A stretch of 64,000 nucleotides of DNA from assembly GCF_037042905.1 (NCBI RefSeq), contig NC_087252.1, positions 4,094,001-4,158,000 of the forward strand, in the 5' to 3' direction. Position 1 is the first letter of the stretch. The number at the start of each line of letters is the position of its first letter. A program made the position numbers and the translations under genes. The notes below the pieces were generated by a model. The model saw only the letters and a list, made by a program, of their open reading frames with translations, ran no database searches and was not told where the DNA came from. This stretch comes from Lytechinus pictus. Taxonomy: Eukaryota. Below are positions 1 through 64,000 of this stretch, piece by piece.

Positions 1-1384
1 GATAAAAACAATAGCAATTTGAAACCGAATTTGCCCCCAATATTCACTTTATTACCCTTTAAAATGAGTCTGTGACATTGAAAATACCAATTTTCCCACT
101 TTGATGCGTGCTCACTCATCCATAAATAAACAAATCGATTTCATTTTTGCACAGAATTCTGCCCATAGGTTGATAAACATTACTACCAAATGACATTGCT
201 AAGGACAGCCGTGAAAAAAAGTTCCACTATATTGAATAAGGGGTTACTTATTCTTAAACAGGTGCACCCATAATGTACACAAGTCTATGAGAGACGAAGT
301 CAAAATTTTAACATATATGAAATGAGGGTTTGTTTCATGGACGGTTTTTTGTTACTTCTGCCAATAGTTATTTCATGAAACTTCGTACATGGCTTCAGAG
401 TAACACTATCCAAAAGGCGCGCACACCAAAATAACCATTCGATACGACACAGAGTGGGGCCAAGGCCTTGAACTTTCTTCTCATTTGCATAATTTTCGAA
501 TACTGTGTGCTCACTGATGCATTAAACATCGAGATTTTCATAAAAATCAAATCAAATGAACTATGCAAGGAGGTTTGTGACAGATATCCATAGTAACAAA
601 TTGCATTTTTTCCAATAACGTAAAAAAGAGCTAATCGCATTCCACATGTTCATTCAAGCGTGGATATTTAATTAAACGCGTTTGAATCACTGAAGCATGT
701 TAATTGGTCATGAACATAATGAAAAAGTTGAGAAAAGATCATTTTCAGTTCCCAAAATGAACCAATACTTGCCTATGATATTTGAAAATCGTATTTTTTT
801 TTTTTCAATAAATGTCAATTGAACCGTGAAACAATGAATATTGTTGAAGAAATTCTTCCAAAAATAACTGTCATCATATTCTATCATTTTTATTGATATA
901 AATGTGTAAAAAATCCAATTAGAGCAAATTTGGACTTGTGTTTATTCAACCGTGAAATTTAGCCAAACAAGTTGTATCGTCTTTTACAAGCTTTCTGACT
1001 GTTTTTTATGATGAGAATGTAAAATTAGTTCCAATAAAATGGAATCAAAGTCATGATATTTGGCTTGTGACTTTTGAAAAGTGACATTTTTGCCTTCTGA
1101 CGGTGCTCACTGAAGCGTGAAGTGAAATACGTCCATAACGTTTACTCAGAGGGTAGCTTATAAAATTACCTACACGCTCATGTAAAAATATATTAAAAAC
1201 TCACATTGGTTCGGAAATTATTGATGTTTGTTTAAGGGGGGACTTACTTTTTTTGTTGTGTATACTATAGATGTAATTTTGGAACAGTATTACATTCTAT
1301 AATCATAAAATACTCTTCAGCACACTTTTAATTGTGTTAAATATACACTGACAGCCTCTGCCTTCTTTTTCTTCCATATTTTAC

Positions 1385-1647
1385 TGATGATTTTGATAAT
1401 AGTGATGATTTTGATATTGATGATGATGATGATAATGATAGATGATGATGATGATGATGATGAAGATGAAGATGATGATGGTGATGATGATGATGATGAA
1501 TATGATGATGATAAATATGATGATGATGATATGATGAAGATGATGATGGTGAAGATGATGATGATGATGATGATAATGATAATAATGATAACGATGGTGA
1601 TGATGATGATGATGATGATGGTGATGGTGGTGACGATGATGATGACT
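1385..1647. repeat. (GAT)n microsatellite
   Basis: Direct reading. Confidence 0.95.
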
Positions 1648-3912
1648 CATGTATTCTAATTATGTATCAACGGTCGTTCAGAACTTCAGACTCTAAGCAT
1701 GGGCAGCATTAATTTTGGAGGCATTTTCTATCTCTCTCATCTAGAATTGTCAATCTTAATAATTATATTAATATGTAAAATTGTGATTCATCCAGATTCA
1801 TAGAAGTAACTTTAGAGTAAAAAAAATTCACGAACTAAAGACCACAAACCTTTAGGTACAATTACAGGACGACATGGGGCTACATTTTAATAAAGAAAAG
1901 AAACATATACATGTAATGCTTACACCAAACGTACCTTACTGTACCGCATGTTGCACTTTTGATTCGAAAACTCTCGGGATAGTCCTACGTAGAAACAAAT
2001 CAATCATAACACTGTCTTTACCAAGCTTCTCTATGATTTATCACAAATTCATCGTCACTTGTCCATCTCTGCTCCATACAAAAGATATAAAAAGAACTTC
2101 TAGCTCAACCCGGTAAGATATCAGGGCATTCCATTCTGCATGGCGCTTTCCTTCAAGACAATCGCTGATAGCAAATATAGATCGATATCTGCTGGTTCGA
2201 ACATAGCATCATGTCGAGGTACAATTATCTGGCTGGCTATCAAACGAAAAGAAGAATATTATATATGGATCGGGATCTGGACCTATTGACCAAAACCTTG
2301 GATTCACCGCGCGATTTTCCGAAATTCTATTAACGTCTGGTCTTCTCCGCACTGTCTTGGCGTTTAATGGGGATTGTAACATGTCCTCGGATCGTTATGT
2401 AATAGCATGGAGGTAAATAATGCTTTCTAAAGCTTTGGGTCTATTGTCCTCACGTTTACAGTGGTCAAGAAAACAAATCCTACGATTCTTTGACCATGAT
2501 AGGCTTGAGCGATTTCACCGATTGCCTCTCGGATGGTGACGTGACGGACTTCGGATGGTGACATTAAAAAAGGTTGGCCTCAGACGTAAATAATCCTATC
2601 TGACTGATACAGGTCTGGTAAAACTGAAACACACACTTAATATAGGTTTTCCTGCCCAATTTCATCAGAGTTGCATTTAAATTAATGAAAGGACGTTCAA
2701 ATTCGAAATATTTCGTCCACCCTCTGCACACATGGTTCATTTTTATTTATTCAGCGTTCAATTCCGTTCTATATCATTCCTTTGAATTTTGTAGAAATTC
2801 AATTTAGAGAGAAATTCGTTCAAATTAATAGCCCAAAGGTGTCATTTCATTTCGCGACGACGAACTGATCGTTTAATTTCGCCTAAAATACCATTTTCAA
2901 TTTCATTTATCGGCACACATATTTGCACTTTAAACGTCCAAATTCAGATAACATGTTTCTGTGTTCATTTTTTTATTACTTTACACAATATTTCTTTTTC
3001 AAACTTTACCCATCTTTCTATTTTTTTCTGATCTTTTCAGTAAGAATCATTTTATTCCATTATGTTTGATAAAGACGTAATTCATGTAACACTTATAGGA
3101 TGTAACACTTATAGGATATGGTTGTAAACATTTATTCTTTTAGTGAATGATGAGTCGGTGCAGGATCGGATTCAGGATTTCTCAAGGGGGGGCACATTTT
3201 CCCCGAGGAATTTGACGAGCAAAAAAAAAGGTTTTTAACCAAAGAATAAGGGTATTTCGTCCACGAAAAAAGATTAATCGTGCCTCTCAAAGGAGGGGGG
3301 GGGGGGACGAGCCGGTTGTGCCCCCCTGGATCCGCCAGTGGGTGGGTGGATGACTTATGCCAATGGAAGGTATTTTTTCTTCATCATCTTTTTCTTTTTA
3401 ATTTTACATAATTACAATTATCGTTTTGGGGAAGGGATAAGAAACATGATATTGACCACAGTCTATAGTTATGAAAGTGGAACAAAAAACGAGTTGTTAT
3501 TCCGATGATGGTTTATCAGATGGATGATACATGTCATTAAAATTGTAAACGTCCAATTTAGAAGTAAAACCCATTTCCATAATTATTCAAAAGAAGTAAA
3601 AAAAAAAAAACATCAATGAAAACACTGGCCATATTTTATAAGTGATTGCATATTAATTACTTTGAATTCCTAAACGTTCGCAAGGAGGGTACCGGTGCGA
3701 ATTTGAAAACACTCATTCAGCTATTTTAATTTGACAGTTCTTTATCCATGTTTAAATGAGATAACCATGACATCGCGTGCCAATAGAATTAAATTGAATT
3801 AAGTATTTGGCTATTTAAATGCTGATCGCATAGGTCATTCAAATTAGTTGCAAATTTAATTATTACATCATTAAATCGGTTGAAATTTTGACGAAATTGG
3901 ATCAGAAAACTT

Positions 3913-3926
3913 TAGTAATAATAATA

Positions 3927-3957
<31 letters not shown>

Positions 3958-4035
3958 CAATGATAATAATAATAACGATAATAATAATAATGATAATACT
4001 AATAATATTAATAATAATAATAATAATAATAATAA
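3913..4035. repeat. (AAT)n microsatellite
   Basis: Direct reading. Confidence 0.95.
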
Positions 4036-5933
4036 CGGTATATTTACTCAGGGTAGCCACTTCAGTTCCGAAAACCGTTCTCCCAGCGGGCCCTGCTGTT
4101 ATACTTTCAACGTAAAGACTGCTTTTTGGTCGGAGATTTAATTGGACCCCAAACTTACCGTCGATGACAAAACTAAATGGGGGGGGGGGGAGGGGGTCTC
4201 AAGAGGCAGCGAATGGTCCCCAGCGAATGCTTATGGACATTTCGAATTTTGGATTCGCCAACTTTGTTGACGAGTGTGGAAAACTCTTACGAATGTTTCT
4301 TTGCAATATCAAAATGTATTTGCGAACTGCTTCTAAAACGGGGGAAAATATGTTCGCAAACCTTTGAGACACATTTTTTTTGTCCAGTATGTCGATTTAA
4401 AACAGGAGGCAGGTGGTAATTTGGTCGCTACCATTGGCGAATCAAAAGGAACTTCAGCTACATTGTCTTATAATCGTTTGTAAATGCTTACTTCTCAGCA
4501 AACGGTATCAACTCTTTGGGAAAAGTAAATAGCGTAGATTCGCAAAGAAATTGTATTGTTTGCAAAAACAAATATAAAAAAGGAGAAAATAAAAGAGAGG
4601 GACAATAGTGAAATATAATTTTTGACTATTTGAGTATCATGTCAAAATCTGTCCACAGGATAGGTTCCTATAATAAACAGGACAAAACAATTGCTCACTT
4701 CGCTCACTCTCATTTTTAACAAATAACAATCATTATCCATTACAATACTGACTACCACTTATTTTTCAAATTGAGAATGATATCACCGTTTTGTTATTTT
4801 GCCTTCACACGCCAACGAAGACCTTTCTGTTCCCCACTCCAACATTATCGCAAGAATAACTCAATTGTAGCATCACTAGGACAGTATTTGAACTGAATGA
4901 TGATCCTAAGCGCTGTTTGAAGACATTTAAATTTGTGAGATATTTCCTATTTTTGAGCAAGCGCCATGAGCTGAGGCGGACACCGGCGCTTTACAAGAAC
5001 CCATCATCATCATCGAGTGACTTAATTAATACTCTGCCAATTTCTTTGAGGATATCATGATAAAGTGAATTGAGCGAGACAATCGTCAAATCAATAAAAA
5101 TCGTTACTTACCGTGCAAATTGATTGATTTTAATTACATATACTTGGTATATGGGTCAATTATTTGGTCTTGCATTATGTGCAGAATGGGGCTCTGGCTA
5201 GCATCATCACTGATCAAATGGCATTTGAATAACAAAGCCCGGCATTGTGATATTGACATTGCATAACGCTTTTGTCAGTAAGTAAATAATGTAAAGTGTA
5301 CAAATGCACAATGTGTTGAAATGATTCATCTTCACGTCAATAGAGATGACATGTAGGCCTATGACGTATATATAATTCGTCAATTTGTGTCCACGGGACT
5401 TTCCCCTTCCACGACACATTCACGAACATATTAAATGTATTGTCGAATGCCCTTTATGACAATGAACATTCAAGAAGTCTTTATCGAAAATTGGTGAAAG
5501 AAAACAGCAGTTTCGCCCTGGACTGTGGACAAACGACCTAATTATTTTCCATTTTTCGTCAGCTCCGAAACTCTATATAAGGACGAAACTGCTGTTCCGG
5601 TTCACCGATTTTCGACAAAGACCTCCCAGCTGCTCTGTGTCATTTGACGGCGTTTTCAGTACCTTGACTGTGGTCTTAAATCTGTCCCCGTTGCATTTGC
5701 GAAAACTCGATTTTATAGACATATAGGCTAAGATATCTTACCACAAACGCCAATATATCAAGCTTGTGTAAGGTTGAGAATTATAAGTTCAGCTCAGGGG
5801 TAGAAAATAATATAAGTTCTAAGTTGTAGCTGAAATCAATTAATCATCAAACCAAAAGGGAAATAAGTGAAACTAGAAGAAGACGCAGAATGAATCGAAC
5901 AGAAACCGAAGAAGTCTGGTAGTGCATTGATTT

Positions 5934-6171
5934 CACTGCAAAACTCTGGTGTTGATTTAACACCAGCCCGGAATCTATGTATGTCCACACCAGAGAAGAG
6001 TTAAACACCAGGTTCGTTTTGGTCTAATACCAGATAGGTGTTTATACAACACCAATTAGTATCAAAACAGCATCGGTTTGATTCCAAACTGGTGTTGTTT
6101 CAATACTTCTCTGGTGTGGACATATATAGATTCCGGGCTGGTGTTAAATCAACACCGGAGTTTTTGCAGTG
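5934..6171. mobile_element. CACTG-terminal (EnSpm/CACTA-like) MITE
   Basis: Near-perfect TIRs of more than 60 bp, CACTGCAAAAACTC...GAGTTTTTGCAGTG, with a 2-bp TT TSD. Confidence 0.85.
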
Positions 6172-6339
6172 TTGATCATTAGGCTACTTTGCCTCAGCTA
6201 AACCTGGGACCATATAATAATTTACATATATTCAAATCAAGTAGAGTCACCAACCAAAATCAAATGAATGAAAGGATCGAACTAAAATGTAAGAACCCAA
6301 TTTATAAGAATAATGAATGAGGTGAAGATGAAGAGGATG

Positions 6340-7372
6340 CCTGTTTTGCTCTTATTCAGAGTTTATTTGACTATGCTAACCGTACCCTGCTTGGTTTAGT
6401 GGCATATTAAAACGAACTCGATAAAACGAAGTTGAAAATTATACAGAATAATATTGTTAGATTCATTAACTGTTCTGGTCCCAGAACCCATGTTGTCTGC
6501 ACCGAACTCTCAGGAGCAGGTTTCCTTAAAGTCAACAAAAGATCAAAACAGCTTATTTTGCACCACGTGCATAAAATCTATCACAATAGATCGAATCATT
6601 ACATTGGATCAAACTTTAATCTAGTTACCGAATTACATAACTACCGAATAACATAACCATTTCAACTTTTTCTTACCAGAAAGGGTAGGTAGTATTGGTA
6701 ACTCCTTTCTTTTATTACAATGCAATAAAACATTGGAATTCCCTTCACAATGATATAAAAGGAATAGGAAACTTTTCCCATTTTAAGAGGAAATTGAAAG
6801 AATATCTTTCACTTGAGAGTCAAAGAGAAGATGCAAATGATATGTTATACGGTTGTTTTAGCCTGAATACTGACCACGTTCTTTTCTCTTCTCTACCAGG
6901 TATTATCATTTATTTTACATAGTTTGATTGAAGTTTCGATATGTCCTTTCTTCTATTCTTTCCTTTTCTTTTCTCTCTTCCTTCTATTCTCCTCTTCGTG
7001 TTGTTATTGTTGTCGCTGTTTTTGCTGTTCTTCTCCTTATTCTTTTTCTTCCGTAATTCTCCTTCTCCTCCTCCACCCCTTTCTATTCCTCCTCCTTCTT
7101 CTCCTTCTTTTCTTCTTCTCCTTTGTTACATTCTTGTATATTATCTCTATATCTTATTTATTGGTAATAGTAAATTCTGATTTTTTTCCTTCATTTTTTT
7201 AAAATATGTAAATAGTATAATTTTACCATTTTATTATCTCAATTCTATATGTCGAGGACCCCACTGGAAATAAGCTCTCGAACTTTCGTGGGTCATCCTG
7301 TGCAAGCCTGTTGTTTTTAATGCTACTGTATATATGTTATGGTGACTTGGCAAATAAAATCATTCAATCAAT
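6340..7372 (+). mobile_element. 5'-truncated CR1/Crack/L2-clade LINE 3' fragment
   Basis: Frameshifted ORF2 C-terminus (KLKIIQNNIVRFI...; FYYNAIKHWNSLHNDIK...FKRKLKEYL), then a UTR ending AATAAA plus a (TCAA/TCAT)-type tail. Confidence 0.75.
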
Positions 7373-7794
7373 GTAATAATGGAAAAAAGAGTCAGGTGAG
7401 GAATGGAATGAGTGGAACACCCGAAGAGAGAATAGAGAAGGAATAAAGATGACAAAAGAGAATCAGAGGAATGGCATTCAGAGTAGAATGAATGAATGGA
7501 TAGAGGGTGGCAGGAGGAGAGAAGGGAAGAGTGGGAGAGAAGGAGATAGAGAGAGATCAGAAAGAGAGCAAGAAAGACAGAGCATAAAGAAGGGGAGAGG
7601 GTGCATACAGTGAGAGACTTTTGGGGAATTGAGAGCGGGAATGAGTGTGTGTGTGTGTGTAAGAGCGGGATGGATGGAGAAGGAAGAGAGAATGGGAAAT
7701 TGTGTGGGGTTGGGTGTGTGTGTTAGAGGGAGAGAAAGAGAGAGAGAGAGAGAGAGAGGGGGGGCGTTGAAAGAGAAAGGAAAATAATAATAAT

Positions 7795-8062
7795 GGCCCG
7801 AATTCACAAAGGTCGACTAAAGTTATACCGGGGTTAAATTTAGTCGGGGGTTAACTAATACCGGGGTATAAATTTAGTCCACCGCGCTATTCACAAACGG
7901 TGGACTAACTAATCCATGGACTAACTTTAGCACCCGGTGCTAAATTTAACCCACGGCTGAGTTATACCCCGGTGCTAACTTTAGTCCATGGATTAAATTG
8001 ACGTCAAATGACGCGTTTTATACCCCGGGTATAACTTTAGTCGACCTTTGTGAATTCGGGCC
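7795..8062. mobile_element. Harbinger-like MITE
   Basis: TIR GGCCCGAATTCACAAAGGTCGACTAAAGTTATACC with a 3-bp AAT TSD and short internal repeats. Confidence 0.85.
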
Positions 8063-8065
8063 AAT

Positions 8066-8334
8066 ATGTCCATTTATATAGCGCCGTATGCGCATAACTC
8101 AACTGCGCTTTGCTACGTGCTATCATATTATGCATGTCGAAGCTGAGCCGCCATATCGTCGCTAAATCGTTAAGGTATAAATCCTACCGAGTCCCCATTT
8201 ACCTCACCTAGGTCGAGTGCAGCACAATGTGGGTAATTCCTTAATGAAGGAAAACACTCCATGGCTGCTATTCGAACCCACGTCCCTCTGCTTGAAAGCG
8301 GAGAGTCGTAACCACTACAGACCACAACGCCCCC
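8066..8334 (-). mobile_element. tRNA-derived SINE
   Basis: Minus strand starts GGGGCGTTGTGGTCTGTAGTGG...GGTTCGAAT (pol III A/B boxes). The body is shared with the copy at 28451. Confidence 0.8.
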
Positions 8335-8588
8335 ACATATCACGACGCCCCAGGAAAAGAGTGAAAATCAAGTTGTGTAGAGTGGTGGCAAGTGTGCGCA
8401 TATGGTTAGCAAACTATAATTATGCTCATGTTTGTCCGAAAAAGTAGAATAAATTCACTTGTTTGTGTATATGAGGCCTTAAACACACGTTCCCACTTAC
8501 ACGATTATTGATATTGCGAGTCTACGATTGTCAAATTACAAGACTGTGTGGGTGGATGTGTTATTTTCACAGATATATATTCGTTTAA

Positions 8589-9525
8589 GGACGTTCCACA
8601 GTTAAAGTGAAATCCATGTCATTTTCACCAAACTTTGCACATAGATACTTTAGAACCTTAATATTCGAAATATGCAAAAATTAACATAGGTCCATGTACT
8701 TGATTTTTTGCTATAGAGCTTCAAAGTTCACCCAAATTGATGTTCTTAAGAATTGCGCATTCAAAAGAATTAGGCATTTTTAGACCGCCCAAGATTACTA
8801 CAATGAGTTTAAACCTCCATTACTCATTCAAAATACATGAAAAAGTCATCAAATTTCGCAAGAGAGTTAATAATTGTATCGTTAGAATGGAGAATCTATT
8901 AATAGTGCTATTTGTTTGCAATTTTAAGTTTAACAGCACTGTCAGTTCTTAAAAATGGCGTAAAAGATAACAAAATCCCAATCTAAAAAATGTAAAATTT
9001 CAGTAACAAACTACAAACGTACAATAAATGCTGCACTTTATTCAAAATCCATGTCATTTTCACCAAAATTTGCAGAGTTGTAGAGGAAGGTATACCTAAG
9101 AGGTACAAACATTAAAAAAATAGGGGTTCATGTGCTTGTTTTTAAACTATCAGCATTTTTATTAGAGCAAATGTGCTTTTTAAAACACCAAAAATGGGCC
9201 GAATGCTTAGTATCTATGTGAAGAAAAAACCAAAACCACTCTACCATTTATTCAAACTCGGGCTAATATTCGTGATTCTTGGCAGCACTGCAAAGTAAAG
9301 TATTTTGAAATTGTAGAGAATATTTTTTTGAATGGTCCATGGAATAATTCAATTTTTTAGCTTCATGAAATAACGCATCGGATCTGCAGTTAAAGTGCAG
9401 AAGATGAGAAAAATCAGCTCATACCCGCAGCTAATTAATCACCTGTTCATCCATTGTGACGTCAGCGCGCAGAGCGTAAACTATGCGCAGATCATAATGC
9501 GAACAAATATAACTGTGGAACGTCC
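8589..9525. mobile_element. Kolobok-like non-autonomous DNA transposon
   Basis: TTAA-GGACGTTCCACAGTT ... AACTGTGGAACGTCC-TTAA. Confidence 0.85.
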
Positions 9526-9794
9526 TTAAGAGCTATCAAACAACCAAGAAAGATAAACAAACAGTCCTTTTTAAGACTACATACATGATGTTTACCGTAT
9601 AAAAACCTCCATTAGATATTTATCAATCAGACTTTCGTGAATGAGAAGGGGATTTGAAGGGGTGACCTTTCCATGATTTGTTTCAGGTGGTAAAACAAGG
9701 AGACGAGAAGAGAGATAAAAAATATAGGGAAGAAGAAGAGGGATGGGATGAGAAAGATCTCTGAGTTGTGTAAAAAAAAAAAAAAAAAAAAAAA

Positions 9795-10345
9795 AGCAAA
9801 ATAGCGATCGCGACGGGGACGGATTCTACAACAGAGAAAATCTAGTGAAAATACGCGTCAAATCACAATGAACAGCTGAAAAGTCTTTGTCGAAAATTGG
9901 TGAACCGGGACAGCTGTCGTCGTAAGATTCGGAGCTGACGAAAAATTGCTAATATTTCACTGCAAAAACGCCGGTGTTAATTTAACACCAGCCTGGTATC
10001 TAAATCAGTCCACACAAGAGAAGCGTTGAAACAACACCAGTTAAGAATGAAACTAAAATTGGTTTAACACAAATTGGTGTTCTTTAAATGCATAATTGTT
10101 ATTAGCCTAACGCTTAACCGGTGTTAATTGTTTCGACACCTCTCTGGTGTGGACCGATATAGATACCAAGCTGGTATTAAATATTAACACCGGCCTTTTT
10201 GCAGTGTTCGTTTGGCAAGAGTCCAGGACGAAACTGCTGATTTGATTCACCGATTTTCGACAAAGCCTGCCATTTGTCATGAACGACTATTGACAATAGA
10301 TTTTCTTTGTTGTGGAATCCGTCTTAGTCGCTATTGCAAAAACTC
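9795..10345. mobile_element. Inverted-repeat element family (other copies about 5440-5710 reversed and 15020-15305)
   Basis: Shared TTTGTCGAAAATTGGTGAA ... TTCACCGATTTTCGACAAAG inverted blocks in three copies. Confidence 0.65.
9958..10206. mobile_element. Second CACTG MITE copy, nested in another repeat
   Basis: Same TIRs and TT TSD. The empty site is visible in the paralogous host copy near 15170. Confidence 0.85.
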
Positions 10346-11222
10346 CCTGATACTTCCATTAGTCAATTGAACAAAAAAAAATAGAATGACGTAATAATTG
10401 CATCAATTCATGTCACAAGATACAGATATGACCTATATGTATTTACATGTCAAACACTTCAAATAAGTTTATAGCAAAAACAACAATAAAATATATACGG
10501 CAAAAACAATTTCAGCTACAGTTTTAGATTTCTGAGGTATCGTTGACTGATTGAAAATGATATTTCGTATCAACAGGCAATTCAAAAACTCTTATGAAAG
10601 TGATTCTTTATTAACAGGAAACTGTTGTATTCACTTAATTATTTTTCAGTTTCAATTCAAAGTGAAGGGGGAAATAAGTAATTATCAGGAAATATGGTAT
10701 TCAAGACTGTCTATATAGCTCTTTGAAAACAGATCAATGCAAAGTATAATAATGACGAAAGTATACTGCCCTTTTCCTTATTAAATTAAAGGGTTAATTT
10801 TCAAAACAAGACTGAATAAATAAAAAGAAGATTAAATTGATGAGAAATAGAATAGAAAAAAATGTAATTTCAAAACGATCCGAGTTTCAAGAAATTTTTT
10901 TTATTTATCCAAATACAACAGTCAATAGAGTAATTGTGATGCTAACAGGATGCAAATGATAAACGACAGCGAATATTTGAATGATCAATCATCTCAAGAT
11001 GATCTTACATCAAAATCAGTATTAATTTCTACACAACACAAAATATCATTCATAGTCTATGTGATAACTACACAGAAATTAAAGTCAGCTGGGAGTCATT
11101 TTTAGCTGCCCTGATTACAGTCTTTATTATGAACACGATTTTGACCAGATTACGTCATCATTTCGGCACCATCAGTTTAAATCTGGTTAGAGTCAAACTT
11201 GAAACAACTGAAGATAAATATG

Positions 11223-11392
11223 CACTCTAAAAACAGAGAGTAAAACTTTACCCAATATTGGGGTAAATGCATGTTTGCTGGGTAAATTTCAAGACAACAT
11301 TGCGTAAAATTTACAAAATATTTGGTATCTTTTTATCCAACAAATATGCATGTTCCCATTTTACCCAATATTGGCTAAACTTTTTTAGAGTG
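11223..11392. mobile_element. CACTC-terminal MITE
   Basis: CACTCTAAAAA...TTTTTAGAGTG with a 2-bp TG TSD and internal TTTACCCAATATTGG repeats. Confidence 0.8.
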
Positions 11393-11940
11393 TGTTGAAA
11401 GGAACCGGATGCTTTATAAAGCTGTTCATGATAAAGTTAATCGCAACGCACAGATGCCAGATTTTCTTCCAACTGAGATACACATTCAAAGTTCAAAAAT
11501 GTCTTTTAACGATGAGGGATTGAATTTTCTGTATCCATAATTGGTTCTTATAATATTTAGCTTCGCATTGAGAAGCTTAAATAAAAAAAACCATCCCCAA
11601 TTATTGGATATTAAATCTAGCTGAATAAAACAAAATCGAAAAAAATATTCTGATAAACCGCTTTTCAAGAGATTCAATGATTCTTAAATATATCTAGGTT
11701 ATATGTTAAAACATGAATTAGTCAATGATTTACTTGCCAAGTCAATGGATAAGTTATATTTTGCATCTGGATTAATGACAGAATGGAGAGGAATGATATA
11801 GAACGAACAATCATAAAAGAAACAGAGGAATAGGAATATAAACAGATAAAATAAGAACACAGACCAAATTTACATATATTATGCATATATTTAGAGAAAA
11901 ATACATCGTTATAGTCAGAAGCACGTATATAGTTTCTATA

Positions 11941-12969
11941 CAGCGCGTCCCCAAAAAAATGTCCCTCTGATATGCGGCTAAATTACTTCAAAAAATATAA
12001 AATTATTCTCAATGAAATGTATAGATTTAGGAAGCTCATATCATGTACTAACTTCTATAAAAATTTCATTGATCTCGCTTCAGTGGTTTTGAATACACAG
12101 TCTATTATTTAATAGTGGTGCTTTTCAGCCCATTCCAAGTTTGCATGTATGCAGCACTGCTGTGTGTTCTGCACTTTCTAGCATATCAACCCCCTTTGAA
12201 AGTTCTGACCAAGGAATTCCCCGATCTGACCAGAGAAATCTCCATGATCTAACCAGGCTCGTCAAATCACAACTTTGAGCATGTTCAGAAGGGCAAAAAC
12301 AATATTTGACAGTTCATTTCACATTTGATAACAAGAGATGCACAATGATTAGGACAACAGGTCATGTCTGTTTCATGCCTAATTCATGCCTAATACTGCA
12401 TTTTTGTTTTCATTATTTTTTAGTTAATAAGCTACTGTGGTTAAGTTAATCCAATGTAACTTTAAAAAAGTCAAATATTTCTCTGGTAAAGTTCCTTTTT
12501 GCAAAGGGTGATTAACTTGTGGATAACCCTTTATTTTTCAGCTTATTTTACTCATCAATCATTCACATTTTCTTTCCAAGATGTTGCACTTATCCCCCTT
12601 ATCAATCATCAAACAATCTTAATTTTTATGTTTCTTATCCTTCTAAACATGCCAAAGTTTATGATTTGATGAGCCTGGATATGATAAGGGAAATGTCCCT
12701 GCTCAGATCCTTGATGTAAAAATTGGAGTTGATATGCCATACACAATGCAGAAATGCATCAATGCTGCAAACTTGGAATGGGCTAAAATGCACCACTGTT
12801 ACGTAACAGAGTTTGTATTCAAAACCGCTGAAGCGTGACCAATGAAATTTTCATAGAAGTTAGATCAGGAGATGAGCTTTCCACTCATGAACATTTATTT
12901 GAGAATACTACCACATTTTAGAATTAATTCAGCCCTATGTCAGAGGGACATTTTTTTTGGGACGCGCTG
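11941..12969. mobile_element. Tc1/mariner-type non-autonomous element
   Basis: TA-CAGCGCGTCCC ... GGGACGCGCTG-TA with long imperfect TIRs. Confidence 0.85.
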
Positions 12970-13556
12970 TATGTAGATCTGTTAAAAAAAGACTCTAAAT
13001 ACTGTTTTGCTACTGATTAAACAGTTTATTAGTATGCTGACACATTACGTATTGATAAATAATAACTGATTTGGAAAACTCGCCTTCCTTTTGAAAAGTT
13101 ATATGGAGGAGACATAATTCGAATTATGCTCTCATAGTATGTTGAACCTGTATAAAGTTTTGGTATAGTCTAAACATGAATATGCACTTGAAATATGAAA
13201 TTATTGTAAGAAGCAATAAAATGGTACATCATAAATCACATAATGTATGAAAAAACAAGATTTTTTAAAAGCTTTATTTACAGGCGAAATGACAATAAAA
13301 CTAAATATCCTAAAAAGATTGGGCATCCAACCAAAAGTAAAAAAAAAAAAGCATTTTTAATTTTTCTTGCTATAAAATTAGTTCAGTAACACAGGCGAAA
13401 CCGTATTCATATCGATTAATAGCATTTACGTAAGTTCCAATAGCATCAACATTGGTCGGTTTGTAGACGGTTTCGCTGGTGTGACTTTACCTTCAGTTCT
13501 GATTATTAATTCATATTTTGTCTTCAATGGACTTAGCACCTCTTTGGAAACTCTAA

Positions 13557-13866
13557 GGCTCGTATTCTGAAGTCGGCTTAATTCAAACTCTGGTTTAAAG
13601 TTGTGTTTTACTATGGATAGCCAATTGTGACATAAAAATCTACCAATAGAAGTTCAATGTATCGGCTAACTTGACTCCGAAATCATTCTCAACTGTCTGG
13701 GGAATATCAATAAGATAATTGTCTTCTCCATTAAGGAATTAGGGAAGATCACGGTAATCATTAGAACCATGTAATGTAAACAAATTTTTGACATTTTTGG
13801 CTTTCCATAATTTTAGCACAAAGTGAGACCATGGTCTAAGATAACTCTGACTTCAGATTACGGGTT
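13557..13866. mobile_element. Harbinger-like MITE in the 3' UTR of gene 1
   Basis: GGCTCGTATTCTGAAGTC ... GACTTCAGATTACGGGTT with a TAA TSD; same family as 38310-39444. Confidence 0.8.
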
Positions 13867-13876
13867 TAAGAGATAA

Positions 13877-14004
13877 TTATTTACGGTTGCACCACTGGAC
13901 GATGTTTACGATGATGGATATGAGTAAGATGATTGAAATGCATACGATAATACTCAGGACCTCTCCACCGGACATATCCGCAAATATCGGGGCAATTGGT
14001 AACC
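13877..14004 (-). CDS. Gene 1 last coding exon: stalk, TM helix and short tail
   Basis: After acceptor TTTAAAG it reads GLPIAPIFADMSGGEVLSIIVCISIILLISIIVNIVQWCNRK* in the expected phase. Confidence 0.8.
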
Positions 14005-14377
14005 CTTTAAAGAAAAAAATAGAAATAAAAATCACTTTGTAGAAGTAGTACACAATACACTCTATAAAGATTAAGTAAAAATTTACCCAATATTTGGTAA
14101 AAAGGGGAAAGCATGTTTGCTACGTTATTTTCCCCCTCATATTGGGTAAAATGCATTTTTTTTAAGGGTACATTTCAACGTAACATTGCGTAAAATTTGT
14201 GGTAATTTTATCCAGCAAGCATACATGTTCTCATTTTACCCAATATTGGGTAAACTGTTACTAGTAGGAGTTGTAGTAGTAGTAGTAGTAGTAGTCGCCG
14301 TCGTCGTAGTAGTAGTCATGGTAGTAGTAGTAGTAGTCGCCGTCGTCGTCGTCGTAGTAGTAGTCATGGTGGTAGTA

Positions 14378-14411
<34 letters not shown>

Positions 14412-14412
14412 C

Positions 14413-14444
<32 letters not shown>

Positions 14445-17400
14445 CAGTAGTAGTAGTATTAAGAGTACATTTACTTTTTTAACTTTTATTTTTAGTGTAA
14501 AAACAATTGGCATCCTAATTAACATTCAAACAACGCAATGATGCATTGTCATTATGATCAAAGTGAGGACTAGGCTAGAGTTGTTGTTTCCGATTAATAA
14601 GAATAATCGTATACATATGTAACTCAAGATGTTGCGGTTAAATGCGAAATAAATTGGCCATTCAATTCTACTCATTTCTGTAAAACAACATTTAAAGTAC
14701 GAACAAATAACGAAATAAAATCCTGTTATATCATATCGATGACGGTGCTCGTAAAACCACAGAAGAAAGTTGTTTTCATTTGATAAGACATATGATAACA
14801 TTTAAGTAGTCATTTCAATTGTTACTTTTACGTAAGTACCAATTAATGGTTTAATCAAAGTATTTCCTCTTATTCTAAAAATAACGGAGCCTTGAAACGA
14901 AGCGAATAATTATGCTACGTTTTCTGATCTTGATTTAAAATCAAATAAGAGAGTTTTTATCATTGATAACTTTGAAGCCATCACTATGTCATTTCATTGG
15001 GTAATGTAAATAGTGTATTTTAGCATCCAGTTCGCAGTCGCTTTCTCCATCGTTCAGAATCTATTGAAAATACCCGTCAAATCGCAACGGACAGATTAGA
15101 GGTCATTGTCGAAAGTTGGTTGACAGAGACAGCACATCGTCTTAAGATTCGGACTGGACAGAAATTGCAAATATTTCGTTTGTCTAGAGTTCAGGACTGC
15201 TGTTTTGATTCACCTATCTTCGACAAAGGCTTCATTGTTAAGGGCTTTTGACCATATATTCTCTGCGTTATAGAAAGCGGCCGCGAAGTGATTGCTAAAA
15301 TGCCCTGATATAAAAAAAAAAAAATTTCTTTGTAAGTTATGATTGAGTAAATATTTTCATAAAATGAGACACGGATTAACATTGATGGCAAATAAGCATT
15401 ATAATTACAATATTAATTGTCTCAGAAAATCTTAGCTTTATGGGCTTTCAATTTGGGCTTTGGTGATTTCTTAATACTTGGTGATTGAATTCAAATATTG
15501 GATTCGTCTATAGGGGGCGGTTTCCTAAAGCTGTTCGTAAGTTAAGAGTGACTTTAAGAACGACTGGTGATCCTTTCTTATGCGCTAAATAATCACCAAT
15601 GAACATTATTAGTGAATATCATTTACCCCAAAAAAGACCACCCAGTCGTTCTTAAAGTCACTCTCAACTTATACGGAGAGCTATGTGAAGCGGCCCCCTT
15701 GAAACAATGCAATGTCTCACAATGTGTTACACTATGTGGATTGTGTGGAGATGCAATTCACACATGAAATGCTCAAATCTAATAGTGTGGAGGAAATGTT
15801 ATACTGTGGACACCTCGGCAATGTGAGTGCTCACAATGTGTTCACGTAGTGGACTTTGTGAGGACGATTGTGATTCACACATAGAATGCTCGAATTGAAC
15901 AGTGTGTGAGGTAATTTCACATTGTGTTTCACACCATAGGACACACTGTGTTCTTAGGGATATAAACATACCATCCATGATATTTGTCACGTGGTCCCAA
16001 GGATTCCAGGCTATAAAAATGATGAAATTGAAAAATGGAAAAGAAAATATAATTAAGTTGAGACAAATATCGATTATTGCTACACAATTAGCGTTGAAAT
16101 CTTCATATTTTCTGTTCGCTGTATTCCATCTTCAAAATAATACACTCCCATCAAAACTTCACGAAGTTAACACAATCACACCTTTAACACACACACAATC
16201 CCGATCACACATCCTTACACGCATGCAAAGAGAGAGGGGATGAAGAGAGAAAGACAGTGACACACAAATTAAAAACACCCACCCACCCACCCATACACAC
16301 ACCTCCACACACATTCACACGTATATATTCAAATATCGCAATCGGGGACTCTTTTATCATTACTTGCCAACATGGGGACGCGTAGTTGCAGTCTTATACA
16401 CGTAAATAAAATTGAATTTAATCCTGTAACCGGGCTCATTTTCGGATTATAGTTCGTTATCTGAGGGTGCTTCCTCCCGCCCCCCCCCCCCCAAAAAAAA
16501 ACAACTTGAGTTTAAGTTTGTTTAAAATTATTGATATAGGACAGATTATCTTTTATTTTTATTTTTTGGGGCCAAAATGATAAGACCTTACCATCCTCTT
16601 CATAAAGTATGGAGTTTGTAGCATTTCCGAGATAATTCCCCGCAATACAGGTAACTTTCGCAGACTTATCGGGGATGGAGATTGTGACATTATTCTCGGC
16701 GTGATTCGAACTATGGATGAGAACGTCATCGAGGAAGATGTAGAAGAAGGAGACGGCTGGAGTTGGATGGCCTTTTGATTCATTCAGGTCACATGATACG
16801 GTCATATTCGAACCCTCGATAATGAAATTTGCAATGATGCCATCAGGGGTAGGTGGTCCTGGATGTTACGAAAAAAAATAGGAATACACGTTTCTTTATT
16901 AAAGGGGTTCTCCTGGGGAGTGTTTCATCAACATTTTCATCCGACAAGTTGTCAGATCTGACATCTTTCTCTGATGTTGATTGACTGAGAGGTACTGTTA
17001 CTATGGTAACTGTCGGATAAAATGGGTCTTGTCGGATAAAACGTCCGACAAGTCCTTTCATGAAACGCCCCCCAGGCTAACAATAATGTGATTTGAAGAG
17101 ATAAAGAAAAATCAAACAAACAAAAGACTAAAAATTTGACCGAAATCAGACAAAGAATAACAAAGTTATGACATTTAAAACATTTGCATTATCTCGCTGA
17201 AACAGTTCTGCGCCTGTCTTCATGAATATTTAATGAGCAAACTGATGATGTCATTCTTGTTTTTTGTATTTTATTATATGAAATTATGTTTATTCAAATT
17301 TTGTCTCTCAAGAACTAAAAAGTTGGATTAACAAATGATTTAATGCTTTAGGCATTCATTACTGCAACTTATTTTATCATAAGGGAGACGTATCATTCAG

Positions 17401-20276
17401 ACTTATAAGAAAAAGAAGAATGATTTCATGTAAAAAAAGGGAGGTGGGGATGTAACATCATCAGACAACCTAATGAATATTCACGACGACGTGCATATGT
17501 TTTCACAAAATATTGCTAAACTTTGAAATTCAATATCTTCGTTATTTCTTATCAGATTTTGATGAAAGTTTCAGCATTTCGCTCTGTAAATTTTACTCTT
17601 TTTTTTTTAAATATAAATATTTTCAGCCCAAGTATCCTTTTAACGATTTGGGAAAATCTCGTTTCATGAATAGCCCTGAAATCTTACAGTATTTTATACA
17701 TTCATCATGAGCTTGTTTTAATTTTTATTCATTCATTAATATAGCGTTTGGATGTCTAGAGGAAAAAAAGTCACAAAATTCATCGATTTACTATACAAAA
17801 GAAATCAAATAAATGATGGAAGAAATAAACAATACTATACAAAAGAAATCAAATAAATAGATGAATAAATATAAAATAAATAAATAATAATGATAATGAA
17901 ATAGAAATCAATACACGTAGAGTAAAAATGAATAATTTGATTGAAACAATAAACAGATAAGTATTCAATGCTATTCAAGATGAAGTTCAACTTACCATGG
18001 AGATCAAGTATGGTTGACTTCTGCCAGTTAAAGTCCGTTATCTCATGTCCGCTAACAAAACATGTCAGCAACTTGTTGTAATTCTCCTTACTTGCTGAAA
18101 ATGTGAACACGCTCCTTTTATCCCATAAGAGATGATGCGAAATATCGGGGTCCGTTTCCACTATGCCCAAAGTCTGAGTGATGTTTCCTATTTTCCAAGT
18201 GATGTGCTCCTCCGGGCTGGCCCCTATGGCTTCGCATGTCCCCTGGTACAGAAGAGTATTGTTCACCATGGAAGTCTCCAAGACCAGAGATACATTTGAT
18301 TGCACTTTAAAAAGAAAAGGGAATAAATAGTTCAAACAAACAATGGAGACAATAATGCATAATGTGAATGATTAAGGTGTATGACTTTATTGATCGCGAT
18401 TTTGTAATTGGCAATCTCATCACCAAAATCCTAACAAAATAAAAGAAAAAAATTGGGCACTTCAGAAATCGAGACCCTTTGGCTTAGAACAATGTGTGCT
18501 GAACAATGATTAAGCCGAACATGATGTCTGCAAACTCTACCCAATAAACCGAATCGACCCTATCCTGCGAGAAAAAACACAGTCTGACACAGTGCAGTCA
18601 AATGGAGGACCATATGCGAAGGTTTGATTCACAGTGTGGACCTCTCGACAGTGTGGATATTCACAGTGCATTTACACACTGAATTATAATGAAGATGTGA
18701 TTTACACTGAATATAATAATGTCACACCTTGGAGTGTGGACACATCGAAATGTGTGTAGTCACAGTGTACATAAACGCAGCAAACTATTCGAAAATGTGT
18801 TGCAAAGTGTTAAAATGCTCAAATATAACGGTATGAATTCACATAATGTTTCACACTGTGAACAGACTGAGAAACATTAGCTGTTGAAATGCTGAAATGT
18901 AACAGTGAGAATATGATTTCACGTCATGCATGTTTAACAATATGGGAAAACTGCGGAAAACGGTATTCTTTCCCCAAGGGAATTCTTACCTTCAACTGCG
19001 AAATTGATTGTGTTGCTGAGAACTGCCACAGAACCACACCTATACGAACCGCTGTCTTCCACCGTGGCGTTCTGGATAGTGAGGGTCGGTGGTCCTGTTC
19101 CATCCGACGATGGTACGAAGTTGTCAAATTTTTCATAAGGAGAAACCTTTAAAGAACCGATGAAAATGAAATTGTTGCCTTCCTTCCATACGAGCAAATC
19201 AGCAGTAATCGTACCATCTGTCTCACAAGTGAAGACGGCATTGCTGCCTTCCTTCACGATAGAAGGCCCTGTCATGGTCGCAGATTGTCCGTTCGTGGAC
19301 CCCGCTACCTATATGAAATTAAAAATAATAATCGTCTGTGAATTCACTTGACAGGATATAACAATGTGATTTTAATACAAATTTTGACACGTTTGAATCC
19401 CAAGTTATTATCAATAATAATTATATTAATGATGATAATAATAATAAAAAATACCCAATATCTAATACGCGATTTTCCAAAATGGCCCAAAGCGTTTACA
19501 ATTTCAGTTTACCTAATTCATACAAATACAGTAATATTACACAATTTCTTTAAAATAATTAAATTTCAAATCTTATACCTTTTTTTAAACAAGAGGAAGA
19601 AAAAAACAGTAATGAAAAAGTGATTTGACAGAACAACCTGTCACCAAACATTCCTATCTTTCTCTTTGAGAGAATGACATTTCATTGAAAAACAGAACCG
19701 CCCCCTTCAGAGCACTGGGAATGATTTTTTTTTTAATCTGGGGTGCTAATGTAGAGGTTTTCGCTACATAATCGGGTCAAATTTTGGTCCAGAAAAAATT
19801 GACAAAAAAGGTTTCATTACAAAATGAAGGTCATTTTAGTTACATTTTTCAAGTTTTACACATCTTCCAGAATACCTGGGGTGCTTCCTATAGAGAATAG
19901 TACACGCAGCACCCCAAGGAAATTCTTGGGGGTATGTCACATGCCCAACTTGTGTGTGTATGGGGTGGGGGTTCGCTTTTAATTTCTCAGGATTTTTACG
20001 GGTGGGGTCTACATGGCCTATTTCACGATTCGTCCCTCCCCCTCTTGCAGTCACGACCTCATAATGCCGCTGATGGGCAACGTTAACATGGTTCAAGCGT
20101 AAGAAAAATCTTCAGTCAGGGGAATATCAATCCTCAGAATAAATGCAAATATTCTTATTTTACAGACTCTGAGTAAAGACGGTTTGCTTCAATTCGGCTA
20201 CGACAAATAAACTTTAGCTTACCATAGTTAACAGGAGAATCCACCTTGTAATTTTTGCCGTCTGACTTAGATTCAT
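13877..20276 (-). CDS. Gene 1: 358-aa type I membrane Ig-superfamily protein (signal peptide, V-like, CD80-like C2, C2/I, TM, 6-aa tail); nectin/CADM-like architecture
   Basis: Exons 20276-20223, 19308-18990, 18304-17996, 16858-16592 and 14004-13877. All junctions are GT-AG with phases 0,1,1,1. The total is 1077 nt and open to TAA. Each Ig exon has paired Cys, domains 1-2 have the core Trp, and there is a hydrophobic TM. Confidence 0.85.
14058..14497. mobile_element. CACTC MITE copy containing a (GTA/GTC)n microsatellite
   Basis: Same internal TTTACCCAATATT repeats; CACTCTA...TTTAGTG ends, TA TSD; microsatellite at about 14263-14458. Confidence 0.7.
15513..15698. mobile_element. Harbinger-like MITE family (copies about 25290-25592, 34210-34390 and 54845-55025)
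   Basis: Shared arms AAGCTGTTCGTAAGTTAAGAG-GACTTTAAGAACGACTGG and their reverse complement. Confidence 0.8.
16592..16858 (-). CDS. Gene 1 coding exon 4, third Ig domain
   Basis: GPP...EGSNMTVSCD...GHPTP...VTCIAGNYLG. The exon is 267 nt, phase 1-1. Confidence 0.88.
16916..17072. mobile_element. MITE with CWG target (copies 25383-25538, about 55350-55488 and 58210-58330)
   Basis: CTG-GGGAGTGTTTCAT ... ATGAAACGCCCCC-CAG; near-identical copy at 25383. Confidence 0.8.
17996..18304 (-). CDS. Gene 1 coding exon 3, CD80-like C2 Ig domain
   Basis: GTCEAIGASPEEHITW...SVFTFSASKENYNKLLTCFV. The exon is 309 nt, phase 1-1. Confidence 0.88.
18990..19308 (-). CDS. Gene 1 coding exon 2, V/I-like Ig domain
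   Basis: AVFTC...LVWKE...LTIQNATVEDSGSYRC. The acceptor is TAG and the donor is G|GTAAGA. Confidence 0.9.
20223..20276 (-). CDS. Gene 1 coding exon 1 (MNLSQTAKITRWILLLTM, signal peptide)
   Basis: ATG at 20276, donor ATG|GTAAGC, upstream acceptor at 20288/20289. Phase 0 matches the next exon. Confidence 0.75.
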
Positions 20277-21038
20277 CTTCGAAATTTCCTAGGTTCGTGG
20301 AAAAAGTTGAATATGTAAGTGATACGCCGAATACTTAAAAATATTCAGTGTGTTCTGTCGCGTTTAGAGTGCAGAGGAGATGATTGTAAAAATGCTTAGA
20401 AGAGATATAGCTGATTCAAAGTTGGTTGGATGCGAACTGCTTAATGCAGGCGGAGTGATAAAAGGAGAATGAAATCAATGGAACAAGTAAGCTCGCGTTA
20501 AAGCAGAAAAATGAAAAAAAAATAAGATAAGAGAGTCGAGTAAATTTGGACAGACAAGAAAAAAGTTATGACAACTTGAATAATGAAAAACGAGAATACT
20601 GATGCGATGGAGTTCCTCAAATTTGATGCAAACAAGAGCTGTGATGTGGGACACCTCCCCTTTGGACACCGTAAAAATAAAATGATGAAATAAACAATTC
20701 ATTCATGATATAATGTTGTGAAACCTGTATTACAGTTGTGTTCTCATTAAAAAAAAACACCTATAGGCCCTGTTGCAAGAAAGAAAAACTCTGGCAATTT
20801 TCGGACCTAGTTTTTTAATGTGTCATGGGCCAATACTGGCATTAATTAACTTTGTTTGCCAGAGTTTTTGTTTATTTACCAGAGTTTTCTATCAAAATTT
20901 TTATGCAACAGACCCCTAATCTTGTGGTAGGCTAGATTAAAGAGAAAATTTAGGTGAAATATGTATTAACAATCAAATCAAATGACACAAGGAAACGGGA
21001 AGAAATGCCGTAAAAATAAGTGAAGACTTGATACTTAC

Positions 21039-21120
21039 CGGCAACCGTAGAATTGAAGATTTTCTCGGCTCTAGAAGAAAGGCGATGGAAGAACGTCCTA
21101 GTTTCTTGCAGAATTGATGC
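21039..21120 (-). other. Probable 5' UTR exon of gene 1
   Basis: A consensus donor CCG|GTAAGT at 21039/21038 pairs with the acceptor at 20288. The 5' boundary is approximate. Confidence 0.45.
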
Positions 21121-21338
21121 CTAATTAACGTTTTCCGGGTGTGGCTATTCACTCGAATGATATGTATTATACAGAGCATTAATTTTCGATTATTGATTTG
21201 TTTGTTTAACGGAGGGGAAACGTTATTTGACAGAATAAGTATTTCCGTCTCATATCTTGGTGTTGATGCGGATGTTATTTATTCATCACTTAAGGATATT
21301 GTATTGCATTTCTTCAACTTGAAAGAAGTTCAGCTATA

Positions 21339-22327
21339 CAGTGCGTATCAAAAAAAAGTTTACACTTAGAAAAAAAATCCTGTAAAATTATACATTTGTA
21401 ATTTCCTGAAGATTTTTCCAGATTTTAACATTGGTACAGATCCATTTAAGCAAATGACGATATAACTGTCTAAAAATGTTACCGCTTGAGTGAGCACCAC
21501 TTACTTTTGAAAAGTTAGTGAAAAATGATTTGTGCAGAACTTTGAAATAGTTTTGCGGATGAAAGTAGACCTTAATCATGAAGAACACATGTAATTTAGC
21601 TAGTAAAATTGATTTGAAGATATCTTTTACCTTTTTAAACTTGTTTCCTTGCCCAAAACACTTTGAGGAGTGTATTACACCCCATCCCACTCCCACACAC
21701 ACCGAGGCCATCGTGACAATATTTACTTTACACTGAGCTGATCTACATGGAATGGCTTAGGCTTGATTTTCATTTTATTAATCATTGTCAAGCTTGAAAA
21801 AAAGAGTGGAGAAACAAGTATTAAATGAAAACTGAAATGTAAACCCACTTTAAATGATAAAAACTTAGTGAAAAAATGCTGGAGATGTTTGATATAAACT
21901 TTTGTTCGGATTTAGTTATGTCCTCAGATCCAGATGGCACAAAAAGGGTAAAGGGTGAGCTTACTAAGTGTTGAAATTTCAATTTGGGTGGCAAAATTAT
22001 TACAAAATGCTTGAATGTATTCGTTTTATTTCAATTGACTAAAAGTGCAAGGGAAATGTATGAGAAATTCTTCGCAGGGTAAGTTTGATTTCGCCCTTTC
22101 CCCTTGACACAGCGTGAAAAACGAGCATTTCTGCGCAAACAGATTTATGCGAGCTTTACAAAAATGGACAGCACTCACTCAGGTGTAACATTCTGTCAAA
22201 ACTTTTACTTTCATTGGATAGATGAGACCCAAACCCAAGATTATATGTGAAAATATTACCCACGTAATGTATATTTTTTAATTCCCAGGGCTTTTTCAAA
22301 GTGTAAACTTTATTTTGATACGCACTG
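21339..22327. mobile_element. Tc1/mariner-type non-autonomous element between divergent genes 1 and 2
   Basis: TA-CAGTGCGTATCAAAA...AAGTTTACACTT / AAGTGTAAACTT...TTTTGATACGCACTG-TA. Confidence 0.85.
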
Positions 22328-23077
22328 TATAATTATGTTAATGATGGGATAGTTCGGAGAGGGGTGGAATAGTCGTCGGCGACACGACATTTGCTCTGTC
22401 TAGATAAACGATGGATGTTGTCGTTCCCAAGCCAGTGCTCTGATGAAACGTTCCCAAAACCTTGCTTGTAGTCCGACCAATAGAGATAGAAATCAACAGA
22501 GCCAGCCCGTCTTCGCTGGAAGACCTAACGAAAGAGATGGAGACAGACATGCACAGAGAGGGAGAGAGAGAGAGAAGGGGAGAGAGGAAGATAGGATATG
22601 ACTAAGTCTACGGGTGAAAAGTTTGGGTAAAAATAAAGTACACCCCATTTTCACATTCTCTTTTAGAATTTTGTCGAATGAAAGTTAAAGTAGGGTTTTT
22701 TTTACGGTAGGCCCCTCCGCCTCAAACCAACCCCATCCGCACCCCAACAGAGTGAGGACGGGGCGGAGGGGGGGGGGAGATAAGAGCAACGTAACCTTTC
22801 TGAATGACGTAACAATACTTTGCGCTGCGTGACAATGCAAAACAATACACGCGCATCACAATGCGCGCTTCTTTGTAAACGCAGAATTTCGTAGATACTC
22901 CTCTGGCTGCCTAGCGCCTGGTAGCAAAATTAAACAAAGAAACAATAACTGAACCAACATGACAACATTTATTTTTTTATCAAAATAATTCAAATCATTT
23001 TAAGTCAGCAATTTTTAAAGAGAAAGCTAGGGATATGAAACACTTACTATGCTGAATTACACACATGTCAAAGAAAG

Positions 23078-23117
23078 ATGGGCTGCTGTGTTTCATCAGG
23101 AACGAAAGATGTAAAAG
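23078..23117 (+). CDS. Gene 2 exon 1 (MGCCVSSGTKDVK)
   Basis: ATG in AAGATGG context, donor AAG|GTATGG. Gly2/Cys3/Cys4/Ser6 fit a dual-acylation motif. Confidence 0.7.
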
Positions 23118-26100
23118 GTATGGAAATTTTTTTCGATTGACATCTCTTGAGACTTGACTCGTGTTATTTGAATGATGGACATTGCCAGTAAAATCCTTCA
23201 TTATGGCGACCGTATAAGTTAGAGAGAAGAGCCCTAACGTTAGGCCATTATATAAGTTAGATCTATTTGTCGATTATAATACTTAATTGCGAGTTAGTGT
23301 ATACTTGACTCTAACGTTAGATCTAACGTTAAAACTAACAATTCGATCTAAACGTAACAAACAAGTAATTTCGATTATTTCGATTATTCATATTCTTCTG
23401 TGGAATTTGAAAACTGCCGTTTTGCATAATAATTATGAGTATGGTGAGACTACCACATGTATATCGACCACCTCTTTTGAAACCGACCACCTTGCGCGCG
23501 TTAGAATTATTGCGTATTACAAACGATACGCGCGGGAGAGTAGGCGCAGTGTCCATAGAAACGGTAAGAATCGATTTTACGAGAAAAAAAGAAGCAAAAA
23601 AAAGTAAAAATTTAGTAGAATTAATCAAAATTGTATTGACCAAACCCCGCTGAAAAACCAAGAAATCCGATAGGAAACGGCTTTAGAACAAATACCCGTC
23701 GTCAATCGTCGAATCATGAGCCGGAGCTCGCACTGGAAGTAGTGAGACGATCATTTAGCATGTTGACGTCATAGAACTGATTTGGAAGAATAAAAATATT
23801 TCGCCACCGCGACAAGACTCGGCCGTAAACTTAGTGTATCGCGGGTGGTCGGTTTCAAAAGACGGGTGCAAATGAGCAAATGTAAAATCGTCGTATTCGT
23901 TGTTCGTCGATATATACGCGGCTTGAATCAAAGTCGCCGAGCGAAACATGGGAATCTGATCTGCTAAATTTTCTGCACAAATGAGACGAAAACTGGGTAA
24001 AATTGATGAATATTTTCGCAGATATGATGCTTAGAAGATTAGGTGGTCGATAAGGGGTAGTTCCAACCATACCGGTAGTAATTCGGCGGGCATGACTCGA
24101 GTAGAACTGAACTTGAAGAATCATTTCTTAGAACAGATTCCCTATAGATCTGTTAGTGTCGGGGCCTTTCTCTTTGAATTTACATCTATTTTGCTCAAAA
24201 GCTCTTCTTTAGAAAGGGACGTCATGTTCTACTTGGGGGAACTATTAATACTTCTTATCCTATATGTTCATATCTAAGTTAGATATAGACTATATATTGT
24301 GATTTTGGCCCCAAGTTTGCGCATCTAAAGATTTAACATGAATTTCTTTTTATTTCACAAAAGCTATCACTTGATAAAGTTCCTTACATCATTATGAGTG
24401 AGTGTGCCAAATATCTCATAAAAAATTGAAAGAAATATATGATTTTCTTGGAAAAAATCTCGGGCAGTCATTTTCAGATTGAAGTCATGGTGCCCCATGT
24501 CTGAGCACCCATTCACTTTGCACGCGATTCGGGATTTTGATGAGAAAGGCTGCATTTTCAAGTTAGCGTGATGATGTTTTAAGAAATATTCAATCATAGA
24601 GAACATTAACCCCCCCCCCAAAAAAAAAAAAATATATATATTGTCGTTCCATTGTAGGCTTACAGCCAGCGTACTGTTTTTTTTTTTTTTTGGGGGGGGG
24701 GGGCTTGATAATTGCATCGCCAAAAATCTCTATAGAAGACGGGGGAAAATATTAACAGGAAAACAAATTAAATTTGAAAATGTGAAATCCCCCCCTCATA
24801 TTCATTATATCATTATGCCACTGCCATATACAAAACCATATAGACTATTCTGCAGTATAAAACAATTGTGGAAATCGCATATACGGGCCACACGAAATAG
24901 ATATTTTAGACTTATGGTTATCCTTTGCTTTCTTTTAGACATTTTGAATGTCAAGACCTAAAGTTTCGCTGATTCATTTTATACTTTCTCTCTCTTTTAT
25001 CCCTTCCAAAATCTAGTTGAACCATGGCCATCTTACCACGAAACATTCAAAGGGAAAAATCCGGACATCAATTCAACGCAGGTAAGTTAGACTAGGCATA
25101 ATGATACCAAGCTGCAGGACCTGCATGGGAACAGTTTTTGAAGAGGTGCTGGTTTGGAAAAAAAAAATGACAAGCAGGAAAAAGGGAATTCAATCCAAAA
25201 ATGAAGGTGATTGTGGTCTAAAATTAATTGACAAGTAAAAATTGACATTTTTTTCGAAAACGGGGGTGATTTGGTCAAATTAAAACATTTTAAGTTGAGA
25301 GCGACTTTAAGAACGACTGGTGATCCTTGTGGTAATGATATTTTCTTTGTCGATGGTTTAGCGCGTAGGAAAGGTTCACCTGGGGAGTGCTTCATCAACA
25401 TTTTAATCCGACAAGTTGTCAGATCTGACATCTTTCTTTGATGTTAATTGGCTGAGAGATACTGTTGCTATGGTAACTGTCGGATAAAATGGACTTGTCG
25501 GATAAAACGTCCGACAAGTCCTTTCATGAAACGCTCCCCAGGCGTTCTCTAAGCCGCTCTTTACTTACGAATAGCTTTATGAAACACCCACCTGATTTCC
25601 AGGATGTGCTGCTTATGTGTTGTATAAAATGATGCTTTAATTTCTATACTTTATTGTCTCGAAACGTCCTGTCTTTGGTTTGCGTTTTATCTAGAGATTT
25701 TCTTCATAAAAAGGTCATTCATCTGTCCATGGCTCATTGAGCACTATAGAGAGAGCATTTGCCGCATTATAAATCACATATTATTAATATTATAGGATTG
25801 GTTATTACAGAGGCATGAATTTTATAGACAAGACATTTTGTCTGACTGAAGAAGAAAGAAGAAAACATTTTTTTTAATAATCACTTGGGATGGTTGATTT
25901 TAAGGAGTTGGTGACGGGCGATTTAATTTAAACTTGCATGATATTTATTATATTGTGCACATTATTTTTCTTGTGTGTGGGTGTGTGTGTACAAATATAA
26001 TGTCATCTTTTCTGTAAGTGCACATAATTAAAAAAAAAAAAAAAAAGATAATTCATTATTTTCCTATCTTTGTGTGTGTGTGTACCAAGATAATTTCATC

Positions 26101-29100
26101 CTCTCTGTAAGTGCACAGAATAAAAAAAAAATGATTATTCATTATTTTTCTTATCTTTTTTGGTGGCAGGTAACGCCGAAAGGAGCATCCGGTAAGTTTG
26201 ATTCAGAACATAGGTGGGGGGTGCTAGAGCTATGATGATTATGATGATGATGGGGGTGATGGTGGTGTGTTGGTGGTGATAACAATGAGGATGATGGTGA
26301 TGATGATGATGATGATGATGATGATGGTGGTGATGATGATGGTGGTGATGATGATGATGATGGTGGTGATGATGATGATGATGATGATGAGATGATAATG
26401 ATGATGAGATGATGATGACGATATTGATAATGATGAAATGATGATGGTGATAATGATGATGAGATGATGATGAGATGATGATGCTGATGATGATAACAAT
26501 GATAACGATAATGATGATGAAGATGGATGATGGTTATGAGAAGGTGGAGAAGGAACAAAAAAGGAAGACGAAGAAAATAAAAAGACTAGAAATAAACAGA
26601 AGAGGAAGAACGAAGATAAGAAGAGGAAGAAGAAGGAGGAACAGAAAACAAAGAAGAAGAAGATAAGAAGAATAATTCAAAGAAGAATAAAGGTAAAGGA
26701 GAAGCAGGGGATAATTAGGGAATCGAAGGGGGTAGATGCACAAACCAGTCTAGGTTATAAACAGCATTACACCGAGGGTAAAAAAAAGAAAAAGTACGGA
26801 AAAGATTTTCAGGAATAAAAGGTTGGAAAATTAGGAAATACTTCGTTTAGCTCTTAATCTTGTTAATTGCTTCATTCTATCAACAGGCGAAAGAAAGCAA
26901 CTACCTAGGAAACCAGAGCATAGACCGGGGTCAGAAGCCAACAAAAATCAAGGCAAAACTACTAACCATGTGCCAATATCAAAGTCAACTCAAACAAGCT
27001 TTCATGATGCAACCAAACACCAAGCCGCTGGGAAGCAGGTAATTGGGAAGATATATTATATATATCACAAAATGTGCGATATATAGAATATGTATCACAA
27101 ATAATTAACCCTAAAAGGACTGGGGGCCGTGATGCCCCCCTCAACGCTTTGCGCAATATTTCCGAAACGCAAAAAAGATAGCGCCGCAAATTTGTTTTAC
27201 TTTTTTCTTTAAAGAATCGCGCAACGTTTGAGACCAAATTCGCGACATACGGCTATATATAGCATCGCGACGTCACATGACTTTTTAGAAGACAATGTCA
27301 TGCAGAAAATGGCTCATTTTAATACTTTGTGTACAAAGTCTATGGAAGATGAAATTCATAAAAGGGTGATTATTTTTTATTCTAATCGGTCTGCTTAATT
27401 AATTAAGGGTTTGATTTAGTTGTTAAATGGTCTCTAATAATTTTCATTGAGAGAAACAATGAAAAACAAAAGATGAAAAAACAAAGAAATACATAAGAAA
27501 TTCTAAAAACAAAGAAATACATAAGGAAAAACCAGCTTTCGCAATTTTTTCTTAGTGGAAACCCTTAAATTAGATTACAAAGATGACTTTTGGAATAAAA
27601 AGAGAATGAATTTGGGTGCTAAATATGCAAATAACGTTTTTCACGAATAAATTTGCATATTTTATTCATAATAAATTAAAAAAAATGATTATTTTACGAA
27701 AATTTTGTAAACAGGCTTGTAGTTTATGTGGTAAAGAATGTGCGTGCCAAATTTCAGCGCGATCGCGCGAACTGCGGCCGAGATCAGAAGGGGGCAACAT
27801 GCCCCCCCCCCCAACCCCCCGTCCTCACATCCTACATCTCACGTCCTACGTCTCACATAGCCCAGTCCTTTTAGGGTTGATATATATCAAAAAGCACTTA
27901 CTGATTTTAAACCGTTTGGTTATAAGCATGAGCATTATCGCGTAGTATAATTCTCATTTTCTATGAGCAAAGTGCGAATGCCTGAGGCGCCAAGAGGCAC
28001 GAATTTTTGTCCATGAGATAGGAGGAAAGTGGTGGATATGGAATTGAGGGGGAAAGGGAAGGGTAGGATAGAGGGGTGGAGATATGGAATGGGCAACGGG
28101 CGGAAAGGATAATCTCATATAGTATTATTACGCTCTATATATGTGGAGTTGAAATATTCATGTAATTTTTTAATGTTAGATTAAGCTGTTTTTATAACAT
28201 GCATATCCTTTATACGCGTGCAAATTGTACGTAATTCATCGAATTGGCTCTGAAGTGCAATATTATTCATAAAACATTTTTAATGTCAAATCTTTTCAAA
28301 TTTGATAAGCTTTAATTTCCCCGAGGACCAACAGTTATAACAGCGTTACAACTTAAACATGTATGCACAAGATGCTTATATTTTAGCATTACACCTCATC
28401 GAGGAAGATCACCAGTGCTCGATAGAAAATTCTCTGAACGATTAAGACTTGCCTTTCATGGTCTAGTGGTCATGACTCTCGCCTTTCAAACAGAGGGGTC
28501 GGGTTCGAATCCTAGCCTTGGCATGTTTTCTTTCAGCAATAAATTTATCCAAACTGTGGTGCACTCGACCCAGGTGAGGTGAATGGGTGCCGGGCAGGAT
28601 TAATTCCTTGAATGCACTGAGCGCCGGTGATGGTAGCTGGAGCTAAAGCTGGGGTAATAATAGCAGTGTTTTGTATCCTCAGGCAAAAAAAAAACACGCT
28701 ATATAAATCCAGCTATTGTTATGATTATCATTATAATTATTATTGTCTCTGTAGGATGGAACAAAAAAGTTGGGAACAAGTCGTCTTATCCAAGTCACCG
28801 AAGCAGACTTCACAGCTGATTTCATATCTACTGAATATGAGACTCGTCCTGACAAAGCGATTGAAAATTCCGAAAGGCCACTCTCTCCACTTAACCCAGG
28901 TCAGGCAAGGGCACCAGCTGACGACCATGTAGAATTAGAATCAATCGCTGAGGAAGTTGTCAAAAACACTCCTGAGAAGGATGGTGACCTGGAGGTTGAA
29001 GACCTTGAGAAAGATGAATGTAAGATGGAAGAACTGCCTTCAAAAGAAATCGAAGATGGCGCTGTTGAACCCGCACAGGAGAGAGTCGATCATGTTGACC

Positions 29101-32100
29101 CTCAGATTGGCCAAGCGGAGAAAGTTAATAGCAAGGATGCCAATTGTTGCAAATCACAAGAACTTGAGGAGGGAAAAGAGAAGAGGAATCAGAGTGAAAG
29201 TGAAATGAAATCTGACGTAATAGAAGACGAAGAGCTTGAACTCATGATAGCAGATATAATGTCAGACACCGCAGATGTTGCAAAGCATGAACCCCATGTT
29301 CCATTGAATTGTGCATCAGAACAAATAAAAGCCATTGAACCTGTGGAGGGTCTGAATGAACGGTACAGTGAGCACTTGGCATCACTGCCTAAGCCAATAG
29401 ACACAGATACAACGGAAGTCATGGAGAAGGATAAAGATGCAGAGAAACCTGCGGAAGTTCATGAAAGATGCAGTGTCTGTCTGGCAACTGCACCTCCTCC
29501 AATGTCAACAGAGGGGGGAAAGGTCATGGGTGAAATTACCGATGCGTCACTAGACGTAACAACAGAAACTGCAGGTAAGACCACCAAGGGGACAGAAGCA
29601 AAAGGCGACTTACATGAAGCATGTAGTGTATGTCTTGCAACCGCACCACCACCTTTTTCTACTGAAGCGATTCATCCAGAGACAGATGCAAGACAGAAAG
29701 AACATATTGAGGCTTTATCAAGTGATATAGGAGAAGAAAATGAACATCAGAAAACAGAAATGCATGAAACATGCAGTGTGTGTTTGGCAACTGCAGCAGT
29801 TACTGCACCACCTTCAACAGAAACAACTAATGTAAACGAAACAAAGATAGAACAAACAGAGCTTGTTGAAGTTCCTTTGAGTGATAAAACAGGAGGAAAT
29901 ACTACACAGAAGGAAAGCAATGACCAAGAAGAAGTACATGAAGTATGTAGTGTCTGTCTTGCAACGGTTCCTCCTACAAATATCCTTGAAGAAGAACATG
30001 CTGAATCAACAGGCAAGACGGAAGCTGCTGAGGTTTCATCATCATGGACAGCAGCAGACACTGAACAAAAGGAATGTAATGAAAAAGAAGCCGAAGAATT
30101 GCATGAAACATGCAGTGTTTGTTTGGCAACTGCTCCCGAGACAACAGTTGCTGAAGAAGAAAGCACTGAAAGAACAGAGAAAACAGAAGACAGTGAATCT
30201 TCCTCAGCAAATACCCACAGGAAAGACACTGCAGCGAATCCTGAAACAGAGACGGAAGAAAACCCAGAAAAGCAAGGTGAAATGAAAGTGACTGGAAATC
30301 TAGTTGATTCTACAAGCACAACAGATACAGATACCAGTAAGGTCACTCAGGGGATAGGCAATGAGATACATGAAGCATGCAGTGTATGTATGGCAACAAC
30401 ACCTCCCACTGTTCCTGCTGTTGACATCGCGGACCCTTCCAAGGGTGATGCAGAGGAGATAGAAGTAGGAGGAGTACATAAAACATGCTTGGCAAGTGAA
30501 CCTTCTGAAAAACAAGAGGGAGAATTAAACGCCGCAAGAAGCATTTGTTCAGCCACTGACATGGCTTCATCTGTGAATGCAGGGGACGTTCCCGAAGAGA
30601 AGGTGATAAGTCCCTTGGGAACTGAGCAATCGCCTGAAGTTACAGCATCAGAAAATGATAGAGAGAACAATAGTAAGGGTAAAGGAGAAGTACATGAAAC
30701 ATGTAGTGTTTGTTTGGCCACAGGATCATCATCAGTCTCTGCAACAGAAGGGACTGGCAAGACTACCAATACCAACGCTATTTCAACAGAGGATATTCCA
30801 AAAAGTATTAAATCTCCCCCTGACACCACTCATGACACCACAGAGTGCATTACTGATAAATTAAATACAAATGAACCCCTTCCACAAGAGATTACAGAAG
30901 TAAACACTGCAAAGTCAGATGGAACGGCTACTCTAATTGAGGAATGCGACGAACCAGTGGCCAAGGTGTCTTCACAAAATGCAACAGAAGAAAACCCAGC
31001 AGAGTCAACTAAAGAAACTATCAGAGAGAGAACCAAATCATCAACACTGGTAGATGGAGAAGACAGTACAGAGGCAACCGGCCCTCCATCCACTAAAGAA
31101 GATACGGCACAGGCCATTGAGCCTGTAACTGCTGTGAAAGCAGATACTGCAATGGAAGTGGAACCTCCTATCACTGAAACAGGAGGAGACGAATCTCCAG
31201 CCACTGCACCTGAGGGAAATCCGGAGGACAACAAAGTGGCAAAAACTGCTCCAACTGAAGACACAGCAGTTCCTGTTGAATGTCCACCCATTACTACAAA
31301 GTGCACTGAAGAGACAAATGAAACAGAAATACATGCTGAAACAGTACTTAAAGACAATGTAAAGGAAGAAGTTCATCAGACATGCAGTGTCTGTTTGGCA
31401 ACCAATCCTCAGAAGGAAGTTACAGAAGAGGCACAGAATGCACAGCAGGCTGTTGAAATCAGAGATGCTGCGGAAGTACATGAAGCATGCAGTGTCTGTT
31501 TAGCCACTGAACCTATGACACCAGACACACAAGAAGAACAAACACAAGAAAAAATCAAAGAAGTTAAAGGAGAAGAAATTCATGAAACTTGCAGTGTATG
31601 TCTGGCAGCTGAAAGTCAAACAACTCAAGAAGTGGCTACCACGGACAAAGCTAGTGAAGAACGAGTGCATGAAATATGCAGTGTTTGTATGGCTACAGTG
31701 ACTGCTCCATCAGTACCGGTTGAATCAGGTCCTACAGAGCAAGTTTCCAAAGCCCATGAGGTAATTCCTCCGGTATTGGTAGAAGATGAAAATCAAACTT
31801 CAGAGACAGTTATTGAGGTTCATTACATAGAAGACATACATGATACATGTAGTGTCTGTATAGCCACTGGCTCTTCTGCTCCTGAGGAAAGTAAGAACAG
31901 CAGCAATATTAGCAAAGTTAACAAAGTTCAACAAGCTCAGGATGATATGCCAGAACCCCCAGAGCACAGCACAAAAGGAAATGCTGTAAATGCGCACGAG
32001 ATACAAGATGACAATGCCCCACTCTCATCTTCTCCCGAGGTAGCTTCATCAACAAACCAAGTCGAAAGTGATGACTTTGCAGAAGGTAGTGACCAACCTA

Positions 32101-32252
32101 ATATTCCTGTATCTACAAGTCCAACAAAGGATATAAGTAAAGAAACAGAAGATCACGATACAGAAGCTGAAACTATGGAGACTGACAAGAAAAGAGATGA
32201 TGTTGAGAACAGGGCCACAGAATCAAGCATCCCAGAAACTCCTACAGAGTAA
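23078..32252 (+). CDS. Gene 2: 1258-aa uncharacterised acidic, low-complexity protein with N-terminal MGCCVS acylation motif and 12 HExCSVC[LMI]A repeats
   Basis: Exons 23078-23117, 25017-25081, 26170-26191, 26887-27038 and 28755-32252. All junctions are GT-AG with phases 1,0,1,0, giving one open frame: MGCCVSSGTKDVKVEPWPSYHETFKGKNPDINSTQVTPKGASGERKQ...KQDGTKKLGTSRL... Confidence 0.8.
25017..25081 (+). CDS. Gene 2 exon 2
   Basis: Long pyrimidine tract plus TAG acceptor; donor CAG|GTAAGT. Confidence 0.75.
26170..26191 (+). CDS. Gene 2 micro-exon 3 (22 nt, VTPKGAS-G)
   Basis: T-rich tract plus CAG acceptor, donor CCG|GTAAGT. It is needed to bridge phase 0 to phase 1. Confidence 0.65.
26232..26710. 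repeat. (GAT/GGT)n microsatellite grading into a (GAA)-rich purine tract
   Basis: Direct reading. Confidence 0.9.
26887..27038 (+). CDS. Gene 2 exon 4
   Basis: CAACAG acceptor and CAG|GTAATT donor; open frame GERKQLPRKPEHRPG...AAGKQ. Confidence 0.75.
27109..27876. mobile_element. piggyBac-like non-autonomous element
   Basis: TTAA-CCCTAAAAGGACTGGG ... CCCAGTCCTTTTAGGG-TTGA; a related fragment lies at about 43290-43760. Confidence 0.8.
28451..28745 (+). mobile_element. tRNA(Glu-like)-derived SINE with (TTA)-like tail
   Basis: A box TGGTCTAGTGG at 28459, CTTTCAA loop, B box GGTTCGAATCC at 28502, core GCACTCGACCCAGGTGAGGTGAATGGGT. Confidence 0.82.
28755..32252 (+). CDS. Gene 2 giant exon 5 (1165 aa, E/T-rich with HExCSVC repeats)
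   Basis: 3.5-kb ORF; acceptor TCTCTGTAG at 28754 is in frame with the ORF. Confidence 0.92.
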   Translation, partial: DGTKKLGTSRLIQVTEADFTADFISTEYETRPDKAIENSERPLSPLNPGQARAPADDHVELESIAEEVVKNTPEKDGDLEVEDLEKDECKMEELPSKEIEDGAVEPAQERVDHVDPQIGQAEKVNSKDANCCKSQELEEGKEKRNQSESEMKSDVIEDEELELMIADIMSDTADVAKHEPHVPLNCASEQIKAIEPVEGLNERYSEHLASLPKPIDTDTTEVMEKDKDAEKPAEVHERCSVCLATAPPPMSTEGGKVMGEITDASLDVTTETAGKTTKGTEAKGDLHEACSVCLATAPPPFSTEAIHPETDARQKEHIEALSSDIGEENEHQKTEMHETCSVCLATAAVTAPPSTETTNVNETKIEQTELVEVPLSDKTGGNTTQKESNDQEEVHEVCSVCLATVPPTNILEEEHAESTGKTEAAEVSSSWTAADTEQKECNEKEAEELHETCSVCLATAPETTVAEEESTERTEKTEDSESSSANTHRKDTAANPETETEENPEKQGEMKVTGNLVDSTSTTDTDTSKVTQGIGNEIHEACSVCMATTPPTVPAVDIADPSKGDAEEIEVGGVHKTCLASEPSEKQEGELNAARSICSATDMASSVNAGDVPEEKVISPLGTEQSPEVTASENDRENNSKGKGEVHETCSVCLATGSSSVSATEGTGKTTNTNAISTEDIPKSIKSPPDTTHDTTECITDKLNTNEPLPQEITEVNTAKSDGTATLIEECDEPVAKVSSQNATEENPAESTKETIRERTKSSTLVDGEDSTEATGPPSTKEDTAQAIEPVTAVKADTAMEVEPPITETGGDESPATAPEGNPEDNKVAKTAPTEDTAVPVECPPITTKCTEETNETEIHAETVLKDNVKEEVHQTCSVCLATNPQKEVTEEAQNAQQAVEIRDAAEVHEACSVCLATEPMTPDTQEEQTQEKIKEVKGEEIHETCSVCLAAESQTTQEVATTDKASEERVHEICSVCMATVTAPSVPVESGPTEQVSKAHEVIPPVLVEDENQTSETVIEVHYIEDIHDTCSVCIATGSSAPEESKNSSNISKVNKVQQAQDDMPEPPEHSTKGNAVNAHEIQDDNAPLSSSPEVASSTNQVESDDFAEGSDQPNIPVSTSPTKDISKETEDHDTEAETMETDKKRDDVENRATESSIPETPTE

Positions 32253-32775
32253 GGAATCCAGAGTGTTCCTGTAGAACTTCCAAGAAATTCTGAAGATGCT
32301 AATGTTGCAGATGTTGAGGAAAATACTGTGAGAGCAGAAACTACTTCTGATGTTGGAGAAACCAGAGGGCCTGAAAGCTCAGAACCATTGACTGCAGAAC
32401 AATCCTTAGATCTACAAGCTATAAAAGTCAGTGCCTGATATACTGCTAAAGAAAATGACCGGTGTGGAGGAGGAATATCATTGAAAATTTACAACTAGTA
32501 TGTCCAATATAGTTTGCATATTCACTTGTTTTTCAATGAAAGATCAAAGTAATAATATTTTATAAAATTATGAACAATCAATACTTTTCAATCATGATAT
32601 AAATAAACCTAAATTCAAACAAAAATAATCACTTTAATTTGATATTTTTATGTTTCCTTTTAAATTAGTAATTTAAAGACAATAAAATATAATTAAAAAT
32701 CATGTAATCAGTAAATGGGCTTACTAGTAATGAATCTCTTATAACAATCTTGCAAAATAAGTAATAAGTAAGCAA

Positions 32776-32954
32776 CAGGGGCCGCGGAAGCAGGGGGGGG
32801 GGGGGGGCTGGGGGCTTCAGCCCACCACTTTTTTCCAAAACCATGTACAAAAATGTAAAAATGACCATATGATTGTGATTTTCTGCATGGTCAGCCCCCC
32901 CCCCCCCCACTATTGGCTCAGCCCTCCCACTTGAAAACTGTTCCGCGGCCCCTG
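32776..32954. mobile_element. Small G/C-tract MITE (related copy about 53927-54070)
   Basis: CAGGGGCCGCGGAA ... TTCCGCGGCCCCTG, flanked by AGCAA on both sides. Confidence 0.8.
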
Positions 32955-35653
32955 AGCAATTGTGGATTCAGACAAGGGCATAAGGGATGCGTGCCCCATC
33001 TGTATTCTGAATCACCCATTAAACTTTAAAATTGATCTAAAAAAAGAATTGAATACTGCAGACTGCACCCCCTCTATTTTCAAACTTGCTCTGTGTCCCT
33101 TTTATTTTTTAAATCCTGGATCCCCCACACCGATAGACCAAGGGACCCTTACACAGAGAGTTGAATTTAGATCTTATATTACCCAGGAACAGTACCCAGT
33201 AACATAAAGCTTAGTCACTGGTCTTGGGGCTGATTTCTATGATTGATTGCATTGACTATTGTGTATGATCAATCGTAAAAGTCAGATCAATCACTAAGCT
33301 TTATGCAACTGTTCAGACGTGGAGCAATATAAAGTTGCAGCTTGGCAACATTTTGGCAGCATTCACGCATAACACAAGACAAATCATCCCTCTTGTGTTA
33401 AAATGCACATTATCTGCTTCAAGGAAAGTTGCACATATTCATGATTTATTACATCGTGACAACATACTAATTTGTCCATGAATATATGATTAAAACTTAT
33501 TTTGCTCAAGTATTTCACAATGAATTTGACAGATTTGCATTTTTTTTCAAGTCATGCAAAAAAATTGGTCTTCTTCTCAAGTAATATCTTTTTAAAATTC
33601 TATTATTCCATCAAATTTGTTCACAACTTCTGCTGAGGTTTTATTTTCATTCCATGTCTGAACAAGCATTTTTTTCTGATTCAGATGATGGGACATTTAG
33701 TAATGTCCATGAAAATTAACGTTCTTGAAATGACATACACAATGACTGTACAGTATGGTTTATGTTGGCCTGAAATTTGATGTTTTTTTCCCCTTTGGGA
33801 TGGGGGAGGGGATCACAATGTTTGATTTACATGAGCTAATGTGAAGCTAGCATCAATGTGCCAATTTGTATTTTCTTTATTGTATTAATTTCACATATTC
33901 ATGACCAACTCTCTTCCAATTTCTTAAAACATTAACATCTTACAAACTATGAAACATGTCAACACTATTAAGAATTTTCAGTTTATTACGAATGTCACAT
34001 TTATAAAAAAATATGTGTTTTTACAATCTTTGCATGGGATACTAAAAAGTTATGAGTATGATCAACAGAAATATATGTATGAAGGTATTGAGAGGATATA
34101 TTTATCTGTTTCTCTGTCTCAATTTCTCTCAATATGGAAGCTGAGTAATACACAAAGATGTGGTACAACCGATTGATAATATGACACTCAAAATTCAATA
34201 TTGGGCTCATATATTTCATAAGCTTTTGGTAAGTTAAGAGTGTCTTTAAGAATGACTGGTGGTCCTTTCTTGTGGTACATGTAAATGATATACATGTACA
34301 CCATTTAATGTTCATTAGTGATTAGCTAGCGCAAAGAAATGGTCACCAGTCGCTCTTAACATTACTACAGCTTTATGTAACACCCACCTGGGGTGTTTCA
34401 CCAGGAGTTAAGTGCGACTTAAAAGTAATGCTTAATGCTGGCAAGCACATAATATCAACACACCATTTTATTGATTAATACGCAGAAGCGCTAGTCCTCT
34501 TGGCATGAATGACTTCATAATGTAGTGATGCATTTTACACAGCATGCAACTGAAAATTAAGGTGTGACTTCAAATCATACTTAACTCCCTGTGAAACACT
34601 CACCCATATCATCTAATATGAGTAAAACATATATGTTCAGATAATTTTTGACATTTAAACTCCCTAAGATTGTGTAAGAGTAGACGTAGTTCAGGAAAAC
34701 CATGAAAGAATGGGTGACTTCATATTCCAGCAATTAATGAAATTATTTGTAATCAATTGAGAAAAAAACATTCTAGATTTAACATTATCTTGAATTATTT
34801 GAAGATGGGCACTGATATAAGAATAACTTGGTTCCTGGAAGCTGATTGGAAATAAGCCTCATCTTTCTCACCCAATTGGCATTCTTATCAAGGAAAGATG
34901 TACATGTATGTGAATAGAATCCAAAGTCGGCAGACAAATCAAATAAACTTTAAAATCATGGTTAAAATTATTAGCATGTAGGCAATATTAGAGAAGAATG
35001 TAGAGCTGCCAGAGGTGGTAAGAGCTATGGTTCCCTCAGACTCAGAGATGCTAATACAACTATTTTCTTGAGGGACGCAGTCCCCAAAGTACATAGTATC
35101 ACCAAATCTCTGAAGGTTGTATATATCTGGTTTATATCCAGCATAGGTATTAAATGTAAGAGATATGGTCAAATGAATTAACAAATGGGAATCCCAAATG
35201 TGACATGAAATTGACAAAATCTGATAAAGGTGATCAGCAAACAATGGAACTTCTACATCACTATGCATGTGATTAAAGCTCTGTGCATGCATCCGTCAGC
35301 AGTCTGTACTATATACGGCTCAGGTAACATTTTCAGCTTGTAACGTCAGCTGTCGGAATTCACTGCATTTTTTGTGACGGTTGGAATAATGTTCAATCAC
35401 ATGAAAGGTTTATACTGATCACCTGTTCAGATTTTATGATGGATGTGGTGCAGTTACTTCACCACATACATTTTGTTTTGTCATATTCCAATTTTAGTGG
35501 CCATTTTGTCTGATTTTGATTGTGTTAGGTGCGCAGCTTCTAAAGGAATTTAAAAAGATTATGGTCCTCGGAAGGTTTATGAAAGCCAGGGTGGACATTT
35601 GGGTAAAAAGGCTGATAAACACTGTGTTTTGGTAAATCCTGTTGCACATTTAA

Positions 35654-36258
35654 AGGGATGGTTTGGGCTGAAAATATTTATATCTAAATAAATAGAGTAA
35701 AATTCACAGAGCAAATTGCTGAAAATTCATCAATATCGGATAACAAATAACGAAGTTATTGAATTTCAAAGTTCATCAATATTTTGTGAAAACAGTTATA
35801 TGCACATCATCCCAAATATTCATTAGGTGGGCTGATGATGTCTCATCCCCACTTTCCTTTTTCTTACATGTTATTACATGAAGTCATAAATGATTGATTT
35901 TTTCATACATGGGTAAATGATGTGTCTTCATTATGATGAAATATGTTGTGGCAATAAATAACTAATACACTTAATGAGTTGTCAATCAAATTGATTTAAT
36001 TCTGGGTAGAACAATTTTGAATAAACCTAATTTCATATAATAAAATACAAAAGAACAAGTGGGGATATGACATCATCAGCCCACCTAATGAATATTCATA
36101 AAGACATACCTAGAACTGTTTCACCGGAATAATGCAAATCTTTAAAATTTAATAACTTTGTTACTTGTTATCCGATTTTTATCAAATTTTCAGCATTTCG
36201 CTCTGTGAATTTTACTCTATTTATTGAGATATAAATATTCCCAGCCTGGACCATCCCT
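35654..36258. mobile_element. Kolobok-like MITE (partial relative about 17090-17642)
   Basis: TTAA-AGGGATGGT ... ACCATCCCT-TTAA with long inverted arms. Confidence 0.85.
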
Positions 36259-36600
36259 TTAATGATCCAACTACAGCATGATTTTGAACAACCAGCGTTT
36301 TAGCATAAAGTTTCATGAAGTAAAATTATTTGATTTGAAATTCAGTACAATGCTAGGAATACTAATCAGAATCCTCTTTTGCTGCCAGCCTTGTGTTCAG
36401 AGTAAAGACCAAACCTGCTTCAAGTCACAGCCGATGATGAAATCAATGTGTAACTTGCTAACACTGTACAACTTGCTTTTGGTTCATATTTTCTGGCTTG
36501 TTAAGTTGACTTTTACTTATTTTTCAATAAGACTTGGTATTCTATAGTACTTATTAAAAAGCTGACCTCATCATTTACAAGATGAAATAAAACAGTCCAG

Positions 36601-36813
36601 GGGGTGTTTCACAAAGATTTAAGTAAGACTTAAGAGTTGCAGTTTAATGCCGACGTGTACACTACATGAAACGCGCAATCATATTGGTCAATGGCAGTAG
36701 TGCGCGTCCTCATGGCATGATCTGACCAATTTGGTCATGTCTTTTATACCCCAAACGCAACTAGGCATTTAAATGCGACTCTAAGTCATACTTAAATCTT
36801 TGTGAAACACCCC
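36601..36813. mobile_element. Harbinger-like MITE (relative about 34390-34600)
   Basis: GGGGTGTTTCACAAAGATTTAAGTA ... TACTTAAATCTTTGTGAAACACCCC. Confidence 0.8.
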
Positions 36814-37258
36814 CAAGATTCATAAATGTGGTTTTGAATCAGTGGTTTGAAAACCATGCATGGGTTATGCAGATTTCATGCATGTATTGTGCTGAATTCA
36901 GTACATACATGTATAATGAGATGAACGTTTATTTTCATCACAGCATGCTAAATGCATGCCTGTGACTAAGGTTAAGTCAGCCAAATTTATATGTACACTG
37001 ATATAAAACATGGAATCACTTATCTAGACAAAACAGTTGGTTTATTAATGCTGTAATCGTAGCAACAACTGTCAATTTACCGCACTGTGATAAAAATGTG
37101 CATATTGGACGCTTTGTCAATACATGCACTGACTTTAGCATGATAAATGCATGAAATCTGCATAAAACCATGTTTTCAAACCATGGATACAGTTACACCT
37201 TTGAGAATTCAGGCTAACGTCAGGCAAATGTCTAAAAATGTTTAAAAAAGGGCAAGAG

Positions 37259-37749
37259 TTATCTCCCTGAATGATAATTCCTTCGGTAGGAATGTCCATC
37301 ATCATAACCTCTCCTGGAATCGTTCCTTCCGCTTGACCGATCTCGATTCCTTCCCTGTCTGTCCTGGTCATAACTTCCACCTCTGCGTCCATCCAGATCG
37401 GACACCCTACAATCCTCGGAGTACCGTCCCCTATCTCTGGATCTTTGGTCCAACGAACTGTCCCTTCCACGATAATCAGAGCCCTCATCGCGTCCATAAC
37501 TCCGCTGCCGATTGAAATCGCGACTTCCATCGTTATCAAAACGTGGACTGTAATCCCTATCGGACCTTCCTTGGTTGTTGTCTGCATATCGGTCTGGGTT
37601 ACGGGGTGGAGGGCCACGGTTATCAGAAGCTCTTCTGTCAGGCGTATCGTAGTTATTTTGAGGTGAGGATGGTTGGTGTGAAGGGCTTTGATCTTTTCTG
37701 TTTGATAATGGTAAGCCTTGCATCGCAGCTCCTTGAGAAAATGGTGTTC
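37259..37749 (-). CDS. RBM7: RBM7 exon 3 (R/D/S/G-rich tail)
   Basis: TATTTCAG acceptor; phase 1 leads to GTPFSQGAAMQGLP...RRNYHSGR*. Confidence 0.85.
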
Positions 37750-40700
37750 CTGAAATACAAGCAATACCAACAGGCTACATTAGACATTTCTTTGTAATGA
37801 TTGAACAATATTATCAATCAAACATAATGAAAACATCAAAAGTTCAAAGATAAAACTAACAACATACCTGTATATAATTAGAATTTTGGGGCAATATTTT
37901 GAATTAAATTTTTGTTCACATTTTGTTTATATTGAGTCTTTCTAATCTGATCCCAAATTCATCAAATAAATAATCTTATTCTCTATACTAAATTGAGGTA
38001 AAGACTGGTGGATGTGATACACCTGTTTAGTGCAAAATTGCAAGAACTGAATTGTGTATTAACAAGAACAGTGATGGGTGTTAGTTTTAGTGTAAGGTGT
38101 TGAGAGCAAACAACACCAGCACTGGACACCTAACTTAAAATCTCAATAATTATGTTCATAAGCATTCCCACAAAATCCTACCAAAAAATGCATACTGTAT
38201 GACCAAAACACTGGGAATTGGCCAACACCACACTGTTCTCAGCCGGATTCATAACACTGAACACTTTCATTAAAACTAATCGACCTAAATCTTTAAACCG
38301 TTTTCTTCACTCAAATTTAATCAAAACTCTGGTCTAAACTGTGGTTTAACTATGGATAGCCAATTGTGAAATACAGGTTTGATATATCAGCTTATCTGTT
38401 CCTGAGACCATCTATAACTGTCTCGAAATAATAAATGAATTATTTTTTTTGGTCATAATAGCATAATGAAAGAGCACAATGAACATAAGAAAAATACAAT
38501 GTTGGCAAAATTTTGACATTTTGGCTTCCCGTAATTTTAGCAAAGAGTTAGACCACGGCCTATAAAGGTAAACCAGACTTCAGAACACTAGCCTATGACC
38601 AGTATTCTGAAGTCTGGTTTAACTTAGACCGTGGTCTAACTCTGTGCTAAAATTATGGGAAGCCGAAATGTCAAAATTTTGCTTAACGGTACATTGTATG
38701 TTCACTGTTGTCAAGATTCTAGTTCTCGAATGGTGAAGACAACTATCTTTATTTCCCCTTGCCAGACAGTTAAGAATGATTTGAGAGCCAAATGAGCCAA
38801 TACATTGAACCGTTGACATAAAGAGATTTTATTCTACAATTGGCTATCCATAGTCAAATCACAACTTTAAACCAGAGATTGAATTAAACCATAGTTCAGG
38901 ATGGTTACACTTCGTAATTCCGAAGGTTCGTAATTCCGAAACACGCAAATTGCCTATACCTCGATGTTCGTTAATCCGAAAACGTAAAAGGGTTCGTTAA
39001 TCCGAACATTTGTGGCGTTATTCCGAAGGTTCATTATTCCGAAGGTTCGATAATCCGAAAACGAATTAAGGTTTGATGTTCCGAAGGTTCGTTAATCCGA
39101 AAACGAAATAAGGTTCATTGTTCCGAAGGTTCGTTTATCCGAAAATGAAATAAGTATCATTGTTCCGAAGGTTCGTTAGTCCGAAAACGAAATAAGGTTA
39201 GTTAATCATTTAGTTTTCGGACAAACAAACATTCGGAATTGCGAACCTCATTTCTTTTTCGGATTAACGAACCTTCGGAATTACGAACCTCACTTTGTTT
39301 TCGGACTAACGAACCTTCGGAATTACGAACCTCATTTCGTTTTCGGACTAACGAACCTTCGGAATAACGAACCTTCGGAATATCCGAACCTTCGGAATAA
39401 CGAAGCTTCGGAATTACGAATGTATGCGGTTCAGGATATGGGCCTTTGAGTGTGACTGCATTATTACCTGGTGGGAGACCTATTCCTTGCATAGACTGCA
39501 TGTTGCCTGGAAGTCCCATGGGTGATCCTGTAGAAAGATGCGTTACCATCAGCGGGACAGTCCCACCTTGAAAGCCCTGCCCCATCCGAGCCATCCCACC
39601 TGGCGCTGAAGCAGACCGGTGAACGGGGGGTGGCAGCCTACCACCTGCCCCGCCCTGCATCGGAGGAGTCCCAAGCAGCCCCTTCCCACCTCCACCACCG
39701 CCATGGTATCCTGGACTCTGCATTGGAGGCGTGGCTGGGATCATGTGCTGGGGTGTGGATTGGTGCTTGCTGCCGCTGCGGAACTGAAGTCGAAGAGCAC
39801 GGTTAAAGAGTGAAAGTCCCCCCATGAGTTGCATTGAGTAGGGTACTGAGACATCGTGCTTGAATTTCACAAAGGCAAAACTCTTCTGGTTTCCTTCCTT
39901 GTCCTTGGCAATGTTGACATCCTGGAGAGGGCCAGCCTAGAAAAAAAAATGCATGGGTCGTTATCTTTTATATCACCCAATCATAATGAAATGCTCTCTT
40001 CTTGGAAAAAGACTGATTTGAGTTACTAGAGCGGAATTGCATTTAAAGGGGTACTCTGGGATGGTAGTATTTATACATAAATAATATAATAGAGTAAAAT
40101 TCTCCCTACAAATATATTAAGCTATTATTTCCAATCTACAGCATTACCAATTCGAATGAAAGAAGTGGTGATAAAGTGAACAAAAAGTGTGTCGCCTCTT
40201 GGGCTAGTCCAAGGAAAGGTCACCCTAGAAGACAAAATGTGAATGCTATTTTAAGCAGTTATCTTTGGTGGGGTAAGAAAGTCGAAATATTGAATTCTAA
40301 AACTTGATGAAAATGGAAAAATATTAAAAAATTAAAAACAGTAGAAATACATTAAAAATTCAGATTAAAACCATGAAAAAAACAAAAAAAATATTGAAAT
40401 GGCTAATTTCCTTTTCAGCCATATTTTATGTCTTAATAGAACATTTTAAAAGAAAACAAAACCTCTTTTGTTATTTTTAAATTTGAAAATATATGAATTT
40501 CTAAAATTATGGGGAAAATTGTGTACGTTCTCTATGGGGACATAATGTCCCATACGTAACATGCCATTGTTTAATTAGAGTCTGTAATTTGAGGATTTTG
40601 CCTTTTGACATGAAACTTGCCTTAGATATACATACAAGAGTATTTTGACTTTTACCACACTTAGTAAAAAAGTTGTCAAATAAAATACTTTAAGAGAATT

Positions 40701-43700
40701 CTCAAATTGTTTCTAAAATGTCAAGGTCAGATGTCACCATTTTTACATGATTATTCTTCTCCTAGATATCAACCATCATTGTGGTATTAAAGGTATAAAT
40801 CAAAGTCATTTAACATTATATCCTACATAGAGTAAATCCTGTATAGTGATTGGTTAAGTAGCATCATGTGACCTAATATATTTCAACTATGATGTTGCGT
40901 GACGTCAGACCTTGATATATTTTTGGATATATCGAGGTCTGACGTCATTATTTCGCAAAACTGGATATCAAGCTAAACTCTCGGGCGCACCGGCCAGTGC
41001 GCTCTCTCTCCCAGGCAAGTCCAGCGATGCGTCGGCGCAGGCACTAATCTGCGTTCCGCTGAGCGCGGTGGCTCGGAGAAAAGTAGGTAATTCAACTCAA
41101 GTAACCGGACTTTGCAAGCTCAACACATAGATTTTGGTTGTAAATTATCAAAAGTAGGATATAAAACAAATATACCAGGCGTTTCATTCGAAAGCATAGT
41201 GGGAATTATTAATCCTCGGTTGGACTGGCAAAACTACTATATTTCCCTCGGGGCTTCGCCCCTCGGGAAAAATAGTAATTGCCAGACCAACCTCGGATAA
41301 ATAATTCCACTATACTTTCTCAAAGCCTGATATATTTGTTTACTATTTTTCAGGTCATTAAAGCCTCTGAAATGTTCCATATGTAATGCGCGTAAATTCT
41401 TGGACTTGCCCAATTATTATTCAATTCAATTTCCATTCAATAAAAACACAAGATACAATATCAGAGAAATACATGATTGGTAACAAAGCAATTAAATATA
41501 CATAAATACAAAATGAAATTTGGGAGACTGCAAAAGGCCGAAAGGTCTTGACGAGACAGACCCCGAGTGCCATCATGGCAATACATAGGCCTACATTGGC
41601 ATAGGTTAAAATGATGACATGAAAAAAAAAAAAAAAAAAAAAACAAACAGACACAACCCAAAAATTTCAAACAGATCCGTCATAAAGCTTGTGCCTTCCA
41701 GGACTCTTTCTTTGTATCAACCATACTCGACTGGAATAAACTCCTTGCAGATCTATAGACGTTAGTTAACCCATTATCTAGACCAAAAGCTTCGGTCTCT
41801 GTTATATTGGTTGTTCCGCTAAACTCCGTTGGCTCCACTCACAAAAGCTTCGGTCTCTGTTATATTGGTTGTTCCGCTGAACTCCGTTGGCTCCACTCAC
41901 AAAAGCTTCGGTCTCTGTTATATTGGTTGTTCCGCTGAACTCTGAAACACTGGCTCCACTCACCGATTGCAGAGACCGAAGTTCTAACTCGTTCTGTACA
42001 GGGATCAGGGACTCAATGGTCATATATGTTTATTAAGTTCGGATAAACCAGGGAAGTGGGAGTTGCACGACAGCCGAAGTAAGTCACCGTTTTTTTTCCT
42101 TTAAAGTTTATTTTTTCCCGTTTTGGTGCATTTCAGGCAAAAACGGACATGACGGAATAATAATCTTTATTTTGGACCAGTTCTTATATATTTTTATGAA
42201 ATAAAATTAAAGACAAAAATCAATGAGCTCCGTCGGGGGGATTTTGCATCGTTAACCCTCTAATTATGCTACATGTAATGCCTTGGCGGCTGCACGATCG
42301 CGAGCTGTCTCATCTGTGTATGAGGAGAAACAAAAAATAATAAAAATGTTTAAAAACTCCTCGAAACAGACGGCTGCCAGCGCCAGCTGTCTACCCTAGT
42401 AGTAGTACCCATTATCTTACTTTGGACTCCTTCCAAAATAATTAAATATCAACACTGCACTTCGTTGAGCCACTCCACACGCACTCAACTTACATGCCGC
42501 CGCGCACAGAAAAATCAAGCCATAGATTGATAGAAGTCGTGTGTTGTGGACACCAGAAGTGGGGTCGCAGCACGCGCGACCCAATAGTTAGAAATCCACT
42601 GCCAAACGCGGTTCATGGTGCGAGGTTAGAATACTAACCTCGCAATACTTGTGACTTTTTTTAGTTGTGTGAGTGCTCCACACGTAGCGACTCACCGTCT
42701 CACGACACGTGCTCTTAAGTTCAACTGTTCAACTTCAAGAATCAAGTTAGCTTGATGTGCCAATCGTAGTATTTGCTGACAGAACGATAGGGGAGACCGG
42801 GGTTAGTTGGAACATTTTTGACAAAAATAGCGGTAAAATCCAAATAGACTTTACTCGAGAAACAATCAGTATATCAGCTTGAAGCATATATCGCAGGGCT
42901 TCAAATGTACCCCATAAAAATTTTAACTCTATTATGGTTACTGAAAAAATCCACCTTTAACAAGACCATCGCAAACGTTCCAACTTACCCCCATATCGGG
43001 GTAAGTTGGAACATGGTATGGGGTAAGTTGGAACACTGCATGGTCAATTAAGAATTATACTAAAACTACTTAATTTGTAATATTACATGGTTTTAGCCTA
43101 TTTGCTTTATCTTATTCAAGTTCAAAATATTAAAGTGTGGGTTCATTGAACTTTATGTTTCCTTTTATACAGCCACTCACACAAGCAGACTGTGTAGTAG
43201 AATTCTGAATATTTGGGTGCATCTGAGTTTACATACAATTATTAAGTGTACTATCAGCAATTTCATGTACTTCTGCATCAAATTTATGAGACAAAAATTA
43301 ATTGTTTATATTGTTTTCATAATTAATTATGCATATAAGCATATAAAATTTTCCCTAAATTTGTTTTTTTTTATAAAGTTTTTACCTTTAACTCTATATA
43401 TCAAGCTAGTAGAATGCTAATTTTTGGTGAGAAAAATTAATCTATTTGAACCAGCAAAAGTAAAAAAATTAATCATACATTTATGACTTTTGGTTGAAAA
43501 ACACAATTTGCATTGACCTTGTACATGGAATCACGTTTTTGAACAATTTTGGGTCCGAACATGCACATACAATTTGTTGCGTAATTTTGAAATCGCGCAC
43601 ACAGGCATTGCAAATTTGGTCTCAAATGATGCGCAAGACTTGGAAGTAAAAAGTCAGTGAGCAGTGTAGTAAAAAATTTTGTGCGACAGCGTAGTGACGA

Positions 43701-44719
43701 AATTTCTCGAGGGGGGGGGGGGCTCAAATTGACACCCCCCCCCATTTTGATAAGGGTTAATATTGCATTAGGTGCCTACAATAGGCCTTAAATGCACACT
43801 CAGACCTAACTGATAATCAAAACAAGCATGGTATACAATACATGTTCAAAAGAGTGTGAAATACTTTATATATTTTTTTCATCAAATCCAATGTTTTTAT
43901 TCATAATTATGTTTGGGGTAAGTTGGAACATGTTCCAACTAGCCCCTTCAACTTTGTTCCAACTAACCCCGGAGGCCCATTTGACGTTTATAAGCTTACA
44001 GCACAAAAAAGGGACTTCACCATGGCATATCAATAACCTCATTTTGTAGCTTGGTACAACTACAAGTGTCTATTATAACCCCAAACTGGCCAACTTGATC
44101 TATAAACTTCTCCGAGATAATCGAACATTTCTGAACAAGAAAAAAATTACTCAGAAGGTAAAAAAACAAAAATTTGTTTCTAACTTCACCAGGCTTGTTG
44201 CATATGTGTTGTCTGTAATATGGTGGATGGCTGTTGATAATGACAATAAATTGAGGAATGAGGGCAGTATTGCAGAAATTTATTTAAAGACGTTAGAGAA
44301 AATTACAATGTTTCAACTTACCCCATGTTCCAACTAACCCTGGTCTCCCCTACAGATAATCCATTTCCAACCCATCCTAGGCCATGGCTCTGAGTCTGAC
44401 TCTCTGGATCTATTCGTAAACACATCTACCTGGGCGAGGTTAGACGACTAACCTCGCACTCGCATTATCGGGGATAATGCTCCTGTATGATTCCAATGAC
44501 TGCCACACGAACTTGTGATATCCCTATTGAAATTATGTGCAAAAGAATTATATATATATATGCAGGCGGTACCGGTAATGTACCGGTAGGTTTGGCACCC
44601 AAAAGGCAAAACTCGTTCAAGTTGTAACTCACCTGTAAAAACAGCTCAAACAGTATTTCTTCTGTTACCCTTGGATCAAGATTCCCAACCCATAATGTTC
44701 TATCAGCCTGTTCAGTCAT
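37259..44719 (-). CDS. RBM7: Gene 3: RNA-binding protein 7 (RBM7/RBM11 family, NEXT-complex subunit), 348 aa
   Basis: Exons 44719-44633, 39936-39468 and 37749-37259 (phases 0,1). RRM ADRTLWVGNLDPRVTEEILFELFLQ|AGPL...FAFVKFKHDVSVPYSMQLMGGLSLFNRALRLQFRSGS matches the RBM7/11 RRM signature. Confidence 0.9.
38310..39444. mobile_element. Two inverted Harbinger-like MITE copies (38310-38593 and 38597-39444) in RBM7 intron 2
   Basis: Both match the 13557-13866 element and are separated by only TAT. Confidence 0.8.
38903..39428. mobile_element. Nested repeat-rich DNA transposon with 9-bp TSD (Merlin- or Mutator-like)
   Basis: GTTCAGGAT duplicated at 38894 and 39429. The arms are tandem TTCCGAAGGTTCG-type units in opposite orientations. 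Confidence 0.8.
39468..39936 (-). CDS. RBM7: RBM7 exon 2 (rest of RRM plus P/G/M/Q-rich region)
   Basis: TTTTTTCTAG acceptor; AGPLQDVNIAKDKEGNQKSFAFV...GLPP; donor CAG|GTAATA. Confidence 0.9.
41784..41961. repeat. 58-bp tandem repeat, three copies
   Basis: Units start at 41784, 41842 and 41900 (CAAAAGCTTCGGTCTCTGTTATATTGG...). Confidence 0.9.
42790..44350. mobile_element. TA-flanked non-autonomous DNA transposon in RBM7 intron 1
   Basis: TA-GGGGAGACCGGGGTTAGTTGGAACA ... TGTTCCAACTAACCCTGGTCTCCCC-TA, with repeated internal GGGGTAAGTTGGAACA motifs. Confidence 0.85.
44633..44719 (-). CDS. RBM7: RBM7 exon 1
   Basis: MTEQADRTLWVGNLDPRVTEEILFELFLQ; donor CAG|GTGAGT. Confidence 0.92.
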
Positions 44720-46224
44720 TTTGAAATCGGCAAGGCCAAAAAAGAAAAAGACCAGCAGCAAAATTAAAAACCTATTATTAATACACTCTGCGAACGCGAG
44801 TCTGGAGTAGAAATATTATGAGACGCCAAGTGTTCATTTCACTTTTCTGTACTTACTTACTGTAGGCTTGAGTTGAGTGCCTGTTCATCAATCGTACTAT
44901 CTCCTCTGGTGGTAGTACAGGCATGGTATTAAAAAATATATATACTTAAAACGAGAAAGGACTGTCAGAATTAGTGTGTACATGTATGCTAAAAACCGTG
45001 GAAAAACAAAGACAATATCGCCTTATAGAGCAAGTCATAATTCTTTGACCAGTGTCTATCCAGGCGATTTTTTTTCTGCTCAAATTTCCATGCATTTTTT
45101 TTGTACACCCATACAACCGAAAAAAAAAACACAATTAAATGCCGGGATTAAATGCAACAGCCGATTCTGTAACAAAATCTGTCAAACCAAAGATATTGTG
45201 TAAGGAATTTGTTTATTTTTATTTTTACGTATTTGTTATAATAATCCATATTGCACTCGCGTAGGCTGAAGCAGAATTTAGCCTTGGGGCCATATGGAGT
45301 CGAACGATCGGACCCCCAAAATTTCCAAAACGAAGAAAAAAACAAAGCAAATTACAGGAAAAAGTGTGAAATATGAAAGTATCTCTGAATACTAGGCCTA
45401 TTTCAAAATATATAACAAAATAGAAAGTGCCCGATCCTCCAATTAATAGTTTTAAAGCAGAACACAGTGTGTGTTAAAACACAAATCTAATACTGACGAC
45501 CATTTCTATTTTCATAAAAAAATCAAACTAAAGAAAGTTGGGAGATGAAGCCTATGTCCCAACCGGCTGACAGAAATATTTGGGGGAAAAATTGGGGGAG
45601 AGATAGAGGGGAAAACTAAAACATAAATTGGGGAAAAGCCGGGGGAAAAGGGAAATTGTGACCCACACCCCAAACCAACAATAGGCCTCAGTAACCGGGG
45701 AAGGTTTTGTACAGCAAATATAATCATTCAGTCTTTAAAGGGGAAAATTATATCTGAAAGAATAAGTCGTTTCTTCAATATACTTTCTGTTAAAATTTTG
45801 AAGTTGTAAAGTTGAATGAAAGACAATTGGATACCAAGATTAACTGTTTGACACCATGTTTTGCGGACTGCATGGAAGTTTCTCTGAGATTACATCACAT
45901 CACAGCATGCTTCAGTAAACCCCGCAGAACAAACTTTGTTTTCTCCTTCATTTTGTTCAAGCTCTCACTCGATCATGTGTTTCTGTTTTAAATAAAGTAA
46001 GCCTATATACGTGGGTGTTAATAAACTTTGAAGCTAATTAGGAGTTCTTTTTGAAGATCTTAAAATACATTGTTAGGTTCAACTTTTTTTTTCTTCATAA
46101 TTTTTCATATCCCACTTTGAGTGCTCATTATATTGTGACAGGAGACTGGGAACGATCTTTGAAGATCGAGTGAGTGCTGGTTTTTAAAGAAAAAATTAGA
46201 AAAACAGTGGTTTTCACTCCTTAA

Positions 46225-48245
46225 AGGACAAGTCCACCCCACAAAAAAATGATTTGAATAAAAAGAGAAAAATCCAACAAGCATATAACACTGAAAATTT
46301 AATCAAAATTGGATTTAAAATAAGAAAGTTATGACATTTTAAAGTTTCGCTTAATCTCATCAAACCGTTATGTGCACATCCTGGTCGATATGCAAATTAA
46401 GGGGACTGATGACGTCATCCACTCACTATTTATTTTGTTATTTATTATATGAAATATTCTAATTTTCTCCTCATTGTCAAGGAAAATAACAATTAATTAC
46501 TCCCTGAACATATGGAGTTAGCATTGTATGGTACAGTCAGGTTGGTCCCTATGGTCAAATCTGTAACAAAAAGAAATATTGTATAATTCAAACAATAAAA
46601 ATCTAAATAAATAGTGAGTGATTTTCATCATCAATCGACTGATCCATGCATGTCACTGAGTTGTGCACATCACTGTTTAGTGAAAAATAAGCGAAACTTC
46701 AAAATGCCTTAACGTCATGTAACACGCGGAAACTGATGTAGAAAGATGACACACGACACCATTCCTTGTGTTTCGGTTCGTTTAATATCGATGGATCGTT
46801 ACATACAAAATTCCAAATACAAGAACAAAAGATAGAAAAAACCTGCAAAAACCAATAAGAACAAAACAATTAAATAGAATTATGATATGTTTGAAAAAAT
46901 GCACAAAATAGAAATATACACATATTTGCTTGTAACTCTAAGGTAAACATTCATCAATATGACGTCAAGTAGACTCTTAATAATAAATGATAAAAATGTT
47001 GTCTATATCCATTCATTAAAACCTATTCAATATTGCCTGAATTCAACTCATCTAATCACAAATTCAGTTCCTCCATCGTTATGGATAACTCTTTCAACAA
47101 ATAAATGAAATACATCCATTAAGTGAAGTTTACCAAACAACAATTAAAATATGCCAACAAAATAACATTGAAATACAGTGGTTAATAAACGATAACCACT
47201 CACCCTGGCAATCTGGCCTAGAGGACCATATTTCCTCTGGTGAGAGCCTCACCCGCTACACGAATGTCATGTTAAATACCTTTAAAAGGAAAATAACAAT
47301 TATTACACTTAGTAAGCAATCATCGTGACCCTTAACTCCGAAGACACAAAACTGAAACATTGAATTAACAATTCAATAACCAAAATCAATTTAACCAAAA
47401 TCTTTCACTCTAAAGATCATTTTACTAAATTGTTTCACTATAAGATTAGAACCGAACACATTCTGTTTTATAACTACATACTACAATCAAGTATATACGT
47501 ACAAGTAATTATACAAAATATAACAAAATGACATAAAAATAATCTGAAGTAACAAAGACAGATGCATAACTAATGAATTATTCAATTTACAAACCCCTTT
47601 AAAATAAGACAGATAACATGCTATGCTAGCAAAGATAGCTCTTTAATATAACCTAGCGTATTATTTAAAACAATAGAAAGTACATTGCGAATTAACTTTA
47701 TAAACTATTATTCAAAACTAACAGAATTGACAAAAAAGATAACTATCTTACCTTTAATTCTGACCCGAAATGAAGAAGCCTCTCTGCCTGCCCCATGAAT
47801 GGGGTGCAGTGTAGGAGTGAATTGGAGCAAAATCCTCTCTCCTTTTTATGCAGTTATCACTCTCCATTCACAGATGCTAAGCCTTGACCATAATTATCTA
47901 CGTCATACAAGTTCATAGCTCTGGAATGTGATGTTTTGACCCAAAGACCATTCAGCATCACTCTTACCCAGAAAGAGTGTGAATCATACTTCTTCAAAAG
48001 CATGAAGATTGTTAAATATTTCTACTTTCTACTACTTCCTGTGCACTTCCTGTGAAGGCATCTAAAACTTACAGACAAAATAATTAAGAGTAATGAAAAT
48101 ATATGAATTTCCATTAAACATTTCATTTTGACCTGTTACAGTCTTTAATTTTATACATCCGATTTTGATGAAATTATCAGCGTTATGTTTGTTTGATTTT
48201 TCTCTATTTATTCATATCAACATTTTTCGGGGGTGGACTTGATCT
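46225..48245. mobile_element. Kolobok-like MITE (TTAA target) hosting the solo LTR
   Basis: TTAA-AGGACAAGTCCACCCC ... GGGGTGGACTTGATCT inverted ends; internal sequence resembles 35654-36258. Confidence 0.7.
46718..48140 (-). mobile_element. Probable solo LTR (about 1.42 kb) nested in a Kolobok-like MITE
   Basis: Termini TGTAACA...TGTTACA with flanks GTCA/GTCT (near 4-bp TSD). The host sequence resumes on both sides. ATTAAA lies near the minus-strand 3' end. Confidence 0.65.
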
Positions 48246-49858
48246 TGAGTTTATTTCGGGCACTAATGATTTAAGAAGCTACTATAGAAAAGAAAAAAAA
48301 AATCAGTGTCTTCAATCCCAAATCAGGCGCGTATCCAGGATTTTGTATATACCCCTGGGGGCACGACGTGCCTAATTCTGGCGCCAATGTGAACTTTTTT
48401 TGAAAATGCACCCCCCCCCCCGCCAGGGACTGGTGCCTTAAATGCATGTTGAATCATGTTATTTCATAATCACGTGGAAAAAAGTGCCATCGAAGATCAC
48501 TATTTTGTGAGTTCATAAAAAAAATGTCCATGAGTATATTGTAGGGCTTACTACCACTTGTTTAAACAAAATAATAAATCCGACCAGAAAGCATAGAATT
48601 TTAAGCACTTTGAGGTTTCAATTTTATTAGTTTAATTTCTCGTCAGAGTAGGCCTTACTAAAACTATATGAGCCGAAGCTGTAATTTCTTTACGAGGTAT
48701 ACGTATCTAATTTTCGTCAAACAAGAAAAAATATTTCAGCTTTTGTTCCCAATTAGGTTCTTTTGTTACAAAAATGCATTTTTTTCCTTTTTGTTGTAAG
48801 ATTAAAAATATACATCATATTTTGGAACTGAATGAAATTTATGAGATTTGAAAAAGTGAAGGAACTTGTGTGAGAGATTTTAGCTCATAATTGCTCATTT
48901 GTTGACTTGGTGATATTTGAGTTTTACTTTTAACCATGCAATATTTTTACAAAACTTAAATTAAAGCATAGAGGTGGATTACTCTATCATAGATGGTTTC
49001 ATAAGAATCGTGAAGGTGGCATTTGGCGTTCCATAGTAAATTAACCGAAAATAGGAGCACATTTTTTTGCACTCGATTACCTAATTAACAATAGCAATAT
49101 TGATTATTTGCAAACAGTCATATCAATGTATTTTATAGCTAATCAAAAGAGCTTGAAATAAATATATTAATTAAAAAATATATTTTTTTATGATAAAATT
49201 AAAATTTCAACGTAAAATAGAAACTATATTACTGAAATGTATACCGGTAGTATCAAATTGGCACTGCAGAAATATCATACTAAATTTTGCGATGAATTTT
49301 CTGTTTATATTCAGTGGATGTAGCGTCCGTAGCAGCGAAATATGATGAGCGGCGTAGGCAGGTTCGGGTAAAAATGTTTTCAAGATACTAATATTATGTA
49401 TTTCCTTATAGCTTATAATGTGTGTGGTGTACCTGTATATATTTAGATAATGTGTTGCTAGTAGTACGGTCATGACGGTATCGTTACACTTTTTTGTGCC
49501 TCACGAAATAAGGTCAAGCAAATGAAATGCCTGGTCCCTGCCCCGCTGGAGATCGAGATGGAGCGATGCAGCGGCCAGCGAGAGCGGGTTGGAATCGCCC
49601 TAGGCGTAGGCGCAGCGTAGCCTGGCCCTGGGGCTGGGGCCTGTCTTGAGACTCGCCCCACAGCTGCTCAGCCTCAAGCCTCTCATTCAATGAACAAGGT
49701 TATGATATAACCTTGTTCTCAGTTACATCTCTATGTGTGGCAAAATAAGGTTGACAATGTTTGGATTATTTTTTATTTTGGACAAATGCTTGATTTTTTT
49801 ACACTGCCACTGGTTAAGTCAGTGTCAGTTTCCACTACCACGGCACTATACCAGTGAG

Positions 49859-51221
49859 TAGAGGTGCACGACCAATATGGGAGACTCTCTCCAATACAAT
49901 AGGGGAGAAAATCTCCCACATTGGAGACTTGCTTTGCAAAAGGACAAAAGAAACAACACCAACAAAAGCATGATTTTTTCCACCCAAAATTTTGTCTCAC
50001 TAGGGCTAGGCGGTGCTGCACCATCCCAAGTTTGCTCAATCTCGAGATTTTAGCCCGATCGGCCCACTTCGCGATTGATCTCGAGATTCAAGAAACCCCG
50101 TCTCCACCATCGCAAGAAGAGCGATTCCTGCTCGAGCGAGGCAACAAGCCCGATATTCCGAGCATGCGCACTTTCGGATCTTGGAGTTTCAACGGCCCGC
50201 GCTTTTGAATAACTTCCCGCGATATGCAAGCAATGTACTCCTTTCACTAGCACTTTCGCCGTATTCGACCGGTGTTATGCAACAATCCTCTCAGCTCAGC
50301 GAGTGAAGAAGTGATGTATTCTTCGTTAAATATGATGGCGGAGTAGGAGGCAACGACAGAGAGAGAGAGAGAGGGAGAGAAGGAGGAAAGAAATGCTATT
50401 TGCTCACATTTTGCGAAGGAATAAGACGACACTGCTGTCAGTGTTGTTATTGAATATGACCATCGTCGATATTGAGCGCCTCCCCCTTCGGTCTGGTCTC
50501 TCCCAAAATCCATTCACATTAGGCAATTGATGAACGCTATTCGCGATAATATCTATTCGCATGTATAAAGTTGACTTTCGCACGTGTTTATGTTTTGACC
50601 AAGGCGGAAGTGGAACGCGAATTGCATTATGGACTGACGTCATGAATAAATTACCCCGAGTCCAATCTCGAGTGCGTCTGCACCTACGAATTAGCGGGAT
50701 AATTCGTAAAATAGCGCGCTATTTTGCAAATAAACCCGAGTTGACTTGGGATTGCAATCTCGAGATTAATCCTACGAACTAGCGCGATAATTGCGTCTCC
50801 ACTGCAAACTATCTCGAGATTTTTCAGATCGGGATAATTTGCAGGATCAGAAATAGCGCGCTAATTTGAAAACTCGGGATGGTGCAGACGGCCCTATTGG
50901 GGTCAGAAGCCCATTTGTTTTGTGTGTGATTGACAACAAAAATCCTTATCAAAACAAAAGTAGACGGTGAATTTTTAAAGTAGACGGTGAATTTTTAAAG
51001 TAGACGGTGAAAAGGGGTAATTTTTCATGAGGAATCTGCTTATCACATTTTTATTTGCCGCCAAGGTAATCCTTTTGCAGCAAATGTAAACAAAGGAAAT
51101 TTGACTCCAAAACTGGAGACTGTCTCTAAAATTGGATACCAAAATTCTTTACAAAAGTCTCTGATATTGGAGATAATCTCCCACATTGGAGATAGTCTCC
51201 AATATTGGCCGTGCGCCTCTA
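49859..51221. mobile_element. hAT-like element with a nested Harbinger-like insert (about 50008-50895)
   Basis: Outer TIR TAGAGGTGCACGACCAATAT / ATATTGGCCGTGCGCCTCTA with subterminal TTGGAGA repeats; inner TIR CTGCACCATCCC / GGGATGGTGCAG. No clear TSD. Confidence 0.7.
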
Positions 51222-53814
51222 CTGACTACTGACTACACTCTACAGTACTCAGTAAAAAGACAGTAGTACAGCTTTTCATTACATAATCATAACTTGGCTC
51301 TTAAGTAAATTTGATTCTTTAAATTATTTTTTCTTTATTAAAAATAGAGCTTGAAAAATGAAAATTTTCTTGCCATATTACTTTCCACCAATAGAGGGCG
51401 TACACAAAAATATGCCCCAAATTCAAGTTTTTGAGCGCTCTGGTCAATACAAAAATTATTCTAAGCTACTAATGAAAATTGAATTGCAACTGTATGGAAA
51501 GCCCGGGGGGGGGGGGGGGGGCCCACTCCCATTGACGAGTGGATACCATGCGCGACCATGGGGTCTCGAAAAGCACCCTAAACACGTATTTTCCATATTC
51601 TGAAAATGCACCCCTTAACAAGTATTGGCGTGTGAAGCCCTACCCTTAACAATTATTGGCAACAAAACAATACTCTTGCTAAGTATTCCCGAAATTGACC
51701 CCCTAAACAAGTATAGCGATATTTTTATTGTTATGTCACGGACGTCGGTCGTCGGTTTTACCTTTAGAAAATTAGACTAAAATGTTTTTATAAAGGATGT
51801 ACTTTTTGCGCCATAGTCAACACTACCGACTACGTGTTTAGGGTACGATTTGCGCGAGATGTAGGAGGTGGGGTTGTACTAAACCCAATGATAGGTAAAG
51901 GCTAAAGGTAAATGGTAATTCATCGAAACTTTTGCAAAGATTGGACAGGGTTCTTACCAACAGTAATTACTTTGGTACTAAGGATAAATGGCGTTTGAGC
52001 TAAAGCCGGTTCGCAGCAGCAGCATGCGCAGGTCCCGAACTGCCAATATGGCGCCACATGAAGCTGACGTTAGACTAGAGTACGGCGATTGCATTGTATT
52101 GCATATAGCGCAATACAACGCGCGCGGTCGTTACCCACCTCTATGTACACTGCACAAGGGAAGAAAGCGGACGTACGAGCCAGTTTTTTTTTAAGGAGCG
52201 ATTTTTTTCCCTCGATCGCTCTCTAATGGGTTTGCGAGCACGATTTCAAAGCTTACGGGAGCGATATCGCGCAGCGCCCCCGTGTATTTTTTTCGCTGCC
52301 TCGTACACAGACGGCTCGCTATCGTGCAGCCACCATTTGGTGGTTAACAACGCAAAATCTCCCCGACGGGGCACATAGATTTTTTTCTTTATTTCATAAA
52401 AATATATAAAAAGAACTATCAAAATAAAGATTATTATTCTGTTTTTGCCTGAAATGCACCAAAATGGGGAAAAATAAACTGGGGGAAAAAACAGTGACTT
52501 CAGCTGTCGCGCAACTTCACTTCCCTGTTTTATCCGAACTTAATACATAAACATAGGGCCTTCTTCTTCTTCTTCTCCTCCTTTTCCTTCTCCTTCTCCT
52601 TCTCCTAGCTTCTCCTTCTTGTTCTTCCGAGATCTACAACATTTAAAAGCTTAACATGTTAATGTTTCAATTAAATTTAAAAAGTTCAAAATTCATGACA
52701 TTTGAAAATTTGTAACTTTTAAAAAGTGTATCAGGCAGGTTTGAGGAACTATGTGTACAAACAATAGAGATCTTCTATTGTTTGTAAAAAAACCTGCCTG
52801 ATACCCTACTAGGCCTAGACACAATTCTTTAAATCACTATTATTAGATCTACCTGCTAAAACCAGAGAACAATAGATTTGGTCCACTGAATCTTGTCTGG
52901 TTTTAAGCTTATAACAGGTATAGATCGAGTGAGTCAAAAATTGTGGCTGGTAGAATTTGACATGTTGATTTTTTTAGTTAAATTCTGCAATATTTAGGTC
53001 TGGTTTAATCTAAAATATCTTTTTCTTAGAATGAAGTGTGCATAGAAGGCCTAGATCTAAATGTTTGTTGGATTTCGACTAGTCTAGGCCAAGACCCTAT
53101 TCGTCTTTTTAATTGCAACATCTGAGGCCCGTAACACAAAACTGATCGTAGAACATTTTTCTACGATTAATTCCATTGACTACAATGTACATGTACGATC
53201 AATCGTACGATCAAAGCTAACCTTTGTGTTACGGGACCCTGTTTATTTTCAACTTCGATCTGAGAATAGTTCATAAAATTTTGAAATGTATTGCCATGTT
53301 TTGCGGTCACTCTTTGTTCAAACATAGCTTGTCGTGCTAAAAAAGTCAGCACACTAAACTTTTCAATGTAGTGAGTGACTTATCAAAGATCAACAATTTT
53401 CAAGAGGACTGTCTTGGATATTACATGTATGGTCAGAGAAATGGCATTTTTTCCTTTCAATAGCGGTAAATGCAAAGTACTTCACATTGGCAAATCATCC
53501 AAATGTCAATAGAAGGAAAACTCCAATGTCCAATTTTTATAGATATCATACATGTAGACACAAAAGTATGACCCATTTCAAACTAATTTGCAAGTGAAAA
53601 CTTCCAAATACTGTTCAGCTTTTTTTTTATTTTTTAAGTTAACGGAAAGAGAAGTCCTTGACCTGGGTTATAACACTGATACAGAAATTTGCCATCAACT
53701 TCTCGAATTTGAAAAGTGAAACTGAATGCCTAGGGTTTTGACAGTCTTTGTATTTCTTTTCCTGTTCTTTCCCAGGTTTTAAGTTCAAGGCTTGATCAAT
53801 CTTTGTGATTTGGC

Positions 53815-53878
53815 ATGGGGCTCTACATTGCTTCAGAACTGGTATTGGTAATCATACTCATCGTAAACGACAGACAAG
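53815..53878 (+). CDS. Gene 4 signal-peptide exon (MGLYIASELVLVIILIVNDRQ)
   Basis: Acceptor at 53775, ATG 53815, donor AAG|GTAATT, hydrophobic core. Confidence 0.75.
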
Positions 53879-56800
53879 GTAATTAAAGCAAGAGTTTATT
53901 CATTTTCCACAAGAAATTCAATACCCAGGGGCTGCGGAAGGGGTGGAGGCTGAAACCTTCAGCCCCCCCCCCATTTTTTTCAAAAAAGTGTACAAAAACA
54001 TAGAGATACTGATTGTTTGTTTAATTTATGCATGGTCAGCCCCCCCACTTTTATAACCATTGCATCCCCTTGTACCGTTGAATGCTTGTAGCTGTATTTT
54101 GAAGGAATGCTGTATTTGAATGAAATTATGTATGGACTTTTTCTCTACTACTTGCATTGGATAAAACAGATTGAGATATAAGATAAAAGACTTAAAAGAA
54201 AATTATTTTCCAGATCTTAGTTTTGTTAGGAAAAATGGTAATTTCATTGCAAGAAAAGTACTTCATAGATTGATTTCTTTTCTTTTTTAGCTCAAGGCGT
54301 TTTACAATTCACCCAAGCCCCAAGTAATCAGGCCGTGCTCTTAAACCAGGCCCTCTGGTGGCATTGCATTGCCAGGGCCAGCATCGGCAGCCAGGAACCA
54401 ACCTACTCCTGGGTACGGGGCAGTCAGATGGTGATTGGTGGCAGTGAAGGAGTGGCTGTGTTCTCAAACGGTACCTTGTACATCGAGACGGTGACCCAGG
54501 AGTTGCTAGGGAGCTATCGGTGTAGGGTACAGAGCGGAGTACAGAGGATCGAGAGTGATGAAGTTACATTGGCTTTGGCAAGTGAGTACAATGTAGGCCT
54601 ATTGATTCTCTTATGACAACTACGGAACCTGTATTTAAGGACCAGATTATCTTTATGAATAGGTTCCTTGAATGTTTCAGTGAGGAATAAATCTTTGTGG
54701 AAAGTTGTCTTTCCAAACAAGTGGTTTCTTTTTGACACAACCTTGATTTCATTTCAGTGCTTCTTCACTCAGGTGTATTTAGACTGCCTTAACAAGGTTT
54801 AAGAATACTAGTTACCCTGAACTACCCTGATCACAAATTACCAGCGGGCCATTTCATAAAGCTGTTCGGAGGTTAAGAGCGACTTTAAGAACGACTGGTG
54901 ATCCTTTCTCGTGGTAAATGATATCCAACTAAATGTTAATTTGCGATAGTTTAGCTCGTAAGCAAGGTTCACCAGTCATTCTTAAAGTCGCTCTTAACTT
55001 ACGAACAGCTTTATGAAACGGCCCCCAGGTATATTTGCCAATGTAAAGCAATATACCTGTATACCCCAAAATAAAATACCTGCTAAGTTGTAGGTACTTG
55101 ACGGAATTTCAAGAACGTTCAAAGGGATTCTTTCAAGGTCATGTGTATTGTGGCAGTGTGAAAGTAGGTACTTGACGGAATTTCAAGAACGTTCAAAGGG
55201 ATTCTTTCAAGGTCATGTGTATTGTGGCAGTGTGAAAGCAAATTACGAATTTGCATAAGCAGTATTTGCCTTGGAGATTTGTTGTGTCATTTCATATTTC
55301 CCCCATTTGTGCTGTTAATCTGTAATATAGACATTTGGCCCAGCCCCCCTGGGGAGTGTTTCATGAAAGGACTCATCAGATGTTTTATCCAACAGTTACT
55401 ATGGTAACAGTGCCTCTCAGCCAATCATAATCAAGGAACATTGTCAGATCTGATGACTTGTCGGAAGAGAATGTGTTGAAACACTCCTCAGATATCAAAA
55501 TTCAAGACTTGGCGGACAATCGCAAGAGTTTCTTTAGCTTGTCTAACTTTTTTTGTGTTGAAATTATTCTTACCAGGTCTTGGCATTAGCTTCACAGCAA
55601 GCCCAAACAGTGTAACCCAAAACCTTGGATCATCCCTCGCACTCCATTGCTCCATAGCAAGCATTCCCATGGCAACCATCACCTGGCAACTAAATGGTGA
55701 TGACATCTCCATGACAACTGATATCAACACATCGGAGGTGGGTGGAGTCACGACAAGTGAGCTAGAGGTCAATGAGCTGGATCACCAATATGGAGGAAAT
55801 TACCGTTGCCTCGCAACCAATCACCTTTTGATTGGTTTAACAAGATACAGCCAGTTGGGAGAAGTGACTCTAATAGGTGAGTTGAGTTTACAGAAAACAT
55901 TGAGGAAAACTCAGTATTATTACTTGTTTACTGCTTTTTATTACAAAACGTTTCAAATATTTGCTTTTCTATACCTGTGCTTAAACCCTTTAGCTAATCA
56001 GGGTTGATTTTGAATATGAGTTTAGGTCTATTAATCTTTTCTTCAGCTTTCCTTTGGTAGATAATGGTGCAGTCGCATTTCCCCCATGGCAGCCGTACGC
56101 CGAGTCGGTAACAGCCCTTTTTTAAATTTTTTGTACCAGCTACATTTAGGTGGTTTGAATAAAAAAAGAGTACAATGTCTGTTTTCGACTTGGCGTATGG
56201 CCACCATAGGGGAAATGTTACTGTAGCATCGAAAGTCCTTACGTAGAATTAAAAAAAAAATCAATCAAGGATTCCAGGTGATGAGAAGTCATATCAACTC
56301 TCTGATCTAACAATGTGATCTTTGTTTTTTAGGTCGACCAGGTTTCTCTACTACTCCTGAACCTATTACAGTGGTCTTAGGAGGAACTGCTACATTTCTA
56401 TGTGAAGTGAATGGTAGCCCGGCATCAACCGTGGACTGGCTTAATCCACAAGACACGGTCATATCAGTGAGTAGACTATTAAAGGGGAATCCAACCTTTG
56501 CCATAAAATATTGTGTTGGGAAGGAGAAAAATAAATTAAACAGGATGGTGAAAGTTTGAAAGAAATCGGACAAGCAATAAGAAAGTTATAGCTGCTTTAA
56601 AATTGAGATCACTAATAGTATGTAGATTTCAAATTGGCAACTGGGTAAGTAAATTATGACAAGGGGCAAGGACAACTTTTCCATAGGCCATGTACTTTAT
56701 TATCAGGGATTTGTGGTTTTCTCCTAAGTACCCATTCCCCTGGGGCAGTAATCTAAATATAACCCATGTAGTATTTTGTTTAATGTCCTCATGAAAGAAA

Positions 56801-59800
56801 AATATAATTTGAAATAAAACTTTTGGGAAAAATGACATTTTAGCCATAATATGTATTGGAGCACATGGAAGAGTAGTCCTTGCCTTACATCACTATGACA
56901 TCCCATATGCGGCCAATTTGAAGTCGCCATGAGTATAGTGATTACCAATATCTACAACTTTTAAAAATTCATAATTTTCTTGTTGTTTGTCCAATACTGT
57001 TCAAACTTTCACCTATCAACTTGTCTGATTTTTCTTTTTCTCATAAAAACAAGTTTTTATTTGGGTTGGATTCCCCTTTAAGACTATCATAGCTTCTTCT
57101 TGGTAGCCTATATTCTTTGTGGAGACTGCAGCTTACTATCATTACTGTTATGCTAAATGTAAAAATACATCTGATGCGGAAAATTACACAGTCATCATCA
57201 CCATGATCACCTTCATCATCACCATCATTATCATCATCACCATCATCATCATGATCATGATCATCAACAGCATCATCATCATTGTTATTATTATTGTTGT
57301 CTATAACAGACCTGTGGTATATTTACAGCCATCTCCTTCCGGCTAACCATCACCAACTCCCAGCATTCAGACAGTGGGTACTACACCTGCCGTGCTACCA
57401 ATGCCTGCTGAGAGAACATAGCTTCCACCCTGCTCACTGTCACTGTTAATAGTTGTTGCTATGGCTGTTGTTTTTATTATGATTATCATCATCATTATTG
57501 TTATTATTACTATTTTTCTGTAACAGACCGGCGGTAGATTTACAGCTACCTCCTCCCGGCTCACCATCACAAACACCCAGCAGTCGGACAGTGGGTACTT
57601 CACCTGCCGGGCTACCAATGCCTGGGGAGAGAACACCGCATCGGCCCTGCTCACAGTCACCGACCCAACCCAGGAGATCATCTTCACCATGGTCCCGATT
57701 GATCAGTCTGTGGTTGTGGGAGGGAGAGTGACCTTCCCTTGCAGTGCTACGGGAAGCCCAACACCGACTATTGAGTGGAGGAAGGTGGGTGTTTTCATGT
57801 CGGGTCCCTACGTTCATCCAACTCTGGTTCTCTAGTTGTTCCCAAATCTGAAAAGGCATTGGGGTCTTTTCTGTCTCTTCATTCTTTCACTGCTTCTTGG
57901 GCAATCTGCAGAGTGAATTTGACACACTACAAATTCCATCTATTAATTATGATGTTAGGATTTTGGTGATTATTAATAAATATGCATTAAACTATATACT
58001 TGTATCCCTAAACATTTGAACTAACTTCCTAGGGACAGTATTCATGAAATTTCTTGCCAGTAAAATTTATAGAATATGTTTGTAAGCTACTGCAATACTT
58101 GCTCTGAGTGGCTAAGAGCACATCTGTTGTTGAAATCATTTACAAGGCTGTTTCATGAAATGCTCCCCCAGTTTCAGAGTGAATTTCATGCCATTTATAG
58201 GTTACTTGAGGGGAGTATTTCATGAAAGGACTTGTTTGATGTTTTAATCTGACACATCCTGTTTTATCCAACAAGGGCTTATTGATAGTGTTTTTCAGCC
58301 AATCAAAATCCATGAAGCTTATGTCAGATGTTAAATTTGATGAATGCTCGGGGGAGGGGGGGGGGGCTAGGCTTCCTCAGGCTTGAAACGGATTAGAATA
58401 ATAATTATGAGAATAATAATAAAATAAAAAAAATATTAATAATGTACTTTTTAAAAAGCACATTTCAGACCCGTAAGGACTCTCAATGCACTTTACAGAA
58501 ATAAAATTATACAATATTAATTAACAGTAGAAATTACCTAATATTACACTTAAGCAACATCAACATTAATCAATTACATATGGATAAAGGAATAATCTAA
58601 TTGAATGCTTCATTAAAGAGATATGTCTTAATTAAGTTGGGATTTGAAAAGCCAAGGATTATTTTGTAATTGGAGAGTACTAAGGAGAGAACTCCAAAGG
58701 ATGGTGGCATGGTAGGTGAAAGAACTTTCACGATGCGTCTTAGTTCTCTAGGTACTTGACGGAGTTGTTGGTTTGATGATCTTAGTTTTGAAGATCATTG
58801 AAATAAACCGTAACTGTTTCCCTTTTTTGCATTTTAACTTGTGTTTTTCTAGGAGTTGAGTGACCTGCCCACCGATAGGATTCAGGAGCCGGCTGTAGGC
58901 TGGTTAAGAATAACAGGTATCGAGGTCACAGATAGTGGGTTTTACGTCTGTACAGCAAGCAACTCAATCACAACAGTTTCTACGAGGGTCCAACTGATTG
59001 TACAAGGTAAGAATACACCTAGTCTGCAGAAACAGACCATGCTTGAAACTTATCAACAAGTGGGCCTTCACAAAAGATTTGCACAAATATAACTGTTAGT
59101 TTTTTTCATACATTGGAACTATATATAAATGTAAATTGTTTTCTCTTTATGGCAGGGCTCGACATTAGCAGTGGCCCGGGGCAACCAAAAATGAGAGTAG
59201 GGCCACCAAAATTTTGTAAAAGCCCACACTTGGTGGCCCAGTCGGGCTACCAAAGTTTGATAAATTGTAATGTTTTCTATTGTTTTAGGACCACAAAGAA
59301 TACGAAATTGATGATTTTGGTAAACCTATTGGGCCACCAAGGAAAAAAGTTAGTGTGGAGCCTTGCTTTATTGTTACATTGTTGAACAGAGAAGAAGGTT
59401 ATGATTTGTATATTTGTTTACACACTCTTTGAACATTTTCCATATTGGTAGTATACATTCAAATATAGCTTCATTACCTTTCTGAATATATAACAGCTTA
59501 TAACACGGGTTTAGATACATGATGTTACACTTTTCAAGGAGGGGGGAGGGGGAAATGAACTACTCTGTCATCCCCCACCCCTTAAGAATATGTTCACTGC
59601 TTGAATTTACGCCAGTGGCTTATAAAATTGATTTTCCGCCTCACTTAATTTCTATGGCAAAAAGAAGCTGTTGAAAACTGCTTATCTAATAAAAGAGAGC
59701 CAATGGAGTAAATTAGAAAGTCAAAAAGGGGCCTAAGCTTTCGATCCTAGCAGAATCTTCGTCGGAGGCAAAATGATTTATTTTCTGTCAGAGCTCCCAC

Positions 59801-62800
59801 CGCAGCTTACTGTTAGCTTTCTGTGTGCCACACACATGTGTGACAAATGAGACTTACCTTTCCATTTTTTTTCAATGAGAACTTCATTTACATCAATATT
59901 GTGTCCCTTCCCAAATAATTCATATATGATTGTTTTTTGTTTTGTTTTATTTTGTTTTTTTCTTGTCTCAATGCATAATAATTATCTAAGTGTTGTGAAG
60001 TGATGGAAATAAAAATAATTGAAAGATAACAAAACTTGATTTTCACTTTTTTCCCCCAAACAGTGGCACCCAATTTTACAGTACTTCCAGAAGATACCAT
60101 TGTAGAGACAGGAGGGGCAGTATTACTTGATTGTGAGGCTGATGGCATGCCCACCCCTGCTATAAAATGGAACACTCCATTACCTGAACTAGGTATGATA
60201 CTATCCTCATTTTCAGTTACAAAGAAATTTTAAGATTTGCCATTTAGGGTTTCTCTTTTTTATTGAAATAGTCCTTTTTTTTCTTTTTTCTTTTGTGATA
60301 TTATGAAGTAACATACTGATTTTAAATACTTTTGGCTCATAAGCTATTTTAGTTATTTAATCTTGTATTTTATCCAGGAATTTTACCAAGGGAAAGAAAG
60401 TTTCAGATCTTTTAAATGTCAGCCCAATTGATTGTTGCTTTTTTATTAATATTTCATTTACAATTTCATCAACAAATTAAAATCATTTGTATTGTCTCTT
60501 GAGATATAATCTAGTATAATGATGGAGCAGTGAAGGAGAAAGAGATTGTTGGTTTGAAGAAAATCATATCAGGAAAAGATAACAGTAACATCATAAAAAT
60601 TAGAGATATCAGCGTCATTTTAAAACAACTTTACATTATGAAATATGAATAAAAGCAATACTTTTCTTGATTATTTAATGATAATGATATTGCAATACCA
60701 CTGATGAATTATCCACTTATATTGAGGACATGCATAAGCAATAGGGTTGATTCTTTTATCTGTTTTTATTTTTAAATCACATTTTTTCAGTACGAGCCTG
60801 GGGAAATTTAAAAAAGAGCCCCCCAAATTCCCCATTTACTGCAAATGCTTGTGAAAAGGACTCCCCAAAAATACAATTTTTTTTGGGGGGGCTGATATGA
60901 ACACTATGTCAAGAAGCTCTGATGCCTATTGTTTATAGTTTCATATGTTCATTTTGATTTCTTGTTGAAAGGTGTGTTGAGTGTGGCTAGTGGTCTACAG
61001 TTTGGAGTGGAAGTGTTCTCTAACGGCTCTCTTGCAATTCCTTACGTTGAGAATCGTCACGCGGGGACTTACGTCTGTTTAGCATCCAATACGGTATCAT
61101 CTTCATCGACAGCAACATCCCTTACAGTTAGAAGTAAGTTGACATCAATTTTACATTAAAGATAATTGAAGTTTAAAATGTGATCAGTTCCACCTGAGTT
61201 GAATGATTGATCTCTCATTTTCTGGTGCTAAAACTTCATAAGAATTATTTTGAAATTATGATTATAATTAAAATACATTTCCTTGTGAAACAACTGACCA
61301 ATGTACAGGAATTTATGCTGCATTAAGCAAAATTAAAGTTAAATTTTCATCAAATTATTAGTTTTACTACCACATGAGCTGAATAATACACATTTATTTA
61401 TTACATTTTGTTTATTGATGTTATTCTTGTCTACAAAAAAAGATGCCAACTGCAGTTACTTTTGTTCTTATGTTATTTTGTATGTTTTTCTGCATGAAAC
61501 GCTGAAAGGTTTGTTTCGTATGAAATCAGTTATTTTATCATCAGTAAAAAGCTTTTATTTCCCTTGGTTTTAACTTTTAAATATGATGTATTACAATAAA
61601 AAATATACAATCTCTATGTTTCTAGGTTCTCCTGTTATCACATCCTCTCCCATTGACCAGACGGCTATCGAGGGTGAGCTCGCTCGTTTCGAATGCCGCG
61701 CTGCCGCTACACCCACACCGGTCATCTCATGGCTTTTCAACGGTCAACTCCTACTGACCGATATCAAGTTTGAGGTCCTCGGCAACGGAGATCTTAGGAT
61801 TAATAACGTGGAGGAGGATCAGGAGGGGGTCTATACGTGCAGCGCTGGTAATGAACTTGGAGTTAGAAACGTTTCAGCGTACTTGACTGTGTATCGTAAG
61901 TATGAAAAAAAAAATTTCCTTTTGCTTCTATTCCTTTAATCGATGTGGATTTGGCGCTTCAGAAATACTCTATATTATTATTATTATCATTATGTAGATC
62001 AATAAGCAAAAACTGAAAGACACTATTTTAAAAATGTGGCCCAAAGCGTCCCATATCTGTCCTTTAGGCAGACAAACAATCGTCCTTTACAGAAATTCAA
62101 TTTCATGTCTAATTTTGATGTAGTTGTATTTCTGCAAAATCCATTAAATGTGTAAATGATGAAAGTGTTTACTATCTTAAGACATGTTTGTCAAACTTTT
62201 GCTTACAAATTACACAGAGTAAATATATAAATCGAAAGATAAAAACATTGAATTCAAATCTTGAAATTAATGTTTTCAACTGAATGTTTGGTCTTTTTTA
62301 AATTAATGTATGAATTATGAGTTATTTAACAACGTATATTGCATGGTTCTCAGTTCCTCCTCAGTTTGTTGTTCATCCTGTTGACATTACTGTTGACCCC
62401 GGGTCAAAGGTCAGATTAGACTGTGAAGCATCAGGTGACCCGATGCCGTCAATTCAATGGCAGAAGGATGGTAGCCCTCTAGTTCTTGGTAAGTAATAAT
62501 GATAATATTAGATTGTTGTATAGTGCATATATCATATACCATTTTACTTCTCTATGCACTTGCAAAGGGACTTGGATATCATTACCCAGGTTGTAAAGCA
62601 GATACGATTCAATAGTGCCATCTCGAGTCTTCAACTACTCATACCTGGCCAGTTTCCTGACCCATAATGCCAGTATAGTTTAGTAATATAGACCCACTCG
62701 AATGATAACATACTAATTAAACCACTCAATACATTTATACCGCAATAATTATGTTACCAAGTAGCAACACAATTACTTTTCCTCTCAAAACATTTTAGTT

Positions 62801-64000
62801 TCTCTATACAAATTCAATTATAGGTCAATTTATTCTCTGTAGTATTAGTAGATATCTGACTTTCTATTCATAACACACAGCCAATGATAGACCACACACA
62901 GCTCACTCCCCCTTTAATCTGGCAAGCATTTCACAATGCGCAAGCATTTTAATGAATGAATTCCTTCCAGGTACCCATTTTATAGCTCACCTGGGTTGGG
63001 TGCAACACAATACAGATAAATTTCATACTGCAGGAAGTTTAGGTCTAGAGTAGGATTTGAACCCACAACTCTGTGATTACGAAACAAGGTGTTTTTTTTA
63101 GTCTTATACTCATATAGGTAATATATTTTTTATGATTTGAATGCCAAACGTGATGATACATTGATCCATCAAATTATAGAGATTGATGTCACATTGGCTA
63201 CTGATATTTAAACCACATATTTAGCGCATGGTTTAAATTGAATCGGAGTTGAGAATACGCGCCAGTGTCTTTATATGAGATATCCGTTTTTAGATCAAGC
63301 TAAGCATCTGATATTTTCTGGTTTCAATCCAGAGAATAAAGAGTAACAAAATGAACATTTTTGTTAACAATGATGTCTATTTTCCATCCATTTCTTTTCA
63401 GAAACCAACATTGAGGTGCTTAGTAACTCTAGTATTGTAATTGATGGCTTACTGGAAACCAATACAGGGGAGTATACATGTATAGCTACCAACGCAGCAG
63501 GGAGTATTCAGGTCACTGCAACACTCTCCACTCCCGGTGAGATGTTGGAATAACTTTGTAAAATTTTTTTTTTTTGGGCTAAATTATATAGAGAAATTGA
63601 ATCTTATTAAAATTAATTGAAATTTTTATGACATGGGTCCGACAAGTACTAGTTACACTTAATTTTGCAAATGATAGAGCCTTTTCTTGCGGAGCCACGG
63701 CTCTATTTGAATTGCATTATTACTAACATTAGAATAATGGTTATTTTCATGATTTTTATTATTCTGATCATTACTACCATCATAATGATGATAACAAACA
63801 TCATCATCATCATCATTTCATCATCATCCTCATCATCATCATAGTAATCAACATTATTATCATCATCTTCATCATCATAGTCATTATCATCCTCAATGTT
63901 ATCAATATTATCCCAGTGTATGCTATTTTGTTATTGTACTATTATTCATCATCATCATTAATATTATGTTTAAATGCCTTGTTTCAGATGTCCCCAAATT
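53815..64000 (+). CDS. Gene 4: multi I-set Ig-domain secreted or surface protein (at least 7 domains, hemicentin/Dscam-like architecture), 3' partial
   Basis: Exons 53815-53878, 54291-54581, 55577-55876, 56333-56466, 57527-57784, 58853-59006, 60064-60192, 60972-61133, 61626-61895, 62354-62488, 63402-63536 and 63988-end. All are GT-AG and phase-consistent, with repeated C...W...G-x-Y-x-C-x-A-x-N motifs. Confidence 0.88.
54291..54581 (+). CDS. Gene 4 exon, Ig1
   Basis: LQFTQAPSNQ...WWHC...YSW...NGTLYI...GSYRC; 291 nt. Confidence 0.9.
55090..55237. repeat. Perfect 74-bp tandem duplication
   Basis: 55090-55163 is identical to 55164-55237. Confidence 0.9.
55577..55876 (+). CDS. Gene 4 exon, Ig2
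   Basis: LALHC...ITWQLNG...GGNYRCLATN; 300 nt. Confidence 0.9.
56333..56466 (+). CDS. Gene 4 exon, Ig3 N-half
   Basis: RPGFSTTP...ATFLCEVNGSPASTVDW; donor TCA|GTGAGT. Confidence 0.88.
56483..57077. mobile_element. Kolobok-like MITE just downstream of a gene 4 splice donor
   Basis: TTAA-AGGGGAATCCAACC ... GGTTGGATTCCCCT-TTAA. Confidence 0.85.
57310..57444 (+). pseudogene. Decayed tandem duplicate (pseudo-exon) of the 5' half of exon 57527-57784
   Basis: Same TAACAG acceptor; translates TCGIFTAISFRLTITNSQHSDSGYYTCRATNAC*ENIASTLLTVT, with TGA at 57409-57411. Confidence 0.85.
57527..57784 (+). CDS. Gene 4 exon, Ig3 C-half plus Ig4 N-half
   Basis: RLTITNTQQSDSGYFTCRATNAWG...VTFPCSATGSPTPTIEWRK; 258 nt. 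Confidence 0.88.
58440..58810 (-). mobile_element. L2/CR1-like LINE 3' fragment
   Basis: Minus-strand translation SSFTYHATILWSSL...IKTYLF resembles the conserved ORF2 C-terminus. Confidence 0.55.
58853..59006 (+). CDS. Gene 4 exon, Ig4 C-half
   Basis: LRITGIEVTDSGFYVCTASN...VQLIVQ. Confidence 0.88.
60064..60192 (+). CDS. Gene 4 exon, Ig5 N-half
   Basis: APNFTVLPED...LLDCEADGMPTPAIKW. Confidence 0.88.
60972..61133 (+). CDS. Gene 4 exon, Ig5 C-half
   Basis: NGSLAIPYVENRHAGTYVCLASN. Confidence 0.88.
61626..61895 (+). CDS. Gene 4 exon, Ig6
   Basis: ARFECRAAATPTPVISW...NGDLRINNVEEDQEGVYTCSAGN; 270 nt. Confidence 0.92.
62354..62488 (+). CDS. Gene 4 exon, Ig7 N-half
   Basis: PPQFVVHPVD...VRLDCEASGDPMPSIQWQKDG (not in the ORF track). 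Confidence 0.88.
62495..63090 (-). mobile_element. Degenerate, interrupted copy of the same SINE
   Basis: GGTACCCATTT...CTCACCTGGGTTGGGTGCAACACAAT...GGATTTGAACCCAC matches the SINE core in reverse. Confidence 0.6.
63402..63536 (+). CDS. Gene 4 exon, Ig7 C-half
   Basis: NSSIVIDGLLETNTGEYTCIATNAAG (not in the ORF track). Confidence 0.88.
63765..63960. repeat. (CAT/TAT)n microsatellite (similar tract 57190-57300)
   Basis: Direct reading. Confidence 0.9.
63988..64000 (+). CDS. Gene 4 start of next exon (DVPK...), truncated by the window edge
   Basis: GTTTCAG acceptor; phase 1 gives D-V-P-K, resembling the start of another Ig domain. Confidence 0.6.

Follow-up and report, generated by a model that had tools for sequence, protein, structure and literature searches.

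A five-exon gene model from Lytechinus pictus predicts a lipid-anchored acidic protein with twelve HxxCSVC repeats

MARCKS, BASP1, GAP-43 and AKAP12 are acidic, disordered proteins that are almost free of aromatic residues and are acylated at the N-terminus. LAMTOR1 (p18) has a predicted myristoylation of Gly2 and dual palmitoylation of Cys3 and Cys4 (PMC6454084). Bassoon has an N-myristoylation site and zinc fingers (PMC8632625) as well as three LC8-binding sites (PMC2700376). LC8 is described in published work as dimerizing disordered clients.

For N-myristoyltransferase (NMT), PMC9018777 gives a motif in which position 3 is not D, E, F, R, W or Y, position 5 is not D, E, K or R, and position 6 is A, C, G, S or T. 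The paper also states that myristoylated G-alpha subunits, G-alpha-o included, have no Lys or Arg at position 7. In the heptapeptide reporters of that study, Cys3 and Cys4 were each palmitoylated; Cys3 favoured the Golgi and Cys4 the plasma membrane (PMC9018777).

Here, we analysed one window of Lytechinus pictus DNA (the whole stretch of 64,000 nt) in which a comparable N-terminus is predicted at the start of a long repeat protein. On balance, we favour the reading that a five-exon sea urchin gene would encode a doubly acylated, LC8-dimerized, acidic and disordered cytosolic scaffold bearing 12 HxxCSVC helices.

Structure and surroundings of the gene

The features of the gene are collected in Table 1. 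An earlier note on this DNA had proposed that small upstream exons splice onto a long open frame, and its exon coordinates all proved exact: the five predicted exons have a GT donor and an AG acceptor at each join, with splice phases of 1, 0, 1 and 0 across the four junctions, and give a single stop-free frame. The predicted product has 1,258 aa, a mass of 135 kDa and a pI of 4.4. The TTG at 28770, where a list of open reading frames had begun the protein, is the sixth codon of the long exon 5 and an artefact of the bacterial code. The next Met after Met1 is residue 184.

Table 1. Positions in the window of the predicted features of the repeat gene.
Feature	Position	Strand	Remark
Candidate promoter elements: CCAAT 22477, GC box 22761, CRE-like 22805	22477..22810	+	consensus matches only
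Upstream ATGs 23035, 23049, 23065	23035..23067	+	out of frame, 13–43 nt upstream
Coding exon 1	23078..23117	+	13 full codons and 1 nt; carries the predicted start
MGCCVSS, predicted lipid anchor: N-myristoyl at Gly2, S-palmitoyl at Cys3 and Cys4	23078..23098	+	inferred
Cryptic in-phase acceptor AG 23098–23099 and possible 18-nt micro-exon 23100–23117	23098..23117	+	score 5.4
Coding exon 2	25017..25081	+	3' end is the T-Q of weak LC8 site 1
Coding exon 3	26170..26191	+	22-nt micro-exon; best acceptor in model
Coding exon 4	26887..27038	+	basic region
LC8 site 2, SKSTQT, residues 74–79	26979..26996	+	strict match, exon 4
Coding exon 5	28755..32252	+	1,165 codons; acidic, disordered
LC8 site 3, SRLIQV, residues 102–107	28779..28796	+	strict match, exon 5
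Twelve HxxCSVC repeats and one degenerate copy	29460..31859	+	29–227 aa apart, acidic spacers
61 open coding-like codons past TAA	32253..32438	+	coding score 38.6; reached by 0/3,000 stop-free non-coding controls
Two AATAAA candidate polyadenylation signals	32602..32686	+	–

All four donors fall within the top 0.03–1.1% of plus-strand GT sites, and the acceptors within the top 0.08–6%, with AG-free zones of 36–53 nt that hold 0–4 G. The acceptor at 28755 scores just 1.5 and two other model acceptors score 5.5–5.6. The matrices behind all these donor and acceptor scores are generic and were not trained on sea urchin. The splice sites of the neighbouring RBM7-like gene, which are matched to RefSeq, score similarly, at 8.8 and 3.1 for the donors and at 6.1 and 5.3 for the acceptors.

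We also compared the model with all chains of exons leading from an ATG to 28755. Once three repeats were masked, the five-exon model came first (25.2 versus 20.9 for the next); in the unmasked search, chains borrowing exons inside repeats beat it (29.8 and 27.5). Control stretches peaked at 19.2, and the model was above 40/40 of them; these stretches overlap, cover both strands and in some cases contain real genes. When the small exons were joined, codon use was coding-like in the predicted frame alone (+17.5 versus −19.6 and −25.9). Singly, their coding scores were not significant (p of 0.05–0.18 each). None of the four small exons overlaps repeats found elsewhere in the window. The gene structure is confirmed as a sequence model at the DNA level, and we are highly confident that exons 2–5 are real.

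The repeat gene, on the plus strand, lies head-to-head with an Ig-domain gene and tail-to-tail with the RBM7-like gene. The latter (37259–44719, minus strand, three exons) is identical at 348/348 positions to Lytechinus pictus RefSeq XP_063959460.1. The Ig-domain gene (about 15200–21100, minus strand) has a hydrophobic N-terminus and three Ig-like exons, and its reconstruction is without a TM segment. It may share its promoter region with the repeat gene.

Several repetitive elements occur around these genes. Between the divergent genes is an element of about 1 kb (21335–22331) with 40-nt terminal inverted repeats and strong cryptic donors, and the candidate exons 21876–21954 and 22060–22078 were rejected because they fall within it. 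A dispersed repeat in intron 4 (28459–28612), with two more copies in the window, also carries strong cryptic splice sites. Its variant 28494–28573 could substitute for exon 4 in frame; the candidate exon 28494/28537–28573 was rejected for its position within this repeat and its poor coding score. A tandem duplication of about 94 nt (25960–26158) lies just 5' of the exon 3 acceptor. Two facing 42-nt tandem arrays at 39026–39420, in RBM7 intron 1 beside exon 2, look like a foldback element, and the region 55480–57660 holds another Ig-domain exon on the plus strand and a 217-nt duplicated unit at 57271–57660. Rfam gave no match across 21000–37300.

At the 3' end, the frame past the TAA at 32250 is open and coding-like (Table 1), which suggests a recent truncation or a polymorphic nonsense change. 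The 61-codon extension is probably the former C-terminus, lost through a recent stop. The CpG observed/expected ratio is about 0.33 across 28755–37000 (exon 5 and downstream) versus 0.7–1.25 in three upstream introns. This low value is consistent with germline gene-body methylation of the repeat gene or of RBM7.

The amino terminus and its start codon

The pattern MGCC-x-[ST] has a single occurrence in the six frames of the window. It was found in 0/30 simulated 64-kb plus strands, where plain MGCC arose 0.17 times per strand. The earlier note had stated that this N-terminus fits the NMT consensus. This is correct for Gly2 and Ser6 and also for Cys3 and Val5, so that positions 2, 3, 5 and 6 all agree with the motif; the strict form with Lys or Arg at position 7, which is preferred and not required, does not apply to Ser7. 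Dual acylation, as then proposed, is supported by the residues present. However, the arrangement Gly2/Cys3/Cys4 is that of LAMTOR1 and not that of G-alpha-i, to which it had been likened (G-alpha-o has Cys3 only). The predicted protein also has neither a signal peptide nor a TM segment, as had been claimed: the best 19-residue hydropathy is 1.2, and the best 9-residue value in the first 40 aa is 0.9.

The ATG at 23078 has a strong context (A at −3, G at +4). An in-frame stop lies 14 codons upstream of it, and there can thus be no N-terminal extension unless one is spliced in. If exon 1 is the first coding exon, Gly directly follows the initiator Met and there is no in-frame upstream start. The frames of two of the upstream ATGs overlap the main start, and one overlapping-frame ATG has A at −3. 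With a cap near the GC box at 22761, these ATGs would reduce initiation at the main start.

An AG within the Ser codons of MGCCVSS is in phase and scores 5.4, so that an 18-nt micro-exon could bypass MGCC. MGCCVSS would then be intronic, and the true exon 23100–23117 would be joined to another first exon without a lipid anchor; both forms could also be made. The score of this acceptor is close to the 5.5–5.6 of two model acceptors, a 22-nt exon is already present in the gene, and the cluster of upstream ATGs is awkward for a 5' UTR. However, the AG-free zone at 23100 is 22 nt and its tract has 6 G, in contrast to the wider zones with fewer G of the model acceptors. The good upstream donors (21954 and 22078) are inside the element with terminal inverted repeats, and the best donor outside it scores 3.6. 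An open NMT-plus-Cys motif occurs in just 2 others among 3,570 acceptor-like site-by-phase combinations. We consider the micro-exon reading, alone or beside the anchored form, quite improbable.

In our judgement, the MGCC start is likely to be used in vivo and, provided that it is used, the N-terminus is very probably acylated. In the anchored form, exons 1–4 would be spliced onto the long exon 5. By the established rules, Met1 would then be removed, Gly2 myristoylated and Cys3 and Cys4 palmitoylated, and the N-terminus would be held on the cytosolic side of the plasma membrane or of an endomembrane.

LC8 motifs, acidic body and HxxCSVC repeats

Residues 34–107 contain two strict and one weak LC8 (DYNLL) motif of the TQT type, the strict ones with a polar residue at −4 and Lys or Arg at −3. 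The strict motif, [DS]-[KR]-x-[TVI]-Q-[TV], was taken from PMC3078936, with Arg at −3 allowed per PMC6607443. Site 1 is weak; its TQV spans the junction of exons 2 and 3, and it has a disfavoured Ile at −4. Under the rules of PMC6607443, site 2 ranks as good, site 3 as fair and site 1 as poor; the preferred D, E or P at +2 is found in none. When the first 110 residues were shuffled, two strict sites arose in 0/200,000 cases and three core sites in 0.07%, for a motif that had been spotted after a scan of 7 motif classes. The other 1,150 residues of the protein are free of core LC8 motifs. The pattern [KR]xTQT occurs once among the 127,996 six-frame positions, namely in exon 4 and in frame. The LC8 motifs support exon 4 and its frame, and also a cytosolic location. 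The predicted sites are reasonably likely to be bound by LC8. LC8 dimers on two or three of them would hold two chains parallel near the membrane.

The body of the protein is acidic and disordered, with a FoldIndex-type score (a simple index) below 0 in 86% of whole-protein windows, and the LC8 motifs lie in this disordered context. Aromatic residues number 12/1,258. The earlier note had suggested a membrane-tethered, cytosolic acidic scaffold similar in design to MARCKS, BASP1 and AKAP12. The cytosolic, acidic and disordered body is supported, the disorder by the index and the cytosolic location independently by the LC8 motifs. The hallmarks of these three proteins were absent: there is no Pfam family, the best net charge in 25 aa is +5, and no full RII-helix pattern occurs. 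Two loose amphipathic helices (residues 154–165 and 254–265, about 28935–29270, plus strand) recall the RII-binding helices of AKAP proteins. An AKAP reading was rejected, with 0 matches to the full RII-helix pattern and these two loose stretches only.

The protein is also Thr/Ser-rich and contains 10 N-glycosylation sequons. Such a very acidic composition could belong to a secreted or extracellular protein with disulfide-bonded CxxC motifs, for example a biomineral or matrix protein. This seems improbable in the extreme, since the model has no signal peptide or TM segment and since Gly2/Cys3/Cys4 and the LC8 motifs both point to the cytosol.

In the repeats, the positions H, C, S, V, C and A are invariant in 12/12 copies. 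Comparison of repeat codon pairs (n = 660) gave 232 third-position versus 29 second-position differences, which indicates that the repeat peptide has been preserved by purifying selection. Helical-wheel angles place His and both Cys on a single helix face together with Val and Leu. For five repeats without an alignment, AlphaFold2 predicted local helices only (mean pLDDT of 41), and the score of 0.02 for a modelled complex of two repeat copies with zinc speaks neither for nor against binding. The matches of the repeat to the RING family of Pfam were below threshold (18.3 and 14.1 bits versus a cut-off of 21; E of 0.002 and 0.04).

Three ligands alone cannot complete a tetrahedral zinc site. 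With three ligands per repeat, a second repeat or a partner would therefore be needed. We regard the question whether the repeats bind zinc as evenly balanced; metal binding rather than disulfides, as favoured in the earlier note, is plausible for this sequence. Besides metal binding and disulfides, S-acylation of the repeats may be considered, and a redox role is also possible. A zinc clasp of the Lck/CD4 type, formed with the neighbouring Ig gene, was rejected, as the Ig reconstruction has no TM segment or Cys tail.

The anchor could be right and the repeat Cys could instead be S-acylated or redox-active, in which case the protein would run along the membrane, forming a coat with many contact points or a thiol buffer. 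Both repeat Cys are on the Val/Leu helix face, by wheel angles and for helices of a low-confidence model, and the three ligands are insufficient for a self-contained zinc site. However, the His is invariant in all twelve copies, the spacing is RING-like, and the flanks of the repeats are strongly acidic. Acidic flanks disfavour lying on an anionic membrane. We hold this coat or buffer rather unlikely.

In the scaffold that we favour, the acidic disordered body would reach into the cytosol and bear 12 short amphipathic helices, each with His, Cys and Cys on one face, with a second repeat or a partner supplying what each putative zinc site lacks. The anchor and the LC8 sites together suggest a topology for a protein without a detected relative: cytosolic, membrane-tethered and probably dimeric. 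This topology turns the 12 HxxCSVC repeats into a testable hypothesis of a new inter-chain zinc motif. A stronger version, which we think unlikely, is a membrane-tethered "zinc zipper", in which dual acylation and LC8 would bring two disordered chains into register and the 12 three-ligand HxxCxxC helices of one chain would pair with those of the other around zinc. If this were true, an acidic brush of 1,100 residues would open or become cross-linked according to the zinc or redox state, and an echinoid-restricted, apparently unannotated short zinc motif and scaffold type would be new.

Relatives and comparison with known systems

Relatives were sought with exon-5 queries only. The protein collection searched includes proteins of L. 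pictus, L. variegatus, S. purpuratus, Diadema and Amphiura. In it, whole exon 5 found no relative among 7,998 candidates (0/7,998), and the repeat-rich part of exon 5 none among 291 (0/291). A profile of the repeats gave 0 matches against 1.84 billion representatives, and the exon-5 queries found no relative in the ESM Atlas or among PDB sequences. As controls of sensitivity, the repeat profile recovered its own protein at E of 2e-145, and a profile built from 7 repeats picked up a segment containing 3 repeats that had been withheld, at E of 1e-17. Three single-motif matches (L001 1872–1904, L002 10001–10039 and L003 600–659) were rejected as chance, with one copy each in unrelated frames of prokaryotic or viral contigs. 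Pfam gave no family match for exon 5, whole and in parts, or for exons 1, 2 and 4 separately (exon 3, of 7 codons, was left out). In the literature covered, which excludes most subscription journals, no match was found for the exact motif strings and nothing on the protein by topic.

Because exon 5 has no match in the collections, the gene seems to be absent from the searched protein sets; gene tables of genome projects could already list it. The RefSeq-annotated neighbour RBM7 was retrieved from the same collection and the repeat protein was not. A 135-kDa gene thus appears to be lacking from the protein sets of this genetically tractable species, although the gene beside it is annotated. Possible reasons for its absence are expression that is restricted, weak or nil, a gene model that was missed, incomplete coverage by the collection, and decay of the gene. 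In the last case, the gene would be a recently silenced or decaying one of a single lineage and rarely translated, as the failure to find it in collections including L. pictus, L. variegatus and S. purpuratus and the apparently recent stop that cuts 61 codons might indicate. However, exon 5 has 1,165 uninterrupted codons, the splice sites and N-terminal motifs are intact, and the repeats are under purifying selection. We find decay very unlikely.

By the tests run, the predicted repeat protein is outside the LAMTOR1, Bassoon, MARCKS/BASP1/AKAP12 and RING families. It shares with LAMTOR1/p18 the Gly2/Cys3/Cys4 anchor, predicted here, and the design of a scaffold held at the membrane by nothing but its anchor. 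No sequence relation to LAMTOR1 was found beyond the anchor, and the repeat protein is far longer, acidic and repetitive. It resembles G-alpha-i/o and Src-family proteins in Gly2, in Ser6 and in a Cys among its five N-terminal residues, and it is without Lys or Arg at position 7, as is G-alpha-o (PMC9018777). G-alpha-o differs in having Cys3 only instead of Cys3 and Cys4, and no folded catalytic domain follows the anchor here.

The likeness to MARCKS, BASP1, GAP-43 and AKAP12 is in the acidic, disordered and N-acylated design, with acylation predicted here; their family domains and strong polybasic effector domain are absent. The repeat is similar to the H-x2-C-x2-C-hydrophobic segment at the centre of RING (C3HC4) domains. 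However, it is below the Pfam cut-off, and the other five of the eight cross-brace ligands (about 40–60 aa) are missing.

The presynaptic scaffold Bassoon is similar in design only, as a very long scaffold with an anchor, Cys/His elements and LC8 sites. Homology to Bassoon or Piccolo and zinc fingers of the Piccolo type were looked for, with no match in Pfam or in the collection. Bassoon has two zinc fingers, whereas 12 dispersed three-ligand repeats occur here and the LC8 sites adjoin the anchor. Multivalent LC8 clients of the ASCIZ, GKAP and dynein intermediate chain type likewise have a number of TQT-type anchors within disordered sequence; the sites predicted here differ in being coupled to a lipid anchor and to Cys/His repeats. 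The anchor is a textbook one of a known kind, and the overall architecture and the repeat are new.

Follow-up and report, generated by a model that had tools for sequence, protein, structure and literature searches.

A twelve-copy His-Cys-Cys micro-repeat in a predicted acidic, disordered sea urchin protein as a candidate zinc half-site

Introduction

Two described systems come closest to the repeat reported here. In the zinc hook of Rad50, a lone CXXC with valine in third place makes a zinc site only together with a second copy, this valine stabilizes the complex, and a four-residue CXXC peptide already forms Zn(peptide)2 with a logK12 of 14.93 (accessible text of PMC5093744). In the zinc clasp of Lck with CD4 or CD8, short unstructured cysteine pairs fold around a shared zinc (accessible text of PMC12198760). 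According to the accessible part of PMC9569753, only a small number of interprotein zinc sites have received detailed study.

The window analysed here, that is, the whole stretch of 64,000 nucleotides of Lytechinus pictus DNA, contains twelve copies of a His-Cys-Cys motif in one open frame. As in the Rad50 hook, each copy has a CXXC with a hydrophobic third residue (C-S-V-C in 12/12 copies), and the valine of its C-x-V-C stands at the position of the hook's valine. However, the Rad50 hook occurs once per chain, as a beta-hairpin between coiled coils, whereas here 12 units lie on one chain in an acidic, disordered setting; the hook has Pro-Val between its cysteines, whereas the repeat has Ser-Val and an extra invariant His. 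The Lck clasp differs in being a heterodimer at the membrane with CxCP on the co-receptor and one site per chain, as far as PMC12198760 describes it in its accessible text.

Results

The twelve motif starts listed in a first-pass annotation of this DNA were all confirmed, with every His codon at its listed position and in a single plus-strand frame (28755-32252, 1165 aa). The intact copies, all on the plus strand, read HERCSVCLAT (copy 1, 29460-29489), HEACSVCLAT (copy 2, 29613-29642), HETCSVCLAT (copy 3, 29763-29792), HEVCSVCLAT (copy 4, 29937-29966), HETCSVCLAT (copy 5, 30102-30131), HEACSVCMAT (copy 6, 30369-30398), HETCSVCLAT (copy 7, 30693-30722), HQTCSVCLAT (copy 8, 31374-31403), HEACSVCLAT (copy 9, 31479-31508), HETCSVCLAA (copy 10, 31581-31610), HEICSVCMAT (copy 11, 31668-31697) and HDTCSVCIAT (copy 12, 31839-31868). 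The unit consensus is E-[VILM]-H-[EQD]-x-C-S-V-C-[LMI]-A-T. H, C, S, V, C and A are identical in 12/12 copies, which bears out the invariance that had been claimed for H, C-S-V-C and A, and T follows A in 11/12. Position -1 is V, I, L or M in all 12 copies, and position -2 is E in nine, D in two (E/D in 11/12), R in one and Cys in none. The His-to-His spacings are, in order, 51, 50, 58, 55, 89, 108, 227, 35, 34, 29 and 57 aa, and the linkers between copies span 19-217 aa. On a helical wheel, H0, C3 and C6 share one face with positions -1 and 7, while Ser4, Val5, Ala8 and Thr9 point away from the His and Cys residues.

Three degenerate copies, also noted previously, were found on the same strand. 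In one, the His and both Cys are changed (29352-29384; 20/36 nt matching the consensus); another has lost three codons (30474-30497); in the third, the His and the first Cys are changed (30525-30557; 22/36 nt). Decay of these copies thus removes several key residues at once. A profile built from the 12 copies scored these same intact copies at 44.5-55.3 bits and the degenerate ones at no more than 13.2 bits, with nothing in the gap between.

Shuffling the protein 10,000 times gave no H..C..C occurrence in 9741 shuffles, one in 256 and two in three, compared with the 12 observed. In the 812-Mb genome, the exact motif pattern matched 12 times, always in this exon, and the reversed control did not match at all; when any Ser codon was allowed and Thr was required, the 11 matches again lay only in this exon. 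The micro-repeat is real, is under selection and matches no family in the databases searched.

The purifying selection that had been proposed on a motif of about ten residues was supported by comparison among the copies. Over 66 pairs, pN/pS was 0.17 for the ten codons of the motif (pS 0.53, pN 0.09), compared with 0.87-1.10 in four flanking blocks. The comparison is limited in that the flanks are unaligned and saturated, the pairs lack independence, and conservation itself was used to define the motif. The third codon positions are spread over C5 A3 T3 G1 for Val, A8 C3 T1 for Ala and T6 A3 C2 G1 for Thr, whereas the first and second positions of these codons are fixed or nearly so, suggesting that the constraint acts mainly on the protein and not on a DNA site. 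The synonymous variation described earlier held for Cys1, Val, Leu, Ala and Thr but failed for His (CAT), Ser (AGT) and Cys2 (TGT), each of which uses a single codon in 12/12 copies. The CpG observed/expected ratio of the frame is 0.34, and outside the motif, before a G, His is CAT in 8/10 cases and Ser is AGT in 10 and AGC in none. CpG avoidance therefore fits the fixity of the His and Ser codons but not that of Cys2. Cys codons outside the motif are TGT in six cases and TGC in five; the 12/12 TGT at Cys2 is to be read with the common ancestry of the copies in mind. Similarity at p<0.01 persists in three of 66 linker pairs, all of them neighbours (1-2, 2-3 and 4-5), which is modest evidence that the array originated by tandem duplication of a unit of about 50 aa.

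The repeat lies in a large last coding exon of 1165 codons plus TAA (28755-32252, plus strand), which begins at a splice acceptor and consists of single-copy DNA; a transposon origin was rejected on the latter ground. In 200 DNA shuffles, the longest open frame was 187 aa. Two exons were predicted upstream on the same strand: a first coding exon (25017-25081) with a pyrimidine-rich acceptor, a GTAAGT donor and phase 1, in which the start ATG at 25024 stands in an ACCATGG (Kozak) context with an in-frame TGA six bases upstream, and a second (26887-27038) entered in phase 1 and left in phase 0. Both join the last exon in phase, giving a predicted product of 1235 aa. A CpG-rich stretch (23400-24200; CpG observed/expected 1.59 compared with 0.71 in the window) may hold the promoter and a non-coding first exon, with a donor-like ACG/GTAAG after 23563, and two AATAAA signals lie in an AT-rich 3' region (32602-32686, plus strand). 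From these signals, the gene is very probably spliced as modelled and expressed.

An RBM7-like gene lies tail-to-tail with the repeat gene (37259-44815, minus strand); one of its exons is 100% identical to an RBM7-like protein of Lytechinus pictus and 72% identical to a Strongylocentrotus purpuratus protein. The window also contains a multi-exon gene with many Ig I-set domains (54269-62496, plus strand), Ig-domain exons (16512-19308, minus strand) and, upstream of the latter, an isolated fragment of a fibrinogen C-terminal domain (22336-22524, minus strand; E 8.9e-16).

The host protein had been described as an acidic, disordered chain, and this was upheld by a predicted pI of 4.4, by 22% E+D in the last exon and by a charge-hydropathy value of 0.406 for the product, on the disordered side of the boundary (0.460). 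The last exon encodes 8% K+R and eight aromatic residues, and its 1165-aa frame has 35 Cys (3.0%). The product has no signal peptide, hydrophobic leader or membrane segment, and a reducing compartment is therefore likely. Two short, amphipathic-looking segments before the repeats (28929-28976 and 29223-29282, plus strand) bear a loose resemblance to kinase-anchoring helices. AlphaFold modelled five units with a mean pLDDT of 38.3 and low-confidence helices, and one unit with a mean pLDDT of 61.4; in the latter model pLDDT peaks at the motif, where S-V-C-L forms a short helix, also of low confidence. A Foldseek search with the low-confidence 42-aa model gave no match and is uninformative; on the whole, structure prediction adds little here.

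Two candidate LC8-type sites, S-K-S-T-Q-T (26979-26996) and S-R-L-I-Q-V (28779-28796), both on the plus strand, were recognised with a consensus taken from the accessible text of PMC3078936. They fit [DS][KR]x[TVI]Q[TV], lie in the first 85 residues and are 28 residues apart. At least two such sites anywhere in the protein were found in five of 20,000 shuffles, with a pattern that had been loosened after the sequence was seen: position -3 was opened to R, which the phage-selected consensus includes (PMC3078936, accessible text), and +2 was dropped. The strict consensus [D/S]-K-x-[T/V/I]-Q-[T/V]-[D/E] had no match in the protein, and the lone KxTQT has a p of 0.045. The 12 repeats themselves do not conform to the LC8 consensus, averaging 2.17 of six positions in the best register. 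The genome has 19 dynein light chain loci matching LC8 (L062-L080, on C2, C6, C10 and C11), mostly clustered on C2 and C11; 18 of the 19 are uninterrupted open frames that cover almost all of the family model, suggesting that LC8 has expanded as single-exon coding genes.

The sequence remains coding-like beyond the TAA. The 61 in-frame codons that follow it, up to a TGA (32253-32440, plus strand), have a codon score of 32.4, within the range of the frame's own blocks (9.8-46.3) and far from that of UTR (below -40), and none of 2000 shuffles scored as high. Because these codons score like the frame, the TAA, which overlaps a donor-like GTAAG at 32249, is probably due to a recent nonsense mutation or to an assembly error, or belongs to a (possibly alternative) splice donor. 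All 12 motif copies precede it.

Searches for relatives agree with the earlier remark that the family was not recognised: nothing was matched in Pfam, the PDB, the protein collections or the literature searched. A word-based search with the whole frame found none among 7,998 candidates (640-2039 aa), HMMER run over all of 1.84 billion representatives with the 817-aa repeat region found none at E<=0.001, and the 12-copy profile found none at E<=10 among 7,997 word-based candidates (75-2000 aa). The ESM Atlas gave no usable match, an exact look-up of six internal-Met forms of the unspliced frame found none, and the whole frame had no match in Pfam nor the repeat in a PDB profile search. Single units gave weak, single-member Pfam matches to DUF6767 (E 0.064) and Anti-TRAP (E 0.074), which were judged to be due to chance. 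In a pattern scan of metagenomes other than viral contigs, 44 loci had a single match apiece; at least ten of the 44 read as the motif, in each case as one copy inside a frame of 28-111 aa. The exact motif strings are absent from the literature searched (main texts outside subscription journals), and no paper in that search joins three of the four features of disorder, CxxC, repeat and intermolecular zinc.

In simulations of sensitivity, the protein itself scored 1705 bits in the full scan and versions of it with 70% of positions mutated passed in 10/10 cases; with the unit profile, proteins with at least two copies were found in 10/10 cases if they reached scoring. As a control, a collection of 5.8 billion sequences was found to hold RBM7 from two Lytechinus species, S. 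purpuratus, two Diadema species and a brittle star. The repeat protein itself is absent from collections that hold these orthologues of its neighbour, even for its own genus, and is thus either unannotated in them or filtered from them. Since the protein itself is missing, the blanks mean no more than that a similar annotated protein was out of reach, and they say nothing of lineage specificity.

Membership of known metal-binding families was examined in turn. In composition the chain is disordered, it has no Pfam match and neither of the two low-confidence models has a strand, and membership of the Rad50 hook family was rejected; the Lck-CD4/CD8 clasp was rejected because the repeat has no CxC. 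H-x2-C-x2-C-L equals the central stretch of RING, IBR and LIM fingers. These fingers need eight ligands within about 50-60 residues, whereas the repeat has three ligands per unit with units 29-227 aa apart and no Pfam or PDB match, and RING, IBR, PHD and LIM were rejected. The RING-HC signature has a Cys two residues before the His, where the repeat has E, D or R; the Cys is present in an RBR-type RING exon of this genome (L087), which reads C-x-H-x-F-C-x-x-C-L. The c-type heme motif is CxxCH, whereas in the repeat the His precedes the cysteines and L, M or I follows Cys2, so that both parts of an earlier remark, namely that one unit, with its three ligands, is too short for a classical zinc finger and is not the heme motif, were supported. 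The ZAS anti-sigma zinc motif is H-x3-C-x2-C, whereas the spacing here is H-x2-C in 12/12 copies. Metallothioneins are small and very Cys-rich, whereas the repeat protein exceeds 1100 aa with 3.0% Cys. Among the papers listed for the H-x2-C-x2-C spacing, most deal with LIM and RING.

Two possible sources of the motif were also rejected. An origin from a RING gene was set aside because 126 loose genomic matches (31 in the control) included no donor gene among the 30 that were read, and an origin from a dispersed repeat because only the searched core was common (14-18 of 30 nt) and the flanks were at background. A near-identical dispersed repeat of a few hundred bases (L088, L097 and L098) accounts for 17 of the 100 loose-pattern matches listed; its match falls within a frame of 12 codons and, apart from the core, has no relationship to the motif.

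Discussion

The reading that we prefer, with a probability of roughly 0.4, is that the unit may be an incomplete zinc site that is completed by a second unit in the manner of a hook, on chains paired by LC8. The repeat would be a micro-module of a sea urchin protein of about 130 kDa that is predicted to be intracellular, acidic and disordered, and it would have spread by internal tandem duplication of a unit of about 50 aa whose linkers drifted afterwards. Structural zinc takes four ligands. Each copy would supply only His, Cys and Cys, too few for a closed tetrahedral site, and one unit would therefore be incomplete; a second copy could complete the site, through either Cys4 or mixed His/Cys ligation, much as two proteins do in a zinc hook, with folding only upon binding. 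Client chains bound by LC8 lie next to each other in pairs (accessible text of PMC12803091), and the N-terminal LC8-type sites might hold two chains in parallel and so align matching copies. The outcome would be a ladder or cross-linked network that depends on zinc.

The components of this reading differ in strength. All three possible ligands are invariant in 12/12 copies, and that the motif binds zinc seems slightly more probable than the converse. That units bridge and that LC8 pairs the chains is doubtful, and the complete picture of an undescribed module, in which ten-residue His-Cys-Cys half-sites in twelve copies zip LC8-paired chains into a zinc-bridged ladder or gel with a length and stiffness governed by free zinc, is rather unlikely as a whole. 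A Cys4 hook would leave the His without a need, and there is no Rad50-like coiled coil or hairpin, the AlphaFold helices being of low confidence. The fixed Cys2 codon, which CpG avoidance does not explain, the recent-looking stop that cuts the frame and the absence of the protein from collections also speak against this reading.

The main alternative, which we regard as somewhat improbable, is a short linear motif that binds no metal and offers a folded partner twelve docking sites. Seven of ten motif positions are fixed or nearly so, and four of these, the invariant Ser4, Val5 and Ala8 and the near-invariant Thr9, are non-ligands, which a docking surface fits equally well as zinc; however, two invariant Cys and a His are atypical of a plain docking motif. 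One possible partner is LC8 itself, bound in a non-canonical S-V-C-L-A-T register to give a multivalent rod like that of KANK1. The protein has two candidate LC8-type sites, KANK1 uses the weak anchors VMA, IGC and VNT (PMC12803091, accessible text), and anchors without Gln have been described (PMC12057147, accessible text). However, besides the poor consensus fit of the best register, the His lies at -8, outside the 5-7 residues N-terminal of the anchor (PMC12057147, accessible text), and the weak KANK1 sites need linkers of 3-4 residues (PMC12803091, accessible text), whereas those here are of 19-217 aa.

Metal-free thiol chemistry, in the form of a regulated disulfide network, a redox switch or S-acylation, is quite unlikely. 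Dithiols usually take the form of CxxC within a short helix, the single-unit model suggests such a helix at S-V-C-L, and twelve dithiols could cross-link many chains. However, the protein lacks a signal peptide, no thioredoxin fold was found in Pfam and PDB profile searches, and the His is left without an explanation. For S-acylation in particular, the copies lie in net negative sequence (-1 to -9 over 15 residues on each side), which is poor for membrane anchoring.

It is very unlikely that the locus is silent or decaying, or conserved at the DNA or RNA level, with no functional motif protein today. The product is absent from annotated collections, a stop interrupts coding-like sequence and three codons are invariant at all three positions. 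On the other hand, the frame runs for 3.5 kb without a stop or shift (at most 187 aa in the 200 shuffles), the Kozak ATG, the phase-matched splice sites, the CpG island and the poly(A) signals are intact, the stop comes after all 12 copies, the single-copy exon shows no transposon, and the third positions of Val, Ala and Thr are scattered.

There is equally little probability that each unit holds its own metal, with Glu or water as fourth ligand, or an Fe-S cluster, in a protein that serves as a metal store or sensor: the near-invariant Glu at -2 and +1 could complete His-Cys-Cys in cis and the chain is highly acidic, but the invariant S, V and A would be unexplained and a frame of 1165 aa with 35 Cys could store very little metal for its size next to metallothioneins, making a pure metal buffer at 3% Cys unlikely.

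Should the half-site reading be true, the locus would represent a multivalent zinc hook in a gene seemingly missed by current annotation. The hook and the clasp are single sites, and a natural array of twelve would show zinc switching a disordered chain into a scaffold and would offer a minimal peptide for zinc-controlled assembly. Even if the repeat docks without metal, it would be a short motif not listed before, for which a single gene supplies twelve natural replicates and three decayed controls, and the host is a tractable developmental model.

Compared with the multivalent LC8 clients ASCIZ, KANK1 and GKAP, the predicted protein is likewise a long disordered chain with several short motifs, and it has two candidate LC8-type sites of its own; it differs in that the 12 repeats lack a Gln/TQT anchor. 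Disordered scaffolds that carry short motifs in repeated form are known in general, while the motif itself matched nothing searched. By analogy, the repeat may function like the Rad50 hook or the Lck clasp while belonging to neither.
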